Source of the DNA: Diplonema japonicum
Taxonomy: Eukaryota; Protista; Euglenozoa: Diplonemea
Assembly (NCBI GenBank): GCA_964019335.1
Contig: OZ025755.1
Span: 218,263 to 282,262 of the forward strand
Length of the DNA stretch: 64,000 bases
Direction of reading: 5' to 3'
In this document: positions 1 through 64,000 of the stretch, piece after piece
Numbering within the stretch: the stretch's first letter is position 1
Layout of the letters: every line of letters starts with the position of its first letter
Notes under the pieces: generated by a model
Told to the model about the DNA's origin: nothing
Databases searched by the model: none
Seen by the model: only the letters and a program-made list of their open reading frames with translations
Translations under genes and position numbers: made by a program

Positions 1-1002
1 CCCCACAAGGTACTGTCCCGTTATTGGGAGAACACCCCCCCCCCCCCCCCCGCCTCCCCCTTCTTTAGTATTTTAAAAAAAAAAGAAAAGAAAAAGCGTG
101 AATTAGAAGGAAGCTTACTACTGGGGAAAAAAAATCTCAAAAAAAAAAAATAAAAAACATAGAAATAGAGAGAATAAAAAAAAAAAACATATTTTCCAAG
201 TACTTGTCTTAAATATTAACTTTTCAAGGAATTATTGGGAACATGGGGTGGGGGGGGTGGTTGTAATCAAAGGTTGGTTCTTGCAGTGCCCGTGCACTCT
301 GGTGGTGACATTTTTTCACATTCTTCTTCTTCTTCTCCACTTGTTTCGGCGTAGGCGATTTTTGGGCGTATCGGAAACATCACACAAAAAAAAACGAAAA
401 AATTTTAAATAGAGATAAAAATTGAAAGTCATAAAAAGAATTTCTCCTTTTTTGGGAAGGGGGGGGGGGGGGGGTCCTCAATCCAAGGTGCACCAGCAGG
501 TAAGCAGAAAAGCCCCTCCCCCAAAAAAGAAATAGAACTAATATATATATAAAAAAAAAAAAGGAGAAAAAAACCAATAGGTATAAAAGCAAGCGGCCCG
601 ATATGAGAAAGAGGAAGATGAAGAAGAAGAAAGAAAGAAAAAAAAAGAAAGAAAACTGAAAGGGTTTCAAATAGGGATACAAACAGCCCTGAATTGAATT
701 TTGGCACTTAACGAACTGGTGGAAATAGAGAAGTGCCACAAGGGGGGTTGCCAAAAAAACCATTTCGAAAATATGAAAAAAAAGGGGGGGGTAAACCCGA
801 CTTATTAGTGAAAATAAGAGCATTATTTCACTTGTGGTGGCAGGACTTGCCTAGTAGCACATGAAAGTAAACTTCGATACCTGCTCATTTAAGCCCGCTC
901 CGCCGCACGTGGAAAAAAAATATCTTTTATTTTCACTTTTTAAATAGTTAATTTCTTCCTCCCCCCCCACTCCTCCCTCTTCGGAATGCGATACCCTGTA
1001 GT

Positions 1003-1034
<32 letters not shown>

Positions 1035-1036
<2 letters not shown>

Positions 1037-1326
1037 TTTCACTCTTCGTTCATTTTTCTTCACTCACTTAACGCGAAATGGGGTTTCAGAGTGAAAAAAA
1101 ATGGGTCTTGTCGTGGAAAAAAATGTACCCAACCTCTTGAAAAAAAAGTAGGGGATGGGGTATTTTGACTATTTTTTGGCCATCTGAAGCCATTCCGGCC
1201 CTTAAAAGTGGGAATAAGTGCTTTACTTCCTAAAATGCCACATTGAAATAGCTATCCCGTATTACCTTAGGAAACAGCAGTGAAAGCAGTGAAGAGTGAG
1301 TGACTCAAATAACGAAGAGTGAAATA
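1035..1326. mobile_element. Possible degenerate non-autonomous element bounded by a 16-bp inverted repeat
   Basis: TATTTCACTCTTCGTT (1035-1050) is the exact reverse complement of AACGAAGAGTGAAATA (1311-1326); inner CACTCACT/AGTGAGTG also pair. No TSD or ORF identified. Confidence 0.35.
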
Positions 1327-1437
1327 AAACGACTTACTTGCCGCCAAATGAGCCATTATTTAACACTCGTTACCGTTTTTTTGCAAAAAATTCGGGAACT
1401 CGAGTTAAATAATGACTCATAATTTGTTGGCAATAAA

Positions 1438-1473
<36 letters not shown>

Positions 1474-1515
1474 CGTAGAAATAGAAAAAAAAATTATTAA
1501 AAAAAAAGAGGAGAT

Positions 1516-1546
<31 letters not shown>

Positions 1547-2094
1547 GTCTCTCCATTCTTCGCCTTTTGTTTTCCTCGTTCTTCTTTTTTTTTAAATAAC
1601 GGAGTAAAAAAAAAATCATAAAAATTGAGGGGGGGGGAGAGAGAGAGAGAGAGAGAGAAGCTACAGGGGGGGCGAGAGGGAACCTTCTTCTTTTTTTTTT
1701 TGGTGGCTGTTTGTGGTGGTTCCTCTTTTGGAGTCATTCCCCCTCCCCCCCTCCTTTTTATATTTGTTCAGAATATTAAAAAAAAAAGTAGGTGGGTATT
1801 TCCTCCCCACCGTCTTTCTTGTTTTTAAAAACTTTTTTTTTCCCTCTCGGAGGGGGCAAGAGAGGGTACAGGGAAAGAGTGGGGTGGGAAGGGGGTGGGG
1901 GGGGATAACAAGGGGCAAGCTGCCGTGCAGGGGAGAGGGAAGTAAAATAAAAATTTTTTTAAAAAAAAAAAAACTTCCTTCTTTTTTTTTTCTTTTCTTC
2001 TTTTTTGCTGCTATTTTTTTTTTTTTTTTTTTAGTAGACAAACTCTGCGTCAACACGGAAAAAAAAGGGGGGGGGAAGAATTTGGGGGAAATTA

Positions 2095-2244
2095 CCGTAT
2101 TTTAAAACATATGAGATTCCAAATCTTTGGAATCATTTGCAAAGTATTTAAAAACCTTATGTGTCACGAGCCTCTTTTTTTTTAACATACTCCTTCACTG
2201 TAAAAGGTGATGCAAGTGGCAAAGGTACAGTACTTAAAATACGG
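2095..2244. mobile_element. 150-bp MITE, TA-flanked, Tc1/mariner-pogo type
   Basis: TA|CCGTATTTTAA ... TTAAAATACGG|TA perfect terminal inverted repeat; internal palindrome GATTCCAAA-TC-TTTGGAATC (~2115-2134). Confidence 0.65.
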
Positions 2245-2505
2245 TAATTAATTAGGCTAACGATGTGCAGTGTCTCTCCTAGGAGCCTTAATGGGGGGGG
2301 GGGGGGGGGAACTTTCTTCTTATTTTTTTTGAATCCTCACACGCCCCGTAATCCTAAATATATGGCTAGCTACTCCGGTATTTGATTTATTTGACATAGT
2401 TTTTGGGGGAAAAAAAAAAGAACAAAAAGAGTTGGCGGTGTCCTTTTAGCAATAACAATACCGTTTTTTTTTTTCTCAACTTTTTTTTATATAAATTTGT
2501 ATTGC

Positions 2506-2538
<33 letters not shown>

Positions 2539-2626
2539 TGGGGATTTTTCCAAGGGTTTTTTGCGAAAATAATTAATGAGAAATTTATACCAGAAAAGCT
2601 CACTATAACAAAGGTTGGGTGATTTA

Positions 2627-2667
<41 letters not shown>

Positions 2668-3756
2668 CATAAGAGAAAGCAGGGAAGGGGCAAGAAGAGG
2701 GCAGGGAGGGAAAGGGTGATTTTGATAATTGAAAAAAAAAAAGTGTTTTTTTTTTCTCTTTTTTTTTTCGTGTCTGTTCTAAAAAAAAAAGGGGGGAGGC
2801 GTTCAAAAAAAGAAGGGGGGGGAAAAAAAGAGAGAAAGAGAGAGAGAGAGGCAGGTTTTTTAACCCAAAGTAACGTGGTGGTGGGGATCTAGAAACTGCT
2901 GACGGCAAAAATACTTTTACTTTTTTTTTTTTAAATCCACTATAAGGGGAAGCGACATGTTTTGCAATAATACTCGTTCTGAAGGGGAAGGAAAAAAAAG
3001 AAAAAAAAAACAAGTTTTTTTTTTTTTTTCTTTTTTACGGGGAGAAAGGAGTTGACATTTTTTTTTCCCCTAAAAACCCCCCCTTTTTCGGCAAATTTTG
3101 CGTTTTTTTTTCTTTTTGGCCTTTTTTTGAACATGTTTCACGTATTGCGGAGAGAAGGTACTAAATTTGGACTGGCTTTCTTCTTCTTCTTTTTTTAAGG
3201 CCTGAAAGGCTTTGCTGGCCAATTTTATCTACTGGTTGAACACCCCCCCCCAAAAAAAAAGGTACCTTCTTTTTCAGATTTTGTTATAATCGCAAATCGG
3301 TATTTTCAATTTCCTTCTTTGTTTTAAAGGTTAAAAAAAAGGGGGGGGGAAATGCTAACCTTCGTCTCGTGAGGTACATGGCTTTTTTTTTTTGTTTTGT
3401 TTTTTCTCCCTCTTTTTTTTTCTTTACATTGTTGCAGGAAAAAAAAAGAGCCCCCTCTTTAAAAAAAAAAAAAAGAAATCTAGTTGTTTTTAGTATTTTC
3501 AACAAGTCGATTGGATCACAAGTAAAGCCAGTTCCTTTTTTTTTTTTGCCACAGAGGGATGATTTTTTTTACCCCGAACAACTTTCAGAGACATGGTTCT
3601 TCTTCCTTCTTTTTTTTTTCTTCTTCTTTCTAAAGGAAAAGAGACAGTGTTCATTCTTTTTTTTTTTTCACACAACTAAAAAAAAGTTCTTTCTTATTCT
3701 TGTTTTTTTTTTTCTTTCTTTTTTTTTTTAAAAAATAAAAAATAAAAATAAAAATA

Positions 3757-4814
3757 CCGGATTTGTACTTATATTTGTTATGTGAAAAGTCCCAAATTGG
3801 GCAAAAAATTCGAAAAAGGTACATAATATTTAGAACACCATTAAGACAGAACATAAAAATTACAAAAATAAAAAAAATCCCAGAAAATATCTCTAAAAAT
3901 AAAAAATCCCAAGACAAAAACAAAATACCCCCCAGCCGGGGGGGTGGTATTACCGCATTTCCGGGTGGGAGATCGTTAAAAAGGTAAGCGAACCCTGGCC
4001 CGGATAAGCCTCGACACTTCAGGCAAGAATAAAAGGACGCATAATCTGCAGGTTCTTCCTCCTCACCCCCACCATGGGCAATCTCGCGGGATCGCTTGCG
4101 TAGCTAGCTATGACGTCCTGTTTCGCCCGGTCAGCAACCGGCTTCGAGGCAGTCTTGTTGGGTGCTTCTCGGTCCACTTCCGCGTTCCGGCTGAAAGGCC
4201 GAATTGCCGGACCAGTTCACCCAGCTCCTCCTTCTCTGCCTCGGTCCACTTCTTGTTCTTCCGGGCAGGCTGGGGTTCCTCCAAGCGGGACATCTCTTCC
4301 TCCACTGCCTGCCTGGCGGCTGGGGGGGGGAGAGGCCTGTTGATGATGAAAATCATTGAAAGTCCGCATAGAAAGTCACCGACTCACCGAGAGGTCGGGA
4401 CGGGATAGGCACTATCGGACTGGTCGGTAAATCACATGACAACCTCATGGGTCTTATCACATATCTCATGATGGGATACCTCGGTATACCATCGGCGGTT
4501 ATAGTGGGATATGCAATGGGCGCGTACCGGTCACGGGCAGTCAAGAAGCCATGGAGCGACATGTTTTTTATTCAGGGTATAGGGTTGGATTTTTTTAAAT
4601 GATTATTTATGTTGGAACTGCTTTAAGGTGACTTTGATTTTAGTGGGGCCTGTCCTGGGGGGGATCAGGCCAAAAATAATAAAAATAATCTTTTGTATTG
4701 TTCTGTAAAAAGTCCCAAGTTGGGTCCAAAATCCGAAAAAAGGTACATAATTTATACAGTACACTAAATCCCCAGACCATTATTAAAGCTGAACAAATAT
4801 AAATACAAATCCGG
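3757..4814. mobile_element. 1058-bp non-autonomous TIR element with TA target duplication, carrying GC-rich cargo
   Basis: Left TA|CCGGATTTGTACTTATATTTGTT, right AACAAATATAAATACAAATCCGG|TA (23 bp, 1 mismatch); subterminal direct repeat AAAAGTCCCAA.TTGGG...AAAAAGGTACATAAT at ~3786 and ~4708. Confidence 0.75.
4108..4356 (-). pseudogene. Myb/SANT-like DNA-binding fragment inside the TIR element
   Basis: KKWTEAEKEELGELVRQFG...W..KHPT resembles Myb helix 1-2 (WT.EE..L..LV..FG); short and apparently frameshifted afterwards. Confidence 0.4.
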
Positions 4815-5074
4815 TAAAAATAAAATTAAAAAAATCGGTGGGACCCTTAACGCTGGGTTGAGGCACGGTGAAAAACAATAAATAAATAAATGGGGAAAAA
4901 TATTTTTTTTTTTTAAATTAAGGTGGTGGTTACAAAATAAAAAAAGTTAAAGAAAAAAAAAATAAAAAAAGCACTGTCTCTTCTTCCAACAGGTAAGGGG
5001 GTAAGTTCAGAGAGCGGGAATAAAAAAAATAAAAAAAAAAAAAAAAAAAAAAAAAATCATTCATCTTCATCTTC

Positions 5075-6610
5075 TCAAGGTAGTGAAAGCCGTGCTTTAC
5101 GCTTTGCATCTTCGATTTCCTTCTGCTGTTTGTCCGGCGAAACCTGTGGGACTAATAGAGGAACAGTCGGTGGGACCAACACCACCGCCCCGGCACCCTT
5201 CTTGTCCTTCACCCGGCCCCGCCGCTTCTTCGACTTCCCTTTCACGAAATGCATACAAATCTTAAAAGGCAATGGGGTTATGTCACAAACGTCAATTCCA
5301 TTCAGTGTGCCTATGCTAAGAAAAGCTTGATCAGCTGAAGGATACGTAACGAGAACCTGGGCAGGGCCTTCTTCAGTGATCGACAAAAACGGCTGTTGCT
5401 CCCTCGTTAGCGTGGCTCTGGTGATTTCAACAATGCTCATGTGGGGATAATGTTGAGGTAGGCCCCATACAGCAACTCGTTCGGAGGGCGGGGCATTCAC
5501 ATCATGTGGTGCTGGTGGGGGTGGTATATCGTATCTAGCACATCTCATTCTGTCCTTAAGCTCCGTTTCGTGGCCCGACCAATGCGTGGCGTTGGCGTGG
5601 TTGCCTATCTTTACAGACAGCATTCTCCCAAAAACTGTGATCCGGTTTAAATGTTTTCTCAAGTTTCCAGCGTCGATTTGTGTTTTAAACTGAACAAGCG
5701 CGCATTCAGAATGTTGCACCAATAGCCGTGCAGCCACGAGATCCCCGTACTGCCCGGCAACCTTCCACAATAACGAAATCGAAATTTCTTGTTGATCTTG
5801 CATTGTGTACCGTGCCCCGGCAAGGCCTGAAATGTGAACGCAAGATCCTGGTTTTCCTTCAGGGATACCCTCGTCGGGGGAAACTGGGATGTAACATTTT
5901 TGAAGGTTGGAGAGTTGTTGCGGGATAAGCCATCCTTCCCCTCTTCTCCACACACCCCACAAAAAATCATACGGAGCAGGAGGCGTCCAACCCGACCGAA
6001 GAACCACCTGGTTGACAAGCTTGAAGTCCCTGTTTCGTTTGTCGTCGCTTTTAAACTTCAAATGGGGTTGGTTTGAAGGCAACACAACAAGATATGTAGG
6101 CGCAGAACCTGAAAGTTGAACGTGTCTCGACGATAAGAAAGACATTGCTCTGTTAGCTTGTGTTGTGTGGGAGTACTGGACCAAAAGTTGTTTGCGTCCA
6201 TCTTTTTCGAAGAAAGACAGGCGTTCTACTACACCAAATTGGCTAAAAAGCCAGTAGAACTGGTTAGCATCGGGGTCATCCGTGAACCCATTGAGTACAA
6301 CAAGCAGCATTTTTGGTGAGGAGGACCCGACAGAGGCAGCCGCTACGACATCACGCTGTTGAAGAATTTTCAGCTCGTCCCCGACTACAGCTGGAGCTTG
6401 TGTTAGATTACCCGCCGATCCTGTGGGCCCCAGGGGTTTTATAAATCTGATTGGAAACCCAGATGAACGAGTCTCCTCTGTTTCGACCGCATCCTGTTGT
6501 TGTAGTTGTAGTTGTTGTTGTTGTTGCTGCGGTTCTTTCTCAGGCGCTTCGTGCGCGAGAAATTCCTGCCGGGACGATAGTAGGGGGGACGCATTTGGTG
6601 GCCATTGCAT
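5075..6610 (-). CDS. Polypyrimidine-tract-binding protein / hnRNP-L-like multi-RRM RNA-binding protein (~511 aa)
   Basis: LFSQFGVVERLSFFEKDGRKQLLVQY...LKFKSDDKRNRDF (PTB RRM2-like); GQYGDLVAARLL...ALVQF...HLNRITVFGRMLSV (RRM3-like). Start placed at the ATG after the A-run (MQWPP); the upstream ORF extension is homopolymer. Confidence 0.8.
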   Translation of the reverse strand: MQWPPNASPLLSSRQEFLAHEAPEKEPQQQQQQLQLQQQDAVETEETRSSGFPIRFIKPLGPTGSAGNLTQAPAVVGDELKILQQRDVVAAASVGSSSPKMLLVVLNGFTDDPDANQFYWLFSQFGVVERLSFFEKDGRKQLLVQYSHTTQANRAMSFLSSRHVQLSGSAPTYLVVLPSNQPHLKFKSDDKRNRDFKLVNQVVLRSGWTPPAPYDFLWGVWRRGEGWLIPQQLSNLQKCYIPVSPDEGIPEGKPGSCVHISGLAGARYTMQDQQEISISLLWKVAGQYGDLVAARLLVQHSECALVQFKTQIDAGNLRKHLNRITVFGRMLSVKIGNHANATHWSGHETELKDRMRCARYDIPPPPAPHDVNAPPSERVAVWGLPQHYPHMSIVEITRATLTREQQPFLSITEEGPAQVLVTYPSADQAFLSIGTLNGIDVCDITPLPFKICMHFVKGKSKKRRGRVKDKKGAGAVVLVPPTVPLLVPQVSPDKQQKEIEDAKRKARLSLP

Positions 6611-7435
6611 CTTTTTTTTTTTAAAAAGAGAGGGAGAAGAGAGTTCGAAGAAAAGGAAATATATAAAAAAATAAAAAAAAAAAGAAGAAGGAAGAAAAAA
6701 AAGAAGTGGAGAGGGGGGTGTAAAAAAAAAGGAAAAGGAGGGTGTCGACGGAACTACCCCCCCCTCCCCCACCCCCCTCTCCAGGATTTTTTTTCCCTTT
6801 TTTTTTGTCTTTTTTTCTTCTTTTTTTTTTCTCCCTTTTTTATTTTTCCTCCCCCCCCCTCACCTCCGGGTTTTCGAGGGAAAAAAAAAGTGTGGAATAC
6901 GTGGCGGGGGAATTTTTTTTTTTTCGTTTCCTTCTTTAAAAAATGGTTACAGCGGGGGAGGGGTTCTTTTTTTCCTTCCTCCCCCTCTTCCTTTCTTCTA
7001 CACTCTCTCTCTCTCCCCCCTCCACCTCCCCTCTCCCCCCCCTTCCTGTTTTTTTGTTTTGTTTTTTTTGGGGGGGGATAAAGAAGTATTTTTAGCAGAA
7101 AAAAATACTTCCCCCCCCCCTCCCCATAAGGAAGCTGCAAAAAAAAACTAGAAAAACTAGATAAAAAGGGGGGGGGGGGGAGGGGAGGGGAGGGGAGGGC
7201 AAAAACGTGACGCAAAAAGGGAAAACCCACTACGGCATGGAGCAACAACAGAAAAAGAAGAAAAAAAGAAGAAGCAAAACACGTTTTGCTCAAACACCCA
7301 CCAGCCAAAAAAAAAAAAGTCTTTTTTTTCAAATAATAACGAGAAATGACCCACCAACAAGAAAAAATATAAAACCAAGGATAGGGGGGGGGGGGAAGAA
7401 ACCCAATTAGATTTAAAAAAAAAATCACCACCCTC

Positions 7436-8334
7436 CTACTCTCCAAGCACACCGCAATCAGCAATTTCAACATCCTTGATAGGCTTGTCGCCTTCACCCT
7501 TTTCAGTGCCCTCCATGAGCTTCACCACCTCCATACCTTCGATGACCTCACCAAAAACAACGTGCTTTCTGCGTGAATTTTTTTTTTTTTTTTAAAAAGA
7601 TTTTTTTTTTTTTAAATTCCATACCCATCAAGATGAGGAGTAGCAGTGGTTGTAATGAAGAATTGGGAGCCGTTGGTTCCGGGGCCTGCGTTGGCCATGG
7701 ACAGGAGACCCTCCTTGGTGTGGGTGATTTTGAAGTTTTCATCTTCGAATTTTGCTCCGAAAATGGATTCTCCACCCCGACCATCGCCTGTTGTGAAGTC
7801 CCCACCTTGACACATGAATGACGGGATAATACGGTGGAATTTAGAACCTTTGTAGTGGAGGGGTTTACCCGATTCACCAGTTCCCTTTTCACCTGTGGAA
7901 AGCGCGCGGAAGTTTTCGCAGGTAACGGGGGTTGTTTTGCCGTAGAGGCCAAATACAATTCGCCCCTTGGGTTCGCCACCGATTGTCATGTCAAAGAAAA
8001 CCTTGTCAGTGAAGGTCATATCGGGGGGAACGTCGTCCTTCTTCAGAAGGTACTCCCATGAGCCCGTGTTGCCAGAAGATTTCGCCTTCGCGATGGTGCA
8101 AATCATGCATCGTTCTCCTGCCTCCTCGTCGATCTCCCACACGCTGTCATCCACGCTAGCGATTTTCCACAGTTCCTCTTCCTTGAGGGGCTCCTTCCCC
8201 CTGATGCCGGCGGAGACCTTGTGTGGGGTGAGGTCCCATGTCAGATCCTTCCCCTTTATCTTCCCGATCGGGATCACTACCGTGATGTCCTCGTTGCTCT
8301 GCCTCCATGAGTATCCTTCCCCTTGCTGGGTCAT
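7436..8334 (-). CDS. CS (NudC/p23-like) domain + cyclophilin peptidyl-prolyl isomerase; join(7625..8334,7436..7568), 280 aa
   Basis: N-terminal [15 protein letters not shown]...[11 protein letters not shown] motif; cyclophilin motifs [32 protein letters not shown]; splicing restores [19 protein letters not shown], ending in TAG at 7436-7438. Confidence 0.93.
7569..7624 (-). other. 56-nt GT-AG intron, poly(A)-filled
   Basis: GTATGG...A-runs...TTCACGCAG; removal is required to restore the conserved LDGKHVVFG motif. Confidence 0.92.
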
Positions 8335-9198
8335 TTTTTTTTTTTTTTTTTTTCCTTTTTTTTTTTTTTTTTTTTGAGAAAATTAATATGAAAAAGGGGG
8401 GTGTGTGGTGTGGTGTGGTGTGGTGGGGTAACGTTTGTTTCATCTCTCTTTTTTTTTTTTTTTTGTTTTTTTTTTTTTTTTTTTTTTTTTTTGTGCAGTT
8501 TTTTCACTCTTTTCTTTAGAAATTACTTTCACGCCTCTCAGATTCGGGGGGTGAAGGTTAAATTTCAGAAGGGTCGTGAAATAAAAAAAAATTGCTTGCG
8601 CCAAGGAATGACTTTTTTTTTTTTTTTTTTTACCGCCTATCTCGAGTTATGCATTTTCTTTTTTTTACCTCGAGGCACTGGCAAATGTGTCACTACTACA
8701 ATAGTAAATACTGTAAAGCGAAAATCCCGGAATGACTCTTGCAATTCTTGGGGCAACCAGGGGTGTCGACCCAATGAGCGCTTCACGAACTACGCGGGCG
8801 TACTTGGCGTCAAAGGAGAGGAAAAAAATATATATGAGTTATACATACATACACCGGATCCCTTCTTGAAGATAGTGTTCTCCCCATAAGCCCCTCAGCT
8901 AAAAAAAAAAAAGATTCCGGGGGAGAAAAATGCCGGAGTGACAAACTCCCGGAGAAAAAAAAAACCTCCCCCCCCCCCGGATATTTTTTTCAATTCCGGA
9001 TTTTTTCGTTTTTACAGTAGCTATTTTTCGTTCTTTCTTTCTTTCAACTTGTGTTTGAGAGGGCAATTTGCGATAAAGTATCAGCTATGGAAAAAAAAAA
9101 AAAGATAGGGCAAACATGTCAGAGATCCTCGACCGAGCTTAGCTCGGAAATGGTAATAAAATTTCTCTGTAAGAATAAAAAAAAAAAAAAAAAAAGGT

Positions 9199-10611
9199 CT
9201 ACAATTTCGACACTACTTTTTTGTACTCGTCCTTGTCCTTAATATTCTCCGAGACATAGTTTTTTATAGAGGCGTGCTGCCGTTCCAGCCGGTCCCACTC
9301 CCCTTCGCCTTCGCCGTTCTCCCTCACCGGTTGCACCGCGGATTTCGTCTGCCAGAAGAGAACATCCCTCGAAGGGTTACTTTCGAGAAAATCCACCATA
9401 ACCGCAGAGGCCTTTGCTGTGAAACACCCGCACATCCACAGAGGAGGGCTTGGTTCCGGCACCATCGTCTCCATAATTTTCTTCCCGTTTTTAGAATGCG
9501 CGGAGTGCCCGCCATACTTTGGGTTCCCGTACCGCTCACCGTAGTACAAAGTGGCCTTGATATTTGAAGCAATTTCTAATGCGTCAGTCTTCACAGAATC
9601 ATCTACACAACCAAGGGAAATCAAAATATCAGTGGCGTCCCTCACCAAACGTTTTAGGAAGTAACTCATGATCCCCGCTCGCTTCTCAACAGCGGCACCC
9701 TTATCATGGATAAAGACAGGTCTTATTACAGGAATGTTCCCATCGGACCAAACACCCATGTTCAAGAATCTTGACAACGCGATGCCGAGGCAGATGCCGG
9801 CACTGGTGCATCCTGAACCCCATGGGAGGAAAATGTCTGTTATGGGTTTTGCAGAATTACATTTAATTTGATCGGCTAGCTCGAGGGCAGCGGAGGCGTT
9901 TCCCAGGACTCCTACAGGTTGCGCGCCACCTGGAAAGAATACAGGTTCATTGGTATTCAAAGAGTTTTTAAGTTTCGAGATAAAATCAAAACGGTGGGAC
10001 ATCCCTGCGTAAGGGAGCGTAAGTGTCGTGGGAAAGGACAGGACCGACAGAATGTTGAGAGCATTGTCGCGGTCTGGAGCTTCTTCACTCATATAAACAC
10101 TTCGAACTGTTCTTCCAGAGTGGACTGCCGTGGCGACGATTTGATTACTTCCCGTGCCTCCTAGAACCGTTAATTCTTCGCCTTTCATGTGTTGTGTCGA
10201 TCCCAGCAAGTATTCTAGCGACCTTACTTTGTTTCCACCATATTTTTCGGAGTTTAAGTCTTCGCGTTTCACCTGAATTTTTCGAGTCTCGCCTGTTTCG
10301 AGGGTTATCGTCCCCTCGATGACCTTTGTAGGGAAATCGCCCAGGCTTGTCCAGCCGATGCGTCCTTTAATGGTTGGGAAGTATTTTGCCAGTACGCATT
10401 TTTCCCAGTTTTCTTTTTCCGGATTTTCCGGGTTTTGCCATTGGGTTCCGTTTTTGTAAACTCTATAGAGCAGGCGTCCCACGTAGACTGCGGTTGCTAT
10501 CCCAAGGAGGAGGAGGAGGAACAGTATTTTCGGGCTTGCGTATCCTATTCCCAGCAGCGTTGTCACAGGCAGTACACGGTGCCGGAGGAATTTTGAAAAT
10601 GAAGGTGCCAT
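9199..10611 (-). CDS. PLP-dependent fold-II enzyme, D-cysteine desulfhydrase / ACC deaminase family, N-terminal membrane anchor (~470 aa)
   Basis: KREDL...YGGNKVRSLEYL (PLP lysine motif), GGTGSNQ, PWGSGCTSAG phosphate-binding loop; hydrophobic N-terminus; unspliced ORF ends -SKL. The C-terminus may be changed by a candidate intron (see findings). Confidence 0.82.
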   Translation of the reverse strand: MAPSFSKFLRHRVLPVTTLLGIGYASPKILFLLLLLGIATAVYVGRLLYRVYKNGTQWQNPENPEKENWEKCVLAKYFPTIKGRIGWTSLGDFPTKVIEGTITLETGETRKIQVKREDLNSEKYGGNKVRSLEYLLGSTQHMKGEELTVLGGTGSNQIVATAVHSGRTVRSVYMSEEAPDRDNALNILSVLSFPTTLTLPYAGMSHRFDFISKLKNSLNTNEPVFFPGGAQPVGVLGNASAALELADQIKCNSAKPITDIFLPWGSGCTSAGICLGIALSRFLNMGVWSDGNIPVIRPVFIHDKGAAVEKRAGIMSYFLKRLVRDATDILISLGCVDDSVKTDALEIASNIKATLYYGERYGNPKYGGHSAHSKNGKKIMETMVPEPSPPLWMCGCFTAKASAVMVDFLESNPSRDVLFWQTKSAVQPVRENGEGEGEWDRLERQHASIKNYVSENIKDKDEYKKVVSKL

Positions 10612-11015
10612 TTTTTTTTTTTTTTTTTTTTTTTTCCTCCTCCCCCCCTTTTTTTTTCGCATTGGGGGAAAAAAAAAAAAAAAAAGAAAAAAAAATCAGA
10701 ATGAACAGAATGCGTGGAACAGAGGGGGGTGGGGGAGAGGGGGGGGAGGTATAATACAGTGATACCAAGAAGGAAGAAAAAAAAGGAGGAGGGGTAAAAA
10801 GGGGAAAAGAGAGTGTTGGAGGGGAGGGGGGGATTTTTTTTAAAAAAAAAAGTATCGTGGTAGTAGGGAGAGGGGAGAAATAAAAAAAAGAAGAAAAAAA
10901 AAAAACCGAACACACTTCGAAAAAAGAAAAGAAGAAAAAACAAAGCAAAGCAACACTTTAGAAGAAAAAAAAAACACTTTTCTTTCTAACTTTTTTTTCC
11001 CCCCCCTCCATTCAC

Positions 11016-11678
11016 TCATATTTTCACTGCACCGTCAACACCTTCACCTTTGTGCTTACCCCTGTGTTTTTTTTTTTTTTTTTCCCTAACATACGCAAGA
11101 CAAGGGTCAAGGGAACCCCCAACTGGTATATCACCGACTCCTGGGAGGAGGTTCTCGTCGAACCCAGGGGCGAAACCCGCCTTTCTTTTGAAGAAAATAC
11201 CGCAGAAGTTACAGCGGGCGGCCCTGTCAGGCGGGACCGCGATCCACTGCATGTGGTGACGAATCCCCCCTTCCCTGATTCGAGTAGTATTTGATACAGG
11301 CCCAAGATAGGTATTCGCAATCGATGTACCTGAGCCATGGCATGTTACATAAGTAGCTTCCACTTCTATTGCTGAGTCGGGTGATCTCCTGGCAGCCCAC
11401 CTCATGTCGCCATTGGCGTGGCCACCGTGGTTGAGGTTACCTGTCTTTTTCATAATGTTAGGAATGTGTTGCTGTCCCTCCTGCGGCTTCGTGACCCTGT
11501 AATTGCTCCCCATCATGAGCCTGGTGTAGTACGGCTTCTCGTACTGGGCATTCCACTTCCCTCCCCACACGGGCTCCCAAAAATTCCAGTTAGGGGTCTC
11601 CCTGTACCTCCCCAGACCCAGCGTTCCAAAAACATCGACTTCTTCCTTGCTGCACAACCGTGCCACGGAACGACGCAT
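11016..11678 (-). CDS. Mitochondrial Zn-finger respiratory subunit (COX5B/Cox4-like or NDUFS6 zf-CHCC-like); probable intron 11062-11094, 209 aa spliced
   Basis: Basic presequence-like MRRSVARL; YVTCHGSG...HHMQWIAVPPDRAARCNFCGIFFK (C..H..CxxC). The two families cannot be distinguished by eye. Confidence 0.7.
   Translation of the reverse strand: MRRSVARLCSKEEVDVFGTLGLGRYRETPNWNFWEPVWGGKWNAQYEKPYYTRLMMGSNYRVTKPQEGQQHIPNIMKKTGNLNHGGHANGDMRWAARRSPDSAIEVEATYVTCHGSGTSIANTYLGPVSNTTRIREGGIRHHMQWIAVPPDRAARCNFCGIFFKRKAGFAPGFDENLLPGVGDIPVGGSLDPCLAYVREKKKKKHRGKHKGEGVDGAVKI
11062..11094 (-). other. 33-nt in-frame GT-AG intron, poly(A)-filled
   Basis: GTATGTTAGGG-A17-CACAG; explains the spurious EKKKKK in the ORF translation. 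Confidence 0.8.
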
Positions 11679-12151
11679 TTTTCCCCCCTTTTTTTTTTGG
11701 TGGCAAGAGGAAAAAAAAAAAAAAAAAAAAAAAAAGAGAGGTATGGGAAGGGGGAAAAGAAGAAAAAGAAAAAAAATAAAACAAAAAGGACATTGGACTT
11801 TTTTTTTTTTTCCGCAAACTCGGATGGAAAAGAAAAGAAAACAAAAAAAAGGAGGGGGGAGGGGAGAACGGTTGGGAGGCAGTGTATCACCGCCCCCCCC
11901 CTTTTTTTTGAGGCGTGTATGTTCTCCCCCCCTTCCCTCCTCTTTTTTTTTTTGAAAAAACTTTGTCCATACGGTTTACAAGATCCCATTTTATTTATGT
12001 TATCTCCCCTCTGCTTTTTTTCTTCCCAAATTTTGCGTCGATGGGGGTGTGTGCCCCAATGGACGTACAACTCTCTCCGAGAACACAAAGAAAAGAAAAA
12101 GAAGAAAAAAAAAAAGAAAAAGCTAGAACGGAAATAATAAAAGGGGGAGGG

Positions 12152-12204
<53 letters not shown>

Positions 12205-12213
12205 CTTTAATTT

Positions 12214-12945
12214 TTAAGAGGAAACGAATAACGAACAATTCTCTTTGAAGTACCCCAGGGACGCGAAGCTGTGTTGCAACGATTTTTTCTGCTGTTTGGA
12301 CCCAACAACATAGAAAAGCGTATTCGATGGGCTGCAGGTGACTAGGTAAGACGCAAGAGCCTCGGTTGTCAACCTCTCATTAGAAATTCCACGTGACACA
12401 TCTGAGTCAAGAGGAGCTTCACGAGTCAGGTGTCTGACGAAACTAAATTTTTTCGGGTATTTTTCCGAAAGGCGATTCAGCTCATCGATCCAAATTTCAT
12501 CCGATTTTGTCCTGTTACAGTAAAGAAGCAAAACTTTTCCAGAAGCCCCCACCGACAGCTCCCGTTCGCACACGGGCAGCACAGCTGTGATCCCGATTCC
12601 CATAGCTACTAAAAGAACATTTTCCCCTTTACACCGCCTCGTTTTCCCGTTTTTCCAAGCTGGTTTTGCCTTCCACCACATTTCTTGCCCGAGCGTTACC
12701 CTGTTCAGATATTCTGACATTTTTCCCCCCTCGTATATTTTCACCGCCAACGAGAAGCCGTTTTCGTCCACCTCCACCGGGCTGTATTTCCGGCCTGTTT
12801 TGCTGTTGAAGAGTTTCAAACTTTGCCCAAGCCCCGGATCGGCATCCAGGGTTTGCCCGCGTGTTTCGAACCGAAGGTGCACAATAGGGAATTCGCTTCC
12901 TTTTGCGATGACTGCTTTTCGGACCACAATGCAAGAATTGCTCAT
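12214..12945 (-). CDS. FAD/NAD(P)-binding oxidoreductase, cytochrome b5 reductase / FNR-like (~243 aa)
   Basis: RKYSP (RxYS FAD motif), VKIYEGGKMSEYL, AMGIGITAV (NAD-binding), LLYCNRT, YVVGS; ATG follows an A-run. Confidence 0.85.
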   Translation of the reverse strand: MSNSCIVVRKAVIAKGSEFPIVHLRFETRGQTLDADPGLGQSLKLFNSKTGRKYSPVEVDENGFSLAVKIYEGGKMSEYLNRVTLGQEMWWKAKPAWKNGKTRRCKGENVLLVAMGIGITAVLPVCERELSVGASGKVLLLYCNRTKSDEIWIDELNRLSEKYPKKFSFVRHLTREAPLDSDVSRGISNERLTTEALASYLVTCSPSNTLFYVVGSKQQKKSLQHSFASLGYFKENCSLFVSS

Positions 12946-13054
12946 TTTTTTTTTTTTTTTTGAAAACTGTTTTTTTTTTTTTTTTTTTATGAGGCACACA
13001 AACATAAAGGAATTTTACTATAGAAAACAAAGAAGATGGGGTGGGGGGGGGGGG

Positions 13055-13178
<124 letters not shown>

Positions 13179-14392
13179 AAAATATAAGGAGATGGGGGGA
13201 AAGTGGCGCTAAGAAAATAACAGAAAGGAAAGGGAGAGCGGGAAGGATGGGGGGGTGTGTTTTTTTTTTTGAGATAAAAAATAATCATAAAAAAATAAAA
13301 TAAAAAAAATCCATGGCGACGGTGATAGGGAAAAAAAGAAAATGTGCGTGGAAAGTAAGGGGTACTATTTGGGGTTAAAAGGGAAAAGAAAGGATAATCA
13401 CAGGGGGGGAGGGGGGGGCAGTGTCTGCATCTACCCCCCCATCATACTCACGGGAAAAAGAAAAAAAAATACCAGGCTTCAAACACACCTTGATGCAGGG
13501 CATGGGATTTAGGTATCACGGGAAAATGGGTGTGAGAGAATTCTTGTTTTTTTTTTCCCCCTTCTTTTTTTTATATTAGCTGCTTGAAAACATGAAGGTA
13601 GTGGGGAACTGGAGGGGAAGAAAGAAGGGTATAATAATAATAATAAAGAAAAAAAAAAACTGGAAAAAAAATTACCTGCCAAACAGCAAAGGAAATAATA
13701 ATTTAAAAAAAAAACGGAAAATATAACAAAGGAGAACGTAAACAGTGGTTGAGCCTGGAAAGAGAAAAAAAAAAGGAAACAGAGGGATATGATGAAAAAA
13801 AAGGATTCTTTTTTTCTTTTTTTTTTTTTTTTTTTCCTCTACTCTATCTGGTCCCCCTTTGACTGACGCCCCATTGGGGTCAGAGTGGAGAGGCAGAGAA
13901 GGTAAAAAAAAAAAAGAAGAAAAAAGTTTAGAACAAAGGTATTAAATGTTTTATTCTTTATTTATTTTTTTTCTTGGAGAGGAGAAGAGGATGTTCTCAG
14001 TTATTTCTTTTTTTTTTTTTTTTTTTTTTCAAAACCCTTTCTCTTGTTGGAAGTTTCTTCTCAGTAAAATTGCGACCTCCGCAGCAAAAAAACACAAGAG
14101 AAAAGCGAAAGGGCTTTTTGAATGAAGAAAACATTTTCTTATAAAAAGAAGGGGGAAAAAAAAAAAAAAGCATAGGCTGGTATCTCTTACGGTTACAAAC
14201 AATTTTTTTTTTTAAAAAAAACCTAGCAAAAAAAAATTATTTGTAACTCATAGCACTGCCATTTTTTTTTTTTTTTCCCCTTCCTTTTTTTTTTTTGAAA
14301 GTTATGAAGAACAAAAAGAAAAACCACACGAATCTTCTGAAATTCAGCTTTTTTTCGCGCCCCTCTCTCCTCCCACACTTCAAAACCCGAAA

Positions 14393-14426
<34 letters not shown>

Positions 14427-14528
14427 CGTGTTGCTTCCAAAAAAAAACAAAAAAAAACCCCCTCCTCCATTTTTATTTTGCTTTTTTTTTTTTCCTTCGT
14501 TCGTTCTTATTCTTGGTATGCAAACAAA

Positions 14529-14579
<51 letters not shown>

Positions 14580-15525
14580 AACCAAGCAAATGGAGAATGG
14601 TGGGGGGGCAGGAAGAAGGCAGCCCATTCCACCGCCCCAAGAGGTGTTGTACGGCCCCACAAGGAATGAACATTACTCCTGCACGGGGGGGGGGGGGGGG
14701 GGGGGACTAAGCAAAATAATTAAAAAAAAGAACAACAACGAGGCTCGTCATTCTGCCTTCTCGTTTTTTTTAAACCTTTCCCTTTTTTTTTTTTTTTTTT
14801 TGCGTGTTCTAATTTTTTTTTTCTCACGGTGATTTTCCTAGTTCTCTTTTTTTTTTTTTTTTTTTCCCCCATCTCCTCCTCTCTTGTTTACTTTGTCCAC
14901 TCCCATGCTACCAGGGAGGGAGACGGTGTGCAGTGGAGAGAAGAAATAAGGGGGAATTGAGGAAAAAAATCACGCTTAAAAAAAAAAAAAAAAAAAGAAG
15001 CCAAATGGAAGGTGAAAAAACTCTGGCAACAATAAAACATAAAAAACAAAAAATATAAAAAAACTCGACAAGATTCACTAGAAGAAAAAAAAAAGAGAGA
15101 GAAAAAAAAAAGGAAAAAAGAAAGGCTGAGACGCAATGCCATCAGACGGGGGAACAGAAAAAAAAAGGGGGGGGTTTTTTTTACGGGGCAGCCGATAAAA
15201 GCGTTTTTTTTTGTCACCTACTCTTCTTTTTTTTTTTTGTGTGCCGCTAAAATTTTTTCATACGGTTATAAATTAGCTTTTTTCCCTCATTTTTTTTTGT
15301 ATAAAGCCACACCCACAAACAGTACTTTTGCGGTTTCATGGACCGCGACGGACCTTTCTTTTAAAGAAAATAATAGGGGTGGGATCCTTCTTTTTTTTGA
15401 AGAAGGATAACAAGGGGGGGGGGGGGGGGGGGAAGAAATAGCCCCGCCCACGGGGAGAGAGCTGCCGAGGCATTTTTTTTTTGTTTTTGTTACCCCGGGA
15501 AACAGGAACAGAAAAAGATGGTTTA

Positions 15526-15565
<40 letters not shown>

Positions 15566-16552
15566 GCATACCAGAGACAAAGCTTGAGGCAGGGTTCCAT
15601 TTTTTTTTAACTCACCACTGTCCGATAAGTGCGACACACGTGAACACAGCAACAGGGTATTTTTTAGGAGGCAAGAGAAGGAGGATTTTCTTTTCGAAAG
15701 TTTACCTTGCTTTACCCTTTTCCTCAAAAACCTCTTGCATGTCTCTTCTTCCTTTCCCCCATTCTCCCCCCGCGAAACGGGGTAAGTAGTATAGACGAAC
15801 GGCTTTTTTTTTCTTCTCCCCCCCCCCTTCATTCTTTTATTTTTTGAGAACTAGATTTTTTCTTTCTTTCTTTTTTCTTGTTCTTGTTGTAATACTCGTT
15901 TTAAAAAAAAAAGAGAAAAAAAAAAAAAAAACAATAGGTCCGGATCTCTACCCCCTTTGAAGTTTTCGCTCGAGCAAAGGTTAAGCGGGAACGAAGAAGG
16001 AAAAAAAAAGAAAAAAAAAACCCCAATTTTTTCTCGTGTTTTGCTCGGCTCAAAGGAAAAGGTTCTCGGCTACTGTATTTTTTTTTTTTTTTTTTTTTGT
16101 GTGGTTTTTCTCTCCAGGATTTAGGAGTAAAAAATAAAAATAAAGAGGGTTTCTCTTTAGAGTTTAGTGCTGCATGTTGCCACTGCTCTTTGTTTCTTCT
16201 TTTTTTTTCTCTTTTTTTCTTCGCTTTTTGTTCTTTACAAGAAACTAAGCAGGTACTTGTTAAAATACAAAAGGGAAAAAAAAGGGGGGGAGGGGCAGCC
16301 AAATTCCCCCCCCTTTTTTTTGAAATAAAAAAAAAGAACCCCCGCCCCTTCGTTTTCCCAAATACAATTGAATTAAGATCCCCAATATCAGATAGGATCT
16401 GCGCTATGATAAGGGAAAATTTTGGACAGAAAATGAGGGGGGGTAGGTTGGGAGAGAGGGTGGTGGTGAGTAGAATTTCCTTACCAACAGGTAGAGCTTT
16501 TTTTTTTTTTCTATTTTTTTTTCTTCCTTCTCTTCCTTAACAGATAAGTGTG

Positions 16553-16604
<52 letters not shown>

Positions 16605-17084
16605 CTTCTCTCCCTACTTTAAAAAAAAGTTTTTTAAAAAAAAAAGGGGGAGTGAGAAATAATACCTTGCAACCCCAGGCTACTTTTTTAAGATTTTAGG
16701 ATTGGCCATAAAAAGCCAAAAACTATTACATGGAGATTGACTGAAGATCTTCGCCTTCGAATGCGTAAAAATTTATTGTTTTACTTTTCTTTTTTCTTTA
16801 CCAATCCTAAAGAAAAAAAAAAGGGGGGAAAAAAAAGAGAAAAAAACCAGGTTGCTAGGTATGCGTTATGCTGAACAGAAAACAAGGGTGAGCCCCCCCC
16901 CAGAAAAAAGGAAAGATAGAGGTTTACATTTTTTTATTTTCCTCTTTTTTATTTTCTTTCAGAACACAATACAAAACCCAAAAAATGAGCCATGTTGGTG
17001 TTATAAAACATACTCTTTTTTTTCCTCTTTTTTTCTCTTCTTTTTTTTGCTTTTTATTTTCTTCGCTTTCTCCCTTTTTTTTTG

Positions 17085-17116
<32 letters not shown>

Positions 17117-17694
17117 CTCAAGAGCAGCTGAGCAGCACTTATGTTAAACAAAATTTGAAAAAAAAAAAGTTTCTTCTAAGAATTTTCTTTGGTTTTTTTT
17201 TTTTTTTTTTTTTTTTTCCTTCTTTTTTTTTTTTCTTTCTGACAAGCAACGCACACTTTTCTGTATAAATATACAGGTTAAAATAAAACATCGAAACAGG
17301 GCTTTAGATGGGCGGGGGCTCTTGAAAGCCCGAATATTTCTCTCTTTTTTTTTTTCTTTCGTTCTTTTTTTTTTTTTTTCCCTTCTTAATGCGTTTTATT
17401 TCTTAAGGCCTTTCTTCACTAAGGCTCAGATTAATTTTCTTTCAAAAGAAAAATGGGAGGGGGAGGAAGATGCGATTCAGCGTATATTTGGTTTACTACT
17501 ATAAAACCAGCCCGAACGAGGCAAGGAGGGGAAGGGAGGATGAAAGTAACATTTCCTCATTCTTCGTTGTCTGTGCTACTCAGTTGGGGCTTACAGTGGT
17601 TATCATATATTTTTTTTTTTTGTTTGTTAAAAAAAAGAGCTGGGCAGCCTGGGTTTAAACTGCGAGAAAAAAAAAAGAAAGAAAACTCGAAAAA

Positions 17695-17787
17695 TTTAAA
17701 AGAAGCCGGTGGGGACGCTCTGCAAGCACCTTCTACTTGGCCACTCTGATGTACTTCTTTATATTTCCATATTTATCCCCACCACCT
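17695..17787 (-). repeat. Degenerate, internally deleted copy of repeat family B (head plus tail)
   Basis: 17745-17787 is the reverse complement of the AGGTGGTGGGGATAA...ATATAA.GAA..ACATCAGA head at 59592; 17695-17726 resembles the family tail at 58222-58257. Confidence 0.6.
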
Positions 17788-18903
17788 AAGAAAAAAAATG
17801 GGGGGGGGGAAATTACTACAGCTTACAAAATATGGCATCATTAAAACGGGTATTTTCTTTTTTTTTTCTTCTATATTTTTTTTTTACTTGAAACATGCAG
17901 CATAGAGCCACAACTAGAAAGGGGGGAATAAAAAAAAAGGAAAGAAGAGAAATATAAAACCAACCATCACCAAGGGTCTTTTTTTTGTTTTTTTTTTCTT
18001 TTGTTTTATAAAATTCTGTACTTCCGTAAAAGAAATATATATATATATATTTCTTTTTTTCCCCACCTGTGGTGATTTTCCGTGTTTATGTGCGTTTTTT
18101 TTTTAAACCAAAATTCTTTAAAAAAATATATATGATAAATACCCGTATAATTGACCAAGAAATATTTTAGAAGGTGGGGGGGGGGGTAAAATTCGTTTTA
18201 TTTACTACAGGTATTTTTATATTCTTTTTTGTGTACTTCCTCAAGAGAAAAGACTTGGAAGAAAGAAAGAGGGGGTTTTTTTTTTGCGAGGGGGACGGGC
18301 CTTGGTATGCATTGCATTTTTGGCCTGCTGGGGGGGGGAGGGGGGGGAAAGAAGTTTTCACTCGAAAGTTTTATTCTTCCGATCACCGCCTTTAAAAAAT
18401 ATTTTCGCCCCGGAAAAAATAAAAAATAAAAAAATGTCAACGTGAATATTTCGCAGAAGTGTCATTTAACTTTTGCAAAAATTAAATAACATATCATACT
18501 AAATAAAAAATCAGCCAGATTTTTTTTACTCGGAACGGTATTTTTTTTGTTTTCACTCATTTTTTTTTTTTTTTGTTTTCACTCATTTTTTTTTTATAAT
18601 TTAAATCACTCGGCTTCGCTCGTGAAATTAAATTACTCAATTAAAAAAAAAAGAAAAAAAAAAGAAAAAAAGAAAAAAACAGGCAACCTTTTATTTTTAT
18701 TTAGTAAATTATCTTTTTTTTTTTATTTTACCCAAGACGAAAATACTTTCCAAAAAAAAAAAAGAAGGAAAAACGGTGCAACAAGAGAAAGGGAGGGGTT
18801 GGGGGGGGGGGGGGGGGGGGGGGGGTAACGCGCCTAGGAAGAAAAGAGGAGGAAAAAAAAGGGGTCAGAACAAAACAAAAGGGAAGTGAAACAAAGAAAA
18901 AAA

Positions 18904-19521
18904 AATATAAGAGATCAAGGAGGGCCAGTGTTGGTGGCGCCAAGCATCAAAGAGGGAAGAGGGGGGGGGGGGAGAAAAACGAAAACAAGAAAGCTACTTC
19001 GCACAATCACGCACCAATCACCCATTACAAGGGAAATTACGAACGCAAGTTTTGCAAGGAGGAGAAAGGGTGGGAGGGGGGGGGGCACAGGTTTTTTTTT
19101 TTTTTTTTAAAGAAAGCCACATTACTACAATAACAGAGAGAGAGTGTTTTGTTTCTTTCGAAGTTTAAAAGTCCTTCGGCAGTGAGAATCGAGAGGACCA
19201 CCCTTATTTTTTTTTTTTCGTTTTTTTTTTTCTTTTGGTGCAGCAGCTGGGAAATTGAAAGAGTGATCAGGTATTTATTTCTTCCCGCCCTTGACATTTT
19301 TTTCCCCCCTAAAATCCGCATGATCAAAACTACAAAACATAACAGATAAAAAAAATTTTAAAAAAAAAGTGTTAAAGAGGTACATGCTCTTACAGAAAAA
19401 AAAAGAAAAGAAGTAAAGAAGAAAGAAAGAAAGAAAGAAAAAAGAAAAAAAATGGGGGGAGGTCAACAGCGAACAACACATCTGATGTACTTCTTATATT
19501 TCCATGTTATCCCCACCACCT
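18904..19521 (-). repeat. Degenerate copy of repeat family B (head 19458-19521, tail 18904-18941)
   Basis: 19458-19521 matches the reverse complement of 59592-59655 closely; 18904-18941 matches the tail AATATA..GAG.T.AAGGAGG.CC.GTGTTGG.GGCGCC at 58211-58249. Confidence 0.65.
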
Positions 19522-20603
19522 AAAAAAAAACAGCAGCTTATTGGCGACAGGTTTTTTAATTGGTTTGCTTTTTTTTTTTTGAATTTTCTTTTTTTGCCAG
19601 TCTGCTCTCTTAGTTTTGATTTTGTTTCCATTTTTTTTATTTATTTATATTTTATTTTTGCCAGTGCCATTAAGGCACATAAGATATATAAAAACACAAG
19701 TAAAAAAAAAAAAGAAAAGAAAAAAAAAAGGTGGAGGGAGAAAAAAAAGGGGGTAACGAGAAATGGAGCATCCCACACTATAAAAAAAAAGTGTTTTTTT
19801 TTTCTTAGTTTTTTTTTCTTTTCCTCTGAGTGGGAGGGGAGTAACGAAGCGGGGGGGGGGGGGGGGGAGTGGGAAAATGAAAGATATCGCAACTTAGAGT
19901 TTAACATGGGAGAGAGGAAAAAAAAAATCCCCCCCCACAACAATTCTCCTTTTTTTTTTCCTTTCGACGCTCACCGTCAAAAGAAACACATCGAAAAAAA
20001 GAGAAAAGATAGTCTTTCTTTTTTTGAGATGAAACCGTGTGGGGTTTCTCATTGGTGCTCGTTGGGGGGGGGAAGGTGGGCCTTCAAACAAAAAGAAATA
20101 TAATTTTTTTTTGCTTGCAAAAAAAAGCTTAAAGCGCCTATGGTCTTTCTTTTTTTTGTTTCTTTTTTTTTTTTTTCTCCCCTTCATCTGAACACCCTCT
20201 TACAAGCCAGAAGAAGAAAAAAAAATTCAAGTCAACACAGGTATGAAAGGAGAGGAATATAATGTTATTAAATACCCTAGAAATAGTTGTGATGCTCACA
20301 AAAAAAAAAATATAATTGGGGATAGGGGAATTATAAGGGAAAAGGGGGCCCCCTAGGTATGTACCCTAAATGACAGTGCACCTATTAAAGGGTTTAAATT
20401 AATCACTCTAATTTTTTTTTTTTTTTTTTACTTTTTCGCAAACGGTTGTCGTCATATCTCACTCCCCCCCACCCTGCGTCCTTTTTTTTAAGATGGAAAA
20501 AAAGAGGAGTCAATTCTTTTCCACTTTTCTCTCTTTTTTTTTTCCCCCTTCCCTTCCTCTTGCAGCTTTTTTTTTCTTTTTCTTTTTTTTTTTCTTTTTC
20601 GTT

Positions 20604-23156
20604 TTATAAAGAAACATCGTTATATCTTGAAGAAGGAAGCAAGCAATTGCTGACTAAAGAGTTGGCCGTATCAGGGTGAACAGGTTTCTTCTTGACAACC
20701 TTCTTTTTTTTGGCGGGTTGTTGTTGTTGTTGTTGTTGTTCCTCCTCGGCCAGCTTCAGGCTGTTCTCCTGGTTCTTCCACATCTCGGAGTACAAGCCTT
20801 TTTTCGACATCAAATCTTGATGATTCCCCATTTCCTGAATAGAACCCTCTTTCAAAACCACAATCACATCTGAATCCTGAATAGTAGAAAGCCTATGCGC
20901 AATAACTATAATAGTTCTACCGGCAAGGCACTGCAAAACTTCAAGAATTTCTTTTTCGGTATTGGAGTCCAATGCGGAGGTGGCTTCATCAAGCACAATA
21001 ATAGGCGGGTTCTTCAAAAGGCATCTTGCGATTGCAACACGCTGTTTTTCTCCACCAGACAATCTCAACCCTCGTTCCCCAACTACTGTGTCCCAACCTG
21101 CAGGAAGCCTGTCTATGACAGATGTCAACTGAGCGTCTCTTGCTGCTTGAAGCATTTCCTCCTCCGTTGCCTCGGGGTTCCCATACATGATGTTCTTCCG
21201 AATTGTCTCATTGAACAGAGTGGTGTCCTGCGGGACTATACCTAAAGCTTGCCTGACGGATTTTTGTTGCAGTTTTGAAACATCCTGTCCGTTTATTTTT
21301 AAAACACCGGTGTCTGGGTCGTAGAATCTAAAGAGCAACCGGGAAAGAGTTGTTTTCCCGCATCCAGTGTGGCCGACCAATGCGACTTTTTGCCCCGCGC
21401 CGGCTTTGAATGTGATGTCTTTGATTCCTTTACCAGCGTCTGCCGATGGGTATCTGAATCCGATGTTTTCAAAACTGACTTCTACCCCCCGTACTGGGTT
21501 TGAAACCGACCCCCAACTACTTGGAACATTGACCTTCCTTGGTTTCGGTTGAAGAAGCATTTTAAACAAACATTTTTCTTCGTCGGGTTTGTCGGCGTCT
21601 GGAAACAACGCATCGTCGGTCGTGTCGGTGGCCTCATCGTAAATATCGATACTGACGGAACCACCAGATTCGCTAGATGGGAGGAGAAGAGGGCGGGCGT
21701 CGGGGATGTCCTTTACATCAGGATGCTCCGAGAGGAGTTCAGCGAGATGCTGCATGTTAACGAACGCCATGACAACTGTGTTGTACATAGATCCGATTAT
21801 AGTGAGGGGCTGGAACAATTGGAGCACGTATGCGTTGATGGCAACGAAATCACCGACAGAATTGTCCCCGTTGTACACAGACGTAGCGGTGATGAGCATA
21901 ACAACACCAACACATATTTGAATGATGACAGATTGTGCCACATACAGACCCGACAGCGTGATTTGATTGGTAACCCCGAATTTTTGGAAATCCTTGACGG
22001 AGCTTAAGAACGATTCCCTTTCACGTTGTTCCGCAGTGAAGTACTTAACGGTTTCGAAGTTCACCAGAGATTCCGTGGTTTTGTTGTGGTAATCGTTGTC
22101 GTGCTGGTTCATCCCTTCTCTCAGCTTTCTCCTCCATGTTGTGATGAAGAAGGTTATAATCATATACATGTTGAACGCCAACATACATATCCCAGCGACG
22201 ACCGGTTCAGAATAATGCAAGTAAAACATAACGAATGTCGCGATGCATTCTCCGATAGTTGGGATCAGGAAGAGAAATAAGTATGAAACGACAGAATCCG
22301 CTGCTGAGGTTCCCCTGTCCATATATCTGACGACATCTCCCATCTGTTTGCGAAGATGCCATTCAAGGGACAAAGAGTGGACATGGTTGAAAACCTTGTC
22401 AGACATTTGAACAAACGCAGCTTGTTTAACTTTCACGTAGATTGAGCTTTGAAGCTGCGGCAGACATTTTGCGGCGAGCGACACCCCGAAGTACGCGAAA
22501 ATTAAGTCGAACGGTTTTTCAGGTTTCTCCAGCTCTGTTATGATCCATCCCATGATGAGCGGTGTGAAGATTATGCAGACCTTCGTTGCAATGATGCAGA
22601 CCCATGTCAGAACGACGCGGATTTTATTGGTGAACCCCGTGGGTGTGAAGTACGGTTGTAATATTTCACGAATCGCGGTCATCGTTGGGATTTCCTTTCG
22701 CTCGCCTCCCAACGCCCATGGGGACACGCAGAGTTGAGTTACTGTTGATAAAAACGCGGAAAGCAATAAAACAATTGATGCTGCCGATGCGTCCGCCCAA
22801 CTGAACATGATCAGCTTGCTGAGGTAGAGAGCTATTGAAGAGAACAATGCGCAATAGTAGAATTGTCTAAGTTGGTTGTAGAAGGTAGTGAAGATGAAGG
22901 CGTTTTTGACTAGGGTGATTATTAGAAGGTCGATGGTGCTCAGCCTGATGTTACTTTCGGTTTTCGAGCTGATGGCGACGCCCCACAGGAGCGACACCAG
23001 CACCGCCTCTACCACACCGCAGCCCACCATCACCTTCACCATGCGTTGGTCCGGCTCGATTTTCACATATTTGATCTCTTCGTTCTTGGCGCCGACCTTG
23101 CCGCCCCTGCCGAGTCGCCCCCCTAGACCGAACCCTTGTTTGTCATTGCTTTTCAT
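20604..23156 (-). CDS. ABCB half-transporter, ABCB6/HMT1/ATM1-like, with N-terminal membrane extension (850 aa)
   Basis: HSLSLEWHLRKQMG, ESLVNFETVKYF, Walker A GHTGCGKTT, Q-loop VPQD, signature LSGGEKQRVAIAR, Walker B VLDEATSALD, H-loop IAHRLSTI. Confidence 0.93.
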   Translation of the reverse strand: MKSNDKQGFGLGGRLGRGGKVGAKNEEIKYVKIEPDQRMVKVMVGCGVVEAVLVSLLWGVAISSKTESNIRLSTIDLLIITLVKNAFIFTTFYNQLRQFYYCALFSSIALYLSKLIMFSWADASAASIVLLLSAFLSTVTQLCVSPWALGGERKEIPTMTAIREILQPYFTPTGFTNKIRVVLTWVCIIATKVCIIFTPLIMGWIITELEKPEKPFDLIFAYFGVSLAAKCLPQLQSSIYVKVKQAAFVQMSDKVFNHVHSLSLEWHLRKQMGDVVRYMDRGTSAADSVVSYLFLFLIPTIGECIATFVMFYLHYSEPVVAGICMLAFNMYMIITFFITTWRRKLREGMNQHDNDYHNKTTESLVNFETVKYFTAEQRERESFLSSVKDFQKFGVTNQITLSGLYVAQSVIIQICVGVVMLITATSVYNGDNSVGDFVAINAYVLQLFQPLTIIGSMYNTVVMAFVNMQHLAELLSEHPDVKDIPDARPLLLPSSESGGSVSIDIYDEATDTTDDALFPDADKPDEEKCLFKMLLQPKPRKVNVPSSWGSVSNPVRGVEVSFENIGFRYPSADAGKGIKDITFKAGAGQKVALVGHTGCGKTTLSRLLFRFYDPDTGVLKINGQDVSKLQQKSVRQALGIVPQDTTLFNETIRKNIMYGNPEATEEEMLQAARDAQLTSVIDRLPAGWDTVVGERGLRLSGGEKQRVAIARCLLKNPPIIVLDEATSALDSNTEKEILEVLQCLAGRTIIVIAHRLSTIQDSDVIVVLKEGSIQEMGNHQDLMSKKGLYSEMWKNQENSLKLAEEEQQQQQQQPAKKKKVVKKKPVHPDTANSLVSNCLLPSSRYNDVSL

Positions 23157-23336
23157 ATTTTTTTTGGGGGGGGGACCTTGAAGCTGTGTTTTTTTTTTCA
23201 GAAGAAAAAAAAAACATTTTATATAAAAAAATAAATAAATAAATAAAAAATCCCATCCCTCCTACGACATAACGGAAAGACGTTTGGAAAAAAAAGGGGG
23301 GGGGTAGCGCTTCATATCTGCTAAACAAGTGGTAAG

Positions 23337-23379
<43 letters not shown>

Positions 23380-23759
23380 TGAATGGCGGTCCAAAGGGCG
23401 CTTATTGGAGGGAATTTCTTTTTTTTTTTAAAGTGCAATGTTGCCTAAATTTAAAAAAAAAAATCTCTGTCCTCCTAATGGGTTTTAGAGATATGAAGTG
23501 TGGAAATGTGGAAATGTGGACATAAACATAGATGGGGAGGGGGGACCAGCAAAATGCATAGTTGATATGTGGGACGGGCGGTTACAACGATAACTTGGGG
23601 AAAGAAATAAAGAAAAAAAAATAATAATAAAAAAAAAAAAAGACTCTCGCATGTGTGGGGGTGTGTGTTGCCGTTGCTCTGAGAGAATAGCGCAAAAAAA
23701 AAAAAAAATAGTTATTTAGGGCCATTTATTACTATAGTAGTTTAAGATAATAATATTAA

Positions 23760-25518
23760 CCCATAACACTCCAAGGCGCAAATATTTGTCGTTTTGAAAA
23801 ATCGTTTTTTTCTCTAAGTACTTTTTCGTCCCCACGACCCCTGGATCTCCAAGAACGACTATAGTGAGGAGTTATTTTCAACTGCAATTCATGTTGCACT
23901 GCATCACTTTACCTTGTTATCCACCCACCAAGTGGGTCCCAAATCCGAGTGGATAGGCGAAAAAACGCAAAATAACGGGTGTGCAGACTGTGTGCCAAAA
24001 AACGCAAAGGTAAAGCCAAAACAGCTACGGACGAGGTCCAACCTTCATGGGTAAGGGAGTTGGTACCCATAGAGACCATAAAATAGGCCGGTGGGGGGGA
24101 AAAAAGCTGTCCCGTGGTACGCAGAAACCTGACGACGCAAAATGATTATTCCTTCGGTTTTTTTGATAAGAAGTTCACAGACGTCATCCAAGAAGAGACA
24201 AACAAGCATAAGGACGCTGAGATTGATAAGATTTCGACCCAGGACTCCACCGCTTTCTCGGATTGAGCATTATAAGCAAACGTATTGGTCCACAGGACCC
24301 ATGAAAATCCCCCTTTTCAGTAACACGATGCCCAGGAGACGCTACCAGGAAATTAAAAGTAGCCTCCACTTCACTCACACAGAAGAGTCAAACGGTGATG
24401 TGTTGTGGAAGACACGAGGGTTTCTGGACAGAATTGGTAACAAGTGGGCAAAAACAGCAGTGCCAGGAAAATATTTAAGCATTGACGAGACACTCGTACC
24501 GTCACGGGGCAATTGGGGGGGCTTGGGGTCTACTGTCCTCTCAAGCGTAAGAGATATGGCATAAAAATATACTGCCTAAACTGCGTGAGCACGGGTTATC
24601 TTTCGCGTTTTCACATCCACGCCACCAAAATCGAGGGGCACGCACTTGAAGATTTCAGTGTCGTGGAAAAGGTGGTGCTGGGGTTAACGGGGAATTTTCG
24701 GGGAACGACAACACGGTAGTTTGCAATAACTACTTTTCGACTGTGGGTCTGGCCGAAGCCCTGTGAAAAAACTGTGAGGGGGCTTGCATTTCGTTGGAGT
24801 GTTGCGGACTCTTCTGGTGGGCCCTAGAAGTGACAATAGTTAACTGCCTTGCACTTCAAATAAAATATGGTTAGAGTTCAGCCAAAGAGATACAAAACCC
24901 TGGCTGCTTTTAAAGAGCGCTTTCGAGAGAGCCTAAATGATGGGTCCAGCGTTGCAAGAACACCACTCCCGGCACCCAACTAGTGGAGCACACACACCCG
25001 ACACCCCAGATTACACCAAACGTGACCACCAACCACTCAAAGGGGGCAACTCCAGGTTCTGCAGGTTGAAAGGATGACACAAAACGCACAATCTACAAAT
25101 GCTACACCTGTAACCAACACCTCTGTCCAAATAAGTGCTTTTTTCGTACCACTCTTCCATCACCCCAAAAAGGCTTCTTGACGATTTCGAGGCCGATATT
25201 CCACCCGCAAATAGGCACTTCTCTCGGTCTGAGACATCTGAGGGGTCCTGATGCTGCTTTTTTTGTCCCAAGATGCTCAATTTACACCCCCCCGTGCACA
25301 ACCCATTTTGACATGGTCGTTTTTGAGCACCCTACGGCCATTCAACTCTTCATCCCCTTTGTATTTTTATTAATTTTTGAGCTTTTTTTTAATTTTTCCT
25401 GGTCCAAAAAACCCGTTTTACCTGCAAACGGGGGTTAAATGCTGCCATTTTCCCCGTCAAATTATGAAAAGGAGCAAAAAAGGGACCCCTATGTAGATAG
25501 GCCCCGGAGTGTTATGGG
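23760..25518 (+). mobile_element. Defective piggyBac DNA transposon
   Basis: TTAA|CCCATAACACTCCAAGGC at left and GCCCCGGAGTGTTATGGG|TTAA at right (13-bp perfect TIR, 16/18 extended); TTAA target duplication; encloses transposase remnants. Confidence 0.92.
24142..25150 (+). pseudogene. piggyBac transposase pseudogene (frameshifts, stops, deletions)
   Basis: YWST...MPRRRYQEIKSSLHF, PGKYLSIDETLV.SRG, YCPLKRKRYGIKIYCL...TGY, VCNNYFS (DNYF motif with D>N), C-terminal RTIYKCYTCNQHLCPNKCF Cys-rich domain. Confidence 0.88.
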
Positions 25519-25928
25519 TTAAAAAAAAAAACAAGGGCCAAACGCCCACCCAACTCGAGCCAATAGCGAGACCACCCAGCACACACATAAAAAAAAATAC
25601 ACCTTTTTTTTCTCCTCTTTTTGGTTGAATTTTCTTTCGGGAGTGAAATAAAGTAATAAATATAAAAACTTGGGAGGCGTGGAAAAAAAAAAGAAGAGGG
25701 GGGATGTAACTTTTTTTTTTCACCCTCCCCTGCTACCGATGTACAGAACCCTGCAGTGTGCCAGGATCGACTGATGACAATCTTAAAGAAGACGGGCCTT
25801 GCGGCCGTCCTTTCTCCTCCAGAAGAAAAAAAAAAGTAAAGGGGGGGAGGGAAAACAACGTTTTCGGTAACTTTTTTTTTTCAAAATGTAACAGTAAAAT
25901 CATTTTGCCACGATGTTTTTGGCAACCG

Positions 25929-25969
<41 letters not shown>

Positions 25970-26071
25970 CCGAATCAATTAAGTACTTTAATGCGCCAAA
26001 AAAAAAAAAAAAAATCACAGGTTACGCAAAAATAAACGGTGGGAAAACTTTGACATGGAGAAAAAAGTGTT

Positions 26072-26106
26072 TTTGAAGGGAACCTGCAGTTTGTGACAGG
26101 ATTGCC
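26072..26106 (-). repeat. Short terminal fragment of repeat family A
   Basis: TTTGAAGGGAACCTGCAGT.TGTGACAGGAT.GCC matches 27651-27685; a more degenerate version lies at ~25746-25783. Confidence 0.75.
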
Positions 26107-26344
26107 GAGAAAAAAAAAGGGAAAAAAAGGGTTGCTGTGGAAGAACGTTGGGATTTTAATTCAATTTTTTTTTCCTTTTTTTTTTTTTTTCTTTTTTTTC
26201 CCGGGGTGCTGAATTAATAATATTTCAGTGTGCAGGCTTCACTGTTTTTCAAGAAGAAAAAAAAAATTCAAAAAAATAAAAAAAAACAAAACCATAACAA
26301 AAAAAAATCTTCTCTCCCCCCCCCCCCTCTTTTTCTTCCCTCTT

Positions 26345-27445
26345 TCAGAAAGTCCCCCGCCCCAACGGGGGAAGAAAAGCAGCCAGTGGTTTCGGTTGTG
26401 GAATCCTTCGCCTCGACTGCACGGTACACCGAACGCCCGTTCTCCGTGAGGGGGGTGAAAGGTAAGGCGACGTGATAGGCTGGCTGTGCAGAGCAGGAAG
26501 CTTTGCCTGTGTGATAAGATTACGATGATGCCTTGCCTCTAAGCTCTTCCATGTATCGACAAGATACATTACCTGCGAGCCTGCTGCCGTTTGACGATAG
26601 TTCCTTCTTGGTCTCGAGAGTCGAGGAGGCGTGGGGTTCTGAGTATAACGAGAAAACAACTTAGGTTCTGATCTCAGCATTGGTTTCATAATCTTATCGA
26701 CCACAATTTTCGTCGACGCAATATGTCGCCTGGCCAGCATCCCGGCACCAACCCGTTGAAGGTACCGGACGCTTTTCACCATTTTACGGCCTTCTTCAAA
26801 CCTTGCTGGTTTTCGCAATGAAACGCTTTGGGCGGATTTCAAGTTTCTACGGAGAATTGTGCTTAGAACTGTTCGCGAAAATTTTTGAATGGTCGCAACA
26901 TGGCGTCTTCGGTGGATCTTGCCGAGAAGTTTTTCTTTGATGTGTTTTTGGATAATGAATGCAGCGTATTCTTCATCTTCTGTTTGTTGTGATTCGAGTG
27001 CCGTGTCTGATACGTGAGTTGCTCTTTTGCGTAGAGAGTCGGCGGCATTGTGTGATCGGACGAATCTTTGCAAGATCCCGACAGCGCGGGTCACCTTTTG
27101 TCCTCTTTTTTTTCGGAAGAAATATTGAAGGATTGTCGCAGCCCGTGCTTCGTACTCGGTTTGGTCTTTTTGCCGTCTTTCCAACCGCATTGTGTTTACC
27201 TTCCTCCAGCCGACCAGGGCTTTCCACGAGCTTTGTATTTTTACAGCGGACCTCCTGCGAAGACCTACCCTCCAGACCCCCCACCACCATTCCGACACCA
27301 CCTTCACCGCCTCCGTGCGTATTGTTGCCCTGTAGTTTTCATCCTTTTCCCTTATCAGGCGTTGTACTAGTGACGTGCATCTTTTTCTTCGCACCAAGCA
27401 TTGGATCTTGATGCAGGCGTCATGTTGTGTGATGAGGGTGGTCAT
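26345..27445 (-). CDS. IQ calmodulin-binding motif protein (366 aa)
   Basis: Repeated IQ-like motifs: ACIKIQCLVRR, SAVKIQSSWK, AATILQYFFR, AVGILQRFVR, AAFIIQKHIK, VATIQKFSR, YLQRVGAGMLARR. Confidence 0.8.
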   Translation of the reverse strand: MTTLITQHDACIKIQCLVRRKRCTSLVQRLIREKDENYRATIRTEAVKVVSEWWWGVWRVGLRRRSAVKIQSSWKALVGWRKVNTMRLERRQKDQTEYEARAATILQYFFRKKRGQKVTRAVGILQRFVRSHNAADSLRKRATHVSDTALESQQTEDEEYAAFIIQKHIKEKLLGKIHRRRHVATIQKFSRTVLSTILRRNLKSAQSVSLRKPARFEEGRKMVKSVRYLQRVGAGMLARRHIASTKIVVDKIMKPMLRSEPKLFSRYTQNPTPPRLSRPRRNYRQTAAGSQVMYLVDTWKSLEARHHRNLITQAKLPALHSQPITSPYLSPPSRRTGVRCTVQSRRRIPQPKPLAAFLPPLGRGTF

Positions 27446-27643
27446 TATTTTTTTTTTGTTGCCGTGGTTTTTTTTTTTTTTTCCCCTCCCCTCCTATTTT
27501 TTTGTGAGAAATTTATATTTTGAGAAATTGAAGGGGAGGGGGGGATAGAATGAAAAAAAAAAAAAACGGGAGGAAAAATTTTTTTTTGGTATTTTTTTTT
27601 TTTTTTTTTTTTGCGCAGGGTAGGGGACGGGGGGGGAAAAAAA

Positions 27644-28245
27644 GGGTGTCTTTGAAGGGAACCTGCAGTATGTGACAGGATCGCCTAACGACAATCAACA
27701 TCTAGTGTTTGATCCCTTCTGTCGTGGTAGTGCCTTAGGCCCATCGTATCTATTCAGCAGCTTGGGCGTGAAACCAACTAGCGAGTTGTTGAGGATGCAA
27801 TGCGTTCGCATTTGTTCCTCTAGGATCGAGTGGGTGACCTTCGGGGACGCGAAGATCGGACGAGTGGAGTAACCAGTGACGGCATGGCTGTGGAGCCCTA
27901 GGGTGCGTAGTGAGTGTACTGACTTCATAGTTTCTGCCGGAATCAGATGATTCCCCGTCCCTTTTAGATGGATCCTTTCTAAGACGCTGAGAATCCTGCC
28001 GAGCTTTCTCGCCCAGCACGCAATGTGGAGCCTTTCCGTTGCAATGAGGTCGACTGCTAGTTCCGCCTTAGAAACTTGCCCGCCTTTCTCGCCCCATTTT
28101 AGGGCATTCAGCCAGTTGAGGACAAATGGGATTAGGCCTGGGAAGTATTTCTTCTGCAGCCCATGCTCGTGGTACCAGGGGAGAGGCTTCGGGGTTAAGG
28201 GTTCCCCGGTCGGAATGGTCTATTCCAGAAATGCTACGATTTCTT
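27644..28245 (-). mobile_element. Repeat family A: truncated retroposon-like element retaining a ~175-codon open C-terminal frame
   Basis: Open frame TIPTGEP...LNWLNALKWGEKGGQVSKAELAVDLIAT...GSNTRC* (stop at 27695); near-identical copy at 61287-61775; all copies share one end, consistent with 5'-truncated non-LTR insertions (inference). Confidence 0.65.
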
Positions 28246-28325
28246 TTTGCTTTTTTTGTCCCCCCCAGTATTTTTGGTGAAAAAAAAATGTTGTACAGTG
28301 AATGATAATAAAAAAAAATTGTCGT

Positions 28326-28492
28326 TGAAGGGAGCCCCTGCAGTATGTGACAGGAACACTGCTTAACGACGATTTACCTTATCTCTCTTTTGGTAGTACC
28401 TTCGGCCCCGTTGTGGTATCTGTGGGCGTGAAACCAAACTAGCGATATTTGTTGTTGAGGATGCAATGTGTCCGCAGGCTGCTCCTCTAAGA
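28326..28492 (-). repeat. Older, degenerate tandem copy of the family A 3' end
   Basis: TGAAGGGA..CCTGCAGTATGTGACAGGA...TGGTAGT.CCTT.GGCCC...GGGCGTGAAACCAA...TTGTTGAGGATGCAATG aligns to 27653-27825 with indels. Confidence 0.75.
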
Positions 28493-28558
28493 TAGGGAGG
28501 GGTAAAAAAAAAAAAGTGGAAACTTTTTTTTATTATTTTTTTTTATTATTTTTTTTTT

Positions 28559-30283
28559 TTATTGAATTTTTTTCAAATCGACGAGCGTGCAGGTTTGGTT
28601 GTCTGTCCCGATTGCTTCTTCGTCTATTTCAGGACACAAATTTGTCTCCAACAACGATGTGATCGCGGATGTCGGTGTTGCCTGAGGTCCTTTCAAATGT
28701 GTGACCACATGAGAGCATGCATCCTCATTGTCATACCCATCCCAAACACCATCACAGGCAATAATTATGAACGAATCAGAAGCTGACCTGGCCCTCCGTG
28801 TGACGGTCGGCTGCACGCTGACCGCCTGTTGTGCAGGGGACTTCCCACCGCATTGCTTAAAGTCATAATCGCCAAACGCTCTTGGAACAGAGAGCAGTCC
28901 TTCAATACGGTTGCGAACGACAGAGTACCCAGCAGCGAGAACCCGTTTCACTTCTTCCGGATCATCCAAAGTATGGTCTTCTGACAATGGGACCACTCCC
29001 TGATCGTCTGAGTAAAGAACAGCACGGGAATCTCCTATATTCGCGCAGATTATCTCTGATTCGGTTATTAACACCATACAGCAGGTTGTTCCTACGGACG
29101 AGCATTCCACCGTGAATTTCAATCCGAGCGTTTCGTCAATCTGCACAAAAATGTCCTCCAGTACCTTGTCATCGATGGTACCGTTTGCAGGTAAACGCTG
29201 CAGTAAGATCGTTTCCATGTTGGTGGCGACCCATTGCGCTGTGAATGTTCCCCCGTGCCCGTCGAGGACTGCGAAAACGTGGGTTCCTTTAAGCTTCGCG
29301 GCGTAATGTGCGTCTTCTTGTGTCGATCGCCATCCTTGCATGCAGCCTGTAACAGCTGCCTCTTCGCATAGAATTTCAATGAAGATGTCGCGGACGGGTT
29401 CTTCTAAGAATGTTCCTTTCGTGTCGCACAGAGCCATCAGTATATTGTCCAAGGGGTCTGTGTATTCTGATGTGAACATGCCGCACCTCATGCACATGAA
29501 GGATCTCTCGTAGATGGATATGTCGTAGTTGACCCACAGACCGTGCTTGCTGTCCTTTCTAAAGAGTTCTTCGGCGTGCGGTTTGCACATTGCGATTGAC
29601 GTGTCGTGTAGTGATAGAAACTGTGCCGGCCGGCGGTTGCACGTAACACATTTGTAAAAAAGTTTTTGGAACTGTATTGTCGATGGGTCGGTAGGGTTGA
29701 GGACTTCTTCGGGGATGCCTTCAAGAAGTTCTTTTATAGTGCAGTGGCACCCGTAGTTTTGTTCGTCGTCGCCTTCCAACACCTCTCCTGCGATGTCTGC
29801 AAAATTCTCCTGTTTTATTTTTTCGGGTGTTTTTGTAGATTGCGGTATTTCCCTGTCTAGCACGCTTAGGGAGCTTCCTTTTCTGGATCTCGACGCGCGG
29901 CGTCCGTCTCCTATCGGGGTCAGGCCTTCCCCGAGAAGGACGCTTTGTGCTGGTTTAAGAATTTCGTGTGTGCCGCCTTCATATTTCATTGATTTTTGCG
30001 CCTTCAACATTGTAATGCTGCGGCCTCTCGTTACTTTTCTATCTGCGGTGCTCAACTGCGGTTGTTGTTGTTGTTGTGGTTGTTGTTGTGGTTTTATTTC
30101 GGTAGCGGTGGACTCCATCGGCCTTCCCCTCTCGGTTTCCTCCCTCAGGTACTGCAGCATCTCCACCCTGAAATCTTTCGGCTGCTTTTGAATCAACCTG
30201 TGGACCATCTTGTCAACTATCATGTGCAAGCCGTGCGTCTTCAAGTAGCGCATGTTTTCTACCGAAACCTGTGATTCCGCCAT
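28559..30283 (-). CDS. PP2C/PPM phosphatase with N-terminal RIIa/Dpy-30-like dimerisation-docking helix and a Cys/His (Zn-finger-like) region (~574 aa)
   Basis: MQGWRSTQEDAH, VLDGHGG, ANIGDSRAV, LSEDH, RAFGDYDFK, IACDGVWD, TDNQT; N-terminal YLKTHGLHMIVDKMVHRLIQKQPKD..VEMLQYL; CVTC...C..H...H...CMRC. Start at the ATG after the A-run. Confidence 0.9.
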   Translation of the reverse strand: MAESQVSVENMRYLKTHGLHMIVDKMVHRLIQKQPKDFRVEMLQYLREETERGRPMESTATEIKPQQQPQQQQQPQLSTADRKVTRGRSITMLKAQKSMKYEGGTHEILKPAQSVLLGEGLTPIGDGRRASRSRKGSSLSVLDREIPQSTKTPEKIKQENFADIAGEVLEGDDEQNYGCHCTIKELLEGIPEEVLNPTDPSTIQFQKLFYKCVTCNRRPAQFLSLHDTSIAMCKPHAEELFRKDSKHGLWVNYDISIYERSFMCMRCGMFTSEYTDPLDNILMALCDTKGTFLEEPVRDIFIEILCEEAAVTGCMQGWRSTQEDAHYAAKLKGTHVFAVLDGHGGTFTAQWVATNMETILLQRLPANGTIDDKVLEDIFVQIDETLGLKFTVECSSVGTTCCMVLITESEIICANIGDSRAVLYSDDQGVVPLSEDHTLDDPEEVKRVLAAGYSVVRNRIEGLLSVPRAFGDYDFKQCGGKSPAQQAVSVQPTVTRRARSASDSFIIIACDGVWDGYDNEDACSHVVTHLKGPQATPTSAITSLLETNLCPEIDEEAIGTDNQTCTLVDLKKIQ

Positions 30284-30885
30284 TTTTTTTTCCCGACCTG
30301 AGGGGTGTTGTTTTCTTTGGAAGAAGGAGGAGGGAAGGGAGAACATAATAGTATCGGGAAAGAAAGCATAGAAGACTGTAAAAAAGAAAAAAATGGGGGA
30401 AGGGAGGGGGGGGGATATCATAATGGTCTTAGATATATATGAGTTCGTCCGGGGGGGGAGAAGGATTTCAGAGATCTGGCAAATATTTCTACAGTTGAAA
30501 GAACGGTTGGGACCCATAACGGTTACGCCATTTATGTCATCTTCCTAAATAATCGGGGGAAATACTTTTTTTTTTTCGAATCCCCACAAAAATGCAGACA
30601 TTTTAATCCGGACGAGCTCATATATTCTTGTATTGTTTTTTTTTTTTTTTTTCTTTTTTTTTTTGTTTTCCAAAAAGAAAGAAATCTGATTTTTTTAATA
30701 AAAAAAACGAAAGAAAAGCAGTGCAAAAAAAAAGGGGGAGACAAAGACTGACCAGGGCATCTAAAAAAAAAAAAAAGAACATGGATTTTTTTTTTGTTTC
30801 AACGTACGGGAGTGGGAAGGGGAGGGGGGGGATTTTGTTTCTCCCCCCCCTTCATACCAATCATATAAAAGGGTAGGGGACGCGG

Positions 30886-30924
<39 letters not shown>

Positions 30925-32054
30925 CTCGTGTATTTTGTTTTGACCCCATAAGTTGATAAAAACAACAAAAAAATGCCAACTGATACCATTTTTCTTTTTT
31001 TTTTTTCTGGCTGTGGTGAGGGATCGCGATTTGACAAATAATAATAATAAGTCTCTTCTTCACTCACCAACATCTTCCTCCCCCCCCCCCCCCCCCGGGG
31101 GGGGTAAGCAGAGAGACGGGAGAAAAATGGAGGAACTCAAAAAAAAGGAATAATTTAGAGTAATTTGCACAAACTACTAGTTGTCTTTGTTCCTCTTAGC
31201 AGATATTCTTTTTTTTTGGTTTTCTTTCTTTTTTTTTTTCCAAACAATATGTAATAAGTTCCACTCCCCTTCTCTTTTTTTTTAACACAAAGAATGGGCT
31301 GGAGAAGTGAGGCTCGAGAAGGGAGGGGGGACATCGAAGACGAGGTGCAACACCAAAGATATAAAAAACGAACCTTGTTTTCTTCTTTCTTTCTTTCTTT
31401 TTTTTTTGTATGTCCCAAAAAAGTGACTTTATTTTATAAAAAAAATATAAAAGAAGAAGGGAAAGAAAAAAGAAGCAAAAAAAAAAAAAAAAAAAACGGC
31501 TCCCACAAAGGAACAGCATTCCGAAAACTTTTGAAAAAAAGATTAAGGGGGGGGGGGGTCGGCCCTCCTAATATATATTCCAACAACACGAATACAAAAA
31601 ATCCTGAGATAAGAAAGCATGCGTGCAAAAACCCTACCCTACTCTTTTCTTTTCTTTTTTAAACACCCCCTTTGTCATTTTCTTCACTCACGTAATGACA
31701 TAGGAGTGCATTAATGAACCCCTCATCCCCCCCGAAGTGCCAATTTTTTTATAGCAATTCTGGTCAAGTACAATGAGCGGCTCAAATGACGAAAGGTTTT
31801 TTTTTTTTTTAAAACCAACACACAATCCTCCCTGAGAACTAAAATCATGCCTCATTTGCTTGTTGTAAATAAATATGCTTTGAAAAAAAAATTTTTTTTG
31901 TGTTGCTCTTTTACAAAAAAAAAAAAAACTGAGCAGTACTTGGTACCAAGTACATAAAAAAAAAAAAGGTTATATGTGTCACGCAACAAAAGGGGAAGAG
32001 TGAAGGGGACAAAAAAAAAAAAAACCACCATCCCATAAGTTCCCCACCCTCCCC

Positions 32055-32660
32055 TTAGCTCCTGTCATCAACATGAGGATGAGAAGAAACAGGGCTGGAA
32101 GGGGTAGAGGGGTCAGATGAAGGGCTAGGCGCGACTATAGTCGAAAGCAGTTTCTGCCTGTAAGTATCTGGGGAAGACAGCATTTTTGTAGGGCAACACG
32201 CCGGTAGAGGCGATGTAAGAGACCGGGGGCCAAGCAAGGCACAAGGTGAACTGGGGGAAGAGAATCGATAACTATTACTGGATTGCCTGAGGTTGTCAAG
32301 AGTAGCTGGTGACTGAACAGGGTGGATTGCTCTAAAGGCCGAACCATGGTCACCTGGTTTTTCTACAGGAACGGAGCTTGTGTAAGCAGCTTCTTTGTCC
32401 CCAGGGCCTGGTGTTCCTTCGTCTGTTGAATCTCGCGCCCTCTCACGGTGGAGGGTTTTGCAGCACCCTGAACACACCCTTACCTGCTTGCCCCTGCGGA
32501 CCCCTTCTACCGGCACTCTGAACCTTGAGCATTCTTTGCAGAATATGCACCCACAGTACCTGCAGTGGTGCCGTCTTCGAAATAACCCAAATTCCGCGGA
32601 GCAACCTTCACAGCTGCTCACCAAGCCGTCCTTTTTCCATGTTCCAATCGATTTTACCAT
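32055..32660 (-). CDS. FYVE zinc-finger protein (201 aa)
   Basis: WKKD...CEGC...FGLFRRRHHCRYCGCIFCKEC...RVCSGC; Ser/Pro-rich tail. Confidence 0.9.
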   Translation of the reverse strand: MVKSIGTWKKDGLVSSCEGCSAEFGLFRRRHHCRYCGCIFCKECSRFRVPVEGVRRGKQVRVCSGCCKTLHRERARDSTDEGTPGPGDKEAAYTSSVPVEKPGDHGSAFRAIHPVQSPATLDNLRQSSNSYRFSSPSSPCALLGPRSLTSPLPACCPTKMLSSPDTYRQKLLSTIVAPSPSSDPSTPSSPVSSHPHVDDRS

Positions 32661-33067
32661 TTTTTTTTTTTTTTTTTTTTTTTTGAGAGGGGCAGAGGAG
32701 GGCAGAGGAGGCTCGCGCTCCCTTCCTTTTTTCCACCTTTTTTTTTTTTTTTTTGGAAAAGAGAGACCGTGGGGAACGGAGGGGAAAAAAAAATATGAAA
32801 TAATAAAAGACAGTTTGGCTTTATTTTTTTTTTTTTCCCGCCGGACAAAAAAAGGAGTCGGTGGTAGGTTTTTTTTTTTTCTTTTTTTTTTTTGTCCACA
32901 TCAGGCAAGAACACCGTTTCAGTAGTTGGAGAGCACTGTATCTCATCCCGTCCGCTTTTAAGTTGGAAAAAAAAAAGTGGTAATTTTTTTTCAAGGGGGG
33001 GGGACCACACTCCTCTGGTATCTCTTTTCTTGGTTCTGTTCTTTTTTTTTTTTTTCCAATTTTTTTA

Positions 33068-34237
33068 TTAATCCAGCGGGGATGAGATGGGGAAGGGGAG
33101 ATGAGAATCTTTTTTTTTATTATTTATTTTTTAAATTTATTTTTTTGGAGAAGACCAACCTTTATTCTTTCCCTTCAAAAGAATGGTTTGCGTACCCCGG
33201 CTGAGCACGAGCAACCCGAGCAAGGTTATAACAACCCCGAGCAAAAACAAACTCAAATCGTGAGGGGGGAGTCTCGTATACTCCTTATAAAATATCAATC
33301 CGGAAGCAACCCCGGACACAACCCACAGCGACTGATAAATAGGAAGCACATACAACACATTCTTATACATTCTCAGCGCCTTGTTGAGGTAGTAAATCTG
33401 ACCCCAAACGGAAAGAACAGCGAACAAAGCACAAACTGTAAAGGCACAACCCGTCGCCGGTGTAAAAGCATGTGTCAACGTAAACAATATAGATATCGCA
33501 GCCTTTGCAAACATTATTGAATGGCCACCCAACACCCCAGCAAACGACGCGTGGACCGTCGGGTAAAACTGCGGTCCGAATTTTGTAACAAATTCAACAG
33601 AGCTGTTCGGGCTCGCGACGGTGGAGAGATTGTCAAACGCCCAGAAACATTCTAAATACTCCGGTTGTTCCCCACCGAGAACGCCTTCTTTCCGCAGCTC
33701 GCATTCTTTCCTTCGAAAATTTTCGATATATATAAGACTCACCAATAAAACACTTCCCACCCCGATGGCGTACGCCACCAACGAGGGGTTGTAAACCAGC
33801 TCCAACAACAACCCATATGTTAAATCGGGCTGTTTGTATGAACCGTAATAACATGCTGTTGACGATCCCAGGAGGGTGATCGCACAGCCTGCTATGTCGT
33901 GCAGTGTGAGGATTTCGTTTTGAAACCAAGGTGTTACCAGCACATTTGCCACCAAGGTTGTGCTGCCCAAGGCGGCTAGCCTTGACAGTGGGATTAGCGG
34001 GAGGGCAGCGAGATCCATTACGCTTGCTGCGATCATGAGTAATATCCCGGCCCACCACCGGACTGACCACAGCATGGTTTTTCGTTTTTCGGCCGGGAGG
34101 CCCTCGTTGTGTGTGTGGGCCAGTTTTTGTAGATTTACGCCTATGCAGGATATGAAGCATGCAGAGACAACCAAGGAGTCTCCCACAACGTCTCGCATCA
34201 GTTCTCCGTTCGCGAAAGAACTATTTTCTAGTATCAT
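33068..34237 (-). CDS. NIPA-family Mg2+ transporter; join(33160..34237,33068..33108), ~372 aa
   Basis: IGVNLQKLAH, RWWAGILLM, ALPLIPLSRLAALGS, QIYYLNKAL, PIYQSLW, GLIFYKEY; multiple TM segments. The terminal exon after the A-rich intron gives ...KDSHLPFPISSPLD*. Confidence 0.88.
33109..33159 (-). other. Probable 51-nt GT-AG intron, A-rich
   Basis: GTTGGT...AAATAAATAATAAAAAAAAAG; contains an in-frame stop, and removal gives a 13-codon complex-sequence tail. Confidence 0.6.
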
Positions 34238-35423
34238 TTTTTTTCTTCACCCCCTCCTCCCCCCTCCTTTGTGTGAAAAAAATTTTTTTTGAGACAACTT
34301 TAAAAAAAAAAATGGGGGGAGAATGAAGTGAAAACCCAGGGGAGAATTTGAGGCGGGGGGGGGGGGGGGGGAGAGGGGAGGGGGGAAACTTTTGTTCTCA
34401 AAAAAAGGGGGGGGACGGGAGGTCGGAATATAAAAAAAAAAATAATTGAAAGCACAACACATGGTAATATTGGGGTGAGGGGAAGCTTTTTTTTTTGGAT
34501 GGGGATATCAATATAAAGTCCTATTTTTTCCCCTTTTTTTGGGGGGGGGAGAACAAGGTGGGAATGTAGAAAAATGAAATAACAATGGGAAAAATAAATA
34601 TGAATGAAGGAGGAAGAGAGAAAAAAACAAAAAAAAGTAAAATACACAAAAAAAAAAGGAAAGGCTAATTTTGAAAAAGTGGCACAGAATAAATTTTCTA
34701 TTTCTCTTTTTTTTTTTTGCAACGTTCTTTTCCTCACTTAAAAGAAATCAGACTTTTCTTTCACTCCAACCCCCCCCCATCCTAACTTTCTTTCGCATCT
34801 TTTCCAGCTATAAAGAATAACTGGAAACTCCTTTTTCCTTGATTGCTTTAACTTTACTTTTTTCATACCACAATTTTTTTTTTTTTTTTTTTTTTCCTTC
34901 TTTGTTCCTTTGCTTTTCCTCATTTTTTTCTTTCATTTTTTTTTTCTTTTCTTTTTTTTACATTTTTTTTTCCAGAGAATAGCAAACAGCAATTCTCAAC
35001 TCTATCTTTTTTTTTCTTCTTTTCCCATTTTTTCTTCCATACGTTCCATGACCAGAAAGAGGGACTCACCAAAAATACTGGGGGGGGGGACAAAAAAAGC
35101 AAAAAGAAATCGTTTCCCCCATTTCTTTTTTTTCCTCTCGGAATCAGCAAAAAAAGAGAATTGTCAAAAATGGGGGGGAGAGTGCAAAAAAAAAAAAAAA
35201 AAAAAAAAAAAACTAGTATCTACGGACCCCACTACCTCCCCCATCCCCCCCTTTTTTCCAAATGCACACACAAGCCAACCCATAAAGTAAATGGAGAAAG
35301 AGATACTGAGGGGGTAAAGAAAAAATATAAAAAAAAAAATAAAAAAAAAACAGGGGAACAACAAAATATGTGGGGAAATGAAAGGGGGGGGAGATATAAT
35401 ATTTTCTTTTTCTTTTCTTTTTT

Positions 35424-38400
35424 TTAAAAAAGCCTGGTTTCACCACCTTTTGGGTTCTGCAGTAGACAGCCGAACTATTTATTTTTTATAAAAAAAAAGA
35501 AAAAAAATCCCACCCCCACCACCACATACCTTCAAGGTCCCTTCCAACTTCTCTCCGTCTGGCGTGAACAGGACGCCTGCCTGTATTCGCCCGCCGTACG
35601 CGATTCCTTCGAAATACATCCCAGACTGCAGGTAAGCCGATCCATATCCATGAGGGACATTACCATTGACAGTAGGGCCCGTCCAAAGCAGACCCTTGTG
35701 AAAGACCCCAATGAGGGGGTTGCTGGGAGGGTGAGGGAAAGCAGTTAAATTAGAAGCTGTGATGGGCTGCGCTTGCAGGGATTTGTGAAAATTCGCGTAT
35801 TGAGCAGGCCGAGGGACGTCCAGGAGGTACTTCAGCCCATGTGAGTTCGAGCTGAATGCAACTTGCGTCGCACTGCTAATCGTGTTCGGGGATCGCAACT
35901 GCAACGAGTCTATTGGTATTCTCCTTGACACCTTCGCCTCTCCTTCTTCGCCTTCATCATCCGTCTGCTCTGTGTACTCTGGGATGTTGGGGAATGTCAC
36001 CTTTGCCCAGCCGTGTGCTAGGGTGTTCACGAAATGCCCGTTGCAAATCACCCCGGTTTGGTATTTTATCATGGAAAACCCACGCAGCTCGCCGTCGCTG
36101 AAGCTCCCTGTCAAGGTCGACCCTCCTATGTAGTCCTTCGTGCCCTTCCCGTTCAGCATCCAGTCCTTGAATTCACCCCTCCATCTTATATTTTCCTTTG
36201 TCAGGCTCTCGTCGGTGTACATAACGGTGTGGCAGTCTTCGCCCTCAAGGGTCACACCTGTGTCGGACCACGTGTAGCTTCCGGTGAGGCGGACTTTGGC
36301 TTCTGGGAGGGACATTGTGCCTTCAGCGAGTCTTTTCACGTTGTGGGTGAAGACGCCTTGTTCTGTGATGGAACACCCTTCGACTGTCCGTGTGCCTTGA
36401 ACCATGATGCCTTCCACGAAGTCGCCGACCCATCGCTCCGTGGGGGTTAAGGAGTTGATGATCGCGGAGCCTTTGCCAGACAGCTGCCCTTCCTTGGTCC
36501 GCAGCTCGTAGATGTTCCCGTTGCACGTCATGCACTGTATGTTGTCGGTGGGCCTGCCTTGTTCGTCACGTTTGCCCTCAAGCAGGATGTATGATTCTTT
36601 CTTTGTTTTCCCGTAGTTTTCAATTGGGGCCTGGTGGTGGATCCCATCCGGGCCCATGAGCTCGACAAGGCCTTCCGGGCAGAAGGACGAGTTGAACTGT
36701 CCCTCCACCTTCGTCCCCTCGAAGTAAAAAAGCTTCCCGTGCCCCATGGGAACCCCTCCGCAGAAGTTCCCCTTGAAGACCCAACCCTCGTCTGCATAGC
36801 CGTACGCGGCAGGCCCGTGGAGCTTTCCGTTCATCCATTCCCCTTTGCAGGCGAAGTTCAGACGTATCTCAAGACCGCTGCCATGTCGTTGCCCTGCAGA
36901 CCAACTACCTTCGTAGTAACCGGTTTGGGAAGGATAGATGAGGATTCCATGTCCATGGGGTTTGCCTTTCTTCGTTTCACCGGAGTAACACCCGGAGGGC
37001 AGCATGAGCGTGATGCTAGGGGGTCGGGATGGCTTGAAGATAGATGGTCGTTTCTCCAGCTCAACAGCGTTGAGGACGCGGAGGGAGACGGAGAGGGAAC
37101 CACCCCCGCGAAGGGAGTCTTCCGTGAGGACGTCCTCTGAATCGAGGAATGTGTTGTTCATTGAGTTGTTCGTCGACTGCGGTGCAGGCTTCGTGTAAGC
37201 AGTGATGATGTCGGACACCCAGTTCTGCTTTGCAGTTGCTAGGCGGTCGCGCTCTGTTGTCGCCTCGGTGATCCGCTGCCGGATCAACCTGATGGCCTTG
37301 CGTGTTGCGCACCGCTTCTGCTCGTATTTCACGTAGTTCGACTCCATCTTCATCATCATCCAGTTGTGGATCACATATTGCACTGCATGGTAGTGGTGCA
37401 CGCTCCAGAACGACGGATCGAACTTCTCCCCCGACGCAAGGGACTGGATCGCCTGCCTGATGTCGATGGAGAACACCTTCAGCGACAGCGTCATCACAAC
37501 ATCCATGTATCGAACCCGCATGTGCTTGTCAAGAGGGATCAACATCGATCGCAACTGTTTCTGCGTGCACAGGAAATCAGAGGACCTGCCCATGCCCATC
37601 AGAGCACTCATGGAAAACGGCGACGACAGCCACAATGGTTCGGGTAGCTTCTGCAATATCCGAATCAACGCGTCTGCCGAGGCCAGTCCCGTGCCTCCTG
37701 GGTCTTCCTTGATCCACTCTTCCTTTAGGATATCGAAGGCTTCGAGGTCACGTGTCGATTCTTGCAAACCGCGTGCTCGTTTTTCATCTTCAAAGTGCTC
37801 TATCAAGACGTACACGAACAGGTTCAGAAAGATGAAGCAGCCTAGCAGCAAGAACAGTACGAAGTAAGCCCTTGCCACGCCTGTCGAGACACCGCAGTCG
37901 TCTGTGCAGCCAACGACGTCCTCAGTGGTGCCGACCATCATGTCGTTCCAGCCCTCTGTGGTGGACACCTGGTAGAGGGTCACGAGTGCCTTGTACAGGT
38001 TGTCGAAGTTGGACCATCTGTTGAAGTCCTTCGAAATGGCGATCCGCCCAAAGAGGTCCACGCCGAACACACCGAACACGAAAAACACTACAAACAGCAA
38101 CACAGCGATGTTCATGAGTGACGGCAGGGCAGACATCATCGTGGCGACGATGGTCTTGAGACCCTCGGCCCTTCCCAGCAGACGGAGCATCCTCCCCACT
38201 CGCAGGACGCGAATACCAGAGGTGGAGGCTGTGGAGGACAGGGCGGCGACAAGGCTGACCACCACAATGAGGAAGTCAAACCTGTTCCAACCGTCCTTGA
38301 AGTAGTAGATGGAAAAGGCCATGATCTTAAAGACAGCCTCAAAGGTGAAGGCCACCACGAAGAACCAGTTCGCTATGAACAAAAAATCCGTCATCCCAGA

Positions 38401-41400
38401 CGACTGGCCCTCATGCTGCAGTGCAAGCGTGATGGAGTTCAACACAATGAGCGTAGTGGTCACCATCTCAAACTCCTTTCTGCACGCAATGTAGTGCACC
38501 CAACTAAGTATCCATGACTTCTGCACACATGCTGGCTGAGGGAGGTACCCGTCCCTGATGCTGGCGTGTAGCAGTACACGTTGGGCTTGTTGCCAGTTTC
38601 TCTGTGCATCTGTTAACAGCAGTCGGTTTTTCCCTTGTTTCTCCTTCGTGATCGCGAAGCTTTGGATCAGAACACCAATGAACAGGTTCACGAAGAAGAA
38701 CTGCCCCAGCACGATGAACGCCACAAAGAACACTGCACCGTATGGATTGGAGTTCAACCGCGGCCCCCTCCCTGGCCCCGGGGCATCCATCGTCCTGTAC
38801 ATCATCTCGCGCCACTTCTCACCGACTGAGATCTGGAAGAGGGTGAACATGCTCTCGAAGACGTCGTCGAAGGTGAACCAGATGGGTCCCCAGGATGCCT
38901 CTGCCTGGACGTAGGAGACCCCGAAGGCCTCGCGCACCTCCATCATGTAGGTCCCGTTGCAGGCCTCTTCTGTCCGGATCGCAGGGTTGGAGCACTCGTA
39001 CAGCGCTCCCTTGAAGAGGGACACCCCGACAATGGCGAAGATGAACCACACCATCGTCGACACGAAGATCACGTTCTGAATGGACGGCATCGCCGACATC
39101 ACCGCAGTCAGCACCACCTTCATCTCAGGGGAGCCCGAGGTAACTAGGCGCAGGATGCGCAGCGACCGGAAGCTCCGCAGCGTCGGCACGAACAACCCGA
39201 TAACTGAGGTCACCACAACCACAGCGTCGATCACGTTCCACTTGTCGTTGAAAAACCCGCACCACCCCCACGCCAGGATCTTCGTCACCATCTCCAACGA
39301 GAACAGCGACACGAACACAAAGTCCCCTACCCGCAGCACCCGGTACAGGCCAGGCTGGTTGTCCTCCACAGACGGGTTGTCAACCGCAATGAAGATCAGG
39401 TTGATAACAATCACCACAAGTACCATCAGGTCGAAGTAGGTCCATGTAACTACCTTTAGGGCATACTGACGAAGAATGTTCGGTGCTGCACAGCAGCAGT
39501 CGGGATCTGTGTCCTCACCGGGGCTTGAGAACCTTGCGAGGATGCTGTCCAGGTTGCCAACCTTTTTGTTGAACTCTGCAAACTTGAGGTTCTCGAAAGG
39601 CTGCGGCGGGATCTCAACGATCTTGCCGTGCTCTTCGCCTGGCGGGAAGAGGGTCGACCTGCCAACGATTGTCTTGGCTTTCTTCTGGACCTGGACAGAC
39701 GCTTTGGTCAGCCCCGACATGCTCCAGACGGAGAGTCGTCGTTCACGGCGTTTCTTTGTACAGAAGGAGGAACCGGCAGATCCCATCTGCATGGAGACGG
39801 CGAAGAGATGCTTTTCGTCTTCAAAGGCGGAGGACCTCCTGTCGGCGCCGAGGAAGCCGTTCTTGTAAGAGAAGGGAAGGGTCACGTCCCCTGGTGAGGA
39901 CACGGTGTCGGGAAGCTTGAGGACGTCAAGGTCGGGCTCGATGTCCAGTGTCGCGCTGGAGGCAGCGGGGCGCAGTGTCTGCTTGCCGCTCTTGTTGTGC
40001 TCTTCATCCGTCGCGCTTTCTATTTCTAGACAGAAGTCAGGATCGCTTCTGACCTGCGGGATTGCCACCACCTCCCCATCGGTGGTCTTCGCTTTCTGTT
40101 GCGTATCTTGGTCTCTGTCTGTCACGTTGTCCTTCGCCGCGTCATAGATGGGTTCGTGCTGGTGTACGCCAGGTTGGATCCCGTTCTCTCCTCTGTTGTT
40201 GGATTCTGCGACTATCTTTTTCGGACGGCAGCAGTCCCAGATCCCTTCGCCCCCTTGTACCTCGTCTTCTCCTGCAAAATTGTCGATCAAGATTGCGATG
40301 AACAGGTTCAGTAAAATGTAGTTCCCCAGCAGGAACAGCGTCACGAAGTACGCGATCGCCGCTGCTCCGGTTCGTTGCACAGTCTCCTTCATGATCTGTG
40401 CCCAGCTCTCGCCTGTCACGACCACGAACACCGTCAGCGTTGAGGCACCGAGGTTCTCGAACCCACACCGTCCATTGTCGTCCTTGCACGCGAAGAGCTG
40501 CACCCCCATCACAGAGTAGATGAACAGGAACAACATCACAATGATGCTGAGGTACCCAACGTCGATGACCGCATTGCTGATTTGCTTCAGGATGATGTTC
40601 AAGCCCCGCCATTTCTTTGCAAGCCGGAAAACTCTTGCGAGCCTGAAGCCGCGCAGGGCAGATGCCCCTGACCCACCACCCGTGGGCGAGGGATGCGTAA
40701 TGATCTCCGGAATGGATACCAAAACCAGCAGGAAGTCGAAGGTGTTGTAGTTGTCAGAAAAATACAATTCAGGTGTCATCCCGACCATCTTGATGATGGC
40801 TTCAATAATAAAAATGAAGGTGGACACATAGTTGATCCAGTAGATGGTGTCGAGCCAAGTGCTGCCGATGGTGTAGTGGTCGGTGCCGAGGGCGATGATG
40901 TTGATGATGGTGACCATGACAACCAAAATGTTGAAGGCCTTATGCTTGCTCAGTTTGAACAACGTGTTACCCAAGGTTCCTTCTTCGTAGTACCCCACCT
41001 TGCGCAGTCGGCGTATTCTTTCTCTGTTTAGCAACAGTTTCCTTGCACCAGGGGAGCCAGGGAGGTCGACTGGAGCATCATCATACATACTGCTTTGTAT
41101 CTCCTGTATCGCATCGTCTGCCTCTTGAAGTGCGCTGAGATCGTCGATTGACGTTTGCAGCTGGCTCATGTCAAGTCCGTCTGGCGCCCCGTCTGACCTT
41201 CGCGAAACGCCCAGGTTGTTCTCCATCATTCTTGGTGAGAAGAATTGGGAGCCTTCCGACTGGGTTCCTGTGCTGTTCTTTTCATCACTCTCTGAGCTCG
41301 GTTTTGTGCTTTGAACGGGGGACTCTAATTTCCCCCCCGACAGTGGGCTCAAGCTTGCCTCGCTGGCCTTTAGGTCCGGGCTCTTGATCCACTCGTCGCC

Positions 41401-43296
41401 TTCGAACTCATCACCGTCAACACCGTACTCCCCTTCGTCCAGGTCCTCTTCAGCAGCCGCTTCTTCCACCATGATAGGCATGGCCACCACAAGTAAGGGA
41501 TGCGCTGCCGACGCTGCTATGAATGTTGCTGGGGACAGCCGCTCCAGCACCGGCTTCGCTGTGACCATCTTGTTGTCTCGTTCGTGTGAGTACACGGAGG
41601 ACAGCATCGCAAGGATCAAGTTTACAGCGAAGACGTTTCCAAGAAGAGTGCAGAGGAAGAAGTAGATCCAAGCGATGTGGCCGTTGGCGTCTTGGACGTC
41701 CTTCATGTCGTCGGGCCAGTCATCCAGAGACATGAGCTTGAAGGTGAGGAGGAGGGAGCTGAAGATGTTGTCGAAGTTCAGGACCTCGCGCTTGTAGGTG
41801 CCCTCGCGGATGATGCAGCTCTGTCGGACGCCGAGGCCGTTCGTGGAGCAGGAGCGCCCGCTCCCGCAGGTCTCGGTGTCGTTGAAGACCAACCAGGGGC
41901 GGGAGTTGTAGTCCCCCGTCACGTCGTAGGTGGTCTCGCTGTCCCCTTGGGTCGAGAAGAAGGTTGCGTTCACGGTCCCCTCCCACGGGGGGTCCAAGTA
42001 GCACCGTTGATGGAAGTCTCCAGAAAAGAGCTGTATCCCCAGAATGGCGAAGACCCACATGAGGAGGAAGAACAGGAGGAAGATGTCGATGGCGAGCGGG
42101 AGCGCCGAGGCGAGTGTCGCCATCAGCTGCCGCAACTCCTTCACCCGGTTCATCGTGCGCAAGGGTCGCAGGCACCGCAGCAGCCGAAGCGCCGTGAAGT
42201 TCCCAGACCCCGCCGCCAACGCCGCATACCCAGACAGCACGATCAGGAAGTCCAACCGGTTCCAGAAGGGGACAGGGTCAGACCGCAAATACGACCCGGG
42301 GTGCATCACAAACCCGAGAGCCAGGATCTTCAAAACCATCTCGATCGTGAAGAGCGCCTGGAAAGTGATCTCGGACACCGAGGTCACCTCCTGCAGCCAG
42401 TCCACGTCGTTGAACAGCGGGTCGTCCAGCACAAGCGCGAACCCGTTCAGAATGATCAGCAGCAGCACACCCCTGTCGAACCACACATTGTCAATGACGT
42501 GGATGAGGGACATACGGAAGGCGGAGCGGGGGTGGATGAAGTACAGCACGTTGTCCACCACGTTGTAAGGGAATTCGGACTCTTCGCCGTTACGGCTACG
42601 GCGGGTCTCCCCGAGCACCTGCTGGCACATAGTGCGCTTGATCTCGTGCGTCTTGTACCTCGAAAGGGGCGGACGGTACTCACGGCGGAATGTACAGGAC
42701 TTGCTGGAGTCGGTGATGTCGAGGTGGAGTGTGTTGTTGGACACAGCATGCACGATGCAGGGGACCCATGTTGCTTCACCGCATTCATTGGGGGGGCCTT
42801 GGAGGACGCCCTCTGTAGAGGACCCCACGGGAGGGACCGTGCTGGTTCGCCATATAATGGACTTATCTATGTCATTGTGGATGGCGATGAGGCCGCCTTG
42901 GTAGATGCTGAGGTGGTGGGAGCGGTGTTCGAACCCACCGGGGCCTGTGAAGAGGTCGCTGCATGACCACTCACCGAAGAAGTCTTCCCGTGTGTACCGC
43001 GACCACTCGGGGTCCGTGTTGGGGCCGGCACCGTGTCTCTTGAAGTGGCAGCGGACCTCTTTGTTGGAATGCTTCCCGCCACGAAATGTGAATCCCAAGA
43101 GTTTTGGGTCGCTTCGTACTATCTCGATAGCGTGCTCTATGGTGTACATCCCACTTCGGCTGTCCTCATGTCCAGAACACAGGCCGCCTATGCTGTACTG
43201 TAGCTCGTCAGTTGCCGATTTGAACATGGGCATGACGGAGCCCCTGCGCTTACGCATCACCTTGCCTTCTTCTCCATTGTGAGCAGCGGCGGGCAT
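35424..43296 (-). CDS. Four-domain voltage-gated Ca2+-type channel alpha subunit A with C-terminal MORN repeats; join(35530..43296,35424..35474), ~2605 aa
   Basis: Four 6-TM repeats with S4 segments (LRLLRCLRPLR; LRGFRLARVFR; LRSFRSLRILR; IRVLRVGRMLR); pore loops SLDDW, TGESW, VGEKW, TTEGW; EF-hand-like EDPGGTG; MORN-like YSGETKKGKPHGHG, YYEGSWSAGQRHGSG. First ATG at 43296. Confidence 0.93.
35475..35529 (-). other. 55-nt GT-AG intron near the 3' end of channel A
   Basis: AAG|GTATGT...AAATAAATAG|TTC; gives terminal exon FGCLLQNPKGGETRLF*. Confidence 0.75.
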
Positions 43297-44191
43297 GTCC
43301 GCAGCAGGGCACACTCAAGAGAAGTGGAGAAGAGAAGGAAAAAAAAGAAAAAAGGGGAAAAAAAAAGAGAGAGAAAAGAAAAAACACGTACGGACGGAAG
43401 GACCTGAACTATTCCCGAAGAAAAGAAATATAAATAAATAAAAAAAAAGGAAGAAAGAAAGAAACGAAGAAAAGGCTACCCTACTCTTATTAACCGATAT
43501 ATTATCTCATGCATTTTTTCAACGAGGTGAGGGGAGGGGGGTGGGTAGCGCACTGTGAAGGTTTTTTTTTTTTTTTTTTTTTTTTTTGACCAGCAAATAT
43601 GAGAAGAAAAAAAAAAGCGACATAATAAAAGTAATAAGAGAAGCAAGAATATATAAGTTGTGTATTGGGAGAGGAGAGGTTACCTTTTTTAATTTGTTCA
43701 ATTGAAGAAAAAAAAATCTTGAACTCGCCTTAATGACTAGCGACCTCTGTTCCTAAGCGTAATAACAGAGGAAGTGAAAAATACCTTTCTTCCTGGTTAT
43801 GTACATTTCTCCTTCTTTATGGTTATATGTCTTTGTTGTTCGCACGAGCAAAAAAAAGTTTTTAAAGTTGCGAAGGTTTTTTTGCTCGGCACAAGTTGCA
43901 TATAGTTATAAACTCATTTTTTTTTTTTGAAAGATAAATATTTGTAACAAAAAGAAAAAAAAAGGAAGAAAAAAAAAATAAAAAAAGTTTAAACGGCTCA
44001 TTTCCTTTCCCCCATGGAAATAGAGGTTGTGTTATTAAATAAAAAAAAACACAATGAGCACTAGAACTACTTTCCTTTTTTTTTTCTTCTTCCCTTAGCA
44101 AAAAGAAGATTATAAGGCTAAATGGCTGCTTGTCAGGTACCCTAGCAGGACCTACTTGGTTTCTTCGTTTTTATTTTCCTTTTTTTCTTTT

Positions 44192-47100
44192 TTAAGTATC
44201 ACTGGGCCTTCGAATTGAATAACCGAGGTCAGTTGTGGCACAACAGTGAGGGCGGTATGTCAGATTCATCGAATCATCCTGTTTTTTTTTTTTTCTTTTT
44301 TCTTTTTTTTTCCCTCCCACCGGAAACAAACATACCACAACAATAGAAATTTTCCCATCAGGAGATGACAGTCTGCCTGTGTTAGGGAACCCCATGATAA
44401 CATCACCTTCAAAGAGCTCTCCTGTTTGGAGGAGGCCCTTGCCCTTTCCGTTGGGTGTACCCTGCACACCCACCTCTCCCTCCCATATGAACCCTGAAAG
44501 GAAGAAGCCTTGGGTGGTGAGGTCTGGTGACGAGATCACACCCCACCCTTCAGCCTTCCCGTTCACCATCCTCCCGTTGAAGTGCACCCCCGTCTCTAAG
44601 TAGTGTACGGTGCAGAACCCGTTCAGAGCTTGGTTTTCGAACCTGCCTTGTTCCGTCCTGTCTTTTAGCTTCCGTGTTCCTTCCTTTATCTCATAGTTGT
44701 CGAAGGTGCCTGTCCAGTCTTCCATTAAGTGGCCGTATCGTAGCCACGTAGCCCTCTCGACCTCGCCGTTGTTCACTTCGTACGCCACAATGGACCCCGT
44801 CTCCCGCACCTCTAGTACGCCGTCCACGAGCATGCCATCCTTGAAAGTCCCTATCTCTTTGAAGGCCAGCCCGTCGATGGCTCGCACGCCCTGTACAAGC
44901 GCACCGTCCTGGAAGACGCCCTCCCACAGCTCCAACGGCGACAATGAGTTTATGGATGCGGTGCCCTTCCCGGACAGCCGTCCGCCCTCTGTCTCGATGT
45001 TGTAGATGTTCCCGTTGCACGTCATGCACTCGATGGTCCCTGTCGGTCGGCCTTCTTCATTGCGTTCGCCTTGCAGGAGGACGTACGTCTCACGCCGCTT
45101 CCCGCCCCAGTAGTCGAAGGCGGCCTCCACGGGTGGTGAGAGAAAAGGTGCCGAGACCTTCCCCCGGACAGGTGCGAAGGAGCCGTCGAAGAAGCCTTCA
45201 ATGACAACGCCCGACAGGTGGCGCAGTGTGCCCTCTCCCACAGGCACGCCGTTTGAAAAAACCCCTTCGAAGAACAAGCCGTGCTTGGAGTCTCCCCAGT
45301 AGCCGCTTCCTTCCAGTCGGCCAGTCGACCAGCTGCCTTTGCACACGAACTGGTTCTTCACATGGATGCCAGTCCCATGCCGCTGCCCCATGTCCCAGTC
45401 GCCCGAGTAGTACCCGTCCCCGTTGTTCCTGACATACAACCCCGCACCGTGTGGCACGCCTTCTCGCAGCTCGCCGTAGTACTTCCCTTTATTCAGCACT
45501 GTGGTGACGTGCTTGACCTTGCGCTTTTTGAATATCGACGTGAAGTCTTTCAGATCCTGGTCGGTGTAGCTCTCCGGTGAGAAGTTCCGTTCCACGGGCG
45601 AGGTCACGCGCTCCAGGTGGAACCCTATGAAAGCTTGCCGCAGGATCACTTGTCTAGCTTCGTCTTGAACCGCTTCTGCGCACCAGTCACGCAGCTGCGT
45701 CGCAACCGTAGCGAGCAGGGAGGAAGTAACTGTTTGGCGCCGTTTTGTGATAGAGATCCTGTGGCGGTACCACTGTTGGGTGACGTAGAGGCAGGCGTGG
45801 TGGTGGTGGATGGACCACGCGTAAGAGTCGAAGGCGTACGGCGAGAAACCCGACTCCAGGCTGAGCACGTTCTGCAGCTTCACATCGAAGAGCTTGAGGC
45901 TGAGCGTCTTAACGACGTCCCTGTACTGCACCGTGAGGTCCTCGCTCAGGGGGATCAACATGGACCGCAGTTGGTGCTGCGTGCAAAGGAACTGCGACCT
46001 CTTCTTCGACACTTTCGCTCCTTCGAACATTGCAGCCACAGACCATGCTGACTTAAGCCACAGTGGCTCTGGAAGATCACGCACCACCTTGATGCACGAT
46101 TCAGCACTGATAATGCCTGTGCACTTCGGGTCCTCAAGCAACCATCGGTCCCGCAATGCCTGCAACGCCTCCTCGTACCCGTGGCCATTCTCGTGCGCCG
46201 TTTGTGAGACACCCTCCAATTCAAAGTGTTCTAGTAGCACAAACACAAATAGGTTCAGGAAGATGAAGACTCCCAACACCATGAATAGGCTGAAGAAGGC
46301 TCTTGCCACACTTCGCTCGACACCGTCCTCTTGTGAGACGGCGAGCATCATGTCGTTCCAGCCCTCTGTGGTGGACACCTGGTAGAGGGTCACGAGTGCC
46401 TTGTACAGGTTGTCGAAGTTGGACCATCTGTTGAAGTCCTTCGAAATGGCGATCCGCCCAAAGAGGTCCACGCCGAACACACCGAATATGAAGAAGACGA
46501 CGAACAAAAGCCCTGCGATGTTGATGAGCGACGGCAGGGCGTTGATGATGGTGCGTAGCACTTTTTGCAGAGTCTTCGCTCGCTTAAAGAGTCGGAGCAT
46601 CCTCCCCACTCGCAGCACGCGGATGCCAGAAGTGGAGGAGGCTGTGGAGGACAGGGCGAGGCCCACCACACTTGCAACCACAATGAGGAAGTCGAACCTG
46701 TTCCACCCCTCGCTGAAGTAGTGCATCGAGAAAATTGAGATTTTGAACGCAGCCTCCGCGGCAAAGATTAAGATGAAGATCCAGTTCGAGATGTAAAGGA
46801 AGTCCGTCATCCCAGTGGGCTGGTGGTAGTGCTGCAGGGCAAGGGTGATGGAGTTCAGCACGATAACTCCTGTGATGCCTGTCTCGAAGTGCGGGGACAT
46901 GACCACATCGTGGATCAATGGGAAATTGGCACCCATCCACGTGCGGTGTTTGGTGTAGTTCCTCTGTAGTTTCGTGTGCAGGATGACCTTCTGTGCACGT
47001 GCCCACTCGTACTGGTTGTCGGTCATGAACAGCTTCCTGTCGCACCCCTTCATCTCTGCGAAACTGTGTATCAGAACACCAATGAACAGGTTCACGAGGA

Positions 47101-50100
47101 AGAATTGTCCGACAACCACGAACGCCACAAAGAACACTGCACTCGTTTGGTTCCCGTTTTTCCAAGGCCCCCTCCCTGGCCCCGGGGCATCCATCGTCCT
47201 GTACATCATCTCGCGCCACTTCTCACCGACTGAGATCTGGAAGAGGGTGAACATGCTCTCGAAGACGTCGTCGAAGGTGAACCAGATGGGTCCCCAGGAT
47301 GCCTCTGCCTGGACGTAGGAGACCCCGAAGGCCTCGCGCACCTCCATCATGTAGGTCCCGTTGCAGGCCTCTTCTGTCCGGATCGCAGGGTTGGAGCACT
47401 CGTACAGCGCTCCCTTGAAGAGGGACACCCCGACAATGGCGAAGATGAACCACACCATCGTCGACACGAAGATCACGTTCTGAATGGACGGCATCGCCGA
47501 CATCACCGCAGTCAGCACCACCTTCATCTCAGGGGAGCCCGAGGTAACTAGGCGCAGGATGCGCAGCGACCGGAAGCTCCGCAGCGTCGGCACGAACAAC
47601 CCGATAACTGAGGTCACCACAACCACAGCGTCGATCACGTTCCACTTGTCGTTGAAAAACCCGCACCACCCCCACGCCAGGATCTTCGTCACCATCTCCA
47701 ACGAGAACAGCGACACGAACACAAAGTCCCCTACCCGCAGCACCCGGTACAGGCCAGGCTGGTTGTCCTCCACAGACGGGTTGTCAACCGCAATGAAGAT
47801 CAGGTTGATAACAATCACCACAAGTACCATCAGGTCGAAGTAGGTCCATGTAACTATATCGTAGGCAACCTCCCGCGCGCGTGTCGCGTCCAGGGGTCCG
47901 CAGGTGGTGATATTTGTTTTTGTAGAGGATTCACGTGTGAAAGCCAGGAACCTTGAAAGTCTTGCGGAGCATGTTCTGCGGGGCACGTCAGGCGCGAAGT
48001 GCATTTCATCAGTGTTCTGACACGGCAGCTGGTCGTCTGTAACACACCTGCGGATGGACGAGGTCCCGATGACGGGCTTGGCACGCTTCTCAACGGTGAC
48101 TTGCACCCCATCGTCTTCGAAGGTGTAGACTGACATGCTGCGCTCCGCCTTGCGTGCTCCTATGGGTAATAAAATTTCGCTAGCGATGTTGAAACCGGAG
48201 TCCTTGCGTCGTGATCTTAGAGACCGCCGCTTGGGCCCAGCACCAGTGGACGGTGCCTCGGTATTGTAGGTGGTGGTGCTCCAGCTCACTTTACTGGTGC
48301 TCATATCCATGAGGGGGCGCATCGGTGCTGGTGGACGCTTCTCGCTCTCGTCTAGGTCAAGGCAAGGCGGTGTCGACACGATGATGCGGGGCACCAGGAA
48401 GTTGTCGTCCACAGCAGGTTTCAGGTCCATGCCTGACGCATTCAGATTGTCAGCGATGTCCTCCAGTAACGACGTGTTGTTGTTGTTCACATAGACCTCT
48501 TCACCCTCTGGTGGTGTGATGACAATGTCAAACACAGGCTGATCCTCGGACAGCAGTGTCACTGGCTCCGACAAGATGTCGGGGTGCAAGTTGTCCTGCT
48601 TCTTGCCCTTGGTAGGGCTCGCAACGTTGGACTCCAACACGTCATCCTCGGAGCTCAGCAAGGACAGAAAGCTTCTCTCCTTCGTCACTGCAATATCATC
48701 CCCGCCGGTGCTGTCGCTGTCAGGTTCCACTAGCCTTAGCTCTAACACAGGCTTCGCTTTCTTGGCCTCTTCACCTTGCTCTTTCTCCACTGCAAGTTCA
48801 ACGCTCTTGCTGAAGCTATCGATCAGAATGGCTATCAACAGGTTCAGTAAAATGTAGTTCCCCAGCAGGAACAGCGTCACGAAGTAAACGATCGCCGCTG
48901 CTCCGGTTCGCTGTATGGTGTTCTTCATGATCTGTGCCCAGTTCTCGCCTGTCACGACCACGAACACCGTCAGTGCGGAGGCACCTAGGTTCTCGAACCC
49001 ACATCGTCCATCGTCGTCCTTGCACGCGAAGAGCTGCACCCCCATCACAGAGTAGATGAACAGGAACAACATCACGATGATGCTGAGGTACCCAACAGCT
49101 GATATCGCCTCGGAGACCTGCATCATGAATTCCTCAAGGCCGTTGAAATTCTTCACCAGCCTGAACATCCTAGCGAGCCTGAAGCCGCGAAGCGCGGTGA
49201 ACCCTGTGCTACCAGAGCCGGGGCTTGGTGTGATTATCTCCGGAATGGATACCAAAACCAGCAGGAAGTCGAAGGTGTTGTAGTTGTCGGAGAAGTACAA
49301 CTCAGGTGTCATCCCGATGATCTTGAGAATGGCCTCCATGAGGAACATGTGCACAGACACGAAGTTGATCCAATCAATGAAAGCCTTCCACGTGCTACCA
49401 ATGGTGTAGTGGTCCATCGAGAGGGCGATAATGTTCACAACAGTGAGGGTTGTGATGAAGACCTCGAAAGGTGCTGACGTGCTGAAGTCGTACAAAACGT
49501 CGACGACGGGGTTCTTCTGATAGTTGGGACACATCTTGCACCTGATGCTCTCGTCCATCGGTTCCTCCTGCAAGTAGACGGTGTTGTTCCACAGCAGAGA
49601 GTGTGTAGTAGCTAGCAGCGTCGGCTCGTCTTCGCTGAGAAGGCTTTCGTCTTCGTTGTCGCTGCACTCCTCCAGCTCCGATTCCTCAATCAGAAACGGC
49701 AAACAGATAACAAGAACAGGATGGAGCAGTGAGCCACCCAGCAACGAGCTTTCCGACAACGCAAGCACCTCAGGCCGCAACCTTGTTGCACGTTTCTCCT
49801 TCTCTGTTACATATACATTCGCCAGGACGGCCAGGATCAAGTTTACAGCGAAGACGTTTCCAAGAAGAGTGCAGAGGAAGAAGTAGATCCAAGCGATGTG
49901 GCCGTTGGCGTCTTGGACGTCCTTCATGTCGTCGGGCCAGTCATCCAGAGACATGAGCTTGAAGGTGAGGAGGAGGGAGCTGAAGATGTTGTCGAAGTTC
50001 AGGACCTCGCGCTTGTAGGTGCCCTCGCGGATGATGCAGCTCTGTCGGACGCCGAGGCCGTTCGTGGAGCAGGAGCGCCCGCTCCCGCAGGTCTCGGTGT

Positions 50101-51613
50101 CGTTGAAGACCAACCAGGGGCGGGAGTTGTAGTCCCCCGTCACGTCGTAGGTGGTCTCGCTGTCCCCTTGGGTCGAGAAGAAGGTTGCGTTCACGGTCCC
50201 CTCCCACGGGGGGTCCAAGTAGCACCGTTGATGGAAGTCTCCAGAAAAGAGCTGTATCCCCAGAATGGCGAAGACCCACATGAGGAGGAAGAACAGGAGG
50301 AAGATGTCGATGGCGAGCGGGAGCGCCGAGGCGAGTGTCGCCATCAGCTGCCGCAACTCCTTCACCCGGTTCATCGTGCGCAAGGGTCGCAGGCACCGCA
50401 GCAGCCGAAGCGCCGTGAAGTTCCCAGACCCCGCCGCCAACGCCGCATACCCAGACAGCACGATCAGGAAGTCCAACCGGTTCCAGAAGGGGACAGGGTC
50501 AGACCGCAAATACGACCCGGGGTGCATCACAAACCCGAGAGCCAGGATCTTCAAAACCATCTCGATCGTGAAGAGCGCCTGGAAAGTGATCTCGGACACC
50601 GAGGTCACCTCCTGCAGCCAGTCCACGTCGTTGAACAGCGGGTCGTCCAGCACAAGCGCGAACCCGTTCAGAATGATCAGCAGCAGCACACCCCTGTCGA
50701 ACCACACATTGTCAATGACCTGCACGAGCCTGATCCTGAAGGTGGACTTGGCCGGGATGCACAGAACGATGCGGTCGACTACGTTGAAGGGGTAGTCCTG
50801 CCGACGGGGGCCAAGCGTCTTGAGGGACATCACACGACGGTGCTCCCGGAAGTTGAATCGTGACAGGGGCGGCTTGTATGTGCGCGTGAAGGTACCTATG
50901 GCAGCTGTCTCGTCAACACGGAAGACAAGCAAGTTGGGTGTGACAGCGGTCACAGAGATGTCTTCGATGTAGCAGGTGACATCGCTCTTCAGCCACCCTT
51001 GAGTGCTGTGCCCCACGGCTGGCACGGATGCTGTCCACCACGTGCAGGAGTTGTTGTGCTGCGTGGTGATGTGTGAGCCGTGTAGACCGAACTTTTTGAC
51101 TGACACACGAAATGCTTGGTGCTCCAGCCCGCAGTGCTGCGACGTGAAGTAATCCACGCACGACCACTCGCCGTAAAAATCGTGCTTCTGGAAGCTATGG
51201 CTGTCCGTCTCTGGGGTGGCTTCTACGCCGTGTCGCTTGAAGACACACAGCACCTCTGTGGTGGGCTTCATCTTGGGAAGGGGTTTGTATGTGAACCCGC
51301 AACATTTCTCTTCCGAAACGCAGTACTCCTTCGCGTCTTCTATTGTGTAGTAGCCGATGGAGTAGTCATGTGTTTTTGCAAAGCTGCCTCTGCGGTAGAT
51401 GAGGGGGTCGTCTTTGCTGGTGAATTGTGCGTACTGTTCAAGAAGACGAGTGGCGGTGGAGGCAGAGGAATGGGTTTGGCGAAGATGTGTGATCAGGTCA
51501 CGGATAGTGGGGTAAATTGCGTATGTGAGGTTTGTAGGGGAGTATGTTCCGGAGTTTGCGTACCGCAGGGCGCTGGACGTGGAAGTAGTGGGGTATTCCG
51601 AGGTCCTTTCGCG

Positions 51614-51650
<37 letters not shown>

Positions 51651-51892
51651 TCCTCGTCTTCTTTTTTTCGTTCTTCGTCCTCTGTTGCGTCCCCTTCGCT
51701 GGTCGTCTCCTTGCCTTCCTCTTCCTCTTCCTCTTCCTCTTCCTCTTCCCCCTCCCCTTCTCCTTCGTTGTACTCAGTATCGGACCGGAACTCCAGCACC
51801 GGCGCCCCCTGACCCATTGGTACGGTGTACGAAAAAACTGGCGAGTTGGCAATTGCGCTCTCGCTTTCCTCATCCATCATGCTTTCCTTCAT
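44192..51892 (-). CDS. Four-domain voltage-gated Ca2+-type channel alpha subunit B with C-terminal MORN repeats; join(44336..51892,44192..44278), ~2547 aa
   Basis: Tandem paralogue of channel A; pore loops SLDDW, TGENW, VGEKW, TTEGW; acidic N-terminus; MORN-like YYGELREGVPHGAG, YYSGDWDMGQRHGTG. Confidence 0.93.
44279..44335 (-). other. 57-nt in-frame GT-AG intron, A-rich, near the 3' end of channel B
   Basis: GTG|GTATGT...AAAAAAAAAAAAACAG|GAT; explains GKKKEKRKKKKQ in the ORF translation. Confidence 0.8.
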
Positions 51893-53066
51893 TGATACCG
51901 TGACAAACTATCTCGTTCCTGCATTGTGGGTTTTTTTTCCTCTTTTTTTTCCCCTTTCTTCCTTGCCCAATCCTGCGGGGGTGATGTTTTTCCCCCCCCC
52001 CCTTTTTTTCCCCTTCATTTCTTGTTTTCAATATGGACGCAACAGGGAAACCCCCATCGAAAACACCGTTTCATTCCTTGCCGAGATGACAGCTTTCATG
52101 TTGAAATCATAAAAGTTAATCTTACGCTGTGCTGCCTGAGGAACAAGCTCGTGGGAGGGCGTACCGTCTGCTGTCCGAGGCCGGGTACACAAATCCAAAA
52201 CAGCAAGGCTTAAGCATCAGAGGGGAAAGGGTGCACAAAAAAAAAGGGGGGCACCATCGTAGAGATGACTATTTTCTTTTTTTGATGAAAAGCAGCAAGA
52301 AAAACAGGAGTAAGGGCAAAAGGCAGCTAGTGTATTTCTCGTTTTTTTTTTTTTTTTTTTTTTTTTTGTTTCCTTTTTTTTTTTTTAGTTCATTTTTCTC
52401 ACCTTGACTCATTCCCCTCTTCCTCTGTTTTCATTGTTGATGTGTTTAGTCGTCCTAATGTTTTTTTTCTTTCCTTTTTATATTTATTTATTTACTTTTT
52501 TTTTCTGCCTCTTGTCTTACAAAAACACTTCGGCAACACCGGTTCTTGCATTAAAAGAAAAAAGAAAAGAAAAAAAATACTGCTGAGGGGAAATAATGTG
52601 AGGAAAAAAGAAATATTGCCGGTTTTAAATACATACGAGAAGGCAGACCCTTCAAACAAGGCTATATTTTTTCCTCCTTCTCCATATTGTTCCTCAACAA
52701 TAGGGGGGGGAAAGAAAAATAAAGAAGCAAGAGACAACCTCAAAACAGGATAACCCAGGCTTGCTCTGACGGATGGTAGGGGAAAACTGGGTCGAAAAAA
52801 AAAAATGTAAGGCAGACTTACTTCTTAAACTTTATAAAGGAGTTATGACTAACGAATTGCAAGCGTATTTTGCCCTCAAAAATACATCAAAAAAAAAGCA
52901 AACCTTAGCCCCCCTTTTCTGAGGTTTTCTCAGGAGAAGAAAAAAAAGACGGGAGGGGAAAACAAAATGTGCAATAAAAAAACAACATAAAACGCGCCCC
53001 CCCCCCCCCCCCCCCCCATAGACTGAGAACCGGAAAAAGGAAAAAAGAGGACACATCTCTTTTTTT

Positions 53067-54574
53067 TTATAGCCTCCTGAGGTTCGAATCGTGGACCATC
53101 TGGGTTTTTTTTTTTTTTTTTTTTTTTTTCTTTCCCACACACCTTAAACAGTGCCACATTACATCCTGCGGAGGTGAGCAAGGATATGACTATCCAGACA
53201 AGCTTGACCAGCCCGTGCGGGTAGGAGGGATATGATGCTGAGGCGAAGAAGATGACCCACGGTGCAGCCCAGAGCGCGCAGTGAGACCACTCGAGCCTCA
53301 ACCTCACGGAATAGACCCGCTTGAAAAGGAAGGCGGCCGAGTGGTAGAGGCACAAGGCATAGTACGTGAGGAACAGGGGCCACGCAAGCCCAGGGGGTGT
53401 GATCCCTGGGGTCACCACTCTGCCCACAATCAATGAACACCCCGACAGCACAACACCAACGATGACCGCAGTGCAGGAGCTCTTTCCCCACGTGAACCAC
53501 ACCCCAGGACGGTTGTCGGGGTCCGCATCAGTCGGCAGTGGAGGCGGTGCCTTAGAGGTGTGCTGCTTCTTCGCAATCTTTTTAATATTATTATTGATTT
53601 TTTTTTCTTCTTTTTCTTTTTTTTTTTTTTTTTTTCCCCCATTTATATACCTCGACCAAAAGAAAGTGCACAACGGGCGCAGCCACCAAAAGCAGAATCT
53701 GCCAAGGGTAGTCTGTGTAGCTATCGACCCTGTTTCTGAACTTCAGCCACAGCCAGTGCATGTCCATCAGCGGGTAGCACCACCACCACCACGGCTTGCC
53801 GAAGGTGGCAATCGGGTAGGTCATGGTGACGATATCCTCAGCCTTCCCCCACGGCCCCCCCCACGACATCTTCTCGTAATAATAAATGTGGTGCATGTTG
53901 TAGGGAACAGGGAGGCGGTTCATGCGGTCTGTGCTGGGCGGCTTGTCGCGCGTCCACTCGGGGGCTGCGTTGAAGTTCTCGAAGTACGAGTTGATGAAGC
54001 CTTGGTCTGCACCGTCGAAGGACTTGAGGGTGTTGAGCTTCTGGATCATGTCCGTGAAGACAGCATGGTCAGGCTTCACTACTAGAATGGCGGTGTGGAA
54101 GCTGATGGGGTTGAAGAACACAGCGCAGAAGTCGCCACAATTAAACAGGAAGTCCGCATGCTGCAGGACCACCACGTCTGCATCCAGGAATATGACCTTA
54201 TTGTACTGTGTCAGGTCCCAAATGCGGAGCTTGTTGAGGGAGAAGGCGAATCGCTGCAGCGTTTGGGTCCAAGGGCTCTCGATGTTGTCCACCCAAATTA
54301 GCTTCACCCCATCGTCTTGGAACCCTTTCGCGTACCTTGCCTGTGTCCCCTTTGCGATCAGCACCACTCGGTCTGCCTCGCTCCCACTGTCTTTGATGCT
54401 CTGCATCAGCACCCTTGCAGCCAGAAAATACTCATCGTCATTCTTTCCCGCCTCGTAGTAGATCGTTACCCACGCATTCTTCGCGATCCGTTGCTCACCC
54501 GTAGTAGTAGCCACCATCCCCTGCTCTTCTGTCACGGCCATGCCGAGCGTGCATAGCAGTATCAGTAACCTCAT
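53067..54574 (-). CDS. GT8 glycosyltransferase with signal peptide and C-terminal multi-TM region (plant PGSIP7/8 / GINT1-like architecture); join(53651..54574,53143..53577,53067..53099), 463 aa
   Basis: AWVTIYY...DDEYFLAARVLMQSI, LNKLRIWDLTQYNKVIFLDAD (DxD), FCAVFFNP, SFDGADQGFINSYF, RLPVPYN, KPWWWW; two GT-AG introns join three frames cleanly. Confidence 0.88.
53100..53142 (-). other. 43-nt GT-AG intron, poly(A)-filled
   Basis: AAG|GTGTGT...A-run...CCCAG|ATG; terminal exon MVHDSNLRRL*. Confidence 0.75.
53578..53650 (-). other. 73-nt GT-AG intron, poly(A)-filled
   Basis: GAG|GTATAT...A-runs...TTAAAAAG|ATT; joins the GT8 catalytic ORF in frame to the TM ORF (IAKKQHTSK). Confidence 0.85.
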
Positions 54575-54828
54575 GTTCTTCTTTCTTGCTTCTTTCTTTT
54601 TTTTTTTTTTAAATTATCCCCCCCGCTCCTAAAGGGTTGATTTTTTTTTTATTGTTGTTTCGTCTTTTTCTGAAGTTGAATGAAGGTTTTTTTTTTCCGA
54701 AGGGGTGGGGGGTCTATGGCTGATGGTAGTAGATATAAGTCAGCAAGCATTCGTGAATCACACCCTTCACCAAACTTTCACATAACACTTTCAGTTTCTT
54801 CTTTTTTTGTTGCAGCTTGTTTGGCACT

Positions 54829-55190
54829 CTAGTCGAAGAGACCGAAGTCGTCCATGCCCTCGTCGGACTCCTCGACAGGGGCAGCCGCGGCGGCCTGTGT
54901 GTGGTGTTAAAGGAAAAAATGAAACATACAGGGGCAGCGGCGCCACCAGCGGGGGCAGCAGCGGCAGCGGAGCCACCACCACCACCACCACCACCGCACG
55001 AGGCAAGCTTCGTGTTGCCCTCAGCGATGATCTCCTTGATGTCCTTACCCTCAAGCTGTGCGAAGAGGTCCTTGATCTTGGCATCGTCGGCCTCGCCACC
55101 AACAGCGGTCACGATCTTCTTGACGTCCTTCTCGCTGGGAGACTCGGTACCAGCGGCCTGGGCGAGGAGGTAGGCGGCAATGTATCTCAT
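54829..55190 (-). CDS. RPLP2: 60S acidic ribosomal protein P2, copy 2; join(54930..55190,54829..54894), 108 aa
   Basis: MRYIAAYLLA...LEGKDIKEIIAEG..KLAS, Ala/Gly hinge; after the 35-nt intron (54895-54929, GTATGT...ACACAG) ends EESDEGMDDFGLFD*. Confidence 0.95.
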
Positions 55191-55313
55191 TTTCTTTTTT
55201 TTTTAAAAGTAAAGGGAAAGGCAACAAGCTGGGAGGGAAATGATGCAGACAAGTCGCACAAGAAAGCAAGCAATGACTTAAATAAGAAGGACTGTTGCAT
55301 GTAGTTCAACACT

Positions 55314-55675
55314 CTAGTCGAAGAGACCGAAGTCGTCCATGCCCTCGTCGGACTCCTCGACAGGGGCAGCCGCGGCGGCCTGTGTGTGGTGTTAAAAGAT
55401 AAAATGAAACATACAGGGGCAGCGGCGCCACCAGCGGGGGCAGCAGCGGCAGCGGAGCCACCACCACCACCACCACCACCGCACGAGGCAAGCTTCGTGT
55501 TGCCCTCAGCGATGATCTCCTTGATGTCCTTACCCTCAAGCTGTGCGAAGAGGTCCTTGATCTTGGCATCGTCGGCCTCGCCACCAACAGCAGTCACGAT
55601 CTTCTTGACGTCCTTCTCGCTGGGAGACTCGGTACCAGCGGCCTGGGCGAGGAGGTAGGCGGCAATGTATCTCAT
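55314..55675 (-). CDS. RPLP2: 60S acidic ribosomal protein P2, copy 1; join(55415..55675,55314..55379), 108 aa
   Basis: Near-identical tandem duplicate; 35-nt intron 55380-55414. Confidence 0.95.
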
Positions 55676-55810
55676 TTTAAGTGTTTTTTTTTTTTTTTTT
55701 TTCCTTCTTTTTTAATTCAATCTTTTTTTTTTTTTTTTTTTTTTTTTTGTTTAGGAAGGAAAGGAGATTCGGGCACAATACAGGGGGAAAAGAACAATAA
55801 ATGAATAAGA

Positions 55811-56250
55811 TTACAAATCGTCAGAAGACAATGTGCTGCAGAACCCAGGGAGCACAGGGAGGGCAAGGGTTTGCTGTGGCCTGGACAAGGCAGAGAAGGG
55901 CCAAGGCCAGGTGCCAAGGGAAGGATGGTGCACCCAGCAGTAGGATTTGAGAACATTAGTGGATGTAATGGTGCATTTGTGCCCACATTGCTGGGCCATT
56001 CTAGGATGCCATACTGCCACGGAACCTGGAACCCTCTGCGCAGTAACCGTCATCTCTGCGAGTTCTGGGTCATCGACAACCCACACCTGCTTGCCTGGCA
56101 CAAGCCAGTCTCGGTCTACTTTTGGGGCATCCCTATGCCGTGGTGACAGCTCTGATGCAGCTGAGACCATAGAGGCATTGCTGCACAGCCTTGTGCGTGT
56201 AGGGCTCCTCCTCCCTTCATCACCGTCGTCTTCGTCATCGCTGTTAAAGG
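55811..56250 (-). CDS. Small protein with a Mind-bomb-repeat (SH3_15)-like domain; 5' structure unresolved
   Basis: PGKQVWVVDDPE...W...MAQQCGHKCTI...V...W.WPFSAL resembles the MIB SH3-repeat pattern; possible upstream intron 56251-56323; first in-frame ATG at 56170. Confidence 0.55.
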
Positions 56251-57261
56251 CTGTAAAGTTTAACGTTTTTTTTTTTTTTCTTTTTTTTTTTTTTATGTAG
56301 GTCCTTCCTGCATGATGGTTTACCAAGCCCGTGAGTGATGCTGTTGAAATATGAAACAAACAAATAAACTAATAATAAATAATCACAACGAGAGGTCACT
56401 TTGGGGGGATAAAAACAAAAGGGTTAATAAAAGGCAAATCCCACTTGAGGACCCTTAAGAAGGGGGGGGGGGGGGGGGTGAGGAAGGGGTGGATTATAAA
56501 AAAAAGAGACATTTAAAAAAAAACAAAGAAAACAACAACAAAAATGTGGAATCCAAATCCAATTGAAAGCTCTTTTTCAATTTACGTTTCTTTTTTATGC
56601 AGAGGTATGCTGGGAACATTCGAAGAAGGACGGGGGGGGGGGGGTGATAAATAAAATGGTGAGCAACATGACTCGTTCCTTTTAGATAGACCGAGGAAAG
56701 AAGAATAAAGGCAGTAGTAAGAAAGACGCCAAACCGTTTTTATTTCAAAGACAAAAAAAAGGAGTGGAAAGGGTGCAAAAAAAAAAAAAAAAAAGTGCGA
56801 TCTTCATAAATAACCTTAAGAAAGCTTCCTTCCTGCTTCTGTTCTTTTTGTAGTATTCCTCACTGCCCCACCCAGGTATAGTCATTCGAAATGTTTTCGC
56901 AAAACGAAATTCATTTTCGCATGTGGTCTAAGAAAACAAGAGATATAAATATGGTGCTAAAGCCACATGAAATATCTCAGCGAAAAAAAAAATCTTTCTC
57001 ACGTTATTTTTAATTCGACACTCCCTCCTTCCCATGAAGTAAATGAGGCAAGATTGCATGGAGTAAAAGAAAGCAATAGTTACATTTAGCTTCACTGCGC
57101 TCTTAAGAAGAAAATAAGAGAGGGGGGGGAAAGGGGGTGCAAAATAGTGAAACATTAAATTTAAAAAATACACAAAAAACAAACCTCCCTAGTAATATCT
57201 TGAAAATCTATCTAAAAAAAGGGGATAAAAGAGAGAAAAAAGAATCTCAGAACAGGTCGGG

Positions 57262-57846
57262 TTACAGTTGGAGCCCCTTTTCGTAGTACTTCAGAAGAGT
57301 GGGGAAGTCACAGATGGGATCGATAGCAGGACGCATTTTCTTTGCAGCGCGAATGGCTTCCATGGCAGGAAGGCGAGCAGCACGCATAAGGAAAGCAGTC
57401 CCTGTAGTGCCTGCACGATGAGCCCCTGCAAGGCAATGGATGAGGACGGACTGCCCCTGGTTTGTGGCCTCCTCAACCCACTTAAAAACATCTTCAAAGT
57501 AGGCCTTTGCCACCTCAGCTGTGTTGATATTGGGCACAGTCCTCCAGTACGAAACGGGGAACCTCTTGTAGTAGAACCCCGGCTTCCCCTCGTGGTAGTT
57601 CGTTGTGGTTGTGTCTTGGCAGTTCACAATGTGAGAGATACCGTTCTCCCTCAACATTCTCATATCAGCTGCTGCAGTGTGGTTGCCCACGAAGACCTTC
57701 GCCCCTGTGACTTTGTTCTGCCAGATGACGTCCAGAGGATTGTACCTCCCAGGCACCACCCCACTCCCGTCTTCTGGCAGATTCAGCTTCCTGAACAAAA
57801 TTCTAGCCTCTTCATCATAATCGGGAACTTGCCTTCGTGACATCAT
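57262..57846 (-). CDS. Dual-specificity protein phosphatase (194 aa)
   Basis: VFVGNHTAAAD, GISHIVNC, catalytic VLIHCLAGAHRAGT, AFLM, RPAIDP; start at ATG ATG after a purine run. Confidence 0.9.
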   Translation of the reverse strand: MMSRRQVPDYDEEARILFRKLNLPEDGSGVVPGRYNPLDVIWQNKVTGAKVFVGNHTAAADMRMLRENGISHIVNCQDTTTTNYHEGKPGFYYKRFPVSYWRTVPNINTAEVAKAYFEDVFKWVEEATNQGQSVLIHCLAGAHRAGTTGTAFLMRAARLPAMEAIRAAKKMRPAIDPICDFPTLLKYYEKGLQL

Positions 57847-59473
57847 CTTTTCTTCTTCTTCTTCTTCCCCGCCTTTTTTAATGTATATTTTCGATCCTTG
57901 AGGACGTTGCAGAGCTGTGTAATATAAGGGTACCTTGTGGTCATCGAGAGAGTGGGGGGGGGGGGGGGGGGGGGGTAGGGCATATGGCTTAAAAAGGGCC
58001 AGTTTTGCCATTTTTTTAGTTTTTTCGCAAAGGGCATTTTGGGTCCTTAAAAAAACTCTAACCACCCAAAAGTGCTCACAAATCCCAAACCCCTGTTTCC
58101 CCATAGTTTTCGTCCCCAGAAGTTATGTTCTAATTTTTGGGGCCCCTGGTACAAATCCAGTGTAATCCTTTGGAATCCCTTTTTGGCGAAAAAAAGGAAA
58201 AAGGAAAAAGAATATATATGAGTTAAAGGAGGCCGGTGTTGGCGGCGCCCTGCAAAAGAAAAGAGAAGACAAGAGAAAGAGAACAAGTGTAAGATTTTAA
58301 AATATCGATAAGATAAGTGCCATGAAAAGAAGAAAGAGAAGGGGGGAAAAAGAGAAAAAAGGTTTGTGTAGCCTTATCTAAACCCGTTTACCCAACAACC
58401 CAACACATCTACCCCTGGAAAAAGAAAAAGAGAAAGAAAAGAGAGCAAGCATGAAATAAGAAGGGCACTATGAAGAGAAGAAAAAAAAAGATTAAGAAAA
58501 CTAATATAAAGAAAAGAAACAGCGAGCAGCAACCTTATTTAACAATACAGAAGTTTTCCCACGTTTTACCAGCACCCCACAAAGAAAAAAAAAGAAAGAA
58601 GACCAAGGCAAAACTTGTAGATAAAGACCCCACAGTAAGCTCCCATGGGACAAGACAGAACAAAAATGAAACAAATGAAACACGGAACAAATTCCCCATG
58701 GGTTGGACGGAACACGGAACAAGGGGACAAGGAGGGGAACGGGATGGAGCAAGAGGGGTCAACAGGGGACAAGGTTGCTACTATAGTACAAAGGACAAAA
58801 TGCTGGCTGGGGCTTGTATTTTTTGGGTATTTTCGTCAAAAGTTCAAATAAAGGGGTCCTAGATTCCTAAGGCATTGTGGAAAGTAATAAAAACACACTT
58901 TGACATCATTTCTGGGGGCCAGAGGGGGGTTTTCAGATGTGTCCACTCTTGACAGTGTTGGTCCAGACCCTTGAGGGACTCAGGGGACTCCAAGGGACAG
59001 GACAGGAGTCCCCTGAAATTTTCAGGGGTCTGGAGGGGACTCAAGGGACTCAGGGGTCTGGAGAGGACTCAGGGACTCTTGGGACCAAAAAATTTCTTTG
59101 TGTTTTTTGTGTCACAAAGGCCCAAATTTAGGCTGGGGCTTGCATTTTTTTGGCACTTTTGGTTTCAAAGGTTCAAAAAAAGAGGTCCTAGGTTTGGGTG
59201 GGATGTGAGGCAAGGCTCATACTACCTTGTTGTGACTATGTATGTGGGTTCAATGCAAAAAGAAAAAAAAAAAGTAAAAAAAGGGATGGGCAGTGTTGGC
59301 CAGACTGGTGGTCTGAGGAGTCTGGCCCACAAGCCACCCCAACACCGCAAATTTTCGACACACATGATGTATGCAACACAGGGTGCACAACACAGCACAT
59401 GTTTTATAACATGTACCACTATGCTGCACAGGGAAAAGCAGGTGTCACAATGCACCTCCTGGTGCACAATATA

Positions 59474-59509
<36 letters not shown>

Positions 59510-59590
59510 AATAAAATTTCAGTGTGCATGGGGGTGCTGACTGTTGGTAAAATAAAAAAAAAAAAAAAAAAAAACTTTTATCTTCTTTTT

Positions 59591-60118
59591 CAGGTGGTGG
59601 GGATAACATGAAAATATAAGAAAAACATCAGATGTGTTGTTCACTGTTGACCTCCTCATCTGTCATCACTGAGCAAACCATACAAGTGCAGAATCTTAGT
59701 TACCTGGGGTGCCCTGGCTGGGGTTGAGCTGAACACCACACACATTAAGGACACGACACAGAACGCAGAAGAAGCTACAACCCGGCCATCCAGCCATCAT
59801 GATTAAGGAAATGACACAGAACACAAAAAGCTACAACTTGGCTGCAGTGATTAAGGACACAATGCAGAACACAGAAGAAGCTACAACCCAGCTGTGGTGG
59901 TTAAGGAAATGACACGGAATGCAAGAAGTTACAACCTGGCTGCAGTGATTAAGAGCATGATGTGGAATGCAGAAGAAGCTACATCCTGGCCGTGGTGATT
60001 AAGGAAACGACGCAGAATGCAGAAGAAGCTACAACTCGGCTGTGGTGCACCCCCTGTAATCAAGTAGACAGTTCTTGTGCAGGGTGCTGCCAACACCAGC
60101 CTCCTTTAACTCATATAT
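59591..60118 (+). mobile_element. Repeat family B element (SINE/short-retroposon-like) with an internal ~50-bp unit amplified 6 times
   Basis: Head CAGGTGGTGGGGATAACATG; unit ATTAAGGA.A.GA..CAGAA.GCAGAAGAAGCTACAAC..GGC.G..GTG x6 (59744-60047); tail GCAGGG..C..CCAACACC.GCCTCCTTTAACTCATATAT. Confidence 0.7.
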
Positions 60119-61286
60119 TTATCTCCTTTCTATTATTTTCAGGTGGGGGGGGGATAACATGAAAATATGTGCAACAAACAGGCAGTGCTGGGGTTGAGCT
60201 GTACATTGCACATTAGGGGCATGGTGCTGAAAGCAAGGAACCGATCTGTTTACACAGGTTGTATAAACATACACATCCTCCTCTTGTACATATTATTTAT
60301 TATTTCCCCCCTTTTCTATTACATCCAAATACAACATTTGATGTGGAAAGCAGAAACAACAGCTTGGCTTAGGTGTGCGAAAAAATGTGAGAAGACAAGA
60401 AAAAGAAGGAAAAAAAAAAAGGTAAACACATTATGTAAGTCAAAAAAAAATCAAGGATTTTTTTCTCTTTTTTTTTCCCCATTTTTTTTTTTTCCAAAGG
60501 GAAAAAAAAAAAGAAAAAGTTGCAAAACTATCAAAAATAATGAGTGTTGGGGAGAGTCCCATGAGTCCCATGAGTCCATCCTGTGGAGTCCCATGAGTCC
60601 TGTCCAGGCCTGTATTCCGTTTTAGGGGACAGGATGGGACTGACCAACACTGCTCTTGACCCCTGTTGTCCTCTTGACCCATGTTGTCCCCTCTTGACCC
60701 ATTCCCCTCTTGCCACCAGACTGGTAGGGGTCTGAGGGGTCTGGACTGGACCAGTCCAGAACCCGGTAAAAAAAACAACTGGTCTGAGGGGTCTGAGGGG
60801 TCCAGCCAGTCTGGCCCACAAACCACCCAACACTGTGAATTTTCGACCACACCACGTGGTGTGTTGTGACATATTTTACACCATATTTTGCATATTTGAC
60901 GTTCCACATGATGTATGCAACACAGGGTGCACAACACAGCACGTGTTTTATAACATGTATCACTATGCTGCACAGGGAAAAGCAGGCGTCACAATGTGCA
61001 CCTCCTGGTGCACAATATACAAAAAAAAAAAGAAAAAAAAAAAAACTCGATAAAATTTCAGTGTGCATGGGGGTGCTCACTGTTCAGGTAGAAATTCACA
61101 CTAATCAGTCACCGTTCTGCAGTTGCTGTCTGGTGCCTGTGGTGGCTGTTTGTCACAATGAGATGGACAGCATCTGGGCGAGAAACATTGCTTGGAGTCA
61201 TGCTCAGTAGGGGGGGGGTTTGGCTTGAGGAGAAGAGTGGTCTCCTGTCGTAGCCGTGTGCTGTCAGGCCCCCTGAAAAAAAAAAA

Positions 61287-61905
61287 GGGGTGTCTTTGAA
61301 AGGAACCTGCAGTATGTGACAGGATTGCCTAACAACAATCAACATCTAGTGTTTGATCCCTTCTGTCATGGTAGTGCCTTAGGCCTGTCATAGTATCTCA
61401 TCAGCAGCTTAGGCGTGAAACCGACTAGTGAGTTGTTGAGGATGCAATGAGTTCACATTTGTTCCTCTAGGATCGAGTGGGTGACCTTTGGGGATGTGAA
61501 GATTGGATGAGTGGAGTAACCAGTGATGGCATGGCTGTGGAGCCCTAGGGTGCATAGTGAGTGTACTGACTTCATAGTTTTTGCCGGAATCAGATGATTC
61601 CCCGTCCCTTTTAGATGGATCCTTTCTAAGACGCTGAGAATCCTGCCGAGCTTTCTCGCCCAGCATGCTATGTCTTCACCACCCATGTGGAGCCTTTCCG
61701 TTGCAATGAGGTCGACCGCCAGTTCCGCCTTAGAAACTTGCCCGCCGTCCTCGCCCCATTTTAGGGCCTTTAACCAAATAGTTTCTGCTGGAATCAGATG
61801 ATTCCCCATCCTTTTTAGATGGATCCTTTCTAAGACACTGAGAATCCTGCTAAGCTTTCTCACCCAGCATGAGGTTGACTGCTAGTTCCACCAGTTGAGG
61901 ACAAA
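61287..61905 (-). mobile_element. Repeat family A copy, CpG-decayed, with an internal partial duplication (61778-61905)
   Basis: Aligns to 27644-28126; most substitutions are CG>TG/CA. Confidence 0.85.
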
Positions 61906-62112
61906 CAGTGTTGGTCCTGAGTCCCCTCCAGACCCCTGAAAATTTCAGGGGACTCCAAGGGACAGGACAGGAGTCCCCTGAAATTTTCAGGTGTCTGGAG
62001 GGGACTCAGGGGACTTGGGACCAAAAAATTTCATTGTGTTTTTTGTGTCACAAAGGCCCAAATTTAGGCTGGGGTTTGCATTTTTTTGGTACTTTTGTGT
62101 TATCTTCTTTTT

Positions 62113-62900
62113 CAGGTGGTGGGGATAACATTAAAATATAAGAAAAACATCAGGTGTTGTTTGCTGTTGACCTCCTCATTGGTCATCACCAAGCAAACCA
62201 CACGAGTGCAGAATCTTGGTTACCCAGGGTGCCCCAGCTAGGGTTGAGCTGAACACCACACACATTAAGGACATGACACGGAGCACAGAAGAAGCTACAA
62301 CTTGGCTGCAGTGATTAAGGACACGATGCAGAATGCAGAAGAAGCTACAACCCGGCTGTGGTGCACCCCCTGTAATCAAGTAGACAGTTCTTGTGCAGGG
62401 CACTGCCAACACCAGCCTCCTTTAACTCTTGTATATTATTCCAAAGGTGGTGGGGATAGCATGAAAAAACATCAGATGTGTTGTTCACTGTTGACCTCCT
62501 CATCGGTCATCACTGGTAGCTCCCGAGTGGAAGAACATAATGCAGATACTTAGGGTGACAAACAGGCAGCAAACTACACCACACACATTAAAGACATGAC
62601 ACAGAATGCAGAAGAAGCTACAACTCGGTTGCGGTGTGCCCCTGTAATCAAGCAGACAGTTCTTGTGCAGGGCACCACCAACACCAGCCTCTTTTAACTC
62701 ATATATATATCATTCAGGTGGTGGGGATAACATCACAATTCCCTGTTCCACCAAGTTCCGGTTCTGCCATTCTGCCAAGTTCCGACTTTCAGTTTGGCAG
62801 AAGGGAATGGAACGACCCAATCCTGCACAAGCAGAATCTTGGTTACCCAGGACGCCCCAGCTGGGGTTGAGCTGAACACCACACACATTAAGGACATACC
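62113..62900 (+). mobile_element. Three head-to-tail family B units
   Basis: Heads at ~62113, ~62445, ~62715; tails at ~62395-62437 and ~62665-62710; an inverted copy starts at ~63916. Confidence 0.75.
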
Positions 62901-63499
62901 TGCAGCTGCAGTGCACCAGAGTAGATAGGTGCAAATGGCTTGATGGAGCTGTGCATGTCTGTGGTATGAAGAAGAAAAAGAAAAAAAAAAAAGAAAAAAA
63001 AAAAAAATCATTGTCCAAAAATATTTGAAAAAAAAGTGTTTGCAGGTGTGTCAAAAATTGCAGAAAACTTTTGAGTCCAGTCAGTCTGGTCAGTCTGGCC
63101 GATCCGGTCAGTCTGGTCAGTCTGGTAAAATGGGTACACCGGACCAGACTGGATTCACCCATCACTGCTGAAAGCAAGGAACCGATCTGTTTACACAGGT
63201 TGTATAAACATACACACCCTCCTCTTGTACATATTATTTATTATTTCCCCCCTTTTCTATTACATCCAAATACAACATTTGATGTGGAAACAACAGCTTG
63301 GCTTAGGTGTGTGAAAAAATGTGAGAAGACAAGAAAAAAAGAAGGAAAAAAAAAAAGGTAAACACATCATGTATGTCAAAAAAATCAAGGATTTTTTTCT
63401 CTTTTCCCCATTTTTTTTTTTTTTTTTTTCCAAAGGGAAAAAAAGAAAAAAAAAGTTGCAAAACTATCAAAAATAACAGTGATGGGTGAATCCTAATTA

Positions 63500-63655
63500 G
63501 GACTAGACCGGACTGGACCAGACCGGACCAGACTGGATCCGGTGTGAATTTCAACCCAATTATGCTGGACTGACTGGACTGACCAGACTGACCAGACTGG
63601 ACTGGACCAGACCAGACCAGACTGGACTGGACTGGACTGGACTGAACCGGACCGT
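63500..63655. repeat. Pentamer satellite (GACCG/GACTG/GACCA)n; inverse-oriented counterpart at ~63075-63152
   Basis: Tandem GGACT/GACCA/GACCG units adjoining the 17-bp inverted pair GGATTCACCCATCACTG (63151-63167) / CAGTGATGGGTGAATCC (63477-63493). Confidence 0.85.
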
Positions 63656-64000
63656 ACAAGATACAACCACAACACCACATCCCCCCCTTTTTTTTGCTGC
63701 AGAGTTCAAACATATAAACAGATGTCTACAAGAAAAGATGTTACACAGGTACTGAGAGATGACAACAACAACAAAAACAACGAGAAACAAAGAAAAAAAA
63801 AAAAAAAAAAAAAAAAGAAAAGAGACATTTAAGGGTACCTGCGGTATGTGGCAGGACGCCTGAAGAGTCTCAATCTATCTCTTGATCAAACCTTTCTGCT
63901 GTGGTGTGGCCTTCCATGTTGTGTCCTTAATGTGTGTGGTGTTCAGCTCAACCCTAGCCAGGGTGCCCCAGGAAACCAAGATTCTGCACTCATGCGGTTT

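Follow-up and report, generated by a model that had tools for sequence, protein, structure and literature searches.

Two neighboring genes, A and B, are located on the minus strand of the analyzed window, a 64-kb stretch of Diplonema japonicum DNA. Both code for four-domain channels that carry a MORN tail of 400-500 aa after domain IV, in frame with the channel (Table 1), and their ATG-started ORFs contain 2605 codons (A) and 2566 codons (B). The initial annotation placed channel and tail in one uninterrupted ORF, and this holds from the channel through nearly all of the tail; the last 16 codons of A, however, lie behind a short intron. Two transcript-derived proteins, P0008 (from aa 1283) and P0009 (from aa 1741), match A with identity and extend through its tail, which answers, for A, the earlier concern that transcripts might end before it. 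A search with the B tail of 4911 full-length candidates found no transcript covering that tail and returned only P0001 and one unrelated MORN protein; the product of B would be 2547 aa if its probable intron is spliced. The tail of A is composed, in order, of about 130 aa with the canonical MORN fold, about 200 aa of degenerate hairpins, a disordered insertion of about 85 aa and a highly conserved terminal module, and its C-terminal R-L-F/L end also occurs in four named Diplonemidae orthologues.

Table 1. Features of genes A and B in the 64-kb window.
Feature	Position	Strand	Remarks
Gene A, four-domain channel with MORN tail	35424..43296	-	2605 aa once spliced
Gene A N-terminal family-specific module	42508..43209	-	alpha/beta unit, then predicted 8-strand beta-barrel; low-confidence model
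Gene A channel body, domains I-IV	37792..42480	-	filter D523/E961/E1490/E1778 region; S4 basic in 4/4 domains
Gene A proximal C-terminal domain, degenerate IQ-position segment (from 37398) and poorly conserved linker	37012..37791	-	
Gene A MORN tail	35530..36987	-	MORN-like repeats start at 36987
Gene A intron, 55-nt GT-AG	35475..35529	-	confirmed by transcript-derived P0008/P0009
Gene A terminal exon, 16 codons and stop	35424..35474	-	C-terminal end R-L-F/L
Gene B, four-domain channel with MORN tail	44192..51892	-	exon 1 = 2519 codons
Gene B N-terminal family-specific module	50768..51415	-	downstream of acidic low-complexity leader; without Pfam match
Gene B channel body, domains I-IV	46220..50701	-	filter D/E/E/E; S4 basic in 4/4 domains
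Gene B MORN tail	44336..45481	-	MORN-like repeats start at 45481; without the ~85-aa disordered insertion of A
Gene B probable in-frame intron, 57-nt GT-AG	44279..44335	-	close to position of A's terminal intron; predicted from sequence
Domain I tract identical in A and B, 887 nt	A 41612..42498; B 49833-50719	-	
Domain III tract identical in A and B, 691 nt	A 38762..39452; B 47166-47856	-	
Domain IV S5-pore tract identical in A and B, 141 nt	A 37936..38076; B 46346-46486	-	

The Pfam profile Ion_trans matched four stretches each in A and B (668 and 653 bits), and in all four domains of both proteins at least four R/K residues of S4 are in register at every third position. The filter ring is D/E/E/E in A, B, and five orthologues and E/E/E/E in P0014; it is all-acidic and without lysine, the calcium type, in 8 of 8 proteins examined. 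A and B are likely to be voltage-gated and calcium-passing four-domain channels, the calcium selectivity being read from the filter. They share with other four-domain channels the fourfold Ion_trans arrangement, the basic S4s, the acidic filter ring and the conserved proximal C-terminal domain, but differ in the MORN tail, the predicted N-terminal beta-barrel module, the D/E/E/E filter and the lack of a canonical IQ. The IQxxxR pattern, which in metazoan HVA Cav1/Cav2 channels follows the EF-hand region, was absent at the IQ position of A and B, and a quick tree did not place the diplonemid family with Cav1/Cav2. Weak Pfam matches to Hirudin and Nop14 were regarded as noise.

The N-terminal module is family-specific and had not been part of the initial annotation. 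The model of the A module is an 8-strand beta-barrel with a mean pLDDT of only 56.5, and none of the seven family proteins scanned has a Pfam match in this module. Structure comparison with the model gave best Z scores of 9.2 (FBXO31) and 7.5 (HP1028 lipocalin), which are close to background. Foldseek returned no matches at E<=0.001 with the model, and the ESM Atlas gave no usable match to the module.

When only the C-terminal part was scanned, the MORN profile (PF02493) reached 29.5 bits for A and 25.5 bits for B, above the Pfam gathering cut-off of 22.5 bits. Together with the four Ion_trans domains, these scores bear out the initial description of both paralogues as four-domain channels with a MORN tail. 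On the whole proteins the scores were 20.9 (A) and 18 (B), under the cut-off, and automated annotation therefore often misses the tail. A precomputed MORN match is missing in four of the seven named orthologues, and all seven Diplonemidae tails scanned gave a match. A loose MORN 14-mer was found 9 times in the A tail (shuffled mean 1.5, maximum 6, 500 shuffles) and nowhere else in A; the 7 occurrences in the B tail (shuffled mean 2.2) equal the shuffle maximum of 7, so the count alone is indecisive for B. When the tail was compared with PDB sequences by phmmer, RSPH1 (E 6e-17), Toxoplasma MORN1 (4e-13), and junctophilin-1 (3e-8) were matched.

The tail is predicted to form a long single-layer antiparallel beta-hairpin sheet, the first part of which has the canonical MORN fold. 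The model has a mean pLDDT of 71.7, about 90 over residues 11-330, and 28 strands up to residue 352; the terminal module, modeled without the last exon, is poor (pLDDT 48-62). In structure comparison the best match was a MORN protein (Z 16.2, rmsd 3.2, 124 aligned), and MORN4/Myo3a (Z 14.8, rmsd 2.0, 118 aligned) and junctophilin-2 (Z 12.5) were also matched. The top Foldseek matches were MORN1 (E 2e-11). The predicted hairpins and these structural matches agree with the MORN assignment made from the letters alone. By structure, the similarity is firm only for the first ~130-150 tail residues (Z 14-16), and later hairpins diverge; the degenerate middle resembles MORN clusters by language-model features (0.93). 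A chance Gly-rich tail was rejected in view of the phmmer matches to MORN proteins, the predicted sheet and the structural matches.

Orthologues with the tail were found, in both transcriptomes and genomes, in seven named species, D. ambulator, D. papillatum (P0011), F. neradi, R. euleeides, R. humris, A. motanka, and N. karyoxenos. A quick version of the broad tree groups them with A and B in a single clade (SH-aLRT 100); the positions of P0350, P0308, and P0254 in it were not used, as the wrong domain had been taken as their "domain II." The tail and the N-terminal module occur in 0 of the 193 other four-domain channels retrieved, and a widespread architecture was rejected on this count. Among the sequences retrieved, the channel-MORN design turned up only in diplonemids. 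The literature search found no paper describing it, and neither of two surveys of four-domain channels uses the word "MORN" in its main text, in keeping with the earlier suggestion that this is not a characterized family. The nearest post-domain-IV matches outside the family are tail-less P0113 (Apiculatamorpha spiralis) and P0145 (a Namystynia karyoxenos paralogue). Both are euglenozoan and belong to the same wider clade in the quick tree, but they end about 65-85 aa past the post-domain-IV region and have neither the MORN tail nor the N-terminal module.

Conservation is uneven along the C-terminus. The terminal module is the best conserved tail part among A orthologues (56-89% identity), and the B module is 36% identical to that of A. 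Within the C-terminus, conservation is lowest in the linker that separates the IQ position from the tail (17-39% to A in Diplonemidae, D. ambulator excluded). In the two hemistasiids the first and most canonical repeats are eroded, with insertions and 23-24% identity to A; this excludes a conserved groove of the junctophilin type as a function common to the whole family.

Judging from their sequences, A and B are old paralogues with mosaic gene conversion, which adds to what the initial annotation had noted. Their DNA is nearly identical in domain I (0/151 differ) and domain III (1/123), and the tails differ at 68 of 98 four-fold sites. By membrane segment, 0, 1, 9, 11, 15, 17, 25, 29, and 39% of four-fold sites differ, a graded identity as expected from conversion tracts of different age. 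D. ambulator isoforms have the same switch points between A-type and B-type sequence. Gene conversion would keep the two genes alike in domains I and III and in parts of II and IV, while N-termini, linkers, and tails diverge. With pores kept by conversion and diverged tails, A and B would be similar in pore function but differ in address or in regulator.

What might the tail do? Two studies report that MORN repeats act as protein-protein modules, not membrane binders (PMC7725318; PMC8916002), and a CaV1.1 peptide was bound in the MORN groove (PMC8916002). At a probability of about 0.5, we suggest that these likely voltage-gated, calcium-passing channels are kept at a single cellular site by their MORN beta-hairpin tail, which would bind a partner protein; the most likely candidate role of the tail is that of a scaffold, built into the channel, that binds proteins and sets the channel's position. 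On depolarization the channel would open and Ca2+ would enter; with the tail attaching the channel to a protein of the cytoskeleton or flagellum, the signal would stay local. The canonical fold modeled at the tail start would offer the peptide-binding groove used by junctophilin and MORN4. The best structural and sequence matches come from axonemal or cytoskeletal MORN proteins, MORN1, MORN4 and RSPH1 among them; these have the same beta-hairpin repeat fold but are soluble scaffold proteins, not channel parts (PMC7725318). The likeliest site is the flagellar or cortical cytoskeleton, by analogy with many axonemal MORN proteins and with trypanosome TbCaV, which was absent from the 120 matches listed, so that this analogy is taken from the paper and not from the tree. 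TbCaV/FS179 of Trypanosoma brucei is likewise a euglenozoan four-domain Ca2+ channel built from a single subunit; it has a comparable size (2693 aa), is essential and resides in the flagellum, and makes a flagellar location plausible (PMC12172032). It differs in a QESE filter, where A and B have D/E/E/E, and in keeping pre-IQ and IQ, and MORN is unmentioned in the available portion of that report (PMC12172032).

Several other roles can be considered. The tail may regulate its own channel in cis, its groove binding the post-IQ segment or a cytosolic loop, tuning gating and replacing calmodulin/beta-subunit control; this ranks first among the alternatives, all of which we regard as unlikely. In junctophilin, MORN repeats one to three bind CaV1.1 about 50 residues past the IQ (PMC8916002), the repeats here begin about 135 residues past the IQ position, and that position is without a canonical IQ, but the low conservation of the linker is unfavorable to a fixed cis ligand. 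Ranking next, and also improbable, is end-to-end pairing of tails as in MORN1, which would cluster channels (A-A or A-B) in arrays. MORN1 proteins are reported to dimerise via C-terminal repeats (PMC7725318), and the terminal module and R-L-F/L end are highly conserved in A orthologues; however, the divergent terminal module and different end of B argue that this feature is not common to the pair.

Still less probable is a channel that serves as its own junctophilin, the tail bridging the plasma membrane to the ER or another organelle via a resident membrane protein. The tail fold does resemble junctophilin-2, and a straight 28-strand sheet would measure roughly 13 nm (our estimate, 0.48 nm per strand), a value within the range of membrane contact gaps. 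However, all 10 family proteins examined are without a hydrophobic segment past domain IV (best 19-residue Kyte-Doolittle mean 0.84-1.27 vs. 2.6-2.95 around DIV-S6) and without an FFAT-like motif in the tail, whose net charge is 0 to -17 and never positive. Moreover, no long backbone helix lies on the convex face of the sheet within the modeled tail, the model excluding the upstream linker, and junctophilin is a weaker match than MORN4 and the axonemal MORN proteins. Membership in the junctophilins was rejected for lack of the C-terminal anchor in 10 of 10 proteins. Of the earlier proposal of a self-anchoring channel, the membrane-contact version is thus weakened, and anchoring via protein binding is the best reading. 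Finally, an artefact of assembly or gene calling is a very improbable source of the fusion or of the A/B identity. Assemblers could collapse the long identical tracts, and the transcript assemblies are A/B chimaeras, which fits this, but the sequence at the junction of domain IV and tail is unique, seven other species have this junction too, and the graded identity and the D. ambulator isoforms also speak against an artefact.

Compared with the junctophilin-CaV1 complex, the diplonemid channels likewise have MORN repeats beside the proximal C-terminus of a four-domain Ca2+ channel, but junctophilin is a separate animal protein that has a backbone helix and, at its C-terminus, an anchor in the ER membrane (PMC8916002). 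The diplonemid repeats are fused to the channel, more numerous, mostly degenerate and without an anchor. The docking job likely done by the tail is given to a separate protein in animal muscle. Membrane versus protein binding is debated for MORN repeats beside calcium channels, and the natural fusion joins both in one chain. The fusion allows the role of the tail, to position or to gate a Cav, to be addressed in a lineage with a genetically tractable model, D. papillatum. In addition, the fusion offers a starting point for work on electrical and calcium signaling in diplonemids, an abundant marine group for which our literature search found no channel study. More tentatively, the family could be a self-scaffolding Cav that carries a MORN adaptor of its own at one end and a sensor-like beta-barrel module at the opposite end. 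It would then be a counterpart, fused and evolved independently, to the pairing of junctophilin and Cav in animals. In the Diplonema tandem pair, repeated gene conversion would keep the pore and sensor set shared, and the two different tails would lead the one channel design to two cellular sites. The domain-restricted conversion provides a natural comparison, as the two channels have almost the same domains I and III and differ in their cytosolic parts.

The MORN-tailed channel of Diplonema japonicum is a real, transcribed and lineage-restricted fusion of two parts that are both already known. Its genes, the paralogues A and B, lie in tandem on the minus strand of the window. Pfam recognised four Ion_trans stretches in each protein, the S4 of every domain has four or more in-register basic residues, and the filter residues are D/E/E/E. 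Both pore and sensors place the proteins among four-domain channels of the calcium type, from which we infer current and selectivity. Domain IV is followed by a proximal C-terminal domain common to other channels, a segment at the IQ position in which canonical IQ is absent, a variable linker and the Gly-rich tail.

The initial annotation placed each tail in the channel's uninterrupted ORF. The tail is in frame, but the last 16 residues of A lie behind a terminal intron; both ORFs have a GTATGT donor near their end, with low-complexity sequence beyond. The transcript-derived proteins P0008 and P0009 have exactly A's spliced ending and are identical to A from aa 1283 and aa 1741 onward, respectively, with no stop before the tail. 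Thus, domain IV and the tail of A belong to a single transcript. B probably contains an in-frame intron of 57 nt, and none of the transcripts retrieved covers its tail. The probable last exon of B ends differently from that of A and contains a Cys-Cys pair, for which lipid modification would be a speculative role. The D. papillatum orthologue (P0011), named 'Sodium channel protein 60E' in the database, contains unrelated sequence past residue ~3506, at the position of A's terminal intron; its last exon was probably mis-called.

Features of the channel genes and their neighbours in the window
Feature	Position	Strand	Detail
ORF A	43296-35479	minus	2605 codons from ATG
ORF B	51892-44192	minus	2566 codons from ATG
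A/B DNA identity, confined to domains	38762-42498 and 47166-50719	minus	
N-terminal module	42508-43209 (A), 50768-51415 (B)	minus	
Gly-rich tail start	36987 (A), 45481 (B)	minus	
Terminal intron of A	35529-35475	minus	55 nt
End of A's last exon	35424	minus	
Probable last exon of B	44192-44278	minus	
PP2C phosphatase	28559-30517	minus	177 bits
FYVE and NIPA genes	32055-34237	minus	
Other Pfam-matched genes	5075-27493 and 52930-58122	minus	

The MORN identity proposed for both tails agrees with Pfam, phmmer, AlphaFold2/Foldseek and structural searches, which all point to MORN proteins. Pfam MORN scores were 29.5 (A) and 25.5 (B) on the tails alone, above the cut-off of 22.5, and 20.9 and 18 on the whole proteins, under it. 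With phmmer against PDB, the tail matched RSPH1 (E 6e-17), MORN1 (4e-13) and junctophilin-1 (3e-8). The AlphaFold2 model, built from a 7-sequence alignment, is nearly all-beta, with 28 strands up to residue 352 and pLDDT ~90 across residues 11-330, followed by disorder at 356-454 and a terminal module at low confidence. MORN1 proteins and junctophilins were the best Foldseek matches, MORN proteins led an exhaustive structural search (Z 16.2, 15.4, 14.8), and comparison with MORN4/Myo3a gave an rmsd of 2.0 over 118 residues. The structural matches are concentrated in the first 130-150 residues. The degenerate mid-tail resembled MORN clusters by language model (0.93, a score uncalibrated for protein parts; 10/10 best matches in one family). 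Though poorly modelled, the terminal module is the most conserved tail part among A orthologues (56-89%).

A search with the C-terminal 810 aa of A among full-length proteins gave 3906 candidates. Of these, 89 matched and nine were separate from the rest, namely two near-identical transcripts and proteins of seven named diplonemids (Diplonema ambulator, D. papillatum, Flectonema neradi, Rhynchopus euleeides, R. humris, Artemidia motanka and Namystynia karyoxenos). All seven orthologues have the tail, with the first repeats eroded in the two hemistasiids. The best 150 of 18,098 matches to a profile searched over 1.84 billion representatives comprised four family members and 146 others, two of which have channel domains, P0113 (Apiculatamorpha) and P0145 (a Namystynia paralogue), both without tail. 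These two were compared together with 80 and 111 further four-domain channels, the latter from the best 120 of 967 matches and none identified as trypanosomatid or euglenid. Neither the tail profile (best E 7.4) nor that of the N-terminal module preceding domain I (best E 1.2) matched any of these 193 channels. Within the bounds of these searches, the tailed architecture appears restricted to diplonemids rather than already widespread. In a quick tree of domains II and IV (49 rows), the nine tailed channels formed one clade (SH-aLRT 100) nested in a wider group (99) whose named rows are diplonemid or other euglenozoan channels. The single clade suggests that the fusion arose once, and this would predate the Diplonemidae/Hemistasiidae split. 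Diplonemids also have many more tail-less four-domain paralogues (P0255-P0350; at least four additional in D. papillatum), apparently a large, unstudied expansion.

The N-terminal module (~230 aa) is present in every family member whose N-terminus is covered and has no Pfam match. It consists of a short T-x-E-x-A...GF unit, repeated in hemistasiids and possibly PAN/apple-like, and a predicted 8-strand beta-barrel. The low-confidence barrel model (pLDDT 56.5; residues 86-183) weakly resembles FBXO31 (Z 9.2) and lipocalins (Z 7.5).

A and B are mosaics. Exact DNA tracts cover 887 nt of domain I, 691 nt of domain III, 141 nt of the domain IV pore and four stretches of 31-63 nt in domain II, together 1916/7767 nt. 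Four-fold sites differ at 0/151 positions in domain I and 1/123 in domain III, and at 31/42 in the N-terminus, 26/30 in the proximal C-terminal domain and 68/98 in the tail. A and its D. ambulator orthologue share only 82% identity across domains I and III, yet 70-89% across the tail repeats; there, B reaches 36-43% identity to A. Region trees for domains I and III paired A with B with zero branch length between them. In those for the tail, the N-terminus and the C-terminal domain, B fell outside all Diplonemidae A-type sequences, at a weakly supported node. The simplest reading of these sequences, and a likely one, is that A and B stem from an ancient tandem duplication and that gene conversion has since acted repeatedly on their membrane domains; the available text of PMC8476164 offers a precedent for gene conversion among channel paralogues. 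Repeats collapsed in assembly are a possible source of the identity; that assembly or gene calling created it, or the fusion itself, is very improbable. D. ambulator also has an N-terminus and linkers of B type, and its assembled isoforms change type at aa 263, 851, 1284 and 1823, near the tract boundaries. Since the tracts are common to both gene types, these chimaeras are probably assembly products.

Junctophilin-like anchoring at membrane contacts, as initially suggested, is not supported by the features tested: all 10 family proteins lack a hydrophobic segment after domain IV and an FFAT-like motif, and the net charge of their tails is 0 to -17. In the available text of PMC7725318, MORN repeats mediate protein-protein contacts and form tail-to-tail dimers, membrane binding being unsupported; in that of PMC8916002, the first three junctophilin repeats bind a CaV1.1 peptide ~50 residues past IQ, as required for normal channel clustering. 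On these grounds we favour, at a probability of about one half, a built-in scaffold: the tail would bind a partner protein and thereby place the channel. The site would most likely be the flagellar or cortical cytoskeleton, by analogy with flagellar TbCaV and with the axonemal MORN proteins leading the match lists. TbCaV has filter QESE and keeps its IQ, unlike A and B, and MORN is unmentioned in the available text (PMC12172032). Counting against a scaffold, hemistasiids lose the repeats that are the most canonical, whereas conservation among A orthologues peaks in the terminal module. Regulation of the channel by its own tail in cis is unlikely, tail-to-tail pairing that clusters channels slightly more so, and ER tethering through a protein partner a little less likely still.

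The literature on diplonemid ion channels and voltage-gated calcium channels yielded no MORN-tailed channel, and that on Diplonema and MORN repeats yielded nothing, in searches mostly outside subscription journals. No channel-MORN fusion appeared in the titles or abstract openings of the matches listed, and 'MORN' is absent from the main text of two four-domain channel surveys (PMC5824947, PMC6259924). The architecture is therefore without a characterised description in the literature found, as initially supposed, and the family sequences are already in databases under generic names.

Immediately downstream of A lie a FYVE zinc-finger gene and a NIPA magnesium-transporter gene. The PP2C phosphatase has a long N-terminal extension with Cys/His-rich and short helical segments. 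Other matches were RRM, CS plus cyclophilin, PALP, ABC transporter, IQ, GT8 and dual-specificity phosphatase. All window ORFs with Pfam matches are on the minus strand, which points to a cluster of co-oriented genes of the kind found in euglenozoans.
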